Below the pieces are notes generated by a model. The model ran no database searches, had not been told where the DNA came from, and saw nothing but the letters and a program-made list of their open reading frames with translations. The translations under genes and the position numbers were made by a program. From positions 1,088,001 through 1,152,000 of the forward strand of contig CAWCKJ010000004.1 of assembly GCA_963796105.1 (NCBI GenBank): a stretch of 64,000 nucleotides of DNA. Direction: 5' to 3'. Origin of the DNA: a candidate division FCPU426 bacterium (GTDB taxonomy: Bacteria > Oederibacteriota > Muellerivitia > Muellerivitales > Muellerivitaceae). Shown one piece after another: positions 1 through 64,000 of the stretch (positions within the stretch are counted from its first letter, which is position 1; the number at the start of each line of letters is the position of its first letter).

Positions 1-35
1 TGATCTTCCTGAAGCGGGAGAGGGAGGAAGTAACC

Positions 36-734
36 ATGCAGTTTCAAAAATCAGTAACGGGCAGGCAACCCCATATGGCTGGAAAATCTTTCATCACGAC
101 CCTTGATATATTCAAGAAGGTCCCCTCCTCCCAGATGGCCGATATCGAGAAAAAAATGCTGGAGCGGAAGTTCGCCAAGGGTGAATCCATCTTCCTGGAA
201 GGTGATCCCGCGGAGTATGTCTGGTTCGTCAAGGAAGGGCACGTCAAATCCGTCATCCACACCGCCAACGGAAGGGACCTCACGCTTTGCATGGTGGGGG
301 CGAGCAGTATGTTCGGGACCTGCTGTTGCTTCGGTGGGGGAGAGTATCCCTGCCACAGCATCGCCGAGACCGAGACCACGGTAGTGGCTTTTCCGATCCA
401 GGAATTCTTAGGCCTATTGGAAAAATATCCCGAGGTGTCCAAAGCCATCGTCCACCACCTGTCCGCACGCTTGCGCCAGGCCAAGGACATGCAGACTTTC
501 GACCAGGAGAGCGTGGAAAAAAGAATCCTCCATATCCTCACCAACCTGGTGGCCGAGTTCGGCAACACCATTCCCTTGACCCGCAGGGAAATCGCCGAGA
601 TGACAGGAACCACAGTGGAAACCTGCATCAGGACCTTCTCGGGTTTGGAAAAGGAAGGACTGGTTTACAGCTCGAGGGGAAAGATCACTGTCAAGAACGT
701 GCAGGACTTGATCGATAGGCAGGAAGAGCTTTAA
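36..734 (+). CDS. Crp/Fnr family transcriptional regulator
   Basis: cNMP-binding-like N-terminus (KGESIFLEGDPAEYVWFVKEGHVK) and Crp-type HTH (LTRREIAEMTGTTVETCIRTFSGLEKEGLV). Purine-rich RBS before ATG 36; alternative start at 75. Confidence 0.93.
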   Translation: MQFQKSVTGRQPHMAGKSFITTLDIFKKVPSSQMADIEKKMLERKFAKGESIFLEGDPAEYVWFVKEGHVKSVIHTANGRDLTLCMVGASSMFGTCCCFGGGEYPCHSIAETETTVVAFPIQEFLGLLEKYPEVSKAIVHHLSARLRQAKDMQTFDQESVEKRILHILTNLVAEFGNTIPLTRREIAEMTGTTVETCIRTFSGLEKEGLVYSSRGKITVKNVQDLIDRQEEL

Positions 735-771
735 TTTATAGTAGACCCATCAAAAAACGAGACTCAACCTG

Positions 772-805
772 AAACCCGGCGAAAAAATCCTCCGGGTTTT
801 TTTAT
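772..805. terminator. Probable intrinsic terminator between convergent crp and copA
   Basis: AAACCCGG...CCGGGTTT stem followed by a T-run. Confidence 0.6.
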
Positions 806-823
806 TGTCCGATTGCAACGGTT

Positions 824-3040
824 TTATTGGTTAAATTTCTTACTGTAAAGCCTCAATGCATTCAGGACCACTGTAATGGAAGAGAGCGACATGGCCAGAG
901 CGGCCAGGGAGGGTGGAACCCGCGTAAAAATGGCCAGGGGCAGGGCCAACAGGTTGTAGCCGAATGCCCAGAAAAGGTTCTGGCGGATAACGGCGAAGGT
1001 GGCCCTGGATATCCGGATGGCCTCAATCACCTTCGAGAGGTTTCCTTGAACCAGGATGATATCCCCGGCCTCCTTGGCGGCGTCGGTTCCAGTCCCCATG
1101 GCGATCCCCAAATCCGCGGCCGCCAGGGCCGGCGCGTCATTGTAACCGTCCCCCACCATGGCAACGCTATGACCCTGGGCTTGGAGGGAACGCACGTAAT
1201 CCAGTTTGTCCGCGGGGCCCACGTTGGCTTTTGATTGGTCCACACCTATCCGTTCGGCCAAGCGGGAAGCCACCACTTCGCCGTCGCCGGTGAGGATGTG
1301 GGTTTGAAGGCCCAAGCCTCTCAGCTTTTGGACGACCTCCCGGCCATCCGCCTTGGGAGGATCCTCCAGGACGAAAATGGCGGCGATTTTTCCCTCCAGG
1401 GCCATGAGGGAAACAGTCTGGCCCGCCTGCCGGTGGGCCTCGATGTTGGCCCGGACCCGAGGGGAGGGAACAATGCCCTCCAAGGATTCCACGAAGGCTT
1501 TCGTGCCGATGGCCACCTGGTGCCCCTCCACGATCCCCTGGATTCCGGCTCCCGGTGTTTCAACCATTCTTTCCGTGGCGGGGGGATGGAGGCTCAAAAC
1601 CATGGCTTCCTTCAAGATGGCCGAGGCCAGGGGATGATTGCTTCCCAATTCCAGGGCCGCAGCGTACCGGAGAAGTTTATCCTCCCGGATACCGTCGAAA
1701 ACGATCAAGTCCACCAGCCTGGGTTTTCCCTCGGTCAGGGTGCCGGTTTTGTCGAATACGATGCTGTCGATTTTCAGGGATTTTTCGAGGACTTCCGACC
1801 GGCGGATCAGGATACCCCTTTTCGCGGCCAGCCCGATTCCCGCGATCAAGGCGATGGGTGTAGCAAGGCCTAGCGCGCAGGGACAGGCGATCACAAGGAC
1901 CGCGACCGCGTGTTGGACGCCCACCGAAATCGGTTGGTCGCCCATGAAAACCCAGCCAGCGCATGTTAAAAAAGCAATCCATAGCACCAGGGGAACAAAA
2001 ATAGCGGCGGCTTTATCGGCGGATTTTTGTATGGGAGCCTTGGAACCTTGGGCGTCCTCCACCAGCCGGATGATCTGGGCAAGGGTTGTTTGCTCGCCCA
2101 CCGACCGTGCCTTGAGAAGAAGGGTTGCCTGGCCGTTGAGGGTGCCGGTAAAAACCTTGTCACCCGGTCTCTTTTCCACCGGGGCTGACTCCCCTGTCAA
2201 AAAAGACTCGTCCACCTGCCCTTTACCCTCCAGGATATCCCCGTCCACTGGGATGGACTCCCCTGGTCTCACGCAGAGGGTGTCGCCCAGTCCCACCATT
2301 TCCACCGGGACATCCATTTGGCGGTTATCCTTGAGGATATGGGCCGTATTGGGGCTTAGATTCATCAGGAGTTCCAGGGCCCTGTTGGCCCTCCTTTTGG
2401 AGAGGGTCTCCAGATACCGTCCCAGTGTGACAAAGAAGATGATGAGGGCGGAGGCGTCAAAATAAAGCGCATGTGTCTGCCATAAGACGGCGGCCAAGGA
2501 AGCCATAAAGGCGATGGTGGATCCCAGGGAAACCAGGGTGTCCATGGTTAATTCCCTCAATTTCATTCCACGGAGGGCGGCTTCGTGGAAGGGCAAACCC
2601 ACCAGCAAGTAAACCGGTGCCGCCAGGGCCAATTGGACCCAAGGAGACAGGGGGAAGGGCCCCAGGCCCATCAGGAGGTGTTGGAAGAAAAAAGGAAGGA
2701 CTAGTAAGCTCCCCAGGACCAGCCGCCATCGAAGGCGGTTTTGATCCGTTTGAAAGAATTGGGAAGTGGATTCCCGTGGAAGGAAAGGTTTGGCCGTATA
2801 ACCCGCTTTTTCAACTGCTGTTTGAAGGGAAGGCAGCCCCTTGAATCCTGGTCCCAACCGGACGTAGGCCTTTTCAGAGGCGAAATTGACGGTAGCGGTT
2901 TCCACTCCCGGCACCTGATTGAGTCTACCCTCAATTCGGGAGGCGCAGGAGGCGCAGGTCATACCCTCTACCGAGAGGATGACAGAACGGTCAGGAATAT
3001 CTTGGGATTCTTCCTGCTGTGGCAATGTCGCGGTTGTCAT
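824..3040 (-). CDS. copA: Copper-translocating P1B-type ATPase
   Basis: N-terminal HMA motif [43 protein letters not shown], and YN / MSLSS transmembrane motifs. Confidence 0.95.
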
Positions 3041-3062
3041 GTTGGACCCTGAAATGTAATTT

Positions 3063-3192
3063 GTAACCTCTGAAAAAGTCGGCTATCTCCTCCTTTTTCA
3101 GAAAAACATCTATGGAAACCCCCGATTTCCTGCGGAAATCTTTGGGGTCGAAACCTCTGTTGGCCGCTTTTAAATAGTTTTTCAGAGGTTTC
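3063..3192. mobile_element. MITE copy 1 (130 bp)
   Basis: TIRs GTAACCTCTGAAAAA / TTTTTCAGAGGTTTC (14/15 match). 5-bp direct repeat AATTT at 3058-3062 and 3193-3197. Homologous to 21080-21331. Confidence 0.85.
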
Positions 3193-3196
3193 AATT

Positions 3197-3409
3197 TTAT
3201 GTAAAAAGACTGGCTTTATAGCCTTCCTGCTCAAGTGCCTGGATGACGGCCGCCTGTTCCAGGGTGCTTTTGTGGGTCACAATGGCTTTCTTTGAAGCCA
3301 AAAGGACCTCGACCTTCTCGATCCCCGAGAGGGAAGCCAAAGTTTTTTGGATGGTATGAACGCAATGGTTGCAGGTCATTCCCTCAATTTTGAACTGGGT
3401 CTGAGGCAT
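3197..3409 (-). CDS. copZ: Heavy-metal-associated (HMA) copper chaperone
   Basis: 70 aa with a GMTCNHC motif, upstream of copA on the same strand. Confidence 0.9.
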   Translation of the reverse strand: MPQTQFKIEGMTCNHCVHTIQKTLASLSGIEKVEVLLASKKAIVTHKSTLEQAAVIQALEQEGYKASLFT

Positions 3410-3476
3410 TGAATCTCCCGGGGTTTTAATCTTATGAATTTACCATAAGCTTGTTTTAAGTGAAATTAAAGCTCTG

Positions 3477-4462
3477 TATGCTTATGCACAAAGTGACCGT
3501 GCTGTAATGGGTTTTGCTAAGGCACATGCGGTCAAAGCACGGTGAAATAAGGAATCGGGATCATGACGACGGTTGAACCGATAGGCATATTCACTTAGAT
3601 ACCGGCCTAAATACTTAGCATCAACGCCATGATGAGTTCCAATGATCCAGGCCTTGGCGTTGGAAATGAACCGGTGTACCCAGGGCAACCAACTTTCCAA
3701 CTCTTTCGGGTCATTGGCCATCACCCGGTAGTCTGCCTCCACTCCTTTGAGTTCACGCAAGGCTGGCGAAGCATCTGTGTTGAGGAAAGAGCCTTTTTCC
3801 ATAGTCTGATTCACGAATTCCTGGCTCTCCCACTTGGTTTCCATAGCTACCTTCACCTTGGCAAAACCCGCTTTTTCCTTCTTGCAACCATTCTCATCCA
3901 CCCATTCCTTGCTTTCCACCGCCACCAAGACTTCCACTTGGTTTTCCTTGGCCTTTTTCCCAAAAACCGCCCCATCCAACTCAATGACGCCCTTTAGAGT
4001 ATAGCTTTCGTCCTTTTGCCTAAGACCTTCCCGGATCTTATGCAATAGAAGCCATGCCGAATGATCCGAAAGATTTAAATGCCGCTTCAGTTCCAGGGCC
4101 GAAATACCCCGTTTGCCCTGCATCATCAAACTGATGGCCCTGACCCAGGTTAAAAGAGGCAGCTTGGAGCTTTCAAAAATCGTCCCGGCGCGAAGCCGAA
4201 GACGTTTCCGGCAATAGTCACATTCCCTCACTTCAGGCTTGGCCTGGTGTTGCCAGAAGCTTTCGCCCTCACATTGGGGACAAACAAAGTCTTTCCCGCC
4301 GAAACGGCATCTCCACACCCATTGGCGGGCTTCTTCTTCCGTGTGGATTTTCCTCAGAATTTTAATGCTTTTCATCCGCTGGTAGCTCATGTACCACCTC
4401 CCGTAGCGGACAGTATACCTATGTATTCCTTTATTTCAAGGGTCACTTAATACAGAAGCATG
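3477..4462 (-). mobile_element. IS1595-family insertion sequence (986 bp)
   Basis: Imperfect 22-bp TIRs (TATGCTTATGCACAAAGTGACC vs CATGCTTCTGTATTAAGTGACC, 17/22). 8-bp TSD AAGCTCTG at 3469-3476 and 4463-4470. Confidence 0.92.
3482..4390 (-). CDS. IS1595-family transposase
   Basis: Zn ribbon (CPQC...CDYC), AGTIFESSKLPL, IELDG, TD, HHGV...YLSEYAYRFNRR. Confidence 0.95.
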   Translation of the reverse strand: MSYQRMKSIKILRKIHTEEEARQWVWRCRFGGKDFVCPQCEGESFWQHQAKPEVRECDYCRKRLRLRAGTIFESSKLPLLTWVRAISLMMQGKRGISALELKRHLNLSDHSAWLLLHKIREGLRQKDESYTLKGVIELDGAVFGKKAKENQVEVLVAVESKEWVDENGCKKEKAGFAKVKVAMETKWESQEFVNQTMEKGSFLNTDASPALRELKGVEADYRVMANDPKELESWLPWVHRFISNAKAWIIGTHHGVDAKYLGRYLSEYAYRFNRRHDPDSLFHRALTACALAKPITARSLCA

Positions 4463-4656
4463 AAGCTCTGCCTTGCCTTTGCATTCTTTCTTAACTTTGA
4501 TTTTATAAACCCCCAAGAACTTGAACTTAGGTTTTCCTTTTATTTTCAAGGTTTTATTAGGGTTGCAATGCTAAAGGGGCACAGCCCATAATAGTTGGCT
4601 CTTAGAAACCACTCAGGAGGAATTTCCCTACTTTTTTTAATTTTATGGAGGAAATC

Positions 4657-6663
4657 ATGACGGCTGCCCCCGAGCGATTGAACCTAGTTCAGAAGATCAT
4701 TCAAACCCATCTTTTCACAGGGAAACCTCTAGCTGGCGAGGAAATCGGCCTCAAAATCGACCAAACCCTCACCCAAGACGCCACCGGAACCATGGCCTAC
4801 CTTCAATTTGAGGCCATGGGGATTCCCCGGGTCCAAACCAAGTTTTCCGTCTCTTATGTCGACCATAATATGCTCCAAACCGGCTTTGAGAACGCCGATG
4901 ACCACCGCTACCTCCAATCCGTAGCCTCCAAATACGGTATTTACTTCTCCAGGCCCGGAAACGGCATCTGCCACCAGGTCCACTTGGAACGGTTCGCGGT
5001 TCCCGGCCAGACCCTATTGGGATCGGATTCCCATACCCCCACTTGCGGGGGCCTGGGAATGATAGCCATCGGGGCGGGCGGCTTGGACGTGGCAGTGGCC
5101 ATGGGAGGGGGTCCCTTCTTCATGACCATGCCCAAGGTCCTCAAGGTGGAACTCAAGGGAAAGCTCAAACCCTGGGTGACTGCCAAGGACATTATTCTTC
5201 AGGTCCTGCGAAAGCTGACGGTCAAAGGCGGGGTCGGCAGGATCCTGGAATATACCGGGCCGGGAGTCAAGAGCCTATCCGCCACCGAAAGGGCCACCAT
5301 CACCAATATGGGCGCCGAATTGGGAGCCACCACCTCGGTTTTTCCCTCGGATGAGGCCACCCGCGAGTATATGAAGGCGCAAGGCAGGGGAAAGGATTGG
5401 ACCCCCTTGGAAGCCGATCCAGGCGCCTCCTATGACGAGGAACTGGTGATCGACCTGGATAAACTGGAGCCCCTCACCGCCCAACCCCACAGCCCGGATA
5501 ACGTCATCGAGGTCTCCAAGCTCAAGAACGTGGAGGTCCAACAGGTATGCGTGGGAAGCTGTACCAACAGCTCCTACAGGGACCTCATGAGCGTGGCTCG
5601 GATGCTCAAAGGGCGCCATATCCATCCTGGGGTTTCCATGACGGTCACGCCCGGCTCCAAGCAGGTCTTTGAAATGATCGCGAAAAACGGGGCCCTGGCC
5701 GATATCATCTCCTCCGGCGCCCGCATCATCGAGTCGGCCTGCGGACCCTGCATCGGAATGGGGCAGGCCCCCACCTCGGGCGGCGTGTCCATCCGAAGTT
5801 TCAACCGCAATTTCGAGGGAAGATCCGGCACTCGGGACGCGAAGGTGTACCTGGCTTCCCCTGAGACCTGCGTGGCCTGCGCCTTGGAGGGCAAAATCAC
5901 CGATCCATCCAAGCTCGGCAAGGCCCCGAAGGTTGAGGTGCCTGAAAAATTCGCCCTCGACGACGAAGGGATCATTCCTCCAGCCAAGGATCCAAAGAAA
6001 GTGGAGATCCTGCGGGGGCCCAACATCAAGCCCCTTCCCATCAAGGAACCCCTGGGGGAAACTATGACCGGACCCCTTTTGTTGAAAGTGGGGGACAACG
6101 TCACCACCGACCATATCATGCCCGCAGGGTCCAAGGTCCTACCGTTGCGCTCCAATATTCCCGCCATATCGGAATATGTGTTCAACATCATCGACCCGAC
6201 CTTTCCCAAACGAGCCCGCGAGGCCAACGGGGGTTTCGTGGTGGGAGGGGAAAACTACGGACAAGGATCTTCCCGTGAGCACGCGGCCCTGGCTCCCATG
6301 TACCTAGGGCTCAAGGCCGTCATCGCTAGGAGTTTCGCCCGCATCCACCGCGCGAATTTGATCAATTTCGGCATCTTGCCCATGACATTCGTGTCGCCCG
6401 AGGATTACGACACTCTCTCTCAGGCCGACATGCTGGAGATTCCGGATTTGGCCATGGTGATCAAGGTGGACCATCCTTTTCCGTTAAAGGACCTCAACAC
6501 TGGCAAGTCCATCCAGGTGGTGCACGGCCTCACCCTGAGACAAAAGGACATCATCTTGGCCGGGGGGCTTCTAAATTACACTAAGCAAAAAACCGTCCAG
6601 GAATCGGCGGCCGCCTCAAAGCCGAAGGCTCCTAAAAAGACGAAGGGAAAAACCGGGAAGTAG
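4657..6663 (+). CDS. acnA: Aconitate hydratase (short bacterial/archaeal type)
   Basis: TQDATGT, DHN, GNGICHQ, GSDSHT, GSCTNSS, CGPCIG, FNRNFEGR, TTDHI, NYGQGSSREHAA. Start set at the ATG after GGAGG. Confidence 0.93.
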   Translation: MTAAPERLNLVQKIIQTHLFTGKPLAGEEIGLKIDQTLTQDATGTMAYLQFEAMGIPRVQTKFSVSYVDHNMLQTGFENADDHRYLQSVASKYGIYFSRPGNGICHQVHLERFAVPGQTLLGSDSHTPTCGGLGMIAIGAGGLDVAVAMGGGPFFMTMPKVLKVELKGKLKPWVTAKDIILQVLRKLTVKGGVGRILEYTGPGVKSLSATERATITNMGAELGATTSVFPSDEATREYMKAQGRGKDWTPLEADPGASYDEELVIDLDKLEPLTAQPHSPDNVIEVSKLKNVEVQQVCVGSCTNSSYRDLMSVARMLKGRHIHPGVSMTVTPGSKQVFEMIAKNGALADIISSGARIIESACGPCIGMGQAPTSGGVSIRSFNRNFEGRSGTRDAKVYLASPETCVACALEGKITDPSKLGKAPKVEVPEKFALDDEGIIPPAKDPKKVEILRGPNIKPLPIKEPLGETMTGPLLLKVGDNVTTDHIMPAGSKVLPLRSNIPAISEYVFNIIDPTFPKRAREANGGFVVGGENYGQGSSREHAALAPMYLGLKAVIARSFARIHRANLINFGILPMTFVSPEDYDTLSQADMLEIPDLAMVIKVDHPFPLKDLNTGKSIQVVHGLTLRQKDIILAGGLLNYTKQKTVQESAAASKPKAPKKTKGKTGK

Positions 6664-6680
6664 AACCTCTTTTAATCCCA

Positions 6681-6710
6681 AGCCCCGTCCTACAGGGCGG
6701 GGCTTTTTTT
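6681..6710 (+). terminator. Intrinsic terminator after aconitase
   Basis: AGCCCCGTCC-TACA-GGGCGGGGCT followed by a T-run. Confidence 0.85.
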
Positions 6711-6734
6711 ATAGGAATAGCGGGAGCCGAAGAC

Positions 6735-7520
6735 ATGAGTGATCGAAAAGCCGACTATCACGAAACCATTCGGGACCCATTCACGCAAAAGGCTGATGAT
6801 TACGCCAGGATGATCTCCGGAAACGCCAGCGACCAGTCGCTGAGAATTCTTTTGGAGAGGCTTCCCATTTCCCGCGCGGACGCTGTCTTGGATGCGGCCT
6901 GCGGTCCCGGACTCTTGGCGGCCGCCCTCGCGGGAGTCGCGGGCCGCGTCATCGGAATCGACTTGACGCCCGAAATGATCTTGAAGGCCCGGGAACTCCA
7001 AGCCCAGAAGGGCTTGGCGAACCTCGAATGGGTGGTGGGGGACGCGACGAAACTGCCTTTTCAGGACGGCTGTTTCGAGTGGGTGGTGTCACGATTTTCA
7101 TTGCACCATTTCCAAAAACCCGTGGCCCTCGTAAAGGAAATGATGCGCGTCTTAAAACCCAACGGAGGACTTGCCGTCATTGACCCGGCGACGAAGGAAG
7201 AGAACAATGAGGCTTTCAACTTCATGGAAAAACTCCGCGATCCCTCCCATGTTAGGGCCCTGACGGTTTCCGAGCTTCGGGACCTGGGAAAAAAGATAAA
7301 ACTAAGGAACATCAGTCTGGATTTCTATGGCCTGGAGATGGAATTGGAGAGCCAATTAACGGCCTCCCGCTCACAACCGGGAAATATTGAAAAAATCCGT
7401 GAACTATTTAATGAAAACCTCCGATTCGATAAACTGGGGGTTCAGGCGAGGCTGGCGGGAGGATTGATCTATTTCAATTATCCCGTGGCTGTTTTAACGG
7501 GTTTCAAGGAAATTAAATAA
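6735..7520 (+). CDS. Class I SAM-dependent methyltransferase
   Basis: VLDAACGPG motif I, GIDLT, GDATKLPFQDGCFE, EMMRVLKPNG. Confidence 0.9.
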   Translation: MSDRKADYHETIRDPFTQKADDYARMISGNASDQSLRILLERLPISRADAVLDAACGPGLLAAALAGVAGRVIGIDLTPEMILKARELQAQKGLANLEWVVGDATKLPFQDGCFEWVVSRFSLHHFQKPVALVKEMMRVLKPNGGLAVIDPATKEENNEAFNFMEKLRDPSHVRALTVSELRDLGKKIKLRNISLDFYGLEMELESQLTASRSQPGNIEKIRELFNENLRFDKLGVQARLAGGLIYFNYPVAVLTGFKEIK

Positions 7521-7555
7521 ACCCTTTTGGATTTAAAGCATACGCGAGGTTATTC

Positions 7556-7777
7556 ATGGAAGGCCAGCCTTCAAGCGCGCAACCCGGAGCCAACCCGAAA
7601 CAGGAAATGAATATCGATATCTCAGCCCGCAAACCTGGGGAAAATCTCCTTTATACAGGACCCCATCTTTGCGTGACCTGCGCCGATGAAAACAGGATCG
7701 TGAACCGTTATTTCAAGGCGGGAGAGAAGGCCCCTGAATGCGACCAATGCGGCTCCCGCGCTCGATGGGAGCCTTGA
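7556..7777 (+). CDS. Small hypothetical Zn-ribbon-like protein
   Basis: 73 aa with CVTC and CDQC pairs; GAGG RBS upstream. Confidence 0.65.
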   Translation: MEGQPSSAQPGANPKQEMNIDISARKPGENLLYTGPHLCVTCADENRIVNRYFKAGEKAPECDQCGSRARWEP

Positions 7778-7931
7778 GAATGATATTGCTGGGGCCGTTA
7801 GGTTAAACGCCCTACTTATAATGGGCTGGCAAAGTTCCATTGGGGTTGCCAAACGCACCGCTTTTTGAAGATAATAACCAAGTTTTAAGTATTTAGATGT
7901 TTTGCCTATGATACGTTTTCAAAGGAATGGA

Positions 7932-8864
7932 ATGGCTCACGATTTCACCATAACTTTCCGGGGGGTCCGGGGAAGCATCCCGGTGCCCGGTCCGACCACG
8001 CTTAAAATCGGGGGCAATACCTCTTGCGTGCAAGTGAATGCCCTGGATCACACCATCTTCCTGGACGCCGGAACGGGCATCGTCAGCGCGGGCCAGCAAA
8101 TGGTGCGGAACTTTTTCGCCAACCGCGACAAGATGCGGCGATTAAACACCACCATCCTGATCTCCCACACCCACCACGACCATCTCATGGGGCTCCCCTT
8201 TTTCCCGCCCCTCTTTATTGGCGACTCTTCCTTGTCCATTTACGGACCCTCGAATTACGCCCCCGTCAACAGTCCGAATGGAATGAAATACACCCTGGAA
8301 ATGCTGATGGACTCCATGTTTTTCCCCATCGACCTGATGGAAACAGGCTCCATGAAGAGAATCGAGACCCTGAGGCCCTTTGACCAGATCCTCCTGGCGA
8401 AAGGTTCAGAGCCGGAATTGGCGAACCTCCAGACCGAGATCAAGACCACCTTCAAGGATAAGATCATCGTCAGCCAATACCGAGCCTACAACCACCCTAA
8501 GAACGGAACCTTGGTTTATAAGCTGCAATACGGGGGAAAATCAATCGTTTATGCCACTGACATCGAGGCTTACGCGGAAGGCGACCGCCGGCTCATTCAA
8601 TTCGCCCGGGGGGCGGATATGCTCATCCATGACGCCCAATACACCTTGGAGCAATACACCGGGCCCGTTCCCACCCAGGGATTCGGACACTCCACCGCGG
8701 AAATGGCCTGCCAGGTGGCGCGGGAGGCGGGTGTGAAGCAGCTGGTTCTTTACCACCATGATCCCAACCACGACGATGCGGCCGTTCTCCAGAAGGAAGA
8801 AAACGCCAAGAAGCTTTTTCCCAACACCTTGGCGGCTTTCGAGGGTTTGGTCCTGCTCGTTTGA
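7932..8864 (+). CDS. MBL-fold metallo-hydrolase
   Basis: GVRGSIP, GGNTSC, LDAGTG, SHTHHDH, HP, ATD, HDAQY, GHS, HHDP. Confidence 0.9.
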   Translation: MAHDFTITFRGVRGSIPVPGPTTLKIGGNTSCVQVNALDHTIFLDAGTGIVSAGQQMVRNFFANRDKMRRLNTTILISHTHHDHLMGLPFFPPLFIGDSSLSIYGPSNYAPVNSPNGMKYTLEMLMDSMFFPIDLMETGSMKRIETLRPFDQILLAKGSEPELANLQTEIKTTFKDKIIVSQYRAYNHPKNGTLVYKLQYGGKSIVYATDIEAYAEGDRRLIQFARGADMLIHDAQYTLEQYTGPVPTQGFGHSTAEMACQVAREAGVKQLVLYHHDPNHDDAAVLQKEENAKKLFPNTLAAFEGLVLLV

Positions 8865-9001
8865 TACCGGGGCCGTTCAAATCCTGGTTTTTCCGAATCT
8901 GCCCCTCATTCTAATCCGCTTGTTTTTTAAATCAGGAAACCCTTCATTTATGCGTTGTTTTTAAGGCCGTTAAATAGGAATCAACAGGGATGAAAAACCG
9001 A

Positions 9002-9691
9002 TTAATTCGCCTTGAATCTTTTGATTTTGTTTCCGAGGTCGTTGAGTTCTTCCTCAGTTGGTTCCGGCGTTGGGGATTGCAAAACCTCCAGCTGGTTGAA
9101 AAAATCGAATAGAACCGACCAAAGCTCCTCTTTTGAGAATTTTTCAAGGTTCAGGAAATAACGGAGGTAGAGTTGAAAGCGCACGCTTGTTTCGTACAGG
9201 ACCGTAAAAGAAATTCCAGCCAAGTCGGCGCTGACCAGGGGAAAGGCCCGGAGGATCACTTCCACCTCGTCGAGGATCTTTTTCAAAAGGACGCGGATGT
9301 CCAAAGCTTGGATGGCGTCGTAATAAACCGTGTCAAAATGGTCATGCGTGAGCTCCGGGCGGATCAAGGCGTCGTACTTGCGGAAAGTTTCCTGGAAAGA
9401 CTTGCCCCCTTCCTTAATCTCCGACACTAAACCATCCAGGCGGGCCAGGTGGGAGATGAAATTGGTCCGGTCCAATTCCAGCGTGGAAGCCAGCTCGTTG
9501 ATATATTGGATGTATTCATAGGATCCCCGGGCGCATTTCAAGAGGGCTGGGGCCATTTCCGAGGCTGTTTCCGGCTGTGCGCCGCCCTTTTGGAGGCGGT
9601 TTTCCACCTGGCCCAGGAAATCCCCGCCGGGTTTCCAGCTTTTGAAGCTTTCCATTAATTGTTCGGCGGTGATTTCGTTCATAGCCACCAC
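9002..9691 (-). CDS. Hypothetical all-alpha protein
   Basis: 229-aa ORF filling the gap between neighbours, with plausible composition and no recognised motif. Confidence 0.7.
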   Translation of the reverse strand: MVAMNEITAEQLMESFKSWKPGGDFLGQVENRLQKGGAQPETASEMAPALLKCARGSYEYIQYINELASTLELDRTNFISHLARLDGLVSEIKEGGKSFQETFRKYDALIRPELTHDHFDTVYYDAIQALDIRVLLKKILDEVEVILRAFPLVSADLAGISFTVLYETSVRFQLYLRYFLNLEKFSKEELWSVLFDFFNQLEVLQSPTPEPTEEELNDLGNKIKRFKAN

Positions 9692-9873
9692 CTTATCACC
9701 AAATCGGTTTTAAGAAAACGCTTCTCTCCTGGAAAGAGCGGGGAGCGAAGGACAGGGTAGGGTTTCCGGGGGTAACTTCCGGTTTCGTAGACATCAACTT
9801 GGGCTTTGGGTAGACTACTCGCGCTCGAAGCGGGATGAATCAACCGCCAAAATTTAAATGTGGGGGAGGATAT

Positions 9874-10815
9874 ATGTCGTCACAACGTCCGAAAATCACA
9901 GTCGTGGGAGCCGGCAACGTTGGAGCTTCATGCGCCGCCTGGATGGCCGAGAGGGACCTGGGCGACATTGTCCTGCTGGATATTCCAGCCGCCAAGGACA
10001 TGCCCAAGGGCAAGGCTTTGGATCTTTTGCAGGTGGGCCCCATATCCGGCTATAACTCGCGCTTGACCGGGACCACCGATTACGCCGATACGGCCCAGTC
10101 GGATATCTGCGTCATCACAGCGGGCGTGCCCAGAAAGCCTGGGATGAGCCGGGAGGACCTCGTGGCGGTCAACCAGGGCATCGTGACCGAGGTGGCCAAG
10201 AAGCTTACCGAGATATCGCCTGACACCATCCTGATCGTGGTGACGAATCCGCTGGACACCATGTGCTACACGGCCCTCAAGGCCTCGGGGCTCCACAAAC
10301 ACCGGGTCTTGGGCCAGGCGGGGGTTTTGGACTCGGCCCGGATGAAGGCCTTTCTGGCGCAAGCCGCCGGCGTGGCCGTGGAAAGCGTAAATGCCGCCGT
10401 CATCGGGGGGCACGGCGACGAAATGGTTCCTTTAGCCCGTTACTCCACCATCGGGGGCGTCCCAATCTCCCATTTCCTGAAGCCCGAGCAGGTCACCGCC
10501 ATCATGGACCGCACGAGAAAAGGCGGAGGGGAACTCGTCAGCCTGCTGGGGGTCAGCGCATGGTACGCGCCGGGCGCCGCGGCTGGTTCCATGGTGGAAG
10601 CCATATTGCGGGACAAAAAATTAGTGGCTCCCTGCTCGGCCTACCTGGAGGGGGAATACGGCCTGAAAGACATGTTTTTCGGCGTTTACTGCGTCCTGGG
10701 CCGCAAGGGGCTGGAGAGAATCCTGGAGATCCCGCTGGATGAGGAGGAGAAGAAAATGGTCGAGAAATCGGCCTCCCTCATCCGCGACACCATGAAGGTG
10801 CTTAAGAATATTTAA
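9874..10815 (+). CDS. mdh: Malate dehydrogenase (LDH-like)
   Basis: GAGNVG, TAGVPRKPGMSREDL, VTNPLD, GVLDSAR, GGHGD. GGAGG precedes ATG 9874. Confidence 0.95.
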   Translation: MSSQRPKITVVGAGNVGASCAAWMAERDLGDIVLLDIPAAKDMPKGKALDLLQVGPISGYNSRLTGTTDYADTAQSDICVITAGVPRKPGMSREDLVAVNQGIVTEVAKKLTEISPDTILIVVTNPLDTMCYTALKASGLHKHRVLGQAGVLDSARMKAFLAQAAGVAVESVNAAVIGGHGDEMVPLARYSTIGGVPISHFLKPEQVTAIMDRTRKGGGELVSLLGVSAWYAPGAAAGSMVEAILRDKKLVAPCSAYLEGEYGLKDMFFGVYCVLGRKGLERILEIPLDEEEKKMVEKSASLIRDTMKVLKNI

Positions 10816-10877
10816 AACGAATAATGAACAATAGGTTTTAATTTAACCCGTAAATTCAGGGATGAAATATTTTTTAT

Positions 10878-11270
10878 TTAGGAAATTTTCACGGAAAGGG
10901 CGGGGGACTGCTTGCCGAATCCCTCGCTCAAGGCTTTTTCCACGTTGGGGAAAAGCCGGACCCATTTGTTGAACTCGAGCATCTCGAAAGTGTCGTGGAT
11001 CTCGGTGGGCATGGCCGCCAGGAAGATATCCCCCCTCATCCGCCGCACATGGGCGTGAAAAACCAGCAGGGCCTTCCAAGCCTGCCCGCTGAAGTATTTC
11101 GCGCGCGAAAGATCCAGGATGATTTTTTTCGAGGTGGTTTTGTTGTAAACGGCCTGCAGGGCCTTGTCGAAATCCGGCATGGTGGGGGCGTAAACAAAGC
11201 CGGTCACCTTCAAGACGCCGACCCCGCCGAATTGCGAATGCTGATCGATCTCATAAGAAAAATTTTCCAC
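10878..11270 (-). CDS. STAS-domain anti-sigma-factor antagonist
   Basis: IILDLSRAKYFSGQA (variant of the DSSG motif), GDIFLAAM...IHDTFEML. Confidence 0.85.
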   Translation of the reverse strand: MENFSYEIDQHSQFGGVGVLKVTGFVYAPTMPDFDKALQAVYNKTTSKKIILDLSRAKYFSGQAWKALLVFHAHVRRMRGDIFLAAMPTEIHDTFEMLEFNKWVRLFPNVEKALSEGFGKQSPALSVKIS

Positions 11271-11588
11271 GAATTCCCCCGATGCCTGAATAGGCGCGTC
11301 AACTTGATTCCAACTATAGCGGCTCGCCTTGCCTGGGACCTAGCCAAAACAACCTAAATTTAGGAAATCGATTAGAATGGAAATGGTAAAAATGGATTAT
11401 TCTTTTCAATAAAACGATGAGTTGAGAAGTCGAATTTTGAAAACAAGGGAATGGGTTTTGGGAATGGCCTGTAAAATCGATTTCAGCCCGACCAAATCCA
11501 TTAAAACAAATGAAAGAAAAAATTTTAAGCGCTTATACATCGTTGACAACGCAATGCGCAAAGAATCCTCAAGTTATTATGAATGCCC

Positions 11589-13697
11589 TTACTTTGGAAT
11601 GGCTAAAGATTCTGATTTTATAGTCAATTCATCCAACTTTTGGAGAAGCTGGGGCGGGGGTTGGTAGATCGAATCCCACTTGGCCGCCTCCAGTAGGGCC
11701 GTTTTCGCCTCATCGTAACGCCCCTGATTCCCCAAAACCTGCCCCAGGTTGTAATTCAAAAGGCCGTTGGCCCCGAAGCCCAAGGCCTTTTGGAAAGCCG
11801 GAAGGGCCAGGTTGTATTGCTTGTCCCAATAGTAATTGTTGGCGAGTTTCCCCCAGTAATAAAACTTGAGGAAAGGATCACCCTGGAAATCCGCTTCACG
11901 GTCCAACAAATAATGGATGGGTTTATCGAGGGGCTGGGTGAAGGGATGGTCCATGAGCAGGAAGTCCAGTTCCCGCAGGTTCCTGTCGGCTTTCGACCAG
12001 CTTTCCAGGGTTTTCCGGCCGGAAGGACTCAGGGTGATGAGGGCCTCAAGGCTGGAATCGCAGGGGGAAGGATCTTTCCATTCGATTAAGGAAGCGCCGG
12101 GGAACAAACGGGTTAAATGGGCCTTGCATCCGTTGTCCGCGATAACAGCGGCCCAGGAAGCCTTATGGGGGTCTAACAAAGGATTGGCCAGGGCGTTGAA
12201 GGAGTAGGTGCCCAAGTTCAAATAAACAGGAAGCCATTCATCCATGGAAAAATCCGAATAAACCAAGCCGGGACCAGAGGTTTGACTGAGTTTTTTAAGG
12301 TTCTCGTAAAGAGCGACCCTCGGATTCGTGTCCGAGAAATCCCGGTTGGCGACGGCCATCGATTTCGCAAGGGTGACTTGATCCAGGATCATCGAAATAA
12401 TAAAAACCGGAAGTATGAAGACAAACTTGGCGGGTCGTTCGGGAAGCCCGTCCAGGATGACTTCAAGCCCCAGGGCCATGGTGGCTATGACGAAGGGAAG
12501 AAGAGGGGCCAGGTGATAGCCATTAATATTATTGGCCAATAGGCAGGGCAAGAATAGGACGGCCGAGCTGACGGCGGTCCAATGCGCCATGGGAATTTTT
12601 CGGAGGCGCCACCATTCCGCGGTCCCCATGAAAAACAGGCTTACCAGAATCGGGTTCAAGAGACCGCCCCACCCGGAGTTGTATAAGAAATACCAGGGCT
12701 GGCCCGTCCAGAAAAGGTTGGTGAAAAGAAATGCGTTTTGCCAGTAGCGCCAATGGTAAGCCTCATCCCCCTTCTGATTGAGGGCGAATAGGATCTTGAT
12801 ATAAGCCCCGAAATTTTCACTCAAGGCCGCGAGCGCCAAGGGAAGAAGAGTGAGAAAGGCCGCGGCCAGGAAGAGAAAAAGGTCCCATTTCCGGCTTGGC
12901 CAGGAACGCCGGATAAACCAGCCGAGGGTGAGCAGGACGCACAGAGCGATCAAGGGCCATGCAAAGTAAGTGTAAAATCCTAAGCCCAGTAAAAAACCCA
13001 GGATGATCGAAAGCGCCGGCTGGCCACGCGAGGGACCGGTCTTTAAGAACTTGGCTAGAATCCAGGAAATCAGGGCCTGGCATAAAACCATCAGAACCGC
13101 GTTATGGGAAAAACGCCCGATGAATACCGGCCAAAAGGTGAGGCCCAAAAGCGCGAGGCATAAAAACGAGAAGGACTTGGAAAAATACAAGCGGAAGGCC
13201 AGGTAATAAAATACCGCGCTGAGAAAGGAAAGAATGGCGGGAACCAGCCAAAGATTCCGGAAAGAGACTCCCCCAAGCTTGAAAACAGAGGCCAACAGCC
13301 AGAGGTAAAGAGCCGGTAATTGGCTGGAGTAATAAAAAAACGGCCAGCCTCCATGGTTATTCAAGTGAATGGCGCTATAGGCGTTCACCATTTCGTCCAG
13401 GATAGGAAAAGTAAGAAAGGAATCCAGCTTGTAAAGGCGGATGCCAAGGGCTACCCCAAAGGTTAAAAAAATCCACCAGGCCGCGGGGGTAAAAATTTCA
13501 CGGGAGAAAACCGGTTGTTCCTGAGAGGAAATCGAAGGCCGGTTTTTAATGTAAGCCCAGCCCAAAAACAACAAGCCCAAGGAGCCCGCCAATAGCTTAA
13601 GGATCCCATCCAGCGGCGAATAGGCCAGGATGGCGTTAAGCGCTGTCAGAAGCGTGAAGAAGACGGCGGGCCTGGATAAAAGGGAGGCCAAGTTCAT
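11589..13697 (-). CDS. ArnT/PMT-like (GT-C) membrane glycosyltransferase with C-terminal TPR
   Basis: Multiple TM helices, IRLYKL...DE acidic motif after an early TM, GLGFYTY, C-terminal TPR (YNLGQVLGNQGRYDEA). Confidence 0.75.
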   Translation of the reverse strand: MNLASLLSRPAVFFTLLTALNAILAYSPLDGILKLLAGSLGLLFLGWAYIKNRPSISSQEQPVFSREIFTPAAWWIFLTFGVALGIRLYKLDSFLTFPILDEMVNAYSAIHLNNHGGWPFFYYSSQLPALYLWLLASVFKLGGVSFRNLWLVPAILSFLSAVFYYLAFRLYFSKSFSFLCLALLGLTFWPVFIGRFSHNAVLMVLCQALISWILAKFLKTGPSRGQPALSIILGFLLGLGFYTYFAWPLIALCVLLTLGWFIRRSWPSRKWDLFLFLAAAFLTLLPLALAALSENFGAYIKILFALNQKGDEAYHWRYWQNAFLFTNLFWTGQPWYFLYNSGWGGLLNPILVSLFFMGTAEWWRLRKIPMAHWTAVSSAVLFLPCLLANNINGYHLAPLLPFVIATMALGLEVILDGLPERPAKFVFILPVFIISMILDQVTLAKSMAVANRDFSDTNPRVALYENLKKLSQTSGPGLVYSDFSMDEWLPVYLNLGTYSFNALANPLLDPHKASWAAVIADNGCKAHLTRLFPGASLIEWKDPSPCDSSLEALITLSPSGRKTLESWSKADRNLRELDFLLMDHPFTQPLDKPIHYLLDREADFQGDPFLKFYYWGKLANNYYWDKQYNLALPAFQKALGFGANGLLNYNLGQVLGNQGRYDEAKTALLEAAKWDSIYQPPPQLLQKLDELTIKSESLAIPK

Positions 13698-13701
13698 CTA
13701 C

Positions 13702-15327
13702 TTACCGGCAAACGAAAAGGGTGGCGGACAAGGGGGGAAGGCTCATGTCGAATTGGTTGTCGGAAAGTTTCCCAATTTTTCCCGGCTTGATCTCCGGGGA
13801 GTGGGAATCAAATCCGTAACAGCTGTAGTCGGAATAGGCTGTTGTCGACTGGACCTTGAATTTGCCGTGGACCTCGTCCTTCTGGTTCTTATTGAGCACT
13901 AAAACCCAAAGGACTCCCGCTGACTTTGGATCAGTGGAGGCGTAAATCGAGGTCTGCGCGACATCTTCCGTGGCGGCCGAAACGGAGGTGCCGCCGAAGG
14001 CTGCTCCTTTCCCGTCGTAATTGCGGTAAATCTTGAAAGCGGCCCGGTTATAGGGTTTCAATTCCCCCCAATAGTTGGCCATGAAGACCAAATTTTTCCC
14101 AAAGATGCCCAGGACGTCCGCCTGGGCCAATCCCCCGGAAACATGGTTGCCTGCCCCGTAATCGTATTCGGTGAAGGAAAGTTTCGTGCCTGGATAACGG
14201 TTCTCGATCTTCTCCTTGATCCAGGGGATCAGGGTGATGGGCCGGCCCTTGGTGGAAGACTGGGTGATCCAGCTCTTCTCCACGTAGCCAGGGTCCCAAA
14301 GACTGCGGGGAGCCTGGAGCCTCGCTTCCACGCTTTCCGCGGAAGTGTCTCCCTCGGTGATTCGCTTTCCCCCCCCTTGGGCCTCGGGATACCAGTGGAG
14401 GTCCAAAACGTGCAGGAGGCGATTATGGTCCCTCTTTTCCAGGTAACGCATCTGGTCCAGGTAGAAATCCAAAAAACTCCCGAACTGCTGGTTGATGTCC
14501 GCCGCGTCGGGGGAATCCTGGAGATTAAGGAAAGCCTGCCAGCCGTAGCACACAGGCCCGAAAATCATGGCGGTGGGGTCCACTTTCAGGATGCCGAGGG
14601 CGGTTAATTCCGTGTTTTTCACCATTTCCCAGTAGCCGGTTTTCTTGGGATGGATGCGCGGGTGGGTGGAAGGCCAGAGGGCAGGCTCATTGTCCAGGTC
14701 GTAGAACCTCACGCCGCCCTCTAAGCCCCTCTTGTAGTTGGAGACCAGGAAATTCACGAACTCATCGTCATAGACGGCCGGAGCGTCCGGGTCCGGCGCC
14801 AGGGAGAAAGCCCTTTCCTTCCGGGGCAGAACCCTTTTCCAGCGCTTGGAGGGGGCGGTTTCCTTTTCGCTGACCTCGCCCTTCTTGTCGGAGGCCACAT
14901 AGCCCGCCATCTGAACCGTCACGAGGGATTCCACGCCGGCCTTCTGGTTGGCCTCCACGAAATGGCGCACGAACGCCCCAGGCTGGTCGCAGTCGGTGTA
15001 ATGGTGGTCGTCGCAAAGCCAGTTGTCGCTCACGTGGCGCCAGTCGTTTCCCGCGTTGGAGGCGTTGGTGACCCAGTTGTACCCGGTCATGCGGTTTCCG
15101 CCCAGGCGCCGCACGGTGGCATGGGTGTCCTGGGGGTCGGTGTCGTTCAAGCCGTAGATAAAGGGACTGATGGGCCCGATGACCTCCTCCGGCATCACCA
15201 GGAAGTTGATGTCCGCGGCCTTGGCCCCCGAAAGGGAAAGTCCCAAGGCGGCGAATAAGAACCATTGGATCATTCTACGATTGGGCAAGGAAGGCTCCTG
15301 GACAGGCTGGGATATGAAAGGACGCAT
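13702..15327 (-). CDS. Secreted glycoside hydrolase family 44 (endoglucanase/xyloglucanase-like)
   Basis: RLGGNRMTGYNW, SNAGNDW, YDLDNEPALW (acid/base), LDLHWYPE, SFTEYDYG (nucleophile) and a signal-like segment. Start placed at the ATG overlapping the upstream TGA. Confidence 0.88.
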   Translation of the reverse strand: MRPFISQPVQEPSLPNRRMIQWFLFAALGLSLSGAKAADINFLVMPEEVIGPISPFIYGLNDTDPQDTHATVRRLGGNRMTGYNWVTNASNAGNDWRHVSDNWLCDDHHYTDCDQPGAFVRHFVEANQKAGVESLVTVQMAGYVASDKKGEVSEKETAPSKRWKRVLPRKERAFSLAPDPDAPAVYDDEFVNFLVSNYKRGLEGGVRFYDLDNEPALWPSTHPRIHPKKTGYWEMVKNTELTALGILKVDPTAMIFGPVCYGWQAFLNLQDSPDAADINQQFGSFLDFYLDQMRYLEKRDHNRLLHVLDLHWYPEAQGGGKRITEGDTSAESVEARLQAPRSLWDPGYVEKSWITQSSTKGRPITLIPWIKEKIENRYPGTKLSFTEYDYGAGNHVSGGLAQADVLGIFGKNLVFMANYWGELKPYNRAAFKIYRNYDGKGAAFGGTSVSAATEDVAQTSIYASTDPKSAGVLWVLVLNKNQKDEVHGKFKVQSTTAYSDYSCYGFDSHSPEIKPGKIGKLSDNQFDMSLPPLSATLFVCR

Positions 15328-16742
15328 CAATAATAGCTTAAGGGAAGCCTTTCTCCCACCCAGTGGTAATTTTTTTCCTGGATGGCCCTCACGATGCGTC
15401 CCCGGTCCCGGTAGAGGGTGTAAACATCCCAGATCCGGACGGCGTAGGCTGCCTGGAAGATGAGCGCCGCTGCAAGGAAAACCTTCGCGAAATTCCTCCA
15501 GAAGGGGATATGGGCGAGGCGGCTCCAGCAGTAGAGCGAGAAAAGAAAGACCATGGGAAAGGTGCCGTCGTAATAAATGTGGGAGAGGGGCCACTTGATG
15601 GTGAACCAGAAGCTCGCCCAAACCATTAGGAAAGTGAACAAGGCCAGCTTACGGACGGCGGGCCAATCCCTCAAGCCGTGTTTCTTGAAAAACCACAGGA
15701 CAAAGAGCGCCATCGGCTGAATGAGCCCCACGACCCAAAGGAAAATACCGGGATAAAGAAGGAAGGGGGAACCCATCAGGAACTCCAACCGGGCATGGGT
15801 GCTATGGCCCGGCTGGAAGGAAGGGGGCCAAGCCCATCCGGCCCAATGGGGGCCGGAAGCCGTTCCCCAGGTGGTGTAACCGGGGGAGCCGGGCGGGTCC
15901 AGGAAGAAGGGCATCTCAAAACAAGCCCCCGAAAGCCAACGGCCGAGGATGGTAAAAAATTGCTTGAAGTTCTCCAGGCAAAAGAAAGTGATGTATCCAC
16001 CCCTCCCGGACGGGATGCCGCCGTATTTCAACAGGGCCGACAGGATCAGCGCGGCCATGGGCAGGCTTCCCAGGATGGTAAAGAGCAAGGCGGTTGGGAG
16101 GGCCGCTGGTTTTTTCCGCCATTGGAGGATAAGGGAAAGAATGAGAAAAGCCGCGAGGTACAACCAGGACATGTTCAACTGGGCCATCCAGAGGAGCCCG
16201 AAGCCCATCAGGGCGCAGCTCAGGCGCAGGGAGAAAATATTCAAGCTGAAGCCGGGAATGGACTCGAAAAAACCGACATAGAACAGGATGCAGCCGAAAA
16301 GGCACCAGGAGCGGGTGATCATGCCGGTGTTCTCATGGAGGGTCCAGGGCAAGAGCACGAGGGAAAAGTAAATAATCCAGGGGGATAGGTTTGGGACCCG
16401 TTTGGAGCAGTACCAGGCGAATAGGGCAATAGCCGCGAGGTTGATCAGGTTCAGGAAAATGAACGGGGATTCCGGGATGGGCCAAACCCGCAGGGGAAGG
16501 CTGACCATCAAGCCCATCAACGCCCCGGGGGTCTGGTTGTAGTGGGTGGTCTCTGCCCCTCCCAGGTCCGGGCCGAAATAGGGCCAGGTGCCGGTGCAGT
16601 AGCTTTTCAATCCCAAGAGGTAGGTTTGAAGCTGGTCCGAGGACCAGAAAGGGAGGGACAGCCCGAATCCCAAGCGGAAGAAGAAGGCGAAGAGAAGCGC
16701 CAGGATTATTTTTTGGTTGTGGGTCAAGATGCCTTCATCCAC
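15327..16742 (-). CDS. Polytopic membrane protein, putative GT-C, tandem paralogue 4
   Basis: Shares DQLQTYLLGLK..TGTWPYFGPDL and C-terminal AIQEKNY..GERL..SYY with three upstream paralogues. Highly hydrophobic. Confidence 0.75.
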   Translation of the reverse strand: MDEGILTHNQKIILALLFAFFFRLGFGLSLPFWSSDQLQTYLLGLKSYCTGTWPYFGPDLGGAETTHYNQTPGALMGLMVSLPLRVWPIPESPFIFLNLINLAAIALFAWYCSKRVPNLSPWIIYFSLVLLPWTLHENTGMITRSWCLFGCILFYVGFFESIPGFSLNIFSLRLSCALMGFGLLWMAQLNMSWLYLAAFLILSLILQWRKKPAALPTALLFTILGSLPMAALILSALLKYGGIPSGRGGYITFFCLENFKQFFTILGRWLSGACFEMPFFLDPPGSPGYTTWGTASGPHWAGWAWPPSFQPGHSTHARLEFLMGSPFLLYPGIFLWVVGLIQPMALFVLWFFKKHGLRDWPAVRKLALFTFLMVWASFWFTIKWPLSHIYYDGTFPMVFLFSLYCWSRLAHIPFWRNFAKVFLAAALIFQAAYAVRIWDVYTLYRDRGRIVRAIQEKNYHWVGERLPLSYY

Positions 16743-16763
16743 CTTTCGCCCTATCTCGCGGGA

Positions 16764-18119
16764 TTAATATTGGCTGCCGGCGCGTCTTTCACCAAGGATC
16801 CTGTAATCTTTTTCCGCGATCGCCTTTTGAACCAGGGGCCGGTTCAGGTAAAGGGACTGGACCCGCGACATTTCCACCAGGTATCCGGCTTGGAACCAGA
16901 GGCTGGCAACGAGGCATAAGACGCCAATTTTACGCCAGGAGTATTTCCGGGCAAGACCGGCCCAGGCATAAAAAGAATAAACAGCCAAAAGGGGCATCAG
17001 GATATAGAAGGAGGTGGCGGAGGTTCCTTTGGCGTTGAACCAGAAGGCGGCCCAGGCGAGGAGAAAACCGAAAAACACCGTACCAACCGCCGGCCTAGCC
17101 TCTGGGTGCCGGTTATCCTTGAGCCAGACGCCCCATCGGGCGGGAATCACCCGGAGTTTTATGTTGGCGCAAAGGTATAGGAGCAAGATCAAGGGTTGCA
17201 GCCAGCCAGCCAGGAGCAGAAAAACCGCGGGAAGGATCAGCCAGGGGGCGTTTTGGAGGAATAGAAGGCGCATATGAGTGTTCGCCCCCAGGTATTTGGG
17301 CATCTCAAAGGAGACGATGGAAAAATAACGGGCCAGGACCGTGAAGAAGGCCAGGAAATTATCCCGGTTAAATCCCACCGCCAGGCTCATTCCGCCCGAT
17401 TCCCGGCTCAGGCCATAATGAACCCAAGTGGGAACGAGAAATGCCAGGGGAAGAGCCGAGCCCAAGAGAAATCCCCCGATTTCCGAAAACCATTTTGAGT
17501 TTCCTTTCCGAAGCCTGAGGAAAAAAGCCAGTGCGATAAAGGGGGGCAGGAGAACCCATGAGAAATGAAACTGCATATCCCAGAAAAGCCCGAAACCCAT
17601 CAAAGCGAACGCGAAAGAAGGGGAGAGCCCCAAGACCGCGAGGCCCGGCGACGCCTCCAAGAAGCCGATGAAGAAGGGGACACTGCCCAACAGGAGGAAC
17701 GAGGTATTGATGGTATTGGCTGAAATATGGAGGTTCCAGGGAAGTAGGCACAGCCAAGTCAGGGTGAAGGCGAAGGGTATCTCCGGGATTCTCTTGGAGA
17801 CATACCAGGCCAGGAAACCCAGGGTGCCCATTGAAAGGAGGTTCAATAAAATGAGGGGGGCCTCAGGAATGGGGCAAAGGTGGAAAGGAAGCCCAATTAT
17901 TAGGCCTTCCAGGGCGCCAGGGATCTGGGACTCGAAATTTTTCTCCAGCCAGAACAAATCCGGGCCGAAATAAGGCCAGCTTCCGGTGGTATAGCATTTC
18001 AACCCGATGAGGTAGGTTTGAAGCTCGTCCACCGAGAAGAAAGGCTGGGAGAGCCCGAAGGCCAGCCGGAACAAGAACAGGAACAAAAACAAAAAAATAA
18101 GTTTTAGCTTGTTGGACAT
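16764..18119 (-). CDS. Polytopic membrane protein, putative GT-C, tandem paralogue 3
   Basis: DELQTYLIGLKCYTTGSWPYFGPDL, QIPGALEG, MQFHFSW, C-terminal LGERRAGSQY. Confidence 0.75.
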   Translation of the reverse strand: MSNKLKLIFLFLFLFLFRLAFGLSQPFFSVDELQTYLIGLKCYTTGSWPYFGPDLFWLEKNFESQIPGALEGLIIGLPFHLCPIPEAPLILLNLLSMGTLGFLAWYVSKRIPEIPFAFTLTWLCLLPWNLHISANTINTSFLLLGSVPFFIGFLEASPGLAVLGLSPSFAFALMGFGLFWDMQFHFSWVLLPPFIALAFFLRLRKGNSKWFSEIGGFLLGSALPLAFLVPTWVHYGLSRESGGMSLAVGFNRDNFLAFFTVLARYFSIVSFEMPKYLGANTHMRLLFLQNAPWLILPAVFLLLAGWLQPLILLLYLCANIKLRVIPARWGVWLKDNRHPEARPAVGTVFFGFLLAWAAFWFNAKGTSATSFYILMPLLAVYSFYAWAGLARKYSWRKIGVLCLVASLWFQAGYLVEMSRVQSLYLNRPLVQKAIAEKDYRILGERRAGSQY

Positions 18120-19466
18120 TTAATACAAGCTCCCGGGACGGCGTTCCCCCAGCAAGTGGTAATTCTTATCCTGAATGGCCCTCACCGCGGTACCCCGGTT
18201 CAAGTAAAGGGACTGCCTGGGGAGGCGGTAAACGATCAATCCCAATTGGAAAAAAAGGCTGATGACCAGGCAAATCCTGCCGAAATTCCTCCAGGAAGCC
18301 TTTTCCGCCAATCGGTCCCAAACGTAAAAGGAGAAAATGGCCAACAGGGGGAAATAGACGAAATAGATATGGGCAACCGGCTCTTTCTGGGTGAACCAGA
18401 AGCTGACGTAAAGAAGAAGGAAAGCCCCCCAGGTCCAATGATAAACCGCTTGGGCACCCCGGGAAGCGGAAGTTCCCGCCTGTTTTTTAATGGCTCCCAT
18501 CAAGGGTTGAATCCATCCGAGGGCCAGGAGAATCAAGGGCTGGATCCAGCCCACACCAACCAGAAAAAGCCCAAAGGGAAATAACCAGGGAGCCTGATGG
18601 ACCAGAAAATCCCAGCGGTCGTGAAAATGATTCCCGATGAATTGGGGTATCTCGTAGCAGGGCAGGGAGAGATAACGGGCCAGGATCGTCCCGAAGTCGA
18701 GGAAATGGTCTTTATTGAAAAGCATGACGGTGCTTCCGCCCGCGAACACCTGGTTCCATCCATAACTCAATAGGGTGGGCAGGACCAGGGCCGCGGGCGG
18801 GATCGAGCCCAGGATGAAAAATAGAACGGCCCTGAAAGTCCCGCCCCATCCCGCCTTTCGGCCGTAGAAAAAAAACGCGGCAGGGACAAGGGGGGGAAGC
18901 AGGATCCAGGAAAAATGAAATTGCATGTCCCAAAAGAGCCCGAAACCAATCAAGGCGAAAGCCCAGGCGGGGTCCAGAAACCCGCCGGAAAGGGCCGGGA
19001 CGGTTTCCATCAGCCCGATGAAAAAAAGAACGCTTCCCATTAGCAGGTAGCTCGGGTTCAGGACCCAGGTGGATTGGTTCAAGGTCCAGGGGAGAAGGGA
19101 GGTCCAAGCGAAAATGAAAAGGAAGGGAATGTTCTTGAGCCGCCTGGAAAGGAAACAACTCAATAGAGCGATTGAGGAAAGGGAGAGCAGGTTCAAGAGG
19201 AGGAAGGGGGCCTCGGGAATGGCCAAGAGGAAAAAGGGCCCCCCCACCAGGAGAGCCTCCAGGGCCCCGGGAATTTGGGCCCGCACCGAGCCGAAAAAAA
19301 CCAGATCCGGGCCGAAAAAGGGCCAACCCCCGCCGCAGTACCACTTCAAACCGATCAGGAAGGTTTGCAGGTGGTCCTGGTCCATGAAGTCGCCGCTCAA
19401 GCCGAATGCCGAGCGGAAAAGGAACAGGAAGAGGAAAAGAAGGATGAATTTCATTCTAGCGGACAA
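18120..19466 (-). CDS. Polytopic membrane protein, putative GT-C, tandem paralogue 2
   Basis: DHLQTFLIGLKWY..GWPFFGPDL, QIPGALEA, MQFHFSW, C-terminal LGERRPGSLY. Start may be ATG 19454. Confidence 0.75.
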   Translation of the reverse strand: MSARMKFILLFLFLFLFRSAFGLSGDFMDQDHLQTFLIGLKWYCGGGWPFFGPDLVFFGSVRAQIPGALEALLVGGPFFLLAIPEAPFLLLNLLSLSSIALLSCFLSRRLKNIPFLFIFAWTSLLPWTLNQSTWVLNPSYLLMGSVLFFIGLMETVPALSGGFLDPAWAFALIGFGLFWDMQFHFSWILLPPLVPAAFFFYGRKAGWGGTFRAVLFFILGSIPPAALVLPTLLSYGWNQVFAGGSTVMLFNKDHFLDFGTILARYLSLPCYEIPQFIGNHFHDRWDFLVHQAPWLFPFGLFLVGVGWIQPLILLALGWIQPLMGAIKKQAGTSASRGAQAVYHWTWGAFLLLYVSFWFTQKEPVAHIYFVYFPLLAIFSFYVWDRLAEKASWRNFGRICLVISLFFQLGLIVYRLPRQSLYLNRGTAVRAIQDKNYHLLGERRPGSLY

Positions 19467-19511
19467 GGGGTTCCTTCCAAAAACAGGATCAGCGGCGGCC
19501 TCATTCGGCTC

Positions 19512-20819
19512 TCAATATAAGCTTCCGGCACGGCGCTCCCCAAGGGGGCGGTAATCCCTCTCTTGGATGGCCCTGAGGATGGGCGCGCGGGAAGGAAGCC
19601 AACATTGCCTGGGAGCCTCCTCCCAGGCCCAAGCGCCCTGGAAAAAAACCGAGGCGATCAGGACCAGGGCGACGCTGATACCCCAAAACCTCCATTTCCC
19701 AAAGGCGGACCAAACATAACAGGAATAAACCATGACCAAGGGGAAAAAAACAAAATAAATGTGGGTCATGGGCTCCTTGGTGGTGTACCAGAAACTCGCG
19801 TAAACCATCGCGAAAACCCCCAGCAGGAGAAGTTTCAGCTCCCTCCAGCCGGGGTTCACGCTTTTCCTCTTAAACCAGGCGAGGAACAGGATAACGGCCT
19901 GAAGGATGCCCAGCACCCACAAGAAAGCCCCGGGAAGGGCCAGATAGGGATGGCCTGTCAAAAACGAGAGGCGCTCCTGGGTTCCCCCGCCGATCCACCT
20001 GGGTACTTCGAAACAAGGGAGGGAAAGGAAACGCCCCAACAGGATATGCGGCTTCATGAAATTCACCTTGTTGAATGAAATGAGAAACCCGGACACGGTC
20101 CCAGATGATTCGAAACCATATTTCAAAAGGGTGGGAACCATGAATATAAAAGGGGGCAGGCCTCCCAGGATGAAAAAGAGAAGGGGCTTGAGATCCATTT
20201 GTTGTCTTAACTGGATGAGCCAGGAAAAAACCACCAGGGGCGCGAAATAGACCCAGGAAAAATGAAACTGCATGATCCAGAAGACCGCGAAACCCATAAA
20301 AAAGTTGGCCCAGGGTAATGAGACCCGGCCTGTGGAAATTCCAGGCATGGTTTCCAGGAATCCGATCGTGAAAATCACGGACGGAAGAAAAATATAGGAG
20401 GGATTGAGGACGCGGGTGGCTTCCTGGATGGACCAGGGCACCACCGCGATCCAAACGCAAAGCCAGGGGAAGGAGAGGGAAGGGATCCTTTTGCGGATAT
20501 ACCAGGCCAGAAGGAAAACCGCCAGGGTGGACATCAAATTAACGAGGACATAGGGGGACTCGGGAAAGGGGGCCAGCCGAAGAGGCAGGGCGATCAGGAG
20601 TCCTTCCAGGGCGCCGGGAATCTGGCTGTGGAAGCCGGGATTCTCGTTGCCCGCCAGGTCCGGACCGAAATAAGGCCAGGTCCCGGTCGTCAGGCACTTC
20701 AACCCGATCAGGTAGGTTTGGATCTCATCAATGGAGTCCCACCGGGAATTGAGCAGGCCGAACATGAGCCTGAAGAGGAAAATGGCCAAAAAAAGAAATA
20801 GAAGCCCGCGTTTACTCAT
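19512..20819 (-). CDS. Polytopic membrane protein, putative GT-C, tandem paralogue 1
   Basis: DEIQTYLIGLKCLTTGTWPYFGPDL, QIPGALEG, MQFHFSW, C-terminal LGERRAGSLY. GGGAGG RBS upstream. Confidence 0.75.
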   Translation of the reverse strand: MSKRGLLFLFLAIFLFRLMFGLLNSRWDSIDEIQTYLIGLKCLTTGTWPYFGPDLAGNENPGFHSQIPGALEGLLIALPLRLAPFPESPYVLVNLMSTLAVFLLAWYIRKRIPSLSFPWLCVWIAVVPWSIQEATRVLNPSYIFLPSVIFTIGFLETMPGISTGRVSLPWANFFMGFAVFWIMQFHFSWVYFAPLVVFSWLIQLRQQMDLKPLLFFILGGLPPFIFMVPTLLKYGFESSGTVSGFLISFNKVNFMKPHILLGRFLSLPCFEVPRWIGGGTQERLSFLTGHPYLALPGAFLWVLGILQAVILFLAWFKRKSVNPGWRELKLLLLGVFAMVYASFWYTTKEPMTHIYFVFFPLVMVYSCYVWSAFGKWRFWGISVALVLIASVFFQGAWAWEEAPRQCWLPSRAPILRAIQERDYRPLGERRAGSLY

Positions 20820-21079
20820 GCAGGGGAAAACCTCCCGTGACTTGATGAACCCAAGCCATTTTATGGCCTTTACCGGTTAAAAACCCCTTTGAATTTTGTT
20901 GTATCGCTGTCCTTCCTGAGGGGCTATTTAATTCCGTTCACCCCGGTTTTCCAGGGTTTTTAAGGGAAACCGCGTACGAACCAGCCGTGTTTTGACCAGC
21001 GAGTAATAATTATGGAAAAAATTCTTTCCAAGAAACTTATTTGCGTAAGATGGACGACCTAGCGATAAAATATAAAAAT

Positions 21080-21331
21080 GTAACCTCTGAAAAAGTCGGC
21101 CATGGCCTCCTTTTTCAGAAAACAAATTATGGAAACCCCCGATTTGACGGCGCTCATAGGGAAAACCCCCTATGTACCCGCAAAACCAAGGCCTGCGGAA
21201 ATCTTTGTCCTCCATCGCGTTTTAACGCGATGGAATTCAGGACTATTCCGATCTCTTTTAGGGATTAATAGAAATTCGGCATGGGGTCGAAACCCCTGTT
21301 GGTCGCTTTTAAATAGTTTTTCAGAGGTTTC
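21080..21331. mobile_element. MITE copy 2 (252 bp)
   Basis: Same TIRs as 3063-3192. 5-bp TSD AAAAT at 21075-21079 and 21332-21336. Carries two extra internal segments. Confidence 0.85.
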
Positions 21332-21358
21332 AAAATCAATGCCAAGAGGGGAGTCCCG

Positions 21359-24300
21359 TTGACGCACTTTATCGCGGTGAATATCTTCCTTCCCATTCTT
21401 TTTGACGACGCGGGCAACGAGGACATCGAGCCCATTCTCGCCACCCAGTTTTTCATCATCGAGCAAAAATTCCAGGCCCTTACGGTCATCCACATGAAGC
21501 GCACCCCCAGGGGCCTCCTCGCGGTATTCGAGAACACCGATCCCCTTCCCGGCCTGTTGGAGATGCAATCCGAGTTCTCGAAATACGTGTGGAAAACATA
21601 CGGCAAGGCGACACTTCAACTGGCCGTGCACTCGGAGAAGCCGGGACAATGGTGGGATGATTTCAGGGGCCCCGAGTTCGACCATGTGTCGGCGCTATTG
21701 GCCGCGGCCAGGCTTGGGCAGATCCTCCTCACCGAGCAGGCGGCTTCCCAACTCGCCCCGCCCCCGGGGTATTTGTTCAAGGACCTGGGGGTCCATTCCT
21801 TGAACGACTTGTCGGAGCCGAAAACTCTTTATTCCCTCCGCCCGGCCGGTTCGGCCGTCTCCGAGGACCTGGCACCCCGCTCCCTCAAGTCCTATCCCCA
21901 GAACCTGCCTTCCCAGGCGACCCCCTTCTACGGCAGGGAGGAGGAATTGGCGGAAATCACCTCGTGTCTCCTGAATCCCACGACCCGTCTTTTGACCCTG
22001 GCGGGGCCGGGGGGATTCGGAAAAACCCGGTTGGGTTTGAAAGTGGCCTCCCAACTGGTGACCCATTTCCCGAACGGCGTTTATTTCGTGCCCCTGGCCC
22101 AATTGAGCACGGACAGCCACATGGTGACCAGCCTGGCCCACGCGGTGGGATTCACATTCACGGGCATGGAGGATTCCCAGAGGCAGTTGATCCAATTCCT
22201 CGCCGGCAAAAAAATGCTGATCCTTCTGGATAATTTCGAGCATATCCTGGACGGGGCGGTCTTGGTGGACGCCCTCCTGAAGGGGGCGCCGGGCTTGAAG
22301 GCCCTGGTGACAACCAGGGAAAAGCTCCGGCTGGAGGATGAAATTGTCATCGAGGTGAAGGGACTCTCCTATCCGATGGAGGAGCACGAGGGTGAGGCTG
22401 TCCGTTACAGCGCCGTGAGGCTTTTCCTGAGGAGCGCGAGGGCGGTCGCGGCCCCGGACTTCAACCCCTCCCCTGAGGAATTGGTCCAAGTGGCCAGGAT
22501 CAGCCGTTTCCTGGAGGGAATGCCGCTGGGGATCGAACTGGCCTCGGCCTGGGTCAAGTCCCTCCCGGTTTCCGAGATCGCGGCCAAGATTTCCACCAAC
22601 CGGGATTTCGTGGCGGCGGAAATGCCGTACCTGCCGGCCCGTCACCAGAGCTTGAGGGCGATATTCGAGTATTCCTGGGACCTGCTCTCCGCCGTCCAGA
22701 GAAGGGCCTTGAAAACCGCCTCGGTATTCAAGGGGGGGTTCACCCTGGAGGCGGCCGCCCATGTGGGAGCCGTTCCCCTCTCGGTCTGGCCCCAATTGAC
22801 CGAGAAATACCTCGTCACCGAGAAGTCCAAGGACCATTACGAGCTGCATGACCTGGTGAGGTATTACGCCAAGGAAAAACTTTTCGAGAACCCGGTGGAA
22901 AAGGAACAGGTCCTGGACGCGCATTGCGAATACCTGGCCGTGACGCTCCGCCAGAAGGAAAAGGAACTCCAGGGGCCGAGGCGGGGGAAGGCGATGGAAT
23001 TCCTGCTGTCCCAGATGGGGAACATCCGGGATGGCTGGAGAAGGGCGGTGGAAAAAGGGCAGGAAAACCGGATCGAGGATTACCTGGACTGCCTTTTTGA
23101 TATTTACCAGGATAAGGGATGGTCCCAGGAGGGTTCCGGGGTCTTCGAGGAGGCGGGCAAGCAACTTTTAGAAAAGGCAGGGGGCCGCGCAAATGGAAAA
23201 TCCGCCCTGTTGATAGGAAAGATCTATTCCCGGTGGGCGTCCCTTCTCCAGCAAATGGGAAGAATGAATGAGGCCTTGATGGTTTTCCAGGGAAGCCTCA
23301 AATTCTTGAAGCCGACGAAGAGTTTGAAACAAGTGGCGTTTTGTTATAACGGGTTGGGCGTGACCCTCACCGACCTGGCCCAGGATAAGAAGGCCAGGAA
23401 TTATTTCAACAAGGCCCTGAGGATTTATCAAAAGGCCAAGGATCCTTCCGGGACTGCCAGGTTGTACAACAACCTGGGGCATAACATCATGAGGGCCGGG
23501 AATTTCCGGCAGGCCCGGATCTTGATTCAGAAGGCGCTGACCTATTTCGAGAGTGGCGGCGACCTGAAAGGCACGGCGGACTCCTATATCCTCCTAGGAA
23601 CCATTCAACACGACATGGGGGACAATTCCTCGGCTCGGGCGTTGTTCCAAAAGGCCTTGGGCGCTTACGTGGAATGCGACAACCGGCGGGGCATGGCCTG
23701 GGCCTTTACGAATATGGGGGAAGTGGCGGAGGCCGTGGGGGATTTCAACGGCGCCAAGGAGATGTACCAGGAGGGCCTCGGACTCCATGAGGGTTTGGGG
23801 GACCGGAAGGCCATGGGATGGTCCAAGGGCCTGCTGGCCTGGATCAATTGGGCCATCGGGGATTACGCGAAGGCCAAGCAATACGCCAAGTCGGGGTTTG
23901 AGGACTTCCGGTTCGTGAAAGACGTCAGGGGTGAGGCTTGGGCGCTGGAACTACAGGGAAACCTGGCGGTCAGCGAGGGGGATTTCAAGGGCGCCCGGCA
24001 ATTCTACAACGAGTGCCATGACCTGGTGAAAACCAAGGAAATCCTTTCCATGGGGAAAGCTTGGCACCTGTACCATCTGGGGGATCTTTTGAGCGCCGAG
24101 GGCAAACTTGACGCGGCCTATCCTTATCTCAAGAAATCCCTGGCGATGTTCCAGACCATCGGCGAGAACATCGGGATCATTACCGCCTTGACCCAGTTGG
24201 CGGAGGTGGAGTACGAGAAAGGAATGATGGGGAAAGCCAGGAACCGCCTGGTTAAAACCTTCGAGAAAGCCCTCGCCACCCATTCGCTCCCCCACTTGAC

Positions 24301-24610
24301 GGACGCCATGGTGGTGCTCGCCCAATGGCTGATCGCCCAAAACATCAATTCCAACGCTTTCGCCTACCTGACCCTGGCCGTGAGCCATCCGACCTGCCGG
24401 CGCCAGACGAAGGATCGGGCGGCGAAGTACCTGACCCACCTGCAATACCGCCTGCCCCCAGGGGAGGTGGAGAAAATCTTCAGGTGGTCCAAGACCGTCC
24501 AACTGGAGGAAGTCGCCCAAAACTGGTTGACCGAGCAAGAGAAAAAACCAAAGGGAAAGGGCGTGAAAACCCGCGCGAAGAAAACCCGGAATAAAGCCAA
24601 GAAACGCTGA
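21359..24610 (+). CDS. STAND-type ATPase-TPR protein with degenerate N-terminal class III cyclase-like domain
   Basis: NLPSQATPFYGREEEL, Walker A GPGGFGKT, Walker B LLDNFEH, EGMPLGIELA, RHQSLRAIFEYSW, many TPRs. The N-terminus retains GQILLT...DLGVHSLNDL. Confidence 0.88.
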   Translation: MTHFIAVNIFLPILFDDAGNEDIEPILATQFFIIEQKFQALTVIHMKRTPRGLLAVFENTDPLPGLLEMQSEFSKYVWKTYGKATLQLAVHSEKPGQWWDDFRGPEFDHVSALLAAARLGQILLTEQAASQLAPPPGYLFKDLGVHSLNDLSEPKTLYSLRPAGSAVSEDLAPRSLKSYPQNLPSQATPFYGREEELAEITSCLLNPTTRLLTLAGPGGFGKTRLGLKVASQLVTHFPNGVYFVPLAQLSTDSHMVTSLAHAVGFTFTGMEDSQRQLIQFLAGKKMLILLDNFEHILDGAVLVDALLKGAPGLKALVTTREKLRLEDEIVIEVKGLSYPMEEHEGEAVRYSAVRLFLRSARAVAAPDFNPSPEELVQVARISRFLEGMPLGIELASAWVKSLPVSEIAAKISTNRDFVAAEMPYLPARHQSLRAIFEYSWDLLSAVQRRALKTASVFKGGFTLEAAAHVGAVPLSVWPQLTEKYLVTEKSKDHYELHDLVRYYAKEKLFENPVEKEQVLDAHCEYLAVTLRQKEKELQGPRRGKAMEFLLSQMGNIRDGWRRAVEKGQENRIEDYLDCLFDIYQDKGWSQEGSGVFEEAGKQLLEKAGGRANGKSALLIGKIYSRWASLLQQMGRMNEALMVFQGSLKFLKPTKSLKQVAFCYNGLGVTLTDLAQDKKARNYFNKALRIYQKAKDPSGTARLYNNLGHNIMRAGNFRQARILIQKALTYFESGGDLKGTADSYILLGTIQHDMGDNSSARALFQKALGAYVECDNRRGMAWAFTNMGEVAEAVGDFNGAKEMYQEGLGLHEGLGDRKAMGWSKGLLAWINWAIGDYAKAKQYAKSGFEDFRFVKDVRGEAWALELQGNLAVSEGDFKGARQFYNECHDLVKTKEILSMGKAWHLYHLGDLLSAEGKLDAAYPYLKKSLAMFQTIGENIGIITALTQLAEVEYEKGMMGKARNRLVKTFEKALATHSLPHLTDAMVVLAQWLIAQNINSNAFAYLTLAVSHPTCRRQTKDRAAKYLTHLQYRLPPGEVEKIFRWSKTVQLEEVAQNWLTEQEKKPKGKGVKTRAKKTRNKAKKR

Positions 24611-24716
24611 AATATCGAGGTGTTCAAGGGAGTTAGCGCGGTTATTTCTCCCGTGGGCGGCCTTGGCGGTTGGGGCGTGATTCCAAGCGTTTTTTGCGGC
24701 CCGGGTGATCCGGACC

Positions 24717-24768
24717 TTGACGGTTGCTTTAATGGCGGTTAAATTAAAAGTATGATAAAACGTCATAC
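24717..24768 (+). promoter_or_regulatory. Putative TA promoter with palindromic operator
   Basis: TTGACG-N17-TAAATT, then the inverted repeat GTATGA-N7-TCATAC (24750-24768) just before the GGAGG RBS. Confidence 0.55.
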
Positions 24769-24779
24769 CGGAGGTTTTT

Positions 24780-25022
24780 ATGGCTGCGGCTAAAATTGCC
24801 ATCACCATCGATCGGGAAATCCTTAAAAACGTGGACCGGTTGGTGGAAAAGAAAATTTACCCCAACCGCAGCCGGGCTATCGGAGACGCGCTTCGGGAAA
24901 AAATCGCGAGGCTGGGCCGGAACCGTCTCGCCAATGAATGCGCTAAATTGGATCGAAAAGCGGAGCAAGCCCTGGCGGATGAGGGCTTATCCAGCGAGTT
25001 GAAAAATTGGCCAAAGTATTAA
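24780..25022 (+). CDS. Ribbon-helix-helix (CopG/NikR-like) antitoxin
   Basis: KIAITID...VDRLV...YPNRSRAI; overlaps the toxin gene. Confidence 0.88.
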
Positions 25023-25345
25023 GGGGTGATATTCTCTGGGCGGATTTGAATCCCGTCAAAGGCCATGAGCAATCCGGCTTAAGGCCGGTTTTGATATTAA
25101 GCCATGACGTTTTTAACGAGAGATCAGGCACGGTCATCGCCGTAGCCCTCACCAGCCGTGAGCCCAAAGCCGGTTTTCCCCTCACCTTCGGGCTCAACTC
25201 CCGAAAATTACCGAAAAAATCCTGGGTTAAAATCAGCCAAATCAGGACCTTGTCCGTGGAGCGTTTGGGCGTCAAATTAGGCCGGGCGACTCCCGAGGAA
25301 ATATCCCAAATTGTTGAGGGACTGGAAGAAATTATCGGCGATTGA
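25007..25345 (+). CDS. mazF: PemK/MazF family endoribonuclease toxin
   Basis: [39 protein letters not shown]. Confidence 0.95.
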
Positions 25346-25551
25346 TGGCCTGGTATCCAACCTTTTGAAATCTTCAATAATTCAACATTTAAAATTGATG
25401 ATTTCGGCTGAACATGGTGAAAAGGAAGGCTTCGGGGGTTTTTCAGGGATTCAGGAAGAGGTTTTCTGAATGTAAAATGAAGACATGAACCCGATGTTTG
25501 AGAAAGGGGCCTTCACCGGACGTTTTCCGGGACAGGAATTGAAACGAAGCC

Positions 25552-26391
25552 ATGACAAAAAATTTTCAAGTTAAGAGCATTTTGTGTCTTGCGGGTATTT
25601 TGCTTGCTTGTTGCGGGCTCAGCCATGGTGAGGAGAACCTTTTTACCCCGACTTTAGTTCCTCAGCCCACATCAACCCCTCCAGCGGAAGAATCCATCAC
25701 TTGGACCCCAACCGCGACCCCGACTTTTATTGTAAATGGCTCGTCCAGTTCCCTGGAAACTCCCACTCCCATCAGTTCCAAGCCGGAAATGCTTTGGACC
25801 CTCGGGCCCGCGACCACTCCAGTGTCACCCATCAACCGGGAAAAACCCTCAAAATGGGTGTCGTCAACAGGTTTGGGGATCGGCCTGCCTGGCAGCGGCA
25901 ACATTCAAAAGGCCTATGGCCCGGCTTTCGCGTTTGACCTCGGAAGCGGTTACCTCCTCTCGAACCGGTTGTCCCTTTGGCTGAACGTGGGCTTGGACCA
26001 GTTTAGTTCCAAGAATGATTCCCTGACCAACGGTAATAACTACATGGTCATTGGGGCGGCCTTTCTGATCCGGGCACGGCTGTTGCTTTCGGATTTTAGT
26101 CCTTATTTTTTCTTGGGCCCCGGGCTGGCGTACAACGAGAATCGAAGCGATAACACCATCCAATACGATTCCAACACCGGTTATTCCAATGTCCCGATCA
26201 ATTCCTACGAGTTTGATTTTCTCGCCGAGGGAGGTTTGGGATTTCAATTGAAGGCGGGAGAGGGGATCGACCTTTATCTTGAGGGAAAATTAATATATGA
26301 CTTCGCCAGCTCCCATTTCGCCGGCACCGCCTCAACGGACAGTCCCGATATTTTGATCCCATTGGAAATGGGGGTTATTTTTGGTTATTAA
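25552..26391 (+). CDS. Putative outer-membrane beta-barrel protein with Pro/Thr-rich N-terminal linker
   Basis: Signal peptide, [12 protein letters not shown] linker, amphipathic strands (FSPYFFLGPGLAY, EGGLGFQL), aromatic C-terminus GVIFGY. Confidence 0.75.
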   Translation: MTKNFQVKSILCLAGILLACCGLSHGEENLFTPTLVPQPTSTPPAEESITWTPTATPTFIVNGSSSSLETPTPISSKPEMLWTLGPATTPVSPINREKPSKWVSSTGLGIGLPGSGNIQKAYGPAFAFDLGSGYLLSNRLSLWLNVGLDQFSSKNDSLTNGNNYMVIGAAFLIRARLLLSDFSPYFFLGPGLAYNENRSDNTIQYDSNTGYSNVPINSYEFDFLAEGGLGFQLKAGEGIDLYLEGKLIYDFASSHFAGTASTDSPDILIPLEMGVIFGY

Positions 26392-26423
26392 ATGTCTCAA
26401 ACGATGCGGATGATGGATTGGGT

Positions 26424-26758
26424 GAGGTTTTAAAGGGTAGGTAGGGGTTTTCCCCGTGAGCAAACTGGTGGTTGGGACGCGATTCAAACCGCTTTTTGCG
26501 GCCCGGGTTGGTACGGACTCTGACAGTTGTTTAAAGAACCGCTAAATTGAACCGAAAAGCGGGGCAAGTTTTGGTGGATGAGGGCTTTTCCAGCGGTTTG
26601 AAAAATTGGCCAAATTATTAAGAGGTGGTATTCTCTGGGTAGATTTAAATCAACAGGAACTGGATATCGGAACACGGTGAAAAGGAAGGTTTTGGCGGAG
26701 GATCAGGGATTCAGGAAGATGTTTTCCAAATGTAAACTGAAAACGTGACCCCGTTGTT
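26424..26758 (+). pseudogene. Internally deleted, diverged duplicate of the TA cassette and its flanks
   Basis: Colinear similarity to about 24617-24745, 24941-25052 and 25410-25500. Example: GAAAAATTGGCCAAATTATTAAGAGGTGGTATTCTCTGGG vs GAAAAATTGGCCAAAGTATTAAGGGGTGATATTCTCTGGG. Confidence 0.8.
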
Positions 26759-27178
26759 GTTTTTGTCCTACAAATGCAATCAAGAGGATGTTTTTTTAGG
26801 AGTTTATTATGAACGATTTAAAAAATGCATGGGCGGGAAGACTATATGGAACAAATACCGGTAATGTTTTTGTGGAGTATACCCAAACCGAGAACCTTAT
26901 CTCCGGATTAGCACGATTTCATGACGATAGATTTGGAATAACTATTTATGATATTTCCGGTTCAATGATTGAAGGCAAAATGAAAGTCAGGGGAGTTCCC
27001 CAAAAAAATCCTCCAGGAACTGTTGTTGAAGAAGCAACGATTGAAGTCGACTTGAAACAAGACGGCAGTTTAGCTGGTCGTTGGGAAACAACCATTGGGA
27101 GCGCTGGAACGCTGAAACTATATCCTCATAGTTATGAAAACATGGCAAGTAAAAGTAAGGAACCTGAACAAATTTATA

Positions 27179-28822
27179 CCTGAATTTTGCACCGAGTTTA
27201 CCGATTCCGTGGCCAGATCGGCCTGAATCGGGACCCGACAGTGGCCATTTTCATCAGAAGTGAACTTATGTGCAAAGAATTTTTTGCACCAAGCCACTTC
27301 TAGGCCGCCCTGGGTCTTTCCAATCGTTTTCGATCAAGGTATTTGAGGAAACCCAATAGGCCCGCTGTCCTATCATCATGGATTGAATACCTCACCACAT
27401 CCCGATGGCCGTGATACTGGATTCGGGCGGCTACAAAGAGCATCTTCAAACGTGCGATCCGAAGGGTATGGTCCGGCATGGTGATCTGTTCCTTCTCCTG
27501 TGGCTTCTTTCCCGGTCGCTTTTCTTTTCCACAATGGCCCACCATTAGTTTCATCCACCTCCAGAGGTTGTAAGCCAGCATCACGATCTGGAAAAAAGCA
27601 TGGTGGCTTTGGAAACTCTTAGAGGGAATTGCTAATAACCCCTCCCGTTGCGCCTCACCAATCAGGTTTTCCACATCCGCGCGCAGGTCGTATTCCTCAA
27701 CCACCCGATGGGGTGCTCCCAGACAGTTGGTCGCGAAGATTCGGTAGACATATCCTTCCATTTCAGGAAGGCTCAATTGTTTCTCCCGCGCTTTTTCATC
27801 CAGCGTCCTCATCGCCACAAACCGGACTGGTTGTTGCCAGCCTATGGGTTGATGGACACATTCGTTGTATTCGTGTTCTCCATGGCGGTACCAACCCTTT
27901 TTCGTGAAAGGCGGGTCATGCCGCTTGTTCCCGAAGATGAAAGAAAACCCTTCTTTTTCACAGGCTTTCACGCTTTCCCAGCCGATCATTTCACCGTCAC
28001 CGCGCACCAGAATCGTCCGGACACAGGACGGCAAGAGTCGCCGGAATTGTCTAATTTGGCGGGCCACTTCCTCAGAACTAAGGGTGGTTCCGCGTCTTTG
28101 GGTTCCGCACAAATATTCCCGGGTTTCCTGGAGAAAACACAGAATGGGCCTCAGTCCCTTCTTGCCCCGGTGCTTGGGGTTGTATCCTTTTCGGCTTCCC
28201 TCGATATTTCCGTAGACCGTTGCGGTGGTGGTATCGATGTTGATCTCCACCTTCTTGGGGGCATATTTCACCTGTCCCCAAACCTTGGCCCGTAACGCCC
28301 CACTCAGATTCAGCAACGATGCCGACTGCCCGATCCCCAGCGACCTCAGGTATCTCCAAAAAGTTGTCACTACCGGCAACAAGGGAACCCGCAGTAAACC
28401 GCACAGCATGACCTCACCCCGCAGGTAGGCAAAATGGCCAAGTCTTTGGAACCCGATGAAAAGAAGCATTAGGATGCCGCTTACCATCCGGTAGTGGCCC
28501 AAATTCGGAAGGCGTTTAGGTGCGGCATAGTGTTTTTTGAATTCCCGCTCAAAATCAAGAAGGTCGAACATCTTCGCCAATGCCAACAATCCGCCAAAAG
28601 CTGTTAGGCGGTCTTCGCAAATACCTACGGGAGTATTGGCCGTAATCTTGGGCGCGATTCTCCCGTTTCGATTGGCTTTTTTCTGGACTTGCGGGTTTGA
28701 TTTCTGAGGCGTATCTTGACGTTTCACCATCTGGGGGACCCTCTTTTAGGATGAGTTGGCTTCGCAACCCTTATCCTATAATGGTTTCCTAGATGGTTTT
28801 TTTATTAGGCGCAAAATTCAGG
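27179..28822 (-). mobile_element. IS1380-family insertion sequence (1644 bp)
   Basis: TIRs CCTGAATTTTGCACC / CCTGAATTTTGCGCC. 5-bp TSD TTATA at 27174-27178 and 28823-28827. Confidence 0.93.
27300..28730 (-). CDS. IS1380-family DDE transposase
   Basis: LTAFGGL, INIDTT..VYG..EG...GYNP, VRGDG, Y..RADVENLIGE, LAYNL. Confidence 0.92.
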   Translation of the reverse strand: MVKRQDTPQKSNPQVQKKANRNGRIAPKITANTPVGICEDRLTAFGGLLALAKMFDLLDFEREFKKHYAAPKRLPNLGHYRMVSGILMLLFIGFQRLGHFAYLRGEVMLCGLLRVPLLPVVTTFWRYLRSLGIGQSASLLNLSGALRAKVWGQVKYAPKKVEINIDTTTATVYGNIEGSRKGYNPKHRGKKGLRPILCFLQETREYLCGTQRRGTTLSSEEVARQIRQFRRLLPSCVRTILVRGDGEMIGWESVKACEKEGFSFIFGNKRHDPPFTKKGWYRHGEHEYNECVHQPIGWQQPVRFVAMRTLDEKAREKQLSLPEMEGYVYRIFATNCLGAPHRVVEEYDLRADVENLIGEAQREGLLAIPSKSFQSHHAFFQIVMLAYNLWRWMKLMVGHCGKEKRPGKKPQEKEQITMPDHTLRIARLKMLFVAARIQYHGHRDVVRYSIHDDRTAGLLGFLKYLDRKRLERPRAA

Positions 28823-29551
28823 TTATAACAAAGTAATTCCACTCGGATCAATTAGGCTTTTTAAAAAGGATATAAAACCTCTTATTGATGTAATTGAAAA
28901 AGATTTTACGGAAGGGAAGCTGATAGTAACTTATATGCAACGTGCAAGTGAAGTAACGCGATTTTCTGCAGATTTTTTAAATTCAATTAATGACCTAAAT
29001 GAAATAAAAGGTCTGAAAATATTTATTCAAGAACAGGAAGCGCCAGGAATAAATAAAATGGTTAATGTTGATTTATTTGAAACAACTGGAAATGCAATCC
29101 GCGTATCAGGAATAAATGAATCTTGGGTTGTTGGGAAAGCAGAATCAATAAATAAAGAAATTTCAAACAATCTAAGTTGGGCGGCAACGAAGTATAAGAA
29201 ATATGGTCTAAATCTTAATCTAATCATCTTTTTTCTCATGTTAGTATTTATTCCTGAGATAACCACATGGCCAAAACGGTTAACATTTGTCTGCGGAATA
29301 TATTTATTACTTGTTGTTTTATATCAAATTCACGGAAAACTTATTCCGAACACTATGATTATTCTTAAAGAAAAACAACCCAACTATTTTTCAAGAAGTT
29401 GGCCCGCAATTATCTCCTGGTTGTTTACCATAATGGGCTCAATAGTTGCTGCTTATTTATTTAGGTTCTTAACTAAAAATTGAATATTTTAGAGTCTGGT
29501 ATTTTATATTGAGAGTTGGTCTTATCATCGGAATACTAGAGGAGACAGTAA

Positions 29552-30394
29552 ATGTATTGGAAAGTATTCACGGCCATATTGATATTTTTTGTGATTATAA
29601 AAGGAGCGCTATCCCTTCAAGCCGGTGAGAATCAGAAAACGCCTAAAGATATGGTGTTAATACTAGCTGGAGAATTTACGATGGGTTTGCCGGAGGGAAC
29701 AGGTGAACCCAATGAGCATCCACGACACAAGGTTTACTTGGACGCCTTTTACATCGACAAATACCCAGTGACCAACCTTGAGTTCAAAAAATTCGTGGAT
29801 GCGACAGGATACGTTACCGAAGCTGAAAAAAGCGGCGGCGGTTGGGGGTACAAGGGATCGACTTTTATCGAGGTCGATTCGATCAATTGGAAAGACCCTC
29901 AAGGGGACGGAAAGGGAATCCGGGACAAGATGGATAACCCGGTTGTATTGGTGGATTGGAACGACGCCAATAACTACGCCAAATGGGCGGGAAAGCGCCT
30001 GCCGACTGAGGCGGAATATGAGAAGGCCATTAGGGGTGAGACGGCTACCACCTATTTTTTCGGGGATGACGCGAGCCAATTGGGGGACTATGCCTGGTAC
30101 AGGGATAATTCGGAAAGCGGAACCCATCCAGTGGGAAAGAAGAAGCCGAATCCCTATGGCTTATATGACATTGTAGGGAACGTATGGGAATGGTGTCAGG
30201 ACTGGTATGGGAATAGGTATTACGCGGTAAGCCCGGCGAAGAATCCAAAAGGGCCGAATAGAGGGAAGGAACGTGTCCTCCGGGGCGGTTCGTGGGACGA
30301 CCATGCGGTTGGCCTGTGTACAACTTCCCGGTACTTTATCACACCGGACGCCCGTATTAACAACGACGGTTTTCGCTGCGCCAAAACCCCTTAG
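29552..30394 (+). CDS. Formylglycine-generating enzyme (FGE-sulfatase/SUMF1) domain protein
   Basis: GEFTMG, EHPRHKVYLDAFYIDKYPVTN, KRLPTEAEYE, NPYGLYDIVGNVWEW, RGGSW, GFRC; N-terminal signal. Confidence 0.93.
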   Translation: MYWKVFTAILIFFVIIKGALSLQAGENQKTPKDMVLILAGEFTMGLPEGTGEPNEHPRHKVYLDAFYIDKYPVTNLEFKKFVDATGYVTEAEKSGGGWGYKGSTFIEVDSINWKDPQGDGKGIRDKMDNPVVLVDWNDANNYAKWAGKRLPTEAEYEKAIRGETATTYFFGDDASQLGDYAWYRDNSESGTHPVGKKKPNPYGLYDIVGNVWEWCQDWYGNRYYAVSPAKNPKGPNRGKERVLRGGSWDDHAVGLCTTSRYFITPDARINNDGFRCAKTP

Positions 30395-30404
30395 TTTTTC
30401 TTCC

Positions 30405-31067
30405 CTATCCCAGCCGGGCTGAAAGCTTCTCCCATTCCTTCGGGGGCAACAGCTTTTGGGCCAAACCCTTGATCTTTCCGAAAACCTCGGTTGAGGCTAT
30501 CTGTTTCAGGTTCGTAAGGAATAAGTATCTCTCGGACTTGTTCATGGCGGGGATCATGTAACTGAGCATCATGGCCATGTCGTTGGGAAGGGTGCGGGCA
30601 ATGATCTTTTGGAAACATTTTTTGATTTCCTCGTCCGAGAAATGCTTGTAGAAAGCATCGGTGATCGCCGTTTCTTCCCGGTCCATATGGGCCAGGTAGT
30701 CGGAAAGGAAACGGTTAAAGGCCAGGTAAAACCCGTGACCGGCCTTCTCCCGGTTCGGGATTTGCGTTATCTTGATCCAATCCTCCTCCAGCTGGTCCAG
30801 TTCCGCTTCCAGGCGCCGGTGGTCCTCCCATTCCCGGGAAACGGCCTCGGGGGCTCGTTCCTCCAACTGGGGGAATTGGATTTCATCCTCGTTGGCCGCG
30901 TGTTCCCTTAAAAAATGAAGAATAGTCTCTAACTCCACATCCAAGGCCTTTACCTCGGCCCCGTCCGCCCAATCCACCTGGCCGATCTTAAGCGCCAGCT
31001 CCAACAGCCCCCGGCGCAGACCCTTATGGACATTGGTGAAAACATCCACCCTCTGGTTAGAATCCAT
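30405..31067 (-). CDS. Hemerythrin (HHE) domain protein
   Basis: VHKGLR, EHAANEDEIQFP, DH, HMDREE metal-ligand pattern. Confidence 0.85.
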   Translation of the reverse strand: MDSNQRVDVFTNVHKGLRRGLLELALKIGQVDWADGAEVKALDVELETILHFLREHAANEDEIQFPQLEERAPEAVSREWEDHRRLEAELDQLEEDWIKITQIPNREKAGHGFYLAFNRFLSDYLAHMDREETAITDAFYKHFSDEEIKKCFQKIIARTLPNDMAMMLSYMIPAMNKSERYLFLTNLKQIASTEVFGKIKGLAQKLLPPKEWEKLSARLG

Positions 31068-31322
31068 TCTCTCCCCCTGGCGTTGAAATGGACTATTTTC
31101 ATGTGTTTCCTACCACAGGCATGTCTGGAAAAGCAAAGGGCTTACCCTAGATATTCACCCCAGGGACTCGGAGATTCAGGAAAAGTCGTTATTTTTAATA
31201 AAATTTTCTTATTAACAGGCTGTTAAAAAAGCCCGCTTTGGGGACTGATTAAGCAACTTGTTAATGCCCTCGCGTGGGCATGGGCCAACCCCTCGGCTGG
31301 CCGATCATGTTCTCAAGGATCG

Positions 31323-32034
31323 GGGCTCTTGCCAATTTAGTTTCACTAGGAACACCTTAATGCCGACGGAAATGTGGGCGGTTTATCTCCCCTTTCCGAC
31401 GGAAAACAGGTCTCCTGCCAATTTAGATTACCAAGTTACCACCCATGCCGACGGGAATGTGGGCAGGTTATCTCCTCTTTCCGACGGAAAACGGGCTTCC
31501 TGCCAATTTAGTTTACCGGGTTATCCTCCTTGACGATGGAAATACCGGTAGGTGTCACCAGGTTATCCCGGGTTACCGACGGAAAACCGGGCTCCTGCCA
31601 ATTTAGTTTCCCGGGTTACCGCCATGCCGACGGGAATGTGGGCAGGTTATCTCCTCTTTCCGACGGAAAACGGGCTTCCTGCCAATTTAGTTTCCTGGGT
31701 TATCCTCCTTGACGATGGAAATACCGATAGGTGTCACCAGGTTATCCTAGGTTGCCGACGGAAAAACAGGTAGCTGTCACCAGGTTATCCCGGGTTACCG
31801 ACGGAAAAACCTGTCTTCTGCCAATTTAATTTACTGGGTTACCGCCCATAATGACGTGAATGTGGGCAGGTTATCTCCACAGATTTCTTATAAATCTGCG
31901 CTGGCAATCATTGCCCTCGGCTTGATGCCTCGGGCAGCCAGCCCTTGCCGACGGAAATCAGGGCTCCTGCCAATTTAGTTTACCGAGTTACCGCCCGTGC
32001 CAACGGGAAACCTGTTTTCCTGCCAATTTAGTTT
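31323..32034. repeat. Complex non-coding tandem repeat array (33/43/52-bp units)
   Basis: About 14 CGACGG(A/G)AA anchors and 8 copies of TGCCAATTTA(G/A) (31330, 31416, 31501, 31596, 31680, 31819, 31968, 32021). Includes a 179-bp near-perfect tandem duplication. Confidence 0.92.
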
Positions 32035-32207
32035 GATGATTTAGCTTATAGAACTTGTAAAGAAAAAATTGGAAAATACTCACATTTCGAAATGGCTTTA
32101 GGTCTATTTGCTGATTGGGTATATCGCTCTTATCTCCCGATTTTGTCCATCGGGTGGACTTAATTGGCAAGAAGCCGGGCCTTTAGCCTATGGATCGGAG
32201 GGATCCA

Positions 32208-32657
32208 ATGGTTCAAGAATCGCCTTTTATGCGTTTTCTGAAATTCCTCGATGGTTTGGCAGAGGATGAATCCCCCAGAGTGCGCCCAGCACCAGCCCCA
32301 CCCCCAAAACCGGCGCCTATCCAATCCGAGGCATACAAAAACAGGAAGCTGGGCCGAAAACTTCACCGGGAAGGTATCAAGGATATGCAACGGATCGCCG
32401 ACTTGATTGAACGCTGTGGGGAAGCCAAGCCGGGCGAACTCGCCCAAAAGCTGGGCATGTCACGCAGTACCCTGACTTATAACCTAAAGCGGCTGATGAG
32501 GCATGACCCGGGGTTTGAGGGGCATAGACGGGACTTTTGGACCCGTCGGCCGCTGAGGGCGGTGTTGGGCGAAAAGCGGCTTGAGAAGTTGGGGTCAGGC
32601 AATAGCGTGCGTTACCGTATTGTTCAAGAGCCGGTGAAAAAGTCCCCGGAATCCTAA
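32208..32657 (+). CDS. Winged helix-turn-helix DNA-binding protein
   Basis: PGELAQKLGMSRSTLTYNLKRL HTH and LEKLGSGNSVRY wing; very basic. GGAGGG precedes ATG 32208. Confidence 0.75.
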   Translation: MVQESPFMRFLKFLDGLAEDESPRVRPAPAPPPKPAPIQSEAYKNRKLGRKLHREGIKDMQRIADLIERCGEAKPGELAQKLGMSRSTLTYNLKRLMRHDPGFEGHRRDFWTRRPLRAVLGEKRLEKLGSGNSVRYRIVQEPVKKSPES

Positions 32658-32664
32658 TGAGTCT

Positions 32665-33126
32665 TTAAAGATCCTCGGGTTGGATCGTCCAAAGCAGTTG
32701 GTTGCCTGCCTCCGCCCTTTCCAGGGCGACTACGCCCGCAGTGGAAAAATCGAAAGCCTCCGGATTGCTCACGTAATCGAGGAAGAGCGCCATGAGGGAT
32801 TTTAAAAAAGGCATGTGGCTGACAAGCATCAAATCCCCTTGGGTCCTGTGGATTTCCATGAAGATTTCCCCGACCTTTCCCTCCGGCACCAGTTCCTTCT
32901 TCTCAACCAGGGCTTCGGGGGGAAGGCCCAACAACCCATGTATGACCTTGGCGGTCTGGGCCGCACGGGGCAGGGGGCTGTGCCATAGGGTGAAGGGGGT
33001 TATTTTTCTCTTTCTCAGGGCCGAACCCACCTTGGCCACGGCTTTCTCGCCCTTGGGGGTCAAGACCGAGGGCTTGCCGGCTCCGGGGGACGCGGCGTTC
33101 CCGTGGCGCATCAAGTACAGCCTCAT
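32665..33126 (-). CDS. sixA: Phosphohistidine phosphatase SixA family
   Basis: MRLYLMRHG, LTPKG, HSPLPRAAQTA, LVSHMP. Confidence 0.88.
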   Translation of the reverse strand: MRLYLMRHGNAASPGAGKPSVLTPKGEKAVAKVGSALRKRKITPFTLWHSPLPRAAQTAKVIHGLLGLPPEALVEKKELVPEGKVGEIFMEIHRTQGDLMLVSHMPFLKSLMALFLDYVSNPEAFDFSTAGVVALERAEAGNQLLWTIQPEDL

Positions 33127-33674
33127 TTTTTTCTCCCCTTGGGGGATTTTTTAACTGGCTTGCTCCCAAATTCCTCCAGGTGGTAGAAGTGGTGGAAGTG
33201 GGGCATCCGGTCGATATAAAAGTTCCCATTCAGGTGGTCCACCTCGTGCTGGAGAACCCTGGCCTCGAAGCCCCCCAGGGTCTTGCGCACCTTGACGCCT
33301 CCCAAGGTCAGGGCTTCGAAAGTCACGCTTTCGGAGCGGGGAACCATGCCCCGGTAACCGGGAATGCTCAGGCATCCCTCCCAGTCCTCCACGGCCTTTT
33401 TGGAATATTTCACGATGCGGGCGTTCAGGTAAGCCTGGAGGGGGAAGCGGGGCCTGTTGGGGTATCGCTTGTTTCCTTTGCATTCCATGACCAGGATCCT
33501 GCGGTTGTCGCCCACCTGGTTGGCGGCAAGCCCAACCCCCTGAGCCAGCCGCATGGTCTCCAGCATTTTCGCGACGAAGGCCCCGACCTTGCTTGAAACC
33601 GCCTCTTTGGGGGATAAATCCCTCGTTAACTTCCGCAGGACGGGACGGCCGATTTTCACGATGGTTTGCGCCAT
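33123..33674 (-). CDS. def: Peptide deformylase
   Basis: GVGLAANQVG, EGCLS, QHEVDHLNG. Confidence 0.96.
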   Translation of the reverse strand: MAQTIVKIGRPVLRKLTRDLSPKEAVSSKVGAFVAKMLETMRLAQGVGLAANQVGDNRRILVMECKGNKRYPNRPRFPLQAYLNARIVKYSKKAVEDWEGCLSIPGYRGMVPRSESVTFEALTLGGVKVRKTLGGFEARVLQHEVDHLNGNFYIDRMPHFHHFYHLEEFGSKPVKKSPKGRKK

Positions 33675-34014
33675 GAAAGGGTTCTCTTTTTTATATTTTT
33701 ATCGCTTCTCTGAATCCTTAAACTTTTAACGCTTGATTTTACCACGCCATGAGATAGGCCCAGGTTCTATCCATGCTTTATTTCATTTTCCAAAAACCGC
33801 CTGAAAGGAGTGAAGTTTTTAGGGTGGCAATCAATGGCAAGGGGTAAAATAAAAGAACTAGTAAGACTCGATTTTTAGCCAAATGCCCAAAATGTCATGT
33901 TTGGGTTTGGCAGCTATGATGTGTTCGTCATCGGTTTTTAATTATAAATGGAATAAAGACCTTTTTTAACACGCTATTAAAAAGGAAACTTTAAAGCCAT
34001 AAGGGTGGGCTGAT

Positions 34015-35258
34015 ATGAAAACCCGGGTTATTTTGTTTATTCAATTTTTAGGCGCATTTATTGCCATAGGTTTACCCGATCAAGGATGGGCTCAAAACAT
34101 CATTGAGACGGATCTCGGGACACAACCACCCTCGATATTGGTACAAAATCTCATGGGCGGCGGAGTGGCCTTCAGCAACGTGACTTACCAGGGAGTAGGG
34201 GGATCATCCGGCACTTTCACCGGGGGAAACGGAATTATCGGGTTCGGTTCGGGAATCATCCTCAGCACGGGGCTTGCCGCCAGCGTGGTGGGCCCCATGC
34301 GGACGAGACTATGAGCACCTGCAACGGGACACCCGGTGACACGGATTTAACCGCCCTGGCGGGCGGGGTTCAAACTAATGACGCGACGGTCCTTTCCTTT
34401 GATTTTGTCCCGACTTACAACACGATTTCCTTCCAATACGTATTCGCCTCGGAAGAATACAACGAATTCGTCGACTCGATGTTCAATGATGTTTTCGCTT
34501 TTTACATCAACGGGATCAATGTGGCCCTCATACCCGGCACCAACACGATCGTCTCGATCAACAATGTCAACGACTGTGTCAATTCGGCCTATTTCATCGA
34601 CAACGTGGGAAGTTCCCAGGGAGGGGGTTGCGGGTTGAACGTCCCCTCGGCGAACTTGAACGCCTCCTTGAACGGGTTGACCACCGTATTGACGGTGAAC
34701 GCCTCCGTGAATCCGGGCGTAAACAACCATATCAAACTGGCCATTGCGGACGTGGAGGATTGCGAATTGGACTCGAACGTCTTCATCCAGGCCAACAGCT
34801 TCGCCAGTGTCCTTACCAACACGCCCACGGGTACCCCCGCGTTCACCCTAACCCCCACCCCGACTCCGACAATGACGGATACTCCCACATTTACCCCGAC
34901 GCCAACCAATACACCCACGATCACTCCGACTTCATCTTTCACACCAACCCCCACTTTTACGCCAACAGTGACCCCCACGCCCACTTGCGAGGTCCTTGTT
35001 TGGCCCGATCCTTATAACCCGGCTCACGCGGTGGGGGGGGTGTTCAAGGTCAGTTGCATGCCTCCGGGCGCGATCGTGAGCATCTATACGCTCTCGGGAG
35101 AATACGTGAACCAGGCTGGGGAATCGCGCGGCCTGGTGATTTGGGATGGCCGGAACAAGTACGGTTCTTACGTATCAGCGGGCATCTATTATTATGTTGC
35201 CCAGCAGGGCGGGAGAACCCTCAAGACGGGAAAGTTCCTGGTGACAAACGGTTATTGA
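34015..35258 (+). pseudogene. Secreted choice-of-anchor-L-like protein with Thr/Pro linker and FlgD-Ig/T9SS-like C-terminus, split by a 1-nt frameshift
   Basis: Signal peptide and GIILSTG in ORF 34015-34314. [23 protein letters not shown]...DSNVFI, TPTP and WPDPYNP..WDGRN..G...SAGIY in ORF 34311-35258. One extra A near 34297 gives GPNADETMS in frame. Confidence 0.75.
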
Positions 35259-35347
35259 TCGGATGAGCCTTATATTTTATATTTACGGGAGCAAACCCGT
35301 AGGTTAAGCCAGCCGTAAATTCCGAATTCATTCCCCAAGGTATCAAC

Positions 35348-35803
35348 GTGAAAATAGAAATCAGGCCATACAGGCCGGAGGATGAGAAGGCGGTGGTCAG
35401 GCTCTGGAAAGAATGCGGACTGGTCGTGCCGGAAAACGACCCGGCGAAGGATATCCAGCGGAAAATGAAAGACCATCCGGAGCTTTTCCTGGTCGCCCTG
35501 GGGGATGGGGAATTAGTGGGGAGCGTGATGGGAGGCTACGACGGGCACAGGGGAGCGGTTAATTACCTGGCGGTCTTGCCAACGCGCCAGCGCCGGGGCA
35601 TCGGGCGGATGCTGATGGCGGAGTTGGAAGGCGAGTTACAAAAACTGGGTTGTCCCAAGATCAACCTGTTCGTGCGGATGAGCAACGCCGCGGTCGGCTC
35701 CTTTTACGGGAAAATCGGGTTTCAACTAAACCAGGTCGCCATCGCTTTTGAAAAAAGAATGATTCATGACGGCTTGGAAAGCGATCATCCTCCTGGCGAA
35801 TAA
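35348..35803 (+). CDS. GNAT acetyltransferase (YpeA-like)
   Basis: GSVMGGYDGHRG.VNYLAV...QRRGIG, GCPKINL, FYGKIGF. Confidence 0.9.
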   Translation: MKIEIRPYRPEDEKAVVRLWKECGLVVPENDPAKDIQRKMKDHPELFLVALGDGELVGSVMGGYDGHRGAVNYLAVLPTRQRRGIGRMLMAELEGELQKLGCPKINLFVRMSNAAVGSFYGKIGFQLNQVAIAFEKRMIHDGLESDHPPGE

Positions 35804-35810
35804 AAACCGG

Positions 35811-38258
35811 TCATTTCAAGGCGGTTGGAGGAAGAATCTCGTAGTTTTCCCGGCCCGGGGGCTTCCAAAGCATATGAAACACTGTCTCAAATCCCCCCTC
35901 CTGTCTTAGCCGTACGACCACCGGGTAATCCTTGCTTTCCAGTGATAATCCTGCCTCTTGGTTGGAAACGCCGATCTTTTTCCCGTTTATCTCCAATTCA
36001 GCTTTGATGTGGTCGGAATTGAGCATCAGGAAATGGTAGAGGCCAGCTTTGGGGGGATGAAGGACGGCCTTCCATTCCGCCAGCAGGTTAGACGGGTTCT
36101 TCAAGGGAAAATCATCCCGGTAGGAAAAATTCAAGAGGGGCTCGGACTCCACTAGTAAAGGCCCGGAATTCGCGTCGGTCGTAAACCTGTATATCCCCAT
36201 CCAGCCTTGCGAAAAGCGGTGGGGGATAAACCTGCCGGCATCCAGAGGAAGATAAGGCCCTTTTTCAAATGATTCCTCAACGGCCAAACCCTCCCAGGAT
36301 CCGGAACTCAGGGTGAAATTCAGTGGATGAAAACCCCTGGCCAAAAATTGGGGGCGGTCTGTTATCCAGGGACAATCGCCCGATAGGCTCACTTTGGCGG
36401 GGCCCTTGATGCGGTAGCGGTAGGTCCCTTGTTTTTCCACCCAGAAACTCCCGGTCAGGTGAAGTTTACGGGAATCTTTCGGCAGATGGTCCGGGAAATC
36501 GGTAAAGGAACCCTGGGGAAAGCCGCTCAATCCCCTGTTGCGGGCGCAAGACCCGGGCGGCACGCGGAAGAAATACAAATAGGGATGGCCCCAAGGATCC
36601 AATAACTTTTCCACGGTTCCCCCGGGATATAGATCCTGGAGAACGGATAAAACCCCGGTGCGTCCCTCCTGAAGGGCGAAAAACAAGCCCCGGCCCGGGG
36701 AAGGGGAAAGATACCGGAAAGAGCCGGGCAGATCCAGGGAGCGCATATGTTCCCGCTGGGAATGGCCCAGGAAAAGCACGACGAACCGTCCGAAGAAAGC
36801 GGGGGAAAGATAATAATCATAAGAATCCCCCTCCCCCGCGATAGCCTGCCCGATCTTCATCGGCGCCGCGCCGGCTTCCCGCCAGGCAGTCACGTTCCGG
36901 GGACGGTCGATGAAATAAACCTTGAAGTTCTCCGCGGCGATAAACAGCACGATGAAAACGCCCGAAAGGATTAATAATTTCCGGCTTTCCTTATGGAATG
37001 GGATTTTTTCCCAAAACTCGAAAGCCGCGTTTGCCCCCAAATAGGCGACAAAGGGGGAAACGCACAGCACGCGGCTGGCGTGGGTCGGATCCATTGAAAG
37101 AAGCCCCGGCAGGCAGAGAATCGTCAAACCCGCGAGTCCGTAAAAATACTTTCTTTCCTTCCAGCGCTTGAGGGCCATAAAGAAGCCAAGGACGAAGAGG
37201 ACCGCCGTGGCGTGGTCCAAGAGGGGGTGTCCCGGCAGGCTGTCCTGGGAATAGGGGGAACCGATTCGGGTCAATACCAGCGGCGCCCGGCACAGGTTTT
37301 GCCAAAGGGGCGCCAGGCTTTTTTCTTCCATCATTTTTTGCCCCACGAAAAGATGGTCATCGTAAGTGGCGCCGATCAACCAATGGTTTTGAATCATGGA
37401 TTTCCAGCAGGGGAAGGACACAACCAGGCAAACCACTAGAAAGACCCCGATCCCTTTCAGTTGGGAGCGCGTTTTTTCCTTGTCGAGCCGAAGTTCATAC
37501 AGCAGAAGCGCGGCGAGAAGCAGGAAGCTGGCCCGGAAGGAGGGGTGGGCGTAAAAACCCGCGCCGGCGAAAAACCCCGCGAGGGCCCAATAAATCAACC
37601 GCCCGGCGCGCCAGCCCATCCGGGCGAAGGCCAGCATGGCCGTCACGTAAAAAACCGCCGTGACGATGGGATGCCCGTTGCGGCTCAAGGTGACATGCCA
37701 TTGCATTACCGACCAAAGGAAGAGGGTCAAGAGCGCGGTCCTGGGCCCGGCCAGGTCCCGGAAAAACCAATAAGCCAAGGGGAAGGATATCAAAGAGAAA
37801 AAAACGAAGAAAAAACTGTAAGCCATCCTGCTGGGGTCGAAAAGGTGGAACCAGAGGAAGGAAAGAAAATCTATGTCCAGGTAGGCCATGGCGATGTGGT
37901 TCGGGTCGAACAGGACCCATTGGGAGGGAGGCGACGAGAAACCCAGCCAGGGGCCGCAAGTCTCCTCGATGGTCATGCCTTGCGGCAAATCCAGGATTTT
38001 GTAAAGGCGGAAAAATAACGCGACCATGCCGATGGCCGAGGCGATCAGGATCTCGGACTTGGGGGAAAGGCCTTCGGACGCGGGGGGTGAGGCGGTGTCC
38101 CCCGGCCTTGAGCGAACGAATATCAAAATCGCGAGGGCGTAAAGGAGGAGTCCGGGAAGAAGGGTCCAATTCTCCGCGCTGTCGGCCATGAGGAACTGGG
38201 CGACGATAGCCAAAAGCAAAGAGGCTAAAAGGGATTGAAACCGCCAAGGGGATGACAT
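35811..38258 (-). CDS. ArnT/PMT-like (GT-C) glycosyltransferase with C-terminal PA14-like domain(s)
   Basis: FRLYKILDLPQG..EE, WHVTLSR.G, many TMs; C-terminus LLNFSYRDDFP..AEWKAVLHPPKAGLYHF..MLWKPPG. Confidence 0.78.
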   Translation of the reverse strand: MSSPWRFQSLLASLLLAIVAQFLMADSAENWTLLPGLLLYALAILIFVRSRPGDTASPPASEGLSPKSEILIASAIGMVALFFRLYKILDLPQGMTIEETCGPWLGFSSPPSQWVLFDPNHIAMAYLDIDFLSFLWFHLFDPSRMAYSFFFVFFSLISFPLAYWFFRDLAGPRTALLTLFLWSVMQWHVTLSRNGHPIVTAVFYVTAMLAFARMGWRAGRLIYWALAGFFAGAGFYAHPSFRASFLLLAALLLYELRLDKEKTRSQLKGIGVFLVVCLVVSFPCWKSMIQNHWLIGATYDDHLFVGQKMMEEKSLAPLWQNLCRAPLVLTRIGSPYSQDSLPGHPLLDHATAVLFVLGFFMALKRWKERKYFYGLAGLTILCLPGLLSMDPTHASRVLCVSPFVAYLGANAAFEFWEKIPFHKESRKLLILSGVFIVLFIAAENFKVYFIDRPRNVTAWREAGAAPMKIGQAIAGEGDSYDYYLSPAFFGRFVVLFLGHSQREHMRSLDLPGSFRYLSPSPGRGLFFALQEGRTGVLSVLQDLYPGGTVEKLLDPWGHPYLYFFRVPPGSCARNRGLSGFPQGSFTDFPDHLPKDSRKLHLTGSFWVEKQGTYRYRIKGPAKVSLSGDCPWITDRPQFLARGFHPLNFTLSSGSWEGLAVEESFEKGPYLPLDAGRFIPHRFSQGWMGIYRFTTDANSGPLLVESEPLLNFSYRDDFPLKNPSNLLAEWKAVLHPPKAGLYHFLMLNSDHIKAELEINGKKIGVSNQEAGLSLESKDYPVVVRLRQEGGFETVFHMLWKPPGRENYEILPPTALK

Positions 38259-38425
38259 TGGGTTATTTTAATGGTCCAAAGGGCGATTGAGGATATTTTC
38301 TGGAAAAGAGGCGAATCCTTCCAGACTTCCTAATTGTATATAATGGCACCCAAGTCAAAATTCCAGGTTCCCCGGACGGACCATCCCTGAAATCTAAAAC
38401 GTTCCAATCCCTTAATCCTTTTCTG

Positions 38426-40567
38426 TTGGCCCTAGGCGCTTTGGCGTTCGCGGCCCTTGGGCAAGCCCAATGGGTCCAGCGGGAAAAGCCGGTCACGGTC
38501 CTAACCGGGTTCCTTTTTTTCTCCGCGGCCGTTTTCCTTTTCGAGAGGCTTTTTCGCGATAAGGCCACCCTAGGCCCGGGCCCCTATCCAGAAAGGGGCC
38601 GGGAAAGACTTTTATTCTTTCTTATCCTGTTAACCGCTTTTTTCCTCCGCGTTTACCGGATCGCGGATTTTCCGGCCGGCATGTTCAACGACCAAAGCTC
38701 CGAATGCCTGAGCGTCCTTCGGATACTCCGGGAAGGCTGGCATCCTTCCTTCCAGGAAATATTCCAACAGCCGGTCTGCGTCCCCAGTGTTTACGGCTAC
38801 CTTCTGCTTTGGTTCAGTCTTTTCCCGGCGACCCAGGTTTCCTTTTTCCTCGCTTCGGTGGTAATATCCCTGGCCGCCTTTCCCCTCCTTTACCGGGTTT
38901 TCCGCCATTTGTCCGGTCCAGCCGCGGCCCTCTCCGCGGTTTTCTTCATGGCAGTCATGCGATGGCACCTCACCTACAGCCGGGACGGCCATCCCGCCAT
39001 TGAGATCCCCTTTTACATGGGTCTTTCCCTGGCCGTTTGGCTTTATTCCGTCAAACACAGGAAAACCTGGGCCTTCGCCTTGACCGGCGTATTCTTGGCC
39101 GCCTTGCTTTATTCCTACCAGGTGGGCAAGGCGTTCGCCGTCCTCATGGCGGTTTACGCCGCCTATGAATGGCTGAAAGACCCAAAATCCCGGGGCCGTT
39201 TTTTAGGACAGCTGGTTTTGCTTTTTGCGGTTTGCGGGTTCCTATGCGCCCCCCTCCTTCGGGAAATGGCCTCCCAAAAATCGTTAGGCTGGCGCGAAAA
39301 TGAGTTGATGGCCTTCCCCGGGGTTTACCTTCAAGGAGGCCTCCGGGGGATCTGGGACCAAATTCTCGGGACGGTTTTCGCTTTTAACCGATCGGGGGAT
39401 GCCTGGTATTACCACAATATTCCCGGGCACAGGCTTTTGGATGATGGAATGGGAATCCTTTTTGTGCTCGGCTTTTTCCACGCGATTTTCCGGATCAAGG
39501 AGAGGGCGTCCTTTTACGCCTTGGCCGGATTGGCTGTCATGTGCCTGCCGGCCTTCCTGTCCGTGAACCCCAACCACGCCAGCCGGCTTTTCGGCGCCAT
39601 CCCTTTCATTGTTCTCCTGTGCGGAATTTTCCTCTCCCGGCTCCTCTCCGCGTTGAGCGCAGCGAAATTCGGGACGAAGGGAAGCCTCTTTCTCGCGGCG
39701 GCTTTTCTTATTTTTTGCGCCGGACAAAATTTCCAAAATTATTTTTACGGCCAAGCGGTCCAGGAGGAATGCTGGAGGGTCGGATACGGGGCGGAAGCGT
39801 CCTGGGTCGGGAAGTCCATCGCCCGTGACGGTGGAACCTGTTCCTATCTTCTTTGCCCCCATTTTTACGGCCAATATACGGTGCGGTTCCTGGGCTACGA
39901 CCATCAGGACGCCATGTTTCCCCTGCGATTGCCCGACTCCATGAACCTGGGCACCCTTCCAAAAGATAAAGACGTATGCCTGGCGTTGGAGGAGGGCCAA
40001 ACGGGAATCCTGGAATTGTTCCAGGCGCTATATCCCGGCGGGGAACTCCAGACCCTTAAATCGTCCGGCGGAGCCAGCGTCGCTTATCTTTACCGGATCA
40101 GCCGAATGGCGATGGGGAATGCGCAGCCGGCGGAAAAAGCCCTGGGCCGAAATTTCGGACTAGAGGGGTGTTACCAGGTCCTGGACGATAAGGGGGATGC
40201 GATTACCGTCAGACATCTGGACCCATTGCTCAATTTCACTTTCCGAAACGATTTTCCTGTCACCCGCTTCCCCCCTCTTCAGGTCCGGTGGGAGGGTGGT
40301 CTCTTCTGCCCCCGGGAAGGCCCCTATCTTTTCCTGGCATTGAGCCACGACCCCGCCGAGCTTTTAATCGACGGGAAAAAGGTCCTTCGGGAAGGCAACC
40401 AGGGCTCAATGCCGTTTTATCTTCGCAAAGGGCTCCATCGGATTCAGGCCGGCTTGAGCAAAACCTCGGGGGTTGACACGGCCTTCAGCCTGCTATGGAA
40501 GAAAAAAGACGACCGTAATTTCCAGGTTATTCCCGCGGAGAACTTGCGGCGTTTCGGCCCAAGATAA
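38426..40567 (+). CDS. ArnT/PMT-like (GT-C) glycosyltransferase with PA14-like domain; divergent paralogue of 35811-38258
   Basis: LRVYRIADFPAG..DQ, WHLTYSRDG, PGHRLLD, LLNFTFRNDFP..VRWEG.L..P.EGPYLF. Start uncertain. Confidence 0.78.
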   Translation: MALGALAFAALGQAQWVQREKPVTVLTGFLFFSAAVFLFERLFRDKATLGPGPYPERGRERLLFFLILLTAFFLRVYRIADFPAGMFNDQSSECLSVLRILREGWHPSFQEIFQQPVCVPSVYGYLLLWFSLFPATQVSFFLASVVISLAAFPLLYRVFRHLSGPAAALSAVFFMAVMRWHLTYSRDGHPAIEIPFYMGLSLAVWLYSVKHRKTWAFALTGVFLAALLYSYQVGKAFAVLMAVYAAYEWLKDPKSRGRFLGQLVLLFAVCGFLCAPLLREMASQKSLGWRENELMAFPGVYLQGGLRGIWDQILGTVFAFNRSGDAWYYHNIPGHRLLDDGMGILFVLGFFHAIFRIKERASFYALAGLAVMCLPAFLSVNPNHASRLFGAIPFIVLLCGIFLSRLLSALSAAKFGTKGSLFLAAAFLIFCAGQNFQNYFYGQAVQEECWRVGYGAEASWVGKSIARDGGTCSYLLCPHFYGQYTVRFLGYDHQDAMFPLRLPDSMNLGTLPKDKDVCLALEEGQTGILELFQALYPGGELQTLKSSGGASVAYLYRISRMAMGNAQPAEKALGRNFGLEGCYQVLDDKGDAITVRHLDPLLNFTFRNDFPVTRFPPLQVRWEGGLFCPREGPYLFLALSHDPAELLIDGKKVLREGNQGSMPFYLRKGLHRIQAGLSKTSGVDTAFSLLWKKKDDRNFQVIPAENLRRFGPR

Positions 40568-40588
40568 CCCGCGTCTATTGGGTCAGGC

Positions 40589-42784
40589 TTATTTGGTTTC
40601 CTGGATCACCGCTCCGGCGTAGGAGGCGGCCCATTGGGCGAGATGGGTCAAGCCTTGGGCCTGGAAGTATTGGCCCAACTTCCGGTAATCCTCCCGGGAT
40701 TTCTCCTTATTCAGCGGGACTTTGTCTGGGGGCGATGCCTTGATCTCCCCAATTCTGGATGCGATTTCCTTGGATTGGGGGCTCCTGAGCAGGGCTTTTT
40801 GTAAACAGGCAATGGCGGACTCCTTGTTCCCGGCCAAGAAACAGGCGGTTGACTCATTCAGGTAACAAGGCAAATAGTCCGGGTCGCATTGGATTCCCTT
40901 ATCGCATAAAACTTTCGACATCTCCAAGTAACCCCATTTTCCCAGGATGACAGCCTGGTCGGCATAAGCGATGGCTGAGTCCGGGTAGAAATCCAGTCCC
41001 TTCCCAAAATGCCTCAAGGCCGGAAGATCCTGGGAGGCTTGGTAAAGAAGGTGGGCGGCCTCGAAATGCTGGTTGGAGTAATAGCGGTACATTTCAGTGC
41101 TGGAAAAATCCCTCCCTGGGTTATTCCAAAACTCAGCGAGGCCCCTGTATCTTCCGCGGTCCGAGAGCACCAGGACTGCTTCGGAAACGGATTCGAGGGA
41201 CGGCGGCTGGGCCGACCATTGGTAAGCCAAGCCGTGAAGAGACCAAGCCCCTTTCTGAGGATGCCTCAGGGCCGGAAGAAATTCCCAACCCAGCGAATGA
41301 AACAAGGGGCGGGCCAGGCCCCCGCGGATGAGATTACCAAGACATTCCCCCACTTGGGCGTCACTTGAAGGGAAACACAATGACCCAAAGAGATCCAGCG
41401 AGAGCTGGTTCCATCCCCAACCGTGGAGCAGGAAAATGGAGGGAGTAAATGTGACATCCGGCCGAAGCCCCCGGACGTATTTCCCGTACCAGATGGGCAT
41501 CACATAATGGTCGCCATCCCCCAAAAACACCGCTCCTTTGGGGATATCCCTCAGGGCGTTCGTCCCGAAATCCTCCGCCAGGGTGTAGCGGCTTTTATCC
41601 TCGAGGTGGTAGACGTGGACGAGCCATCCGCAGGAAAAAAAGGCAAGGACGGCCGCAAATACCCAAGCCGTTTTTTCTTTTTTGAAAAAACGGGTCCCTA
41701 TCCATAAGACTCCTGAAAAGCCAAGCGCCAGCCAGGCGCCCGCGATGGAAATAAGGTAAAGGGGAAGAAGGTGCAGGTTCTTCAACTCGTGGATGAAAAA
41801 GACCGCCGTTGAAACGGGCAGGATTAACGAGAGGAGCGCGGAAAATATTTTTTTGTCCCTGCCCCAAAGATACAGGGTGCCTAAGGCGGCCAGGGGGATA
41901 AAGCCCGGCATCCAGGACCAAAGAGCGGTTTGGAAAAACTCCTTGAGGGTTTCGAGATAAAAAACGGGAGGTTGTACCCAGGATTCCAGGCCGGAAACCA
42001 AGTGCCGGGATACCACCCAAAGGAATTCCCGCAAGTTAACCGGGTTACCCCAGCAAGGCTCGGCGCGCAAGGCCGACCTGACAGGGAGATAGAGATAAGG
42101 CGTCAGCCCAATGAAAGCGAGGGAAATAGAACGAAGAACAGCTTTGATGCTAAGTCTTGAGGTGGAAAATCCGCCCCAAACCAAAAGAAAAGGAACCCAT
42201 AAAATAGAGGTTTGCCAGTGATGGGCGAGGCCCAAGCCCCAAAGGAAGCAAGCCAGGATGAAGTATCCGCTTTGGCTCGCGGAACGCCGGAGGAATAGCC
42301 AAAGCAAGAAATTAGAAAAGCAAAGGGAGAGAGTGTAAATACAGCCTTTTGCCGTGAGGCTTTGGGCGAATAGGTTTCGGCATGAGATAAAGAGCAATCC
42401 CGTACTGGCCAGGAGGGTCAGTTGGATTTTTTGCCGGGAGGGAGAGAACCAGGAATCGGATGTCCCGATCCGCCGGCATGAATCCAGGATAAACCAGAGG
42501 GAGACGAGAAGCAGCGATTGGGAGAAAAGATTCAGCCTGAAAGCCGGGGATCCCACGGGAAGCCAGGTGGCCAGGTGCCCCAGGAGATTGAAGAGGGGAT
42601 AGCCAGGAGGGTGGGGCAGTCCCAGGTTCCAGGCGGCGGCGGCCAACTCGCCGCTGTCATCCGACATGAGGCCGGGGTTCTGCGCCAGGAGAAGGACCTG
42701 CCATAATCCGAGAAAAAACAAAGCTCCCAGCCAATGGGGCATGGGATTTGACTCTTTTTCCCGTATTGGCTGGATTGGACTCAT
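40589..42784 (-). CDS. DUF2723 / TMEM260-like membrane glycosyltransferase with TPR
   Basis: DDSGEL...LGLPHPPGYPLF, GLAHH, YLYLPVRS, WGNP, C-terminal TPRs. Confidence 0.85.
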   Translation of the reverse strand: MSPIQPIREKESNPMPHWLGALFFLGLWQVLLLAQNPGLMSDDSGELAAAAWNLGLPHPPGYPLFNLLGHLATWLPVGSPAFRLNLFSQSLLLVSLWFILDSCRRIGTSDSWFSPSRQKIQLTLLASTGLLFISCRNLFAQSLTAKGCIYTLSLCFSNFLLWLFLRRSASQSGYFILACFLWGLGLAHHWQTSILWVPFLLVWGGFSTSRLSIKAVLRSISLAFIGLTPYLYLPVRSALRAEPCWGNPVNLREFLWVVSRHLVSGLESWVQPPVFYLETLKEFFQTALWSWMPGFIPLAALGTLYLWGRDKKIFSALLSLILPVSTAVFFIHELKNLHLLPLYLISIAGAWLALGFSGVLWIGTRFFKKEKTAWVFAAVLAFFSCGWLVHVYHLEDKSRYTLAEDFGTNALRDIPKGAVFLGDGDHYVMPIWYGKYVRGLRPDVTFTPSIFLLHGWGWNQLSLDLFGSLCFPSSDAQVGECLGNLIRGGLARPLFHSLGWEFLPALRHPQKGAWSLHGLAYQWSAQPPSLESVSEAVLVLSDRGRYRGLAEFWNNPGRDFSSTEMYRYYSNQHFEAAHLLYQASQDLPALRHFGKGLDFYPDSAIAYADQAVILGKWGYLEMSKVLCDKGIQCDPDYLPCYLNESTACFLAGNKESAIACLQKALLRSPQSKEIASRIGEIKASPPDKVPLNKEKSREDYRKLGQYFQAQGLTHLAQWAASYAGAVIQETK

Positions 42785-42906
42785 GGATTGATTTTAGCAG
42801 GTCCATCGGCAACTAAAAACAACGGGATGAACCGTTTCAAATCGTTTTTGCCGCCTTTGCCCGCGAGGGGATTGCCGGGATCGAGGGATAGCGGTTCCTT
42901 AAAGCC

Positions 42907-43761
42907 TCAAGCTAATTTTCCTGTTTGGTAATCCAGGAAAGCCTGCTTCAGTTCGCCGGGGGTGTTCATGACGAATGGCCCGCCGCGGGCGATGGGTTCC
43001 CCGATCTTTTGGGCTGAGGCGAACAGGAAGCGCGCCTTCCCCCCGCCTGAGTCCTTGAGATGGATTTGGTTTCCCTCGCCGAAGACTCCCAAATATCCGG
43101 TTTTGCCGGATTGAGTTTTACCAGCACCTAACGCTTCAACTTGTCCCTCAATTACGTAGATGAAAGCGTTCTGGTTCTCAGGAACTGGATACTCAAATTC
43201 CGCTTCAGGGTCCAAAGTCAGGTCGAAATAACTGAATGGGATATTGCTCTTCGCCGGGCTTTTTTGGCCCCCATATTCACCCGCGAGAATTTTCGCCCTC
43301 ACACCGCCTTGCTCGACGACTGGCAAAGCCTCCGAGGGAATGTCCTGGTAATAGGGTTCGATCATTTTCCATTTGGCGGGGAGGTTCAGCCAAAGCTGGT
43401 AGCCCCAGGAAAGACCGCCGGTTGGCTCCGGCATCTCGCTGTGGATGAGGCCCTTGCCCGCGGTCATCCATTGGACGGCCCCGGTTTTCAAGTGGCCCTT
43501 GTGGCCCCGCGAGTCCCGGTGGGTGAAATTGCCCGCCAAGAGGTAGGTGATGGTCTCGAACCCCCGGTGGGGGTGGTCGGGGAAGCCAGCCATGTAATCC
43601 CCGGGATCATCGTTCTTGAACTCGTCCAGGAGAAGGAAGGGGTCCAAATGATCCAGCTCCCGCGAGGCGATGATACGCTTGAGCTTGACCCCCGCCCCGT
43701 CGGAAGTGTCTTGGCCCCGGATGATTTTATCGATGGATCTTATTTTCTTAGTCTGGCTCAT
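42907..43761 (-). CDS. Pirin family protein
   Basis: DGAGV, DPFLLLD, GFPDHPHRGFETITY, WMTAGKGLIHSE, QLWLNLP, GPFVMN. Confidence 0.95.
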   Translation of the reverse strand: MSQTKKIRSIDKIIRGQDTSDGAGVKLKRIIASRELDHLDPFLLLDEFKNDDPGDYMAGFPDHPHRGFETITYLLAGNFTHRDSRGHKGHLKTGAVQWMTAGKGLIHSEMPEPTGGLSWGYQLWLNLPAKWKMIEPYYQDIPSEALPVVEQGGVRAKILAGEYGGQKSPAKSNIPFSYFDLTLDPEAEFEYPVPENQNAFIYVIEGQVEALGAGKTQSGKTGYLGVFGEGNQIHLKDSGGGKARFLFASAQKIGEPIARGGPFVMNTPGELKQAFLDYQTGKLA

Positions 43762-43861
43762 GATGCTCCCCCCTTGTTCTTTCCCCATTTTTATGAACAT
43801 CAGGGATGAATATCCAGTGGTTACCAGGGGGAGAGCGGTTTGAGAAAGGGAATAAAGATTT

Positions 43862-44002
43862 TGTCATTGCGAGCCGCGAACTCCGCGGCGAAGCAAACTC
43901 AGTTTATGGGTGGTTTTTTAGGATTTGGATTAAGGCATTATTAAACTAAGGTTGCTTCGTCATAATCACCCGCCTATTCGGCGGGCATTCCTCGCAATGA
44001 CA
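43862..44002. repeat. REP/RPE-like palindromic element
   Basis: Terminal inverted repeat TGTCATTGCGAG...CTCGCAATGACA with inner CGAAGCAA/TTGCTTCG pairing. Confidence 0.75.
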
Positions 44003-44020
44003 TATTAAGGTTTAGAGAAT

Positions 44021-44878
44021 TTAACTTCTCGCTTGGATGACCCAGACCAGGATGGAGGCGGCCAGGCAGTAGAAGCCGAAATATTTCCACCGGCCCTTCT
44101 CCAGCCAGCTGGAGAGCCATTCCAAGGCCAGAAGACCCGCCGCGAAGCTCAGGCAGGTTCCCAGGAGGCTCGGAAGAACCAAGTGGCCCAGGGTTCCCGG
44201 AGCGGCGTCCAAGGCCGATTGGGCCTTCCAAAAACGCAGTATCTCCTTGCCCAGCGCGAAGGGGGTGACGGCCAGGGCCAGGGCAAAACTGAATTCCTCG
44301 GCTTTTCTGCGGGCCAATCCTAAAAGAAGCCCTGCGGAGATGGTCGCCCCGGAACGGGAAAAACCCCGGAAAGGAAGGCAAAGCCCCTGGACCAGGCCGA
44401 TCCAGGAGGATTCCGACGGTCCCAATTTTTTCTCGTCCTTTTCCCCCGTGTCTTTTCGCGAGGAAAAAATGATCAGGGCGCCAGCCGCGGCCAAGGCGAT
44501 GGAAATAAGCTTGAGGTTCCCGAAAAGCATCTCAACTTCGGCGTTGGGCGTCGCGCGGAGAGCCACTTTCTCAATCAACTTCATCAGGATAAAGCCAGCC
44601 CCGAGGGTCACGACAGTCGCCAACACGACTTGTTTCAGGAAAGCCAGTGCCTTTTCCCTGGAGGCGAAATAATTGTTTTTCCAGTCGTCCCAGAAATAAA
44701 CCAAAACGGAGAACATGGTCCCGGTATGGAGCGCCACCAGGAAAAGGGTCATGGCAGGGTCGGTGGGATCCAAGCGCAGGAGTTTCTCCGCCAGGATGAC
44801 ATGGGCGGAACTGGACACGGGAAGAAGCTCCGCCAGTCCCTGCACGACGGCCAAGAGGGCGATTTGAAGAAGGTTCAT
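44021..44878 (-). CDS. uppP: Undecaprenyl-diphosphate phosphatase (BacA)
   Basis: VQGLAELLPVSSSAH, GFSRSGATISAG, AEEFSF. Confidence 0.92.
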   Translation of the reverse strand: MNLLQIALLAVVQGLAELLPVSSSAHVILAEKLLRLDPTDPAMTLFLVALHTGTMFSVLVYFWDDWKNNYFASREKALAFLKQVVLATVVTLGAGFILMKLIEKVALRATPNAEVEMLFGNLKLISIALAAAGALIIFSSRKDTGEKDEKKLGPSESSWIGLVQGLCLPFRGFSRSGATISAGLLLGLARRKAEEFSFALALAVTPFALGKEILRFWKAQSALDAAPGTLGHLVLPSLLGTCLSFAAGLLALEWLSSWLEKGRWKYFGFYCLAASILVWVIQARS

Positions 44879-45041
44879 GGGTTGGTTCCTTTCACGGCGG
44901 ATAAGATAACCTAAAGAGGCTTGAAAAACCCCAGGAAAGATGACGAAAGCATTGGCGCTTGACTAGGTTGATTTTCAGGCTCGATACTTGTCCCGATGGG
45001 CTGTAAAGATGATTTTTCCATTACCTTCCAGGAGGAAATTT

Positions 45042-45425
45042 ATGCCGGGTTTATTTCTTGTCATCGGACTAGCGGCGGGTGTGGCGGCGGGTTTGTTCGG
45101 AGTGGGAGGGGGCATCCTGATCGTCCCGGCCCTGACTTTCCTGGCGGGTTTCTCGCAGGAGAAGGCCACGGGAACCAGCCTGGCGGTGCTTTTACCCCCT
45201 GTGGGGCTTATGGCGGTATTGGAATATTACAAGAACGGCAACGTGGACCTGAAAGCGGGATTGATCATCGCCTGCGGGCTGGTCGCGGGGGCTTGGCTGG
45301 GCGCGATGGGCGCCCACAAGGTCGGGGAAACGGGATTGAAAATATCCTTCGGGGTGTTTTTAACCCTCATCGGGATTTGGGTCATTGTGTCCGCCCTGAG
45401 GGGATTGCCGGTTAAATCCCTGTAA
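45042..45425 (+). CDS. TauE/SafE (DUF81) family half-size membrane protein
   Basis: AGLFGVGGGILIVPAL, ATGTSLA, YYKNGNVD. GGAGG precedes ATG 45042. Confidence 0.88.
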   Translation: MPGLFLVIGLAAGVAAGLFGVGGGILIVPALTFLAGFSQEKATGTSLAVLLPPVGLMAVLEYYKNGNVDLKAGLIIACGLVAGAWLGAMGAHKVGETGLKISFGVFLTLIGIWVIVSALRGLPVKSL

Positions 45426-45464
45426 TTGCGCAAGGGCCAAGTCTAAAAATAATATTCATGATTC

Positions 45465-46079
45465 CTAGTATTTGACGCTACAGCCGTAGGGAACGGTTGT
45501 TTTTACAGAAACCTCCCGTCCAGACATGGACTCTTTTAAGGCCTGATCCACGTAATTCAAGTAGGGTTTCCCGTCCTTGGTCTGTCCAGGCCATTCATCC
45601 TCCAAAGGGGCGTTGTCCACAGCGCCGTCGTAAATGAGGATTCCCTTCGGGTCAATGATGAAAAGATGGGGAGTGGTCTTGGCCCCGTAAGCGTGACCGA
45701 TCAAGCCCGTTGGGTCCAGGAGGATCGCGGTGGGGGCGGCGCCGTTGCGGCTCGCATCCAGATTGGCTTTTTTCGGGGTCACATAGCCGTCTTTTCCCGG
45801 GGCGGAGGAGATGACCTGGAACCAAACGACCCCCTTTTGGGTCCACTCCTGTTGGAGCTTTTGCATTTTTCCCTTGTACTGGCTCTGGGTGAAGGGACAG
45901 TCGTGGTTATGCCATTCCAGGACCACGAATTTTCCCAGATTGTCCGACAGTCTTCTAATTTTTCCATGGCTGTCCCTGCCCTTGAAGTCCGGCGCCTTCT
46001 CTCCCACCTTAGCCGCCAGCGCGTGAGTGGCGGAAAGACCCAAGGCCAGCATTCCCAGTAAGAAAATCGTCTTTTTCAT
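45465..46079 (-). CDS. Exported thioredoxin-like / AhpC-TSA redoxin
   Basis: Signal peptide, GEKAPDF, VVLEWHNHDCPF, YGAKTTPH, YGCSVKY. Confidence 0.88.
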   Translation of the reverse strand: MKKTIFLLGMLALGLSATHALAAKVGEKAPDFKGRDSHGKIRRLSDNLGKFVVLEWHNHDCPFTQSQYKGKMQKLQQEWTQKGVVWFQVISSAPGKDGYVTPKKANLDASRNGAAPTAILLDPTGLIGHAYGAKTTPHLFIIDPKGILIYDGAVDNAPLEDEWPGQTKDGKPYLNYVDQALKESMSGREVSVKTTVPYGCSVKY

Positions 46080-46720
46080 GATCCGTGTTCCCCCTTTTGC
46101 CACTTCTCATAGTTGAGCCGCGGAATACTCAAGAAGGAGTCGCGGGTTTTTACATAGCTGCCCGTGCCGTTCATTCGGCCCAAGGCATGGAGATCCTGGG
46201 CGAGGACATAGGGGCCCTTGGGGTCGATGAACCAGTCCTCCGCGTAAACCGACACGACCTCTCCCAGGATGATTCGCGACTTGCCAGGTTTCAAGGTCTC
46301 GTATAGCCGGCACTCCAGGGCGGCATGGGCCTTCTTGATCCGGGGAACAGAGACCACCGAGGACTTTTCGGCGGTCAAACCCGCCATTTCCAGCTCGTTG
46401 ACCCCGGGAGGGAACTCCACCCCGCAGATATTCATCTGCCGGGCGATGTCCTCGGTCACGACGTTGACGACAAACTCACCGGTCAGCTCGATATTCCTGG
46501 CGGTGTCCTTGACCCCGTCCCCGTCTCCGGATTTCTGGGCGATCCCCAAACCCACGATAGGAGGGTCCAGGCAGAGATAGTTGTAGGCGCTGAAGGGGGC
46601 GGCGTTGAGGCTTCCGCCGGGGCCGAGGCTCGTGACAAGGGCGATAGGACGCGGCGCGACCAGGCCGATCAAGAGGTTATAAACCTCGCGCATTTCTGAT
46701 TTTTTCAGGTCGAAGTTCAT
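46076..46720 (-). CDS. Flavin reductase-like FMN-binding protein
   Basis: PRPIALVTS, NAAPFS, KDTARNI..TGEFVVN, ALECRL. Confidence 0.9.
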   Translation of the reverse strand: MNFDLKKSEMREVYNLLIGLVAPRPIALVTSLGPGGSLNAAPFSAYNYLCLDPPIVGLGIAQKSGDGDGVKDTARNIELTGEFVVNVVTEDIARQMNICGVEFPPGVNELEMAGLTAEKSSVVSVPRIKKAHAALECRLYETLKPGKSRIILGEVVSVYAEDWFIDPKGPYVLAQDLHALGRMNGTGSYVKTRDSFLSIPRLNYEKWQKGEHGS

Positions 46721-46822
46721 GATGGGTCTCCCGTGAGGTACCGCTGCCTAAGTATAAGCATAAATAGCGCTATAGATGAATGGGGGTTGAATTGGACAGG
46801 ATTTAAATTGATTTGTTTAAAG

Positions 46823-46856
46823 AAAAAGGGCCTCAGGTTTCCTGGAGCCCTTTTTT
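46823..46856. terminator. Probable bidirectional intrinsic terminator
   Basis: AAAAAGGGC...GCCCTTTTTT stem-loop downstream of the 46916-48358 gene. Confidence 0.7.
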
Positions 46857-46915
46857 ATTCATGATCGAATTTTTCTAACCGGCAAGCCTGACCTAGTAGG
46901 CCTTTTAGACTTAGA

Positions 46916-48358
46916 TCAAAAGAAACCCGCAATCATGATTCCGCCGAAGGGACCGCTCAGATTCAATTTAAAAGGCCTGGAATTGGCCGTTGTTGTACTG
47001 GAGGCGCCTATAAAAGTTTCGTTGGCGGCGATTGTAACCATCTGTAAGGATAAGGAACCATTTTTAAAGGAATCGGCTGATGCGGTTTCATATCCTCCAT
47101 AAGCTGAAATACCCGCGTTTTCTCCCAAGCGGAAATCAACACCAGCCTGGCCCTGGCCGCCGGCTCCCATGGACGAATATGTCCCCGCCATCGCATTGGA
47201 AGGGGTACTTGAGTAATCCATACTCATTGGCATGACGAAACCACCAGCGCCAATAAAAGGCCTGATGTCCCCCTCGCCAAACAGATAACGGAGATTTAAA
47301 CCCACCGAAAATGCGCTGATGTCGAAGGAATCACTCCCAGCAACTCCTTGATAAATATAACTTTCAGTAAATTTTCCGACAGGCAGGTAGGATAGGGGAA
47401 TTCCAATTTCTAAATTAGATCCGATACTAATGACAGGTTCCAACGCGATTTGCATGGTGCTGGTTGGTATCTTGGCGTCATAGGTATCAGAGGCGTATCC
47501 CGAGGATTGGGAAATGGATACGGCGGTTTGAAAGGAAGTCGCATGGGTGACCAGATCGTCAAGGCTGATCGAGACAATGGATGGCTCCAGCCGGATTCCG
47601 AACCCGCTTCCCTTGGAGGCTGTCTTAGCCGGTTTCGTGGACGACGCGGCGGCCACCTGGGAATCCACCCACTGCTGGTCCGCCGGAGCGAACCTTGATT
47701 TCAACTGGGTGAGGTAATTCTGGATGGAGGGATCCGGTTGTTTCTGGTTGGAAAGAGTCAAGGCCACGGCGGCATCCTTATAATCCCCGGTCATGACTTG
47801 GCAGTAACCCAGGTATTTGTAAGACGCCGCGTCGTTCGGGTTAGCCTGGATCGCCGCTTGGAATTGGGGAATAGCTTGGGCGTATTGTTTTTGTTGGTAA
47901 AGGGCGACTCCCTGGCTGAAAGCGGATGATGCCGCAGGTGTCGCGGCCGCTACTGGGACCGCCGCAGCTACAGGGGCTGCCGCTGCTGGCGCCGCCGCCG
48001 GAGCAGCTGCCGCGGGAGATCCAGATGTCACCAGCTTCGCCTGGATGGTCTGGACAAAAGAAGCCAACTGGGTGTTGTTGGGCTGGAGCGCGAGGGCTTT
48101 TTGGTAATCCGTTAAGGCGCTTTGGAGCTGGCCTTGCTGGTAGTAGCAATTGCCCCGGCTTTGAAGGGCGCCCACGTTATTGGGGTCCATGTTCAAGGCC
48201 GCCGTGAAGTATTGGACGGCTTGAGTGTAGTTCTGGGCGTTATAGAACTGGAGCCCGGCATTGTAATAGTCAACCGCGGTGTAGGCCGAAGCAATCGAAG
48301 AAGCCAAGAATAGAACCGCGATCAATCCAAAACGGCGGAATAATTGAATAGAACCCAT
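46916..48358 (-). CDS. Secreted TPR protein with Ala/Pro linker and C-terminal outer-membrane beta-barrel
   Basis: Signal peptide, two TPR blocks, amphipathic strands (LNLRYLFG..IRPFIGAGG), terminal Phe. Confidence 0.8.
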   Translation of the reverse strand: MGSIQLFRRFGLIAVLFLASSIASAYTAVDYYNAGLQFYNAQNYTQAVQYFTAALNMDPNNVGALQSRGNCYYQQGQLQSALTDYQKALALQPNNTQLASFVQTIQAKLVTSGSPAAAAPAAAPAAAAPVAAAVPVAAATPAASSAFSQGVALYQQKQYAQAIPQFQAAIQANPNDAASYKYLGYCQVMTGDYKDAAVALTLSNQKQPDPSIQNYLTQLKSRFAPADQQWVDSQVAAASSTKPAKTASKGSGFGIRLEPSIVSISLDDLVTHATSFQTAVSISQSSGYASDTYDAKIPTSTMQIALEPVISIGSNLEIGIPLSYLPVGKFTESYIYQGVAGSDSFDISAFSVGLNLRYLFGEGDIRPFIGAGGFVMPMSMDYSSTPSNAMAGTYSSMGAGGQGQAGVDFRLGENAGISAYGGYETASADSFKNGSLSLQMVTIAANETFIGASSTTTANSRPFKLNLSGPFGGIMIAGFF

Positions 48359-48496
48359 GAGACCTTCCTTTAATAAAATTTGTTCCTGCTAACGGCTCGA
48401 CAGAATGAGGCAAAACAGGTTCTCCCCGAACCCGTATCAGGGAGAGATTTTACCAAGATTAACCGTTTTGGGTGAGTGAAAATCGGTTGCCGGGGG

Positions 48497-50512
48497 TTAT
48501 TCTTTTTTACCGGATTTCTTCTGGGCGAGCTTCCATTTCTTGAAATAATCAGGGTTTTGGGGCTGGAGGCTTTCCGCTGTTTGGTATGCCTGGGCGGCCT
48601 CTTTGTATTTTCCCTGGAGCATGTCAATATCGCCCAACTTCCCATAAAAAAGGGCTTCCTTGGGCATCAGCATGATTCCTTTCTTGTACCAGGCGGTGGC
48701 CTCGGGCAAATTACGGTTTTTAATGTAAAGGGAGCCAAGATTATCCAGGTACTCCGGGCTGAAGGGGTTAAGCGAGTAGGCGTTTTTAAACGCCTCCTCC
48801 GAGTCCTTCAAGCGTTTCAAATTCCAATAGGTGACGCCCAGGTCCCGGAAGCCGTCCGAGAAGTCGGGCCTGATCTTGACCACCTCCTGGATGGCTGCCA
48901 AGGCTTTCTCATGAAGACCTTTAAGCTCGTAGGCGTACCAGAGATGGTGGTACAAATCCGAAGGGGCGGCATCCTGGTAAAGATTGACGGCTTGGTTCAA
49001 TTCCTCGATGGCCTCGTCCGGGCGGTTCATCGACAGGAGGACCGTTCCTTTCTCCTCGTGGATGTGGGCGCTGGTAGGGGGGAGCGCGAGGGCCAGGTCG
49101 TACTCGCGCAGGGCGTCGGCGTGGCGTCCCGCCAACTCATAGGCCCGGGCCAGGTTGGCGTGGGGGACCTGGCTCCCCTCAGGGAATAACCTGTCCACCT
49201 CCTCCCAAAGCGCCACTGAGTTTTTCCAAATGGAGAGCTGGCGGACGGTTCCCGATCCCAAACCCAACACCATAAGGGCGCAGAGCCCCGCCAAAAGAGC
49301 CGGCTTCTTTGAGAGCTTGGTCGAGAGAAAGGAGGAAACTAACAGGAAAATTCCAAGAGTTGGAAGGTAGGTGTAGCGGTCCGCGGCGGCCTGAAGCCCC
49401 ACCTGGGGGAAACCCAGGACCGGCGCGAGGGTGGCGAGATAAAAAACCCATGCGGCCGCCAGGTACGGTTTTCGCCTCCAATAAATCACACAAACCAGGG
49501 AAATAGCCGCTACCGCCAAGGCTGAGGCTAAATGAGTGAGAGTGTAAGTCTCCAGGTTGGGATCCATCGGATAGAAGGGAGCCAGGTTCAAGGGCAGCAG
49601 TATTTTCCAAAGGTAAAAGCCCAGGGAATGAAAAGCGTTCATGATCCGGTAATCCAGGGGAATAAGCCCTGGGGTGATAAAAGCGCCCGCCTGGTATTGG
49701 GCGAAGGCTGTGACTCCGGAAACGGCCAAGGAGGCGAGGATAAAAAGTGTCTTCTCGAATAACATTTTGGAAAACGCGCCCTTCAACCGTCCCAGGGGCC
49801 ACGCGTCCAGCAGGAGCAAAACCAGGGGAAGGGTGACCGACATGGGTTTGGACATTAGGGCCAGCAGGAAAAGCCCCAGGCAGGCATGGAATTTCCATTT
49901 TTTAACGGGGACCTGGGAGGCGTAATCGACGTACAACAAAAGGCTGCCCAGGTAGAAGAAGGCGCAAAGGACGTCCCTTCGTTCCGCGGCCCAGGCCACG
50001 GATTCAACATGAAGGGGATGGAGGCCGAACAACAACGCGCTTAAGAAGGCGGCGGGAACCAGAGGGAAACCGGACCGAAGCCCAGGATCATTGTCGTGAA
50101 TTTGTTTTTGCGCTGATTCCAGGACGCGGAAGGAAAGAAAAAACACGAGGGTAGTGTTAAGCGCGTGAAGGAAAAGGTTGTGAATGTGGTAAACCCAGGG
50201 ATGAAAGCCCGCTATTTGGTAGTCCAGGGCCAGGGAAATCCAGGTCAGGGGAATCCAATTTCCGGTTTGGGAGGTGGACCAAATCCACTGGAAAAAGGTG
50301 AGGCCTATGGCCCGGATGTGGGGATTGTCGAAGATGAATACCTGGTCGTCCCAAATCACGAAATCATGGCGGGTAACGGGCAGGTAAAAAAGGAAAGTCA
50401 TCAGGGCCGGAACCAAGGCCCAAAACCAAGATTTCTTCCGTCCGGTCCACGCGTTCAAGAAAGGGTTTGGGTCCTTTGAGACGGCGTCGGTCTTCCCTGT
50501 TTCAGGGGGCAT
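48497..50512 (-). CDS. TMTC-like membrane glycosyltransferase with TPRs
   Basis: FVIWDD acidic motif, WIPLTWIS, HPLHVESVAW..ERRD, LMSKP, AADRYTYLP, W....LWE, C-terminal TPRs. Confidence 0.87.
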   Translation of the reverse strand: MPPETGKTDAVSKDPNPFLNAWTGRKKSWFWALVPALMTFLFYLPVTRHDFVIWDDQVFIFDNPHIRAIGLTFFQWIWSTSQTGNWIPLTWISLALDYQIAGFHPWVYHIHNLFLHALNTTLVFFLSFRVLESAQKQIHDNDPGLRSGFPLVPAAFLSALLFGLHPLHVESVAWAAERRDVLCAFFYLGSLLLYVDYASQVPVKKWKFHACLGLFLLALMSKPMSVTLPLVLLLLDAWPLGRLKGAFSKMLFEKTLFILASLAVSGVTAFAQYQAGAFITPGLIPLDYRIMNAFHSLGFYLWKILLPLNLAPFYPMDPNLETYTLTHLASALAVAAISLVCVIYWRRKPYLAAAWVFYLATLAPVLGFPQVGLQAAADRYTYLPTLGIFLLVSSFLSTKLSKKPALLAGLCALMVLGLGSGTVRQLSIWKNSVALWEEVDRLFPEGSQVPHANLARAYELAGRHADALREYDLALALPPTSAHIHEEKGTVLLSMNRPDEAIEELNQAVNLYQDAAPSDLYHHLWYAYELKGLHEKALAAIQEVVKIRPDFSDGFRDLGVTYWNLKRLKDSEEAFKNAYSLNPFSPEYLDNLGSLYIKNRNLPEATAWYKKGIMLMPKEALFYGKLGDIDMLQGKYKEAAQAYQTAESLQPQNPDYFKKWKLAQKKSGKKE

Positions 50513-50685
50513 TTGGTTCCTTTATAGGAGTTGGGAATACCGCATTCTATCAGATGGAACTCCCTACCAAAAGAAGAGGACCCCTTTGCCGGCCGGATCA
50601 AACGCCGACTTCCTTTTTAACTCCATAAAGTGTATGAATAGTCCGGCGGTCCTCATAACATCAAGTTATCAAGGGAGGGGGGAAG

Positions 50686-51138
50686 ATGATTCTTTATAAC
50701 GTCGTGAAGTTCCTGCACGTGTTTTTAGCCATGGTCGCGGTCGGCTTCAACACCAGCTACGGGTACTGGATCGTGCGGGGTAGGAAAGACGGGGCCAGCC
50801 TGGGATTTGTCCTGAAGGGCATCAAGACTATGGATAACCGCATCGCTAACCCCTGCTACTTGGGCCTTCTCGTGACCGGCCCCATGATGATTTCCATGTC
50901 CCACATTCCCTGGGGAACCCTTTGGGTCTGGTTGTCCGCCTCTCTTTTCGGATTGGTCCTCCTATTAGGGTGGCTGGTTTACACGCCCACTTTGCGGGGC
51001 CAAATTGAGGCCTTGGCAAAAGCGGGCAAGGACTCGGCGGATTATTTAGCCTTGGATAAAAAAGGTAAAATCCTGGGAATGATCCAGGGCCTAACCGTGG
51101 CCGTGATCGTATTCTTGATGGTGACTAAACCTTCCTGA
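50686..51138 (+). CDS. DUF2269-like 4-TM membrane protein
   Basis: KFLHVFLAMVAVG N-terminus and FLMVTKP C-terminus. Confidence 0.8.
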   Translation: MILYNVVKFLHVFLAMVAVGFNTSYGYWIVRGRKDGASLGFVLKGIKTMDNRIANPCYLGLLVTGPMMISMSHIPWGTLWVWLSASLFGLVLLLGWLVYTPTLRGQIEALAKAGKDSADYLALDKKGKILGMIQGLTVAVIVFLMVTKPS

Positions 51139-51153
51139 GGGAAGGGAATTAAT

Positions 51154-51828
51154 TTAGACGACCGGAACCTTGGAGAAAGCCTTGAAATAAGATTGGATGG
51201 ATTTTCTCAAGGCTTCCAACCTGGGTTTCATGGCCTCCACCGCCTGGACGTCGGCCATGTTGTTGGCGACGGAGTATTGGGTTTCCAGGGCGAACAACTC
51301 GAAGAAGCTCCCCTGCACCGAACCCAGGACGATCTTTTTCATCTCCTCCAGGTAAAGCGGAAGGTGGTGGAGGGTCTGGCGGGATTCCGGCACGAGGCCT
51401 TCCTTATGGAAGAGGTCGCTGAAGTCGTCCAGGTTGAAGAGGTAGAGGTGGCGGGCGAAGTGGGCGACCAATTCCGAGGCCCCATTCTTGGGGGAGGCCG
51501 CCAGGACTTCCTGGATGGAGGCGTAGCAGTTCTTCCAGTTCTGGTATTGGGGCTCCGACAAGTCGGAAAAAAGGAGGGTCATGAAGCGGTTTTGCTTCTC
51601 GCCGGAAAAGCCCGGCATCGTCTTGACGCAATAGTCCATCATGACGGCTAATTGGAGGGACTTGATGAACTCGTACTCGCCCGCGTCCATGGCGTAGCGG
51701 ATGAGGTACTCGAAACGGTCGAGGTTTTTGACGCCGAGACTGCCGGCGTTCAGGTCGATGCTTTTGATGATATGGAGATAAAGGGACTCGCGGGCAACTT
51801 TGAAATCTTCCTGGATCGGGATCGGCAT
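51154..51828 (-). CDS. Hypothetical protein
   Basis: 224-aa ORF with a GAGGTG RBS and no recognised motif. Confidence 0.7.
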   Translation of the reverse strand: MPIPIQEDFKVARESLYLHIIKSIDLNAGSLGVKNLDRFEYLIRYAMDAGEYEFIKSLQLAVMMDYCVKTMPGFSGEKQNRFMTLLFSDLSEPQYQNWKNCYASIQEVLAASPKNGASELVAHFARHLYLFNLDDFSDLFHKEGLVPESRQTLHHLPLYLEEMKKIVLGSVQGSFFELFALETQYSVANNMADVQAVEAMKPRLEALRKSIQSYFKAFSKVPVV

Positions 51829-52141
51829 AATTCCACCTCGCTTATGATTCTTAAGCCAAAGTGCGCTTCTCCCCTGGATTAAATTGTATCGCTGGGCCTT
51901 CCTGAGTTTTATAACCTAGATCAGATAACTCAGCGTTAATTGGCTGAATTTCAAGAAATTTCGCGGAATAATGAAAAATCCTTTTTTAAATGTCCTTGGT
52001 TTCATCCGGTAATCTCTCACTGATTCGGATTGAATCTTTGCCTTTATTCCCATTAATTTGCCACAGTTCGTTTTTGCGATAAAAGAAAGCGAATTGTTGG
52101 CACAGATTGTGCAGGTTTCCATGGTAAGGAAGGTGAGGGTC

Positions 52142-52321
52142 ATGGAAATCAACTGCGAGGAAGTTCGTAAAAATCTTCAGGAATATCGGGAACACAGGTT
52201 AGGGCCCCCTCAAAAGGGCCAGATTGAAAGGCACCTTTATTATTGCCCGGAATGTATTTTCCACCTGGCTTTGGTGACCGCAAGGAGCCTGGAGAAACAG
52301 GAGATTGTTGCGGGATCATAA
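52142..52321 (+). CDS. Small zf-HC2 (anti-sigma-type zinc finger) protein
   Basis: C.EVR..L..Y....L......IERHLYYCPEC (C...HxxxCxxC); GAGG RBS. Confidence 0.75.
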   Translation: MEINCEEVRKNLQEYREHRLGPPQKGQIERHLYYCPECIFHLALVTARSLEKQEIVAGS

Positions 52322-52345
52322 AACTAGAAAGCTATTTAAAGTTTG

Positions 52346-52380
52346 AAAGCCGGGGTTTCCATCGAAAACCCGGCTTTTTT
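52346..52380. terminator. Intrinsic terminator between convergent genes
   Basis: AAAGCCGGG...CCCGGCTTTTT. Confidence 0.75.
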
Positions 52381-52457
52381 GTTAAAGAGGCCATTAAATG
52401 ACTTGGGAAAATTCACCCCATTAGGTGATTCCAAAATCATTTCCAGCCTGGTTGGGT

Positions 52458-53492
52458 TTAAGTCTTCTCAAAACCCTTCAACTGATAAATTCCAATCGAC
52501 AAGAGCCAACCCATAATGAACACTCCCACAACCACGAAACCAAAGTTCGTCAGGTTGTCATTGAGAGCTTGGATAAAGCCAAAAAGCCCTCCCCGAAGCC
52601 CCAGTTGTGTGGCCAAAAGTCCCAGGGCTTCCAGGGATCCGATCAAAAGGGCCACCAGCACCGAAAGGGATGTCAGGGTCAGGTTGTACCAAAGCTTCCG
52701 CAGGGGATGGATGAAAGCCCATCCATAGACTCCTGTCATGATCACGCTGTCGGTCGTGTCCACCAGCGACATTCCCGCAGTAAAGAGAACAGGGAAAACC
52801 ATGGTCGTCCCGAAAGGCAATCCTTGAACGGCTTGAGAAGCCGCGATCCCCAAAAGGCCGATCTCCGTGGCCGTGTCAAAACCCAGCCCGAAGAGGAAGC
52901 CCACGGGATACATGTGGCGGCTTTTCGTGACGCCGTTAAGGAAAGGTTTGAATAGTCGGGATAAGAATCCCCGGTCCCAAAGCAGTCCGTCGAGTTCCCC
53001 TGGGCCGCCAGGTACTCCCCTCCGCTCGCGCCGAAACACCAGCCAGATTCCCTTGAGAACGAAAAGGTTGGTGATACCGATGGCGAGCAAAAAGAAGGCC
53101 GATATTGCCGTGCCCATGAAACCGCCGATGGTTCGAAGGCCTTCCAGGCGATCCTGGGAAAGGCTGATCGCGGTGGCCAGGACCGCCGAGGCCAGGAGGA
53201 CTATCGTGGAATGTCCCAGGGAGAAGAAAAGGCCGACCGAAATGGGCTTGCGGCCGTCCTGCATAAGCTTGCGCACCACATTGTCGATTGCCGCGATATG
53301 GTCCGCGTCCATCGCGTGGCGCAGTCCGAAGAGGTAGGCTAGGAAAGCGGTTCCCAAAAGCGCCGGGTTATGGGCGAAAACCTTCCAAGCCCAGGCCCAC
53401 GCCCCCAGGTTGAAAACGACAAGCCAAAAGTAAAGCCCGAAGGTCTTGGCCTTGGCGCCTTCGGAGCCGTCATTAAAGATTTTTAACCACAT
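52458..53492 (-). CDS. NiCoT (HoxN/HupN/NixA) nickel/cobalt permease
   Basis: GLRHAMDADHIAAIDN, FFSLGHST, GFLFGLGFDTATE. Confidence 0.95.
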   Translation of the reverse strand: MWLKIFNDGSEGAKAKTFGLYFWLVVFNLGAWAWAWKVFAHNPALLGTAFLAYLFGLRHAMDADHIAAIDNVVRKLMQDGRKPISVGLFFSLGHSTIVLLASAVLATAISLSQDRLEGLRTIGGFMGTAISAFFLLAIGITNLFVLKGIWLVFRRERRGVPGGPGELDGLLWDRGFLSRLFKPFLNGVTKSRHMYPVGFLFGLGFDTATEIGLLGIAASQAVQGLPFGTTMVFPVLFTAGMSLVDTTDSVIMTGVYGWAFIHPLRKLWYNLTLTSLSVLVALLIGSLEALGLLATQLGLRGGLFGFIQALNDNLTNFGFVVVGVFIMGWLLSIGIYQLKGFEKT

Positions 53493-53558
53493 CTTATATG
53501 TCCCCCGAGAAATTGCTTCCCATCGCTTTTTGGCATCCCTTCCTCTTAAACACAAGAT

Positions 53559-53972
53559 TCAAAGTTTCTGGCCCGTTGAACTGAGCGAAATGGCCGCGTG
53601 CAGGACGCCTTTCTCCTGGCGCATGTGGTCAAACAGGTGCCGTATATCGGCCGCTTTCCCCTGAACCATGATCATTTCGGCGCAGATTCGCTCATCCAGG
53701 TGCACGTGGGTGGAAGCCAGCACCTTAGCCGCGTGATGGTGCTGGGCCTCGATCAACTTCTCGCTCAGGCGCCGCTTGTGGTGGTCGTACAGGAGGGAAA
53801 GGGTGCCCAGCGCCTCGCCGTCCGTTTCCCATTCCCCCGCCACCAATTTCCCGCGAACCAGGTCCCGGATGAATTCGGATCGGTTCTCGTAATGGCTTTC
53901 CCGGATCATCCTCTCGAGCTTCTCGGCCAGGGGTTTCTCGATGGAAAAACTGAATCGCTGAAGCAGCGGCAT
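53559..53972 (-). CDS. nikR: Nickel-responsive transcriptional regulator
   Basis: RFSFS..., YENRSEFIRDLVR, YDHH, QH, HVHLD...CAE. Confidence 0.95.
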   Translation of the reverse strand: MPLLQRFSFSIEKPLAEKLERMIRESHYENRSEFIRDLVRGKLVAGEWETDGEALGTLSLLYDHHKRRLSEKLIEAQHHHAAKVLASTHVHLDERICAEMIMVQGKAADIRHLFDHMRQEKGVLHAAISLSSTGQKL

Positions 53973-54115
53973 GGCTCATTTCTCCTGACCCGATTTTTTC
54001 AGAGGTTATAATTTTAAAAAAAGGGGGCTCCGATAGGTGTGATTAAAATCATACGAATGAAATAATTTTCATACTGACGAATATATGCACGAATTTGGCT
54101 TTTTTGAGGCGGGGT

Positions 54116-56059
54116 TTAAAACTGGATGGAGGCCCCCGTTTCCAGGTACCGTCCCGGCATGGGAAGACCCTGGATAGTGGCGTAGGCTTGGTTGAGAAGA
54201 TTGGTTCCGTTTAGGAAAATCTTTAAAGTTTTTTGAATTTCCCAATTGAATTCCGCGCTCAAAATCCAATAAGAAGAAGCTACGATGAGGGGCGGACTAT
54301 CCTGCCGTCCGAGGTAAACGGCCGGGTTATGGTCCGCGAATTGTTCATACAGGGTCAGGGCCATTCCATTCTTGGGATTAATCCTGAAACCGCCGTTTAA
54401 TTTCTGCCGCAAGCGGGCGGGAATCAATTGGTCCCTGTCCGTGTCGAGGGAATCGATGTAGGTATAACTGCCGTAAGGTGACAACCAAGAGTTTATTTCC
54501 CAATTAAAACTAGTTTCAATTCCGATCAGCCTGGAATTCGGGATGTTTTCGAAGGTCCAGAAGGTGGCGGCGTTTTGGGCCGGGATTATGAGATTTTTGT
54601 AAAAACTGGCGAAGATATCGGCTTTCCATGTAAGGTTTTTCCAACCGCACTGGGCCCCACATTCGCTGTTCATGGAACTTTCCGGTTTTAAAGCAGGATT
54701 GCCTGCTTCTCCCGCCCCGAATTCCACCGGTGTGTTGGGGCCCAGGATGTAGGTAATGTCGGGATGGTAAAGTTCATCAAAGCCGGGATAGCGGAATCCC
54801 GTTCCCGCTTTCAAGTAAAGGAATTTGCTAGGACCCGCCTCAAACCGAAGGCTTCCCCCCGGGTTGAAAACGGAAATGCCGTAATCGTTGTATGAATCCA
54901 ACCTGGCGTTTAGTTCCAGCGAAAGCGAGGGGGTTAGGGCAAGGTTTCCATTCGTGAATAAGGAAAGCAAGTTATCCGCGCGGTTGCCGCCGCCCAGGCC
55001 CTCGGTGTCCTGGATGTTTTGGCTTCTAAATTCCATGCCGGCGGATAGGGCGCTGAGTAATGACTCCCAATGGGCGGAAGCCGTGGCGAGAAAATCAAAG
55101 GTGTTGTAAATATTCTGATCCTGAATGGGGACGCCCGCTGAGGCGTCAGGCCCCAAAGGGTTCAACCTCAGAACGTTCGCGTAATCGTATGAAAAGGACG
55201 GGTTGAGAGTCCAATTCCCCAAGGGCCGTTTGTCGGACAAAGAGGCCGTGAGAGCCTGTTTCTTTTCCCGGTCGTCGGCGTCGAATTGTCCCGTATCCTG
55301 GGCCGAGAGACTGTCCCCATTGGGGGCGCCGCCGTTTTTTTCAACGTAATTGGCGTTCAAGTCCATGCGATCCAGGCCCAAACGGAAGCTGGAGGAATGG
55401 TCCAACTCCCAGGAAGTCTCGTCGGTGTTGGCGGTGTAGCCGCTGGTTTGGTACCAGTTGCCCCCGAAGGAACCTTTCCAGGTGCTGAGATTCAAGGTTC
55501 CGGTGGATCCTTGAAATTGATAAGTGCCGAATGTTCCCGCTAAAACCTCCAGCGCGGGCTCTTTGTTCTGGGCATGGGTAAACACGTTGACGACCCCGCC
55601 GGTGGCGTCGGTCCCATAGATCAAGGCGTCAGGCCCCTTGATGATTTCGATCCGATCAATATCCCCGGTGGGAATCATGCCCAGGTCGAAACCCTGGTTG
55701 ACCCTTTGGCCGTTCAACAATATCAGGGTTTGGTTGGAAGCCGCGCCCCGGATGCTGATGTTGCTGAAACTCTTGGCCCCGCCCAAGCCCTGGGATTCCA
55801 CGGACGAAACCCGGTCCAGCAGGCTTCCCAAACGGCCGTCGGATTCCAATGAGCCCAGGTCCTGTCCCTTGATGATCTCATTCTCGTTTTTCTCGCCGTA
55901 AACGACCACTTCTTTCATTTGATAAATGTTATCGGAAGGCGAGGGAACGGGGGTTTGGGCGAAGAGGCTGAGTTTCACGGACAGGAACAGGAGCATAAAA
56001 ACCAGTTCCCAAAATCGGGAAAGGTTTTTCATTTTCAGGGAAGCGCCGGTTTTTATCAT
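54116..56059 (-). CDS. TonB-dependent outer-membrane receptor
   Basis: Plug motifs ISIRG..QTLILLNG and IDRIEIIKGP.ALIYG..ATGGVVN, GNPALKPE, C-terminal NLLN..Y....PGR......IQF. Start may be 56032. Confidence 0.92.
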   Translation of the reverse strand: MIKTGASLKMKNLSRFWELVFMLLFLSVKLSLFAQTPVPSPSDNIYQMKEVVVYGEKNENEIIKGQDLGSLESDGRLGSLLDRVSSVESQGLGGAKSFSNISIRGAASNQTLILLNGQRVNQGFDLGMIPTGDIDRIEIIKGPDALIYGTDATGGVVNVFTHAQNKEPALEVLAGTFGTYQFQGSTGTLNLSTWKGSFGGNWYQTSGYTANTDETSWELDHSSSFRLGLDRMDLNANYVEKNGGAPNGDSLSAQDTGQFDADDREKKQALTASLSDKRPLGNWTLNPSFSYDYANVLRLNPLGPDASAGVPIQDQNIYNTFDFLATASAHWESLLSALSAGMEFRSQNIQDTEGLGGGNRADNLLSLFTNGNLALTPSLSLELNARLDSYNDYGISVFNPGGSLRFEAGPSKFLYLKAGTGFRYPGFDELYHPDITYILGPNTPVEFGAGEAGNPALKPESSMNSECGAQCGWKNLTWKADIFASFYKNLIIPAQNAATFWTFENIPNSRLIGIETSFNWEINSWLSPYGSYTYIDSLDTDRDQLIPARLRQKLNGGFRINPKNGMALTLYEQFADHNPAVYLGRQDSPPLIVASSYWILSAEFNWEIQKTLKIFLNGTNLLNQAYATIQGLPMPGRYLETGASIQF

Positions 56060-56084
56060 TGAAAAGATATTTTTCCGTTTCCGT

Positions 56085-56582
56085 TTAAAGGCTTAATTCC
56101 ATCCTGTAATCGTCCATTAAAAAGCCGTTTCCGATATCCGTCATCACCGGACCCGTGACCACAAAACCCAACTTCTTATAGATTTCCACGCTCGGGTTGC
56201 GCTTATGAACGGTCAAGGTGATTTTAGGAAGTTTATTTTTCCGGGCCAATCCCCGGACCCAATCCACGGCTTCCCGGCCGTAACCCATGCCCCGGAATTC
56301 CCCGGAGAGGTAGAACTTGCTTAGGAATAATTCGCCTGGTTTGAGCAAGACGCACAGGTAACCCATCCCCATTTCAAGTTCCCCCATCAACAAGTAATAA
56401 AGATTACCTTCCATGAGTTGGCTTCGGATTGCTTCCTGGGATTGGAATTTTCCCACCATATATCGGACCTGATCCCCGCCGATGATGGGAGTGTAATGGT
56501 CCATCCAGATTTTTTTCGCTAAGGTTTCAACGAGGGCGATCGAGGATTCGTCATCCAATTCAATGGGTTTTACTTGAATCAT
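56085..56582 (-). CDS. GNAT acetyltransferase
   Basis: LFLSKFYL..EFRGMGYG, LTVHKRN..YKKLGF, MDDYRM. Confidence 0.9.
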   Translation of the reverse strand: MIQVKPIELDDESSIALVETLAKKIWMDHYTPIIGGDQVRYMVGKFQSQEAIRSQLMEGNLYYLLMGELEMGMGYLCVLLKPGELFLSKFYLSGEFRGMGYGREAVDWVRGLARKNKLPKITLTVHKRNPSVEIYKKLGFVVTGPVMTDIGNGFLMDDYRMELSL

Positions 56583-56982
56583 TTTCTTTTTTCCTGATAG
56601 GCCTCAACTCGGGGAAGTATTGTATGGCCAAGTCATTTTTATCCAATCCCCAGTGGGAAAAGAGGTTTGTTTTAAGTCAAAAATCACCCCAATTTCGCAA
56701 AAAAACTGACATTTTCAGGTTCATTGTTTATCCTTGGAAATAATTTAGAAACAAAAAGCAAAAGGGTTTACTTAAATAGACAAGTGAAATTCCACGATAT
56801 TGTCCCACTTAAATCATTGAAAAAACGCTTTCATGCAGAATTTAACGTTAACAAGATTTTTTCTATTTTTATTGGGATTTTATAGGGTGATTGGCTGGTA
56901 AAAGCCCAAATTTTGGAATGGATTATGCGAATACAATTAAGCATCTGGTTTTTGGATAAACCGGTTTCACGATAGGCAGAAT

Positions 56983-59900
56983 ATGGCCTTAACTCAAGCT
57001 AAAGGGATTTTAACGGATCAACGAATGGGGAATAAGGAAACTTTTTCAAATTTTAATTCTTTTTCCAAGGCGCTTCAGGTTTTTTTAGCGCTAATGGGTT
57101 TCATGTTGTCATGCGGCGCTCCTTCTCAAACCAAGGCCCAATGCACGCCTAGCTCCGCTAAGATTTGCGTATCCAGCGACGACTGGTCCCAGGTCTATGT
57201 GGGCGGCGTTTACCTGGGACAGATCAATTATTGCAACTGGGACGGCAGCGGCAGTTGTCCCCCGGGCTGCATCACCGTTCCCACGTCCCTCTTAACCGGC
57301 TCCCAAGTTTATCTCAGCGTTTATACCCAAAACACCGCCTGCAATAACCTTTACTCCTCCTGGGACCTGGACATCACCTGCTCCAACGGCCAGCACTCCG
57401 AGATCACCAGCGGAAGCGGCGGCCTCAAGATGGATTACATCAGTTCGGGGAATCCCACGACTCCCCCCGCCACCAACTGGTACGCGACCGACTACAGCAC
57501 CAGCGGATGGGGCAGCGCGTCCCAGGTCAGCGCCACTTCTTCCGAATGCTGCTGGGGCCAGAGCCTTTGGAACCCCGTGAGCGGCGCGAGGGTTCCTTAT
57601 GTATCCACGGACGCGAACGGGGACTACAGCACCAGCAACTGCAACGGAGCTTTGTTCTTCTCGCAAGCTGTGGCGATACCGGCGTCTTCTACGACTCTGG
57701 GCCCCCCAAACTTCACGGTTGGGAAATCGGTCTGCGGCGGACCCAACGAATCCAGCAGCAATATCGGTTACGAGTTTTGCCTGACGGTCTGCAACACCGG
57801 CGGCCCCCAGACTGGCGCCGTCACCCTTGCGGATAACATTAGTCAAAGCTATTGGCAATCACAATCTTTCTTTGCCGGTGGAGTTTCCGTCCAAAATGGG
57901 AATTACATCGCCACCGAGCCCTACGTCAGCGGCCAGGGGGGAAGCGGGGTTTCCATCATCTGGCCGGAAGGGATCGCCGGAAATTCCTGCGTTACCTTCC
58001 AGGAATACGCGTGGGATTTTAATGGTATGCAAAATAATCAATGTACAACAGCAACCAACAATTTTAACATCGAGGGAAAAACCTCCAACACGGTTACTTT
58101 CAACATCCCTTGCTGGACCCCGACCTTTACCTGGTCCAACACGCCGACTTATACTCATACTTTTACCTATACCCCGACATTTACCTATACCCCCACCCCG
58201 GCGCTAACCCCCACCTTTACCCATACTTACACTTATACTTACACCTATACTTATACCTATACCGCGACTCCGACCCCCACCCACACTTATACCTATACCC
58301 CGACCATCGCGGTCACGCCCACCTTTACCCACACCAACACCTACACCTATACCTATACTCCCACCCCCACCTACACTTATACCTACACCCCGACCCCGGC
58401 TGTTACGCCCACCTTCACCCATACCAATACCTACACTTTCACGTATACCTTTACGAATACACCGACGCCCACTCCCACGAGAAGTCCCACCCCCACGCCC
58501 ACACCCACAGTATCGCCAACCCCGACCCCGACCCGGACCCCGACTCCCACACCAACCGTCACGCCGACTCCCTCCCCGACGAATACGCCTTCTCCTACAC
58601 CGACCAGGACCCCCACCCCGACCCCGACCATCACACCGACACCCACCCCTACGGTGTCGCCTACCCCGACTCCAACACGGACTCCGACTCCCACGCCAAC
58701 CATTACGCCGACTCCCTCCCCGACGAATACGCCTTCTCCTACACCGACCCGCACTCCTACTCCTACGCCTACCATTTCGCCTACCCCGACACCGACCACT
58801 ACCCCGACCCCCACGCCGACTCGAACCCCGACCCCCACACCCACCACTACGCCGACCCCCACGCCGACCAATACTCCGACCCCGTCCCCGACATCCACGC
58901 CAAGCCCGACTCCGACCCGAACCCCGACCAACACTCCCACTCTGACGCCGACCCCTACTCCAACCCTGACGCCGACTCCGACCCCAACAACAACCCCGAC
59001 TCCCACCCCGACCCGGACCCCCACACCCACGCCCACCAATACGCCGACACCCACGCCGACCACGACCCCGACACCTACTCCAACAAGGACTCCGACTCCA
59101 ACCCCTACTAACACCCCGACACCGACACCCACAACGACGCCGACACCTACGCCCACGAACACACCCACCAGGACACCCACCCCCACTCCGACCCCGACTC
59201 CTACCACCACGCCGACGCCCACTCCAACCCATACGCCGACGATCACCCCTACCCCTACCAATAGCCCTACGGGAACCCAATCGCCCACGAACACACCTAC
59301 GATCACCCCGACCAAGACCACAACCCCGACACCCACCAACACCCCAACCATCACGCCTACACCGACTCCGACCAATACACCGACAAGAACACCTACTCCC
59401 ACGTCAACTCCCACCCCGACGACCACGCCCACTCCTACTCCCACGAATACGCCAACCCCCACACCCACCAATACGCCGACGCCCACCCCCACGACCACTC
59501 CGACGCCGACTCCCACGAGAACCCCGACCCCGACACCCACCAACACGCCGACGCCGACCCCGACCACGACGCCGACTCCCACATCCACCAATACCCCGAC
59601 GCCGACCCCGACCCGTACGCCCACTTCGACCCCCACGATCACGCCGACACCCACTCCGACGAGAACCCCGACTCCCACGCCCACCAACACCCCCACTCCA
59701 ACCCCGACGACTACGCCAACTCCTACGCCTACCAGCACCCCGACCATTACCCCGACACCGACGAATACCCCTACGGGAACCCAATCGCCCACGAACACGC
59801 CCACCATCACCCCGACCAAGACGCCGACCCCGACTCCCACACCCACCCCAACAGTGACTCCTACGCCCACACCCACTAACACTCCGACGAATACCCCGAC

Positions 59901-62007
59901 CAGCACACCCACGCCGACGTCCACCACGACTCCCACGCCGACATCCACATCTACCTTGACCAAGACCCCAACTAACACGCCCACGCCTACCCCGACCACC
60001 ACTCTCACGTCGACTCCAACCGCTACCCCCACTGTCACGCCGACTCCGACCGACACCGAAACCGGGACGACGTCCCCCACGAACACCTTTACGGTCACCC
60101 CGACGCCGACGCCTTCCTCGACACCTACCAATACTTCTACCTCCACCTCTACGCCTACTCCGACCGCCACAGCCACATCGACACCGACAAATACTTCGAC
60201 TGATACTCCAACCTCAACCTTGACTCCAACCTTGACTGACACTCCCCCGCTTACCTTTACCCCGACCAACACCTTCACGGATACGTCCACTCCGACGGAC
60301 ACTTCCACCCCCACTAACACCAACACACCCACGAACACGCCGACTAATACCCCCACTCCAACACCCACTAACACTCCCACCAACACCAATACCCCGACAG
60401 ATACCGCCACACCGACCAATACCTATAGCCCCACTAACACGCCAACCAATACCCCGACCCCTACTCCCACCAATACCCTGACCAACACCAATACGCCCAC
60501 TAATACTCCCACCGCTACCAACACCTCTACTCCTACCAACACCTATACGGCCACCAATACCCCCACCAATACAAATACCCCGACTAACACCAATACTCCT
60601 ACCAATACGCCTACTCCTACTCCCACCAGGACGCCTACTAACACTTCCACTCCCACGAATACGCTTACAGCCACGAATACACCCACTAATACCAATACCC
60701 TGACACCTACCCCCACGGCGACCTTCACTCCCACCCCCACGCCTGCCGCGGTATTGGCCTTGCAAAAACAGGAGTCGGAATCAACAGGTTCCTCGGGGGA
60801 TATGGTGACCTATACCTTGAATGTCAATGTTTCCAACGCAAACGCTCCTGGAGTAGTGGTGCAGGACCAACTGCCTCCCAACTGCACTTTCACGGCCTTT
60901 GGGGTCTCACCAGCAGGAACATCGGCCGTAACCACCGTTTCAGGCGGGGTGACCATGATGAACTGGACCTTACCCACTCTTACCCCAGGAAGCTACCAAT
61001 TGACTTATACAGTCTCGATTAACAGCTTCACGCCCGCGGGACCCATTGTGAACTGCGCGGTCTTAAACTATCCGGGAATCTCACCATTGAGTTCCTGTGC
61101 CACATTAATGGTGACAGGGAGCTACACGGTGAAGATCGGGGTATATAACGAGGCAGGGGAACTGGTAAAGACACTCTTAGTGACCCAATATTCCCAGCCT
61201 TTGGTGGACCTGCAGTTGAAGAACGGGGATCTGATTAATGGGCTGAATGATCCCATCCTGATATATGACCAGAATACCCAGATCACGGTGTGGAACGGGA
61301 CAGACCAGAACGGGAACCCGGTGCCGAATGGTGATTATTACGTGAAAGTGGACAATGTGGACTCTTTCGGGGTGGATAAGAGCGTGGTATTGAACGTGGT
61401 GGTGAGCAGGTCGTTGGAGAAGGTGACGATCGACATCTACAACGAGGCTGGAGAGATAGTGGACACGCTCTACAGCGTGGTGGAGGACCCTCAAGGGGCG
61501 GTGATCACAGGGGTGAAGCTGTCAGGGACGGTGTTGGAGCCGGGATCGCCGACGGATGGGAACCTGGTTATCACGACAAATAACGGTGTGACAGCGACAT
61601 GGACGGGATATTCCTCAAGCGGGGCGGTGGTGCCGAACGGAAAATACTTCATCGAGGTGCACTCCACCGACGGAAAAGACGGGGAGACGGTGATCGTGAC
61701 GTCGGTGATGGTGCTGAACAACGCGAAACAGACGGTACCGAAAGTCTGGGCCTATCCGAACCCGTTAACCGGGGGATTCAGCCAAGTGGAGTTCCAGGCC
61801 TCAAATCTTGGGATCAACCTGACGGTGAGGATATATGACCTGGCGGGTGAACTGGTGACGGAACTCAAAGGCGCCGGGGGAACGAGCCGGGTGACCTGGA
61901 ACGCCGCGGGAATCTCAAGCGGGCTTTATATCGCCAAGGTGGAACAGAAGGATCTCACCGGGAAAATCATCGCCAAGCAGACACTCAAAATCCTGGTGGA
62001 AAAATAA
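56983..62007 (+). CDS. Giant secreted/surface protein: Cys-rich N-terminal domains, about 875-aa Thr/Pro repeat, DUF11-like domain, three FlgD-Ig/T9SS-CTD-like modules
   Basis: Hydrophobic signal ending [12 protein letters not shown]...VVVQDQLP, three (I/V)Y(N/D).AGE.V...W.G/A....G.Y modules, YPNP and terminal KILVEK. Confidence 0.88.
58117..60744 (+). repeat. Coding low-complexity Thr-x repeat (TYT, TPT, TNT)
   Basis: Continuous ACN-CCN-type codon repeats with varied third positions. Confidence 0.95.
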
Positions 62008-62047
62008 GTCCGGAATTTGCAAGTTTTCTTCCGGGTCCGCGGTTCAT

Positions 62048-62404
62048 TTATTTCCTGATCGCGTGCAATTTCAATTCGGCCATTTTGATGGCGTAGGGCT
62101 TCCGGCCGGTTTCCCGGATTTGCCGGATACAGGCGGCGCGGTCGGAACGGGTGATGAACCCGATCAATCGTGAAATGAAATTGTTGAATTTTTTGCAGTC
62201 CGCCGGGTTGGTGAATTCCTCGCAAGCCGCGCAGGTGGAAATCGCTTTCTCTTCGCAGCAAATCCGCACCTTGCACCAGGTGCGGCTTTTGCATTGACTG
62301 CAACCCTGGCATTTTTCCCGCAAGTAAGCCCCGCAAGCGCCGCAATAGAGGCCGCAACAGGCCACCAGGTCGGGATTCGCGGTCACTGTTTTCATGAAGG
62401 GCAC
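62048..62404 (-). CDS. DUF3795-like Cys-rich protein
   Basis: ACCGLYCGAC...C.GC......C.VR.CC.EK....CA.C.EF...C. Confidence 0.8.
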   Translation of the reverse strand: MPFMKTVTANPDLVACCGLYCGACGAYLREKCQGCSQCKSRTWCKVRICCEEKAISTCAACEEFTNPADCKKFNNFISRLIGFITRSDRAACIRQIRETGRKPYAIKMAELKLHAIRK

Positions 62405-62541
62405 CTTTCAAGGCGCATCACTGTTTCATTCGGGGGAATTTGGATTACCTTGCCGGTTTCATGATAGGCCCGCTAAACCGGAAAAGCCAAACCAATAATC
62501 AATGAACGTTTTTTGTCCATAAAATCGAGGCCTTCCGGGAA

Positions 62542-62577
62542 TAAAAAAAGCCCCAGAACCTTGCGGTTGAGGGGCTT
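62542..62577 (-). terminator. Intrinsic terminator after the small Ala/Lys-rich gene
   Basis: AAGCCCC...GGGGCTT stem with an A7 run on the + strand (T-run on the - strand). Confidence 0.7.
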
Positions 62578-62620
62578 AAAGGCCGCCGTTGACAAGGCGG
62601 CCTGGGTTGAGAAAGTAAGA

Positions 62621-62842
62621 TTACTTAGCGGCCGGCGCGGTCGAGGCGGGAGCGGCTGCCGGGGCGGCTGCTTCCTTTTTCTCTTTCTTGACGGCTTTAT
62701 GCATTTTCTTGACGTGTTTCTTGTGCGCCTTCATCGTCTTTACGGCGGGTGCCGCGGCAGGAGCAGCGGCTGTGTCGGCCAAGACCAATCCGGTGCTTCC
62801 CAAGAACAACACGGTCATCAAGCTCAAAATTAACTTTTTCAT
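62621..62842 (-). CDS. Small secreted Ala/Lys/His-rich protein (acid-shock-protein-like composition)
   Basis: MKK signal peptide, AAAPAAAP and KAHKKHVKKMHK; GGAGG RBS. Confidence 0.8.
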   Translation of the reverse strand: MKKLILSLMTVLFLGSTGLVLADTAAAPAAAPAVKTMKAHKKHVKKMHKAVKKEKKEAAAPAAAPASTAPAAK

Positions 62843-63220
62843 CTGAGTCCTCCAGAACCTTTCGGTTTATTTATTGGGTTGAATTGCTTCCCGTCATATA
62901 GGACGAGGGGGCGGATTAAAAAGTTTCAACGCCAAATATGGGGTTATTCCTCGTTTTTCAGGTTATTCCGTATACAAGGGGCCGGGTCTTGCGGAAAAAT
63001 GTTTAATGACGGCATTTGTCCGAATTTACCGCTCCCAATTTTCCATCCCTTTTTTGGAATTCCCCGCGCGTTTTACCGTCAAATCCGCGCCTAAAAATTC
63101 ACAAAAGGGGGGTGCAATTTTCAGGCACATGCCCTATAGATGATCGAAAGTTTCAACACATTCGAATCACTGCTGACCGAAGCTTCCCAGCTATGAAGGG
63201 AGGCCGGTGAGGGGAGAACA

Positions 63221-64000
63221 GTGAAGAGTTATCGAAGTAAACTATTATCTTTTGCGCGTGCCATCATTACCCTTGCGCTCACTCCTGCCGGCGCATGGGC
63301 CCAAGCCTCCTTGACGACCTACCATAACGACCAGGCCCGGGACGGCTGGAACCAAAACGAGACCCTCCTCACCACCGCCAACGTCAACAGCGCCTCTTTC
63401 GGGAAGCTTTTCTCCGACGCGGTTGATGGCCAGGTTTACGCCCAGCCCCTTTATATGCCCAGCGTCTCCATCGGCGGCGGAACCCACAACGTCGTTTACG
63501 TGGTCACCGAGAACGACAGCGCATACGCTTTCGACGCCGACAACGCCGGGGTGACCTATTGGCATGACAGCTTCATCGGGGGTGTCACCACGACCGTGGC
63601 TGAGGCTGATGTCAATTGCACCCAGATCACCCCCCAGATCGGCATTACGGACACGCCCGTCATCGATCCCGCGACTGGAACCATTTATTTCGTGGCCATG
63701 ACCAAGACGGTCTCCGGCGCCGTCACCACCTTCACCCAGACCCTGCATGCCCTGGATATCACCACCGGAGCGGAGAAATTCAGCGGCCCCCAGACCATCG
63801 CGGCCACGGCCCCGGGAACCGGGGACGGAGGAAACTCGGTCACATTCAATCCGCGGGCCTACAAGGAGCGCAGCGCCCTTGCGCTGGTGAACGGCGTGGT
63901 TTATACGAGCTGGACGTCCCATTGCGACCTCAACACCTGGGGAAACTACCACGGCTGGGTCATCGGCTACAACGCGTCCGCCATCACCCAGCAGGTCAGC
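63221..64000 (+). CDS. Secreted PQQ-like beta-propeller protein (partial; runs off the window, absent from the ORF track)
   Basis: GTG after GGGGAG; translates as a signal peptide then TTYHNDQARDGWNQNETLLTTANVNSASFGKLF...VDGQVYAQPLY...GITDTPVID..TGTIY. Confidence 0.82.
   Translation, partial: MKSYRSKLLSFARAIITLALTPAGAWAQASLTTYHNDQARDGWNQNETLLTTANVNSASFGKLFSDAVDGQVYAQPLYMPSVSIGGGTHNVVYVVTENDSAYAFDADNAGVTYWHDSFIGGVTTTVAEADVNCTQITPQIGITDTPVIDPATGTIYFVAMTKTVSGAVTTFTQTLHALDITTGAEKFSGPQTIAATAPGTGDGGNSVTFNPRAYKERSALALVNGVVYTSWTSHCDLNTWGNYHGWVIGYNASAITQQVS

Follow-up and report, generated by a model that had tools for sequence, protein, structure and literature searches.

Members of the GT-C superfamily are described as having 7-13 transmembrane (TM) helices, an extracytoplasmic loop after TM1 and a catalytic aspartate following that first helix (PMC11127046). 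Glycanases of family GH44 are, according to one account, enzymes that in bacteria cleave xyloglucan and other substituted beta-glycans (PMC8741620), and one GH44 member, EpsB in the NCBIfam nomenclature, is placed within the Myxococcus EPS locus (PMC7484181). Here we analyse a locus that joins genes of both kinds in a 64,000-nucleotide stretch of DNA (the window) from a candidate division FCPU426 bacterium. The six open reading frames of a preliminary description were all recovered on the minus strand at the positions it had named, and the intergenic gaps of 45, 0 and 21 nt, the TGATG and the final 4 nt were found again in the sequence. The locus and its conserved flank are laid out as follows.

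19512..20819, minus strand: P1, GT-C-fold paralogue of clade A that opens the array, 435 aa, predicted to have 11 TM helices
18120..19466, minus strand: P2, GT-C-fold paralogue of clade B, 448 aa, TTG start
16764..18119, minus strand: P3, GT-C-fold paralogue of clade B, 451 aa
15327..16742, minus strand: P4, GT-C-fold paralogue of clade C, 471 aa
13702..15288, minus strand: GH44 endo-beta-glycanase, single domain, likely start TTG 15288
11589..13697, minus strand: PMT_2 + TPR (ArnT-like) GT-C gene, 702 aa, co-oriented though outside the conserved unit
20820..21358, no strand: divergent intergenic region of 539 nt, presumed array promoter, no promoter site shown
21359..24610, plus strand: NB-ARC/TPR protein, conserved divergent neighbour that also faces GH44 in the array-less genome G017

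The TGATG (15329-15325) is present where P4 gives way to the GH44 region, but its ATG is probably not the GH44 start, because an AGGAG precedes TTG 15288 and a start at this TTG agrees with the N-terminus of the 89%-identical GH44 orthologue in G001; with ATG 15327 and ATG 15273 as the alternatives, the true start is probably TTG 15288, leaving a 38-nt gap after P4. A promoter scan returned 8 sites versus 5.9 in shuffles, and a terminator scan 25 versus 22.5.

The preliminary description had treated P1-P4 as an unnamed family, and sequence searches indeed brought up nothing significant: NCBIfam yielded nothing at E <= 1, Pfam nothing relevant at E <= 0.1, and a PDB sequence search with a 135-sequence family profile nothing at E <= 10. 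None of the four matched the profiles of ArnT/GT83, PMT/GT39 or ALG9-ALG12/GT22 above cut-off, and hhalign against the neighbouring PMT_2 protein gave 0.6%. A literature search, with subscription journals mostly outside it, found no description of the family or of a GT-C/GH44 unit, and a plasmid tblastn with P3 found no match. The family comprises 576 clusters at 50% identity. Within the locus, P1-P4 share 41-50% pairwise identity, well beyond chance, and carry the motifs of the preliminary description with two departures, FRSAFGL in P2 and, at the site of MQFHFSW, AQLNMSW in P4. Specific to the family are a GERR tail and a beta-hairpin that follows WP(Y/F)FGPD in the first external loop. A FastTree phylogeny splits P1-P4 into three clades, each of the four genes being nearer to genes of other genomes, which rules out recent tandem duplication, and the sequences support the view that the paralogues are old and under purifying selection. 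The proposal that the residue after the aspartate of the first loop (DE, DH or DQ) encodes specificity did not hold, as this residue varies inside clades (clade A: E16, Q14, Y1; clade B: E26, A6 and four singletons) and the DH of P2 becomes DR in its 77%-identical G001 orthologue; being mixed within clades A and B, it was rejected as a clade marker too.

To examine the fold, we compared an AlphaFold (AF2) model of P1 only (pLDDT 94.6) with 48,161 PDB representatives, ArnT and PMT among them, and it matched GT-C-fold proteins only. Each of the 20 chains at Z >= 8 was a GT-C enzyme or a GPI-transamidase chain, and the next row fell to Z 3.9. ALG12 was the top match (Z 22.1, rmsd 3.8, 321 aligned), ArnT reached Z 19.6 (rmsd 4.2, 359 aligned), and Pmt1/2/4 ranked third and fourth; by Foldseek the best match was ArnT (PDB 5F15; E 2.8e-4), and the closest named ESM Atlas clusters were PMT_2/PMT/GT87. 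A transporter fold was also considered and rejected, MFS chains reaching TM-scores of only 0.11-0.17 against the model. The predicted topology of P1, with 11 TM helices, a 60-residue first external loop and alternating K/R-rich loops, agrees with the superfamily in helix number and in the extracytoplasmic loop after TM1. The acidic residue expected in this loop is invariant (D31, 144/144) and sits in the model at the start of helix 30-45, the first external helix. Further conserved positions are Q34 (145/145), D54 (144/146), Q184 (147/147), H186 (146/147), R283 (146/147) and R429 (138/139), and all seven are predicted to lie on the periplasmic face because their loops alternate with the K/R-rich ones. 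P4, alone among 147 aligned members, has Asn at the near-invariant His186. A complex prediction pairing the clade A protein P1 with the clade B protein P3, prompted by the Pmt1-Pmt2 heterodimer, scored 0.09 (mark 0.32). P1-P4 are very probably GT-C enzymes.

From the genes, their conservation, order and distribution we draw a reading that we put just short of an even chance, namely that P1-P4 add side branches to a cell-surface glycan, likely LPS, and that GH44 keeps a job of its own. As predicted 11-helix inner-membrane GT-C glycosyltransferases, they would accept single sugars at the periplasmic face from undecaprenyl-phosphate-sugar donors, with Asp31 after TM1 as the activating base for the hydroxyl of the acceptor, and these sugars would become side branches of the surface glycan. 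Clades A, B and C are old and separately maintained, so that each likely has its own linkage or its own position of action. The donors may come from small polyprenol-phosphate-sugar-synthase-like GT2 enzymes encoded elsewhere in the genome, for which five GT2s of 233-249 aa are candidates; their best NCBIfam matches, all under cut-off, are AglJ, dolichyl-phosphate hexose transferase and PpgS. A search of G000, the genome of this window, for a GtrA-type flippase found none, and at the loci examined the arrays had neither a donor synthase gene nor a flippase gene next to them.

The acceptor is probably a glycan, and for LPS in particular the balance is about even. A family gene lies between gmhA/rfaE and a DUF3108-GT9-gmhB-MsbA-like operon in 24 of the 27 carrier genomes checked, including G000, which also has LpxC and 12 GT9 matches; the occupants of this slot are clade F, clade B or GH44-free A-(A/F)-B arrays (G011, G377, G378). 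A second slot, GT9-GT9-GT9-[B]-aminotransferase-GT9, is co-oriented in 7 loci. In the main slot the family gene stands on the strand opposite to its LPS neighbours, and this slot, like the GH44 link, is one inherited event. Acidobacterial and other singletons lie outside LPS clusters in unrelated contexts, for example an arginine operon. Some distant members end in a domain of ~160 aa, whose motif was present in 19/150 representatives listed, which scores as CBM_4_9 in 2/50 proteins scanned and which folds like CBM61/16/22/4, a common fold that matches toxin and MAM domains too; P1-P4 have no such domain.

The GH44 assignment is firm (PF12891, 202.8 bits, E 9e-60): the NEP and TEY motifs are intact and align with Cel44C, and the two glutamates within them are, we take it, the catalytic glutamates of GH44. 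The N-terminus looks like a signal peptide by eye, and the protein is a bare catalytic domain with neither an appended CBM nor a C-terminal tail. Its nearest solved relatives are Cel44C/xyloglucanase (486 bits against Cel44C), and against the Myxococcus EpsB equivalog NF041873 it scores 237 bits, below the cut-off of 1250. The paralogue family marks one bacterial family, being present in 28/30 relatives, and the GH44 adjacency proposed for the locus is kept: an array of 2-5 tandem paralogues, clade A preceding B in 18/21 arrays, stands directly before GH44 in 20/24 relatives, and at most loci 11-121 nt separate the two. In G001 the array has no P4 counterpart. The join outlasts loss of the downstream flank in G000 and G001 and of both flanks in G023 and the metagenome locus L059.

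Such order and persistence, the bare catalytic domain and its solved kin, together with the GH44 substrates and the Myxococcus precedent cited above, favour a coupled pathway in which the paralogues add side sugars in the order A, B, C/D to a beta-1,4-linked, xyloglucan-like envelope glycan that a periplasmic GH44 trims or clears in the manner of BcsZ and PslG. We nevertheless regard this account as somewhat unlikely, and the earlier suggestion that GH44 trims the product as doubtful. GH44 is retained at this site without the array in two 97%-complete genomes, G017, where NB-ARC faces it, and G025, where the order is SDR-GH44-SDR-FecR-like-LysE-like-purE-ppc, and A-B arrays of this kind also stand inside an LPS heptose/Kdo cluster with no GH44; the link therefore looks like an inherited arrangement, not a requirement. 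The 20 genomes with the link are related and so reflect one origin, no polymerase or export gene is present at the locus, and G000 yielded no cellulose synthase (CelA scores of at most 24 bits versus a cut-off of 699). Among family carriers outside the lineage, 4/5 genomes, of unstated completeness, show no GH44. The GH44 of G025 forms a long branch. A GH44 gene without a promoter of its own would stay joined to the array whatever its function, and we consider it fairly likely that GH44 is uncoupled from the array pathway, co-transcribed with it but serving a separate function. A bolder version, in which an unclassified glycosyltransferase family runs an envelope pathway without a cytoplasmic synthase in the locus, as an ordered periplasmic assembly line branching a beta-1,4 glycan, and a recruited plant-wall-type GH44 edits the xyloglucan-like polymer, is in our view unlikely.

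The PMT_2 + TPR assignment of the last gene holds (Pfam, E 8e-7), but its proposed membership of the pathway is not supported: it directly follows GH44 only in G000 and G001, an ArnT-like gene lies farther downstream in G023 and L059, and it is one of 30 matches in its genome. On neighbour comparison and these matches it was rejected as a core member of the operon; gene order makes it a local neighbour, which would stand outside the pathway. The GT-C set of G000 comprises 50 PMT_2 matches and 7 members of the paralogue family. This abundance, the structural ranks of ALG12 and Pmt1/2/4 and the Thr/Pro-rich exported proteins in the window and related loci would suit PMT- or ALG12/ALG9-like paralogues that start or extend O-linked glycans on such proteins, alongside the many PMT_2-TPR genes. 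Yet the paralogues have no TPR or other large soluble domain, their recurring contexts are LPS genes and the domains fused to distant members are CBM-like, and we hold protein glycosylation to be unlikely. Non-catalytic lipid-binding scaffolds or flippase-like helpers, as suggested by the GPI transamidase subunit of the same fold (Z 8-11), the missing sequence-level match to any GT family and the loss of His186 in P4, are very improbable given that the active enzymes reach roughly double that Z (16-22) and that an invariant Asp occupies the presumed catalytic position beside a conserved polar cluster on the predicted periplasmic face.

With surface-glycan branching as the preferred reading, a glycosyltransferase family missed by Pfam, NCBIfam and PDB sequence searches now has a predicted fold and candidates for its catalytic residue and its acceptors, and it marks an uncultured lineage with an unusually large GT-C set. 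As compact bacterial GT-C proteins of 435 residues with natural paralogues, its members are suited to asking how the fold alters linkage or acceptor specificity. GH44 coupling, if true, would define a new envelope glycan pathway, although the evidence makes it the less likely reading.

Among known systems, those of the three-component GtrABC type glycosylate O antigen in the periplasm, and here the enzyme GT136 ORF12 is likewise presented as a GT-C protein with an Asp after TM1, which there adds periplasmic side sugars, and as belonging to a family in which, as here, some members have a C-terminal CBM-like domain (PMC11127046); our locus differs in having no donor synthase or flippase genes, with no GtrA match in G000, and 2-5 tandem paralogues versus one. 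BcsZ, PslG and Myxococcus EpsB, the last also a GH44, resemble it in joining an exported-type glycanase gene to glycosyltransferase genes, whereas synthase, polymerase and export genes are absent here and GH44 persists without the array. ArnT (CAZy GT83), a bacterial inner-membrane GT-C enzyme, matches P1 over its whole length, and the paralogue family turns up repeatedly among LPS genes; in contrast, identity is 9-12%, no PMT_2/ArnT profile is matched, the paralogues are shorter by ~100 aa, and at none of the family copies examined were adjoining arn genes seen. The Dol-P-Man mannosyltransferases ALG12 and ALG9, presumably CAZy GT22, differ from this bacterial family at 12% identity and by its own beta-hairpin and GERR tail, but they offer the best structural match as compact, glycan-elongating GT-C enzymes, and ALG3, ALG9 and ALG12 provide the parallel of several related paralogues working on one glycan.

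The preliminary description proposed six co-oriented ORFs, with their spacing and shared motifs, and reading the sequence bore this out on the minus strand; the four tandem paralogues among them (P1 to P4, hereafter the array, with P4 adjoining the GH44 gene) are 41-50% identical to one another. The proposed TGATG overlap between P4 and GH44 is present, but its ATG is a less likely GH44 start than TTG 15288, which we favor because AGGAG lies upstream and because it aligns with the N-terminus of the orthologue in the comparison genome G001. P1-P4 matched no NCBIfam and no relevant Pfam family, PDB sequences compared with a 135-sequence profile gave nothing at E <= 10, and the database names met for family proteins were "hypothetical protein". 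AlphaFold gave a confident model of P1 (pLDDT 94.6, pTM 0.94), and Foldseek ranked ArnT, ALG9, AglB, AftA, ALG12 and Emb at the top, supporting the proposed GT-C fold at the level of a predicted structure. In an unbiased comparison of this model with 48,161 PDB representatives, 20 chains reached Z >= 8, all of them GT-C enzymes or GPI-transamidase chains, and the next match had Z = 3.9; the best was ALG12 (Z 22.1, rmsd 3.8, 321 aligned), ArnT gave Z 19.6 (rmsd 4.2, 359 aligned), and a further structure comparison concurred. The closest named Atlas clusters are PMT_2/PMT/GT87. Identity to P1 suggests that P2-P4 adopt the same fold.

The helices of the P1 model, combined with alternating K/R-rich loops in 147 members, predict 11 TM helices and a cytoplasmic N-terminus. 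Invariant or nearly invariant residues (D31, Q34, D54, Q66, N139, Q184, H186, E271, R283 and R429) map to the predicted outer face. The acidic residue expected after TM1 was found as D31, which is kept in 144/144 sequences and starts the first external helix of the model. A FastTree tree of the 147 members assigned P1 to clade A, P2 and P3 to clade B and P4 to clade C, and each of the four has closer kin in other genomes than in the array; dN/dS against the nearest orthologue was 0.14-0.17, approximate values with synonymous sites near saturation. By BLAST vote against tree-labelled references, A precedes B in 18/21 GH44-linked arrays and C or D, if present, comes last; the exceptions are G004, with C only, and two arrays that meet contig ends, and in G023 3.4 kb separates A from B. 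An inverted clade D paralogue (L015:3483-4871) lies within a five-gene array and adjoins a second clade D copy. The suggestion that DE, DH and DQ encode specificity did not hold, since members of one clade differ in the residue that follows D31; nine other columns distinguish A from B. Among aligned members only P4 has Asn at His186, and it may be impaired.

A second conserved slot, between gmhA/rfaE/kdsB and a DUF3108-GT9-rfaE-gmhB-MsbA-like operon, holds a family gene in 24/27 checked carrier genomes, including the source genome (G000), and lacks one in G012, G022 and G379 (G005 and G020 are left out of the count; gene names are Pfam families and our reading of them). The usual occupant of this LPS slot is clade F, the nearest clade to Acidobacterial singletons; clade B takes its place in G000 and G001, as do entire A-(A/F)-B arrays without GH44 in G011, G377 and G378. 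At a third slot, found in 7 loci, a clade B gene stands in line in a run of GT9 heptosyltransferase-family genes. The presence of the same clades at GH44 and LPS sites points to a shared acceptor. In the main LPS slot the family gene lies on the strand opposite to its neighbors, and each slot counts as one inherited event; remaining copies adjoin mdh or unrelated genes, and contexts outside the lineage are non-LPS genes.

The window GH44 comprises one catalytic domain near Cel44C (486 bits), has both glutamate motifs and, by eye, a signal-peptide-like N-terminus, and lacks an appended CBM or C-terminal tail; a periplasmic location would fit this sequence. After a 65% identical paralogue with an extra N-terminal domain (G000:C10:45386-48705, locus L117) comes a fragment that duplicates the last 145 residues of that paralogue. 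Adjacency proved conserved, with a family gene directly upstream of GH44 in 20/24 relatives, absent from three and interrupted by a contig end in one. We nevertheless doubt a coupled pathway in which the array builds and GH44 trims. The join outlasts flank loss in G000/G001, G023 and locus L059, which speaks for coupling, but the linked genomes are kin and the surrounding block (NB-ARC upstream; SDR, FecR-like, LysE-like, purE and ppc downstream) is equally syntenic. Moreover, G017 and G025, both 97% complete and without the family, keep GH44 at the site, facing NB-ARC in G017 and in the same downstream block in G025; GH44 was not seen in 4/5 carriers outside the lineage, and a search of G000 for a CelA-type synthase found none. 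The gaps between array and GH44 (11-121 nt in most loci) indicate that GH44 probably relies on the array's promoter, which would be enough by itself to keep the join. A GH44 precedent in an EPS locus, EpsB, is described as important, not essential and of uncharacterized function (PMC7484181); it favors coupling, yet is distant, the window GH44 falling far under the cut-off of that family.

Other features of the window are:

3482-4390, IS1595-family transposase
21359-24610, NB-ARC/TPR protein, divergent from GH44 with the array present or absent
25007-25345, PemK/MazF-family gene
27300-28730, ORF transposase-like by appearance
35811-44878, second GT-C cluster of two divergent PMT_2 + PA14-like genes and a TMEM260-like + TPR gene, with a bacA undecaprenyl-pyrophosphate phosphatase gene two genes beyond
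56983-62007, 1674-aa protein of strongly skewed composition whose C-terminus carries FlgD-Ig/secretion-tail-like domains; a candidate O-glycosylation substrate

The N-terminal ~180 aa of the NB-ARC/TPR protein had no Pfam match; this part looks like a candidate degenerate class III nucleotide cyclase domain. The ArnT-like gene (PMT_2 + TPR), proposed as an operon member, directly follows GH44 in G000 and G001 only, ArnT-like genes lying further downstream of GH44 in G023 and L059, and is best treated as a local neighbor; profile comparison detected no relation of its product to the array family. It is one of 30 ArnT-like TPR matches in the 5-Mb G000, which also has 50 PMT_2 matches; same-family relatives have 3-24. 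Judged from such matches, the GT-C set of G000 is a very large lineage-specific expansion.

From the observed genes, conservation and gene order and the predicted fold, we infer each chemical step as follows. Small DPM-synthase-like GT2 enzymes encoded elsewhere (the G000 candidates are all under curated cut-offs) would most likely load sugars on undecaprenyl phosphate; a flippase would carry them outward, GtrA having had no match in G000; and each paralogue would attach a single sugar to a glycan of the cell surface, likely LPS, with D31 as base. LpxC and 12 GT9 matches are present in G000. That P1-P4 act instead in protein glycosylation is improbable, and that they are non-catalytic is very improbable indeed.

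Within the bacterial family of G000, 28/30 relatives carry members of the array's protein family (1-9 matches per genome); beyond it, 1/68 genomes of the phylum gave a match, a weak one, and strong matches came from 3/301 genomes from the phylum of an Acidobacteriota carrier. Singletons appear in Acidobacteriota, Gemmatimonadota and Spirochaetia records, and an exhaustive search yielded 576 clusters at 50% identity. In metagenome contigs L062, L066, L074, L078, L080 and L085 a singleton stands in line within an apparent arginine biosynthesis operon (names read from N-termini). Among 150 listed cluster representatives, regex searches found the C-terminal motif of a ~160-aa domain in 19 and a shorter Ig-like tail motif in nine; the Ig-like tail of distant members (~125 aa; P0245, P0248, P0253, P0254, P0258, P0261, P0264) had no match in Pfam or NCBIfam. 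The ~160-aa domain scores as CBM_4_9 in 2/50 proteins scanned, one above cut-off, and its weak PDB matches are to CBM22 and CBM4 in 8/9 cases. Its fold, like that of CBM61/16/22/4, is a widespread one with matches to toxin and MAM domains as well, so the domain is a hint, not proof, of a polysaccharide acceptor.

A paper search found no description of the family. The position of D31 matches that given for the catalytic Asp of GT-C enzymes (PMC11127046), an analogous carboxylate base is reported for DPY19, OST and PMT (PMC10154233), and the usual donors of GT-CA families are lipid-P-monosaccharides, used with inversion (PMC10920833). The family is new and unclassified by Pfam, NCBIfam and PDB sequences, within a known enzyme class, and the multi-paralogue arrangement of its array is unusual.

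Follow-up and report, generated by a model that had tools for sequence, protein, structure and literature searches.

A helically phased repeat mosaic carrying putative sites of winged-helix and ParB-like proteins with predicted membrane anchors in a candidate division FCPU426 bacterium

In the window analysed here, a 64,000-nucleotide stretch of DNA from a candidate division FCPU426 bacterium, a row of repeated units directly precedes the gene of a small winged-helix protein, referred to below as W. This layout raises the questions of which proteins read the units and why their spacing follows the turns of the DNA helix. A first-pass annotation of the letters proposed a single module, in which the whole row would be either a phased array bound by a cognate protein or a source of processed ncRNAs, associated with an "orphan" adjacent gene. 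In this work, the locus was compared with related loci in other genomes of the bacterial family and phylum; the features located in the window are collected in Table 1.

The three unit types (A, B and C), their lengths and their order agree with that first description, and so do the anchor positions, save that the CGA starts given there sit one base earlier. The 14 anchors run from 31365 to 32002 with spacings of 33, 52, 33, 52, 43, 51, 33, 52, 43, 43, 53, 97 and 52 bp, and the eight B cores, one single direct candidate W half-site per B unit, lie at 31329, 31415, 31500, 31595, 31679, 31818, 31967 and 32020. The proposed helical phasing at 10.6 bp per turn holds: this is the best period both for the B cores (R 0.96) and for the anchors (R 0.89), and at 10.5 bp the fit drops to R 0.16 and 0.47, respectively. 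The significance of the phasing is p ~3e-4 when each spacing is jittered independently and ~0.005-0.02 when only the distinct lengths are counted. With 7-15 stop codons per frame in all six frames, the array is non-coding. It is not a CRISPR array either, as had already been concluded from the letters: the units are modular and recurring, there are no unique spacers, and no cas family was found among the 47 window proteins scanned, which also lacked Rep and ParA families and comprise all but a handful of short ORFs and a single very long gene rich in Thr and Pro.

Table 1. Features of the array, the W gene and their surroundings (positions in the window)
Feature	Position	Strand	Remark
Flanking hemerythrin-domain gene	30405..31067	-	non-conserved neighbour
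Phased mosaic array, A + B + C units	31329..32034	+	
Leftmost B half-site, core TGCCAAT	31327..31341	+	putative W site
A unit 1	31365..31397	+	
Further A units	31450-31482, 31629-31661, partial one from 31853	+	
B unit 1	31398..31449	+	
Further B units	31483-31534, 31578-31628, 31662-31713, 31800-31852, 31950-32001, 32002-32034	+	
C unit 1	31535..31577	+	
Further C units	31714-31756, 31757-31799	+	
Dispersed 94-bp segment with short hairpins	31857..31950	+	
AT-rich gap, 33% GC	32035..32129	+	likely promoter region
Canonical 45-bp split-palindrome element	32130..32174	.	putative operator
Ribosome-binding site GGAGGG	32197..32202	+	sequence; homologues start at same motif
W gene, 149 aa, winged helix	32208..32657	+	Pfam HTH_24 above cut-off
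Recognition helix GMSRSTLTYNL	32454..32486	+	Thr90 is the site-tracking residue
Flanking histidine-phosphatase (SixA-like) gene	32665..33126	-	non-conserved neighbour

The dispersed 94-bp segment inside the array is 95% identical to a copy after sixA in G001, a genome of the same genus, and a 74-bp part of it has 10 other BLAST matches in the genome of the window (G000). No match to the sigma-70 consensus was found in the AT-rich gap. The 45-bp element beyond this gap and the genome-wide occurrence of A and C units had been overlooked in the first-pass annotation. Before the array, a short element at 31157-31180 resembles, by eye, a motif bordering several other A/C arrays, and a BLAST search with 31151-31320 gave a single other weak match. 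Elsewhere in the window, a MazF-like toxin gene preceded by a small partner, a DDE transposase present in multiple copies and a transposase of the IS1595 family were noted at 24780-25345, 27300-28730 and 3485-4126, respectively. The stretch 58200-60700 has long coding tandem repeats of Thr/Pro type, such as characterise many of the large genes of this genome. In G001, a single uninterrupted ORF (L128:2816 onward) takes the place of the overlapping ORFs 34015-34314 and 34311-35258, and the gene in the window therefore appears to be frameshifted.

The W protein consists of a predicted N-terminal amphipathic helix (residues 7-19), a Pro-rich linker, a basic helix and the winged helix. In the AlphaFold model (pLDDT 81) an inserted helix (residues 107-120) precedes the wing, in line with the insertion between HTH and wing that had been read from the translation. 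Searches by Foldseek, VIA-align, PDB sequence and Atlas returned nothing beyond generic winged helices; several top fold matches are tied, with Z-alpha domains among them (Z 9.4), and AspA is a weak match. Several familiar identities were considered and rejected. For MarR, ArsR and MntR regulators, all scores fall below the curated family cut-offs (MarR 20.7 against 24.6, HTH_5 18.9 against 22, MntR 28.7 against 153, HTH_metalloreg 21.8 against 55). For a Rep initiator, this protein of 149 aa with one winged helix gives only generic HTH matches, and for ParB, it is a winged helix matching neither the ParB CTPase domain nor the ParB-type HTH.

The gene is not an orphan: 54 representatives of W clusters reached E<=1e-10 in a whole-library search. 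Within the bacterial family, 13 of the 31 genomes have homologues, against none of the 68 from the other families of the phylum, and related-locus searches of general genome contigs and of viral contigs gave no further relatives. There is no conserved neighbour among the W loci, which, together with the patchy distribution, would be unusual for a core segregation factor. A TubZ or ParA motor is absent beside every W gene, and no HUH (Y1) transposase family was detected in the 54 ORFs scanned, of 76 listed, that adjoin W genes. Among individual neighbourhoods, those of L013 and L015 include cas1 at a distance of up to 1.5 kb from W, and DUF1016 precedes W in L014, L015 and L030; the DUF1016/YhcG gene upstream of W in L014 holds three variable in-frame palindromes (L014:415-550).

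If W reads part of the array, its homologues should have related sites upstream, and such sites are present and track the recognition helix. In the window, the 45-bp element has a degenerate left arm (CCGAT core), a 21-bp partly self-complementary spacer and an intact right arm ATTGGCA, and it ends 33 nt before the ATG of W. A split palindrome of ~45 bp, CCAAT-N21-ATTGG with 12-bp arms, was found within 450 bp upstream of W at 18 of 26 loci, compared with 28 of 3236 control genes in G000, for which the permitted spacer range was slightly narrower. Although spacers of 8-25 bp were allowed, 25 of 32 elements have one of 21 bp, and at 11 W loci the distance from the end of the element to the start is 18-33 nt. 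The residue X in the recognition-helix pattern S[ST]L-X-Y agrees with the two bases before CCAA at all 21 loci with a site, in four classes: T with TG (7 loci), A with TT (8), I/V with GT (5) and K with GG (1). The class of each locus was judged by eye, on its proximal copy or on the majority of its copies; one copy is off-class in each of L023, L030 and L036. The count excludes L014 and L038, which are W loci without a site, L026 (contig edge), L028 (divergent siteless paralogue), L032 (truncated gene), L022 (no ORF) and P0002-P0004 (no DNA).

At least three coupled residue-base changes are needed to account for these classes. On a tree built without the helix columns there are 6 changes, and none of 200 bootstrap trees unites the TG or the TT group. 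L031 and L013 suggest independent residue-base switches, but a single clade is still compatible with the AU tests (p 0.11 and 0.17). The TG-class element pattern had no matches in viral contigs, and the TT-class pattern matched four loci over general genome contigs, namely two known W loci and two in Clostridia without W.

Direct half-sites are phased in the relatives as well. The locus of the closest homologue (L012) contains eight direct copies resembling the half-site and, at the end of the array, an inverted one, an arrangement shared with the window; its seven pattern-matched half-sites are spaced by 31, 84, 53, 31, 32 and 42 bp, and those of L027 by 53, 53 and 32 bp, all corresponding to whole turns. 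Successive palindromes are phased too (16 distances from loci some of which are related, R 0.61 at 10.5 bp, p ~0.002). The strict B motif has 17 matches in the genome, 8 of them in the window array, and four more B half-sites with similar flanks lie in other A/C mosaics. Judged from these sequence comparisons, the B units and the 45-bp element are very probably the sites of W.

The A and C units lead to other genes. A heads occur as 63 sites at 19 loci and C heads as 62 sites at 14 loci, with a union of 24 loci, and the largest two of the pure arrays immediately precede paralogous genes, at G000:C4:724386 (C) and C4:1196536 (A). The C units of the window are identical to this home C array in 38-40 of 41-43 bases, and the A heads to the home A array in 25/26 or 27/31; unit B3 aligns with the home C array in 33 of 41 positions and corresponds to a C scaffold extended by about one turn. 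The dispersal of A and C, with home arrays before other genes, leads us to reject the reading of the whole array as private to W and gives no support to one module with the adjacent gene. The earlier proposal of a cognate phased binding array is thus supported for the B units and not for the array as a whole.

The genes behind the home arrays belong to a ParB-like family present in 12 of the 31 genomes. Among the 23 loci inspected of 51 matches listed, upstream arrays accompany 19 of the 20 that lack the ParB N-terminal domain and none of the three that retain it. Periods of 21-22 or 43 bp were obtained for 15 of 17 measured arrays, with differing heads. The top Foldseek matches of the structural model are ParB/Noc/Spo0J DNA-binding domains (prob 1.0, TM ~0.5, E 0.03); the link to ParB by sequence is weak (hhalign prob 0.8, no PDB match at E<0.1). 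All five G000 members examined have one transmembrane (TM) helix each. The A and C units are therefore likely the sites of ParB-like TM proteins encoded elsewhere, an assignment made from position only. W and the ParB-like family have unrelated folds and appear to follow the same strategy, and the window array mixes putative sites of both. Since B tracks the W helix and A and C match the ParB-like home arrays, the row likely loads several membrane-anchored proteins. Two further ParB-like TM genes, G000:C2:369093 and C12:331845, have upstream GGAAC arrays in which an irregular 24/8-9/11 pattern adds up to 43-52 bp. On the contig that carries dnaA (G000:C4:858896), the best ParB match, with an ATPase gene ahead of it (C4:1578839-1580192), is ~720 kb away from dnaA.

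A third family combines a multi-TM protein with a C-terminal winged helix (G000:C2:258738-259535 and loci L046/L074, L075, L076, L084, L085 and L090). Members with a GSPRRTVIRNL-type helix have upstream TGGCAC(A/G)AT repeats, and the G000 member, with a different helix, has TTGCGCGA repeats. An upstream motif of the family's own accompanies all 6 loci that combine the N-terminal membrane part with one helix type. The arrays in L074, L075 and L085 have a 17-bp period and are out of helical phase.

The mosaics may be rebuilt over time. At the orthologous site after sixA in G001, W is missing and a different mosaic is present together with a transposase and recQ, a gene that in G000 adjoins another C mosaic. 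This difference would fit recombination between arrays. The genome comprises 16 contigs, and the W locus and both home arrays lie on the 1.6-Mb contig that carries dnaA, the W locus 260 kb from that gene. A and C loci are enriched on this contig (15/24, p 0.002; IS-like control 27/66, p 0.09), and B loci number 3 of 6. The other motif families show no enrichment there, and therefore no origin-specific claim is made; GC skew did not place the origin.

A further element of a tether, a membrane anchor on W itself, was sought at the protein termini. A conserved helix with the consensus GFLKxxxG opens W, which we take to resemble the MinD membrane-targeting sequence; for comparison of membrane helices, no MinD scored above cut-off in G000. 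The helix has a hydrophobic moment of 0.65, and under a profile trained on 17 homologues, with the window W excluded, it scores at p 0.006 against 1279 control N-termini. By contrast, a generic amphipathicity rule is unspecific, firing on 221 of 767 control N-termini (29%) and 170 of 767 C-termini. Among 57 representatives a helix passes the threshold at the N-terminus in 27 and at the C-terminus in 2, and 2 have a TM helix; none has two anchors, and of the 26 that pass no threshold some are fragments. Members without the N-terminal helix often end in a similar helix (L021, L027, L031) or in a TM helix (L020, L028). As far as such patterns go, the N-terminal helix of W may insert into the membrane. 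In the W paralogue L028 (G000:C7:92813-93373) the recognition helix has diverged, a TM helix stands at the C-terminus and the upstream element is missing; a related gene in G001 adjoins the same dehydrogenase-type gene.

The 45-bp element has a further property that bears on its origin, as it forms a long hairpin: 86.5% of cells are paired in 38 aligned elements, double changes in the stem number 193 against 79 in shuffles (0 of 500), and the variable inner spacer pairs in 79% against 37% (41 elements). Of 15 loci picked by the motif alone, 10 have a well-formed element, and one of these (L039) has a new W gene directly behind it, the N-terminal part of which stands at a contig end; the remaining motif-picked elements are solo copies, mostly within repeat mosaics. 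The hairpin, the solo copies and the lack of a conserved W neighbour support mobility. REP/REPIN sequences with their RAYT proteins are likewise dispersed intergenic hairpins with conserved arms, found near the cognate gene and solo. The W element resembles them in being a dispersed intergenic hairpin with solo copies, and differs in that the cognate protein is a non-catalytic winged helix, the arrays hold helical phase, and no HUH transposase flanks W among the ORFs scanned. Two other kinds of palindrome were noted: short variable-stem hairpins bounded by AATT, then AAAATAAGGG, between 45-bp elements (L023, L024, L025, L034, L040, L047), and in G000 a second dispersed split palindrome with a GTACCGAT-type arm and a 22-23-bp spacer, in ~13 copies (for example at C3:306605, C4:895258, C4:1420115 and C6:188578).

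Several known systems share parts of this design. Noc of Bacillus subtilis is a sequence-specific binder of palindromic, chromosomally dispersed sites (NBS) and brings DNA to the membrane by an N-terminal amphipathic helix, for which a heterologous one can substitute; TM-anchored Noc was non-functional and harmful (PMC4331003). W may have a helix of the same kind, and the model of the A/C-associated family resembles Noc/ParB DNA-binding domains. Unlike Noc, W is a winged helix rather than ParB-like and has no CTPase or spreading domain; its putative sites, in phased arrays before its own gene, differ from paralogue to paralogue and are accessory and patchy; and natural TM versions exist in its family, in contrast to the harm done by a TM anchor on Noc (PMC4331003). 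RicO of Staphylococcus aureus bridges a specific motif to the membrane through a DNA-binding domain and a terminal amphipathic helix, its ricS sites being nine single non-palindromic 18-bp sites near the origin without arrays (10.64898/2026.03.06.710092). W may be likened to it by architecture, while the putative W sites are palindromes and arrays. In the case of RepE of the F plasmid, direct repeats and an inverted pair shortly ahead of the gene are bound by its own product for autorepression (PMC13028717). The window similarly has direct repeats and an inverted operator-like element before W; however, W is a single small chromosomal winged helix with no Rep family match and a predicted membrane helix. 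TubR, a winged-helix protein coating the repeat centromere tubC, and AspA of pNOB8 (PMC9178275) are analogous to W as a putative winged-helix array binder, and differ by the motor that W genes lack. By the features tested W belongs to none of Noc, RicO, RepE and TubR. By analogy, the W system would be Noc- and RicO-like in architecture and RepE-like in site layout.

The reading that we favour, at about even odds, is that the phased mosaic serves self-repressing, Noc/RicO-like DNA-membrane tethers, with B units for W and A and C units for the ParB-like proteins. Under this model, W would bind the B half-sites and the 45-bp element, repress its own gene through that element just before the ribosome-binding site, and enter the membrane with its N-terminal helix, while ParB-like TM proteins encoded elsewhere would bind the A and C units. 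Binders loaded on one face of the helix would hold the array DNA at the inner membrane, and the phasing would exist because all binders share one surface. The mosaics may form by recombination or conversion between arrays with common sub-repeats, the phase being kept. A wider reading is possible though on balance doubtful: a modular, evolving DNA-membrane addressing system, in which at least three unrelated kinds of anchored DNA-binding protein (the amphipathic winged helix W, the TM ParB-like and the multi-TM winged-helix proteins) would have private sites following a readable residue code, recombined at dozens of loci into mosaics that are helically phased for W and the ParB-like proteins, and would thereby clamp loci to the membrane and shape the chromosome.

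The observed mobility keeps alive a competing explanation by selfish gene-plus-site cassettes, in which REP/REPIN-like hairpins and arrays are copied by resident transposases or recombination and W only represses itself, with no useful tethering. The variable self-complementary stem, the motif-picked elements with a W gene beside just one, the patchy W genes with their fragments and shifting neighbours, and the IS elements contained in many mosaics speak for such cassettes; we nevertheless find them rather unlikely, given the whole-turn spacing kept across unrelated heads and two unrelated protein folds, the membrane segments retained or shifted between termini, the lack of an HUH transposase family among the 54 scanned ORFs beside W genes, and the hairpin-free direct arrays of the window, L012 and L027. 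It is improbable that W is an ordinary soluble transcription factor and the array a cooperative operator or DNA-wrapping enhancer for W and the divergent hemerythrin gene, with other regulators contributing. Such a role agrees with a generic winged-helix fold, an operator-like element ahead of the ribosome-binding site and similarly flanked B half-sites in four other mosaics, but there is no conserved target or neighbour, the solo elements sit in repeat mosaics rather than ahead of a coherent gene set, and the conserved terminal helix and the TM versions would be left unexplained.

The 45-nt hairpin could also act as RNA, W binding it as a structure in the 5' leader, or else extrude as a cruciform, the array being transcribed or processed. 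The compensatory stem, its position 18-33 nt before the start codon and the Z-alpha domains among the fold matches of W point in this direction. However, shuffled sequences fold about as well as the array (z -1.12), Rfam gives 0 matches, the direct half-sites are spaced by turns of the DNA helix, and template switching between strong inverted arms can perfect stems without selection; this explanation is very unlikely, and the processed-ncRNA array of the first-pass annotation gains no support. An assembly artefact or a decayed coding repeat is hardly credible. No public contig examined spans the array, and two DNA runs with small shares yielded no more than short pieces; yet its copies are diverged rather than identical, unit lengths of 43 and 52 break the reading frame, stops occur in all frames, similar architectures are found in other genomes, and a 212-bp contig of run X2, possibly not independent of the assembly, is identical to 32014-32225 and thereby connects the last B unit with the gene start.

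A literature search, which covered few subscription papers, found no published description of W, its residue-base code or the mosaic. The known proteins that link particular DNA sites with the bacterial membrane are few, Noc and RicO among them, and this winged-helix family seems to have arrived at such a design on its own, with exchangeable anchors and a candidate one-residue specificity code having four natural site classes. Even the selfish explanation, if true, would leave an undescribed transposase-free gene-plus-hairpin cassette. If the tethering model is true, the family would provide orthogonal protein-site pairs for DNA tethering and would let one ask directly whether helical phasing arises from binding to a common surface, and the dense non-coding repeat landscape of this uncultured lineage would be explained.
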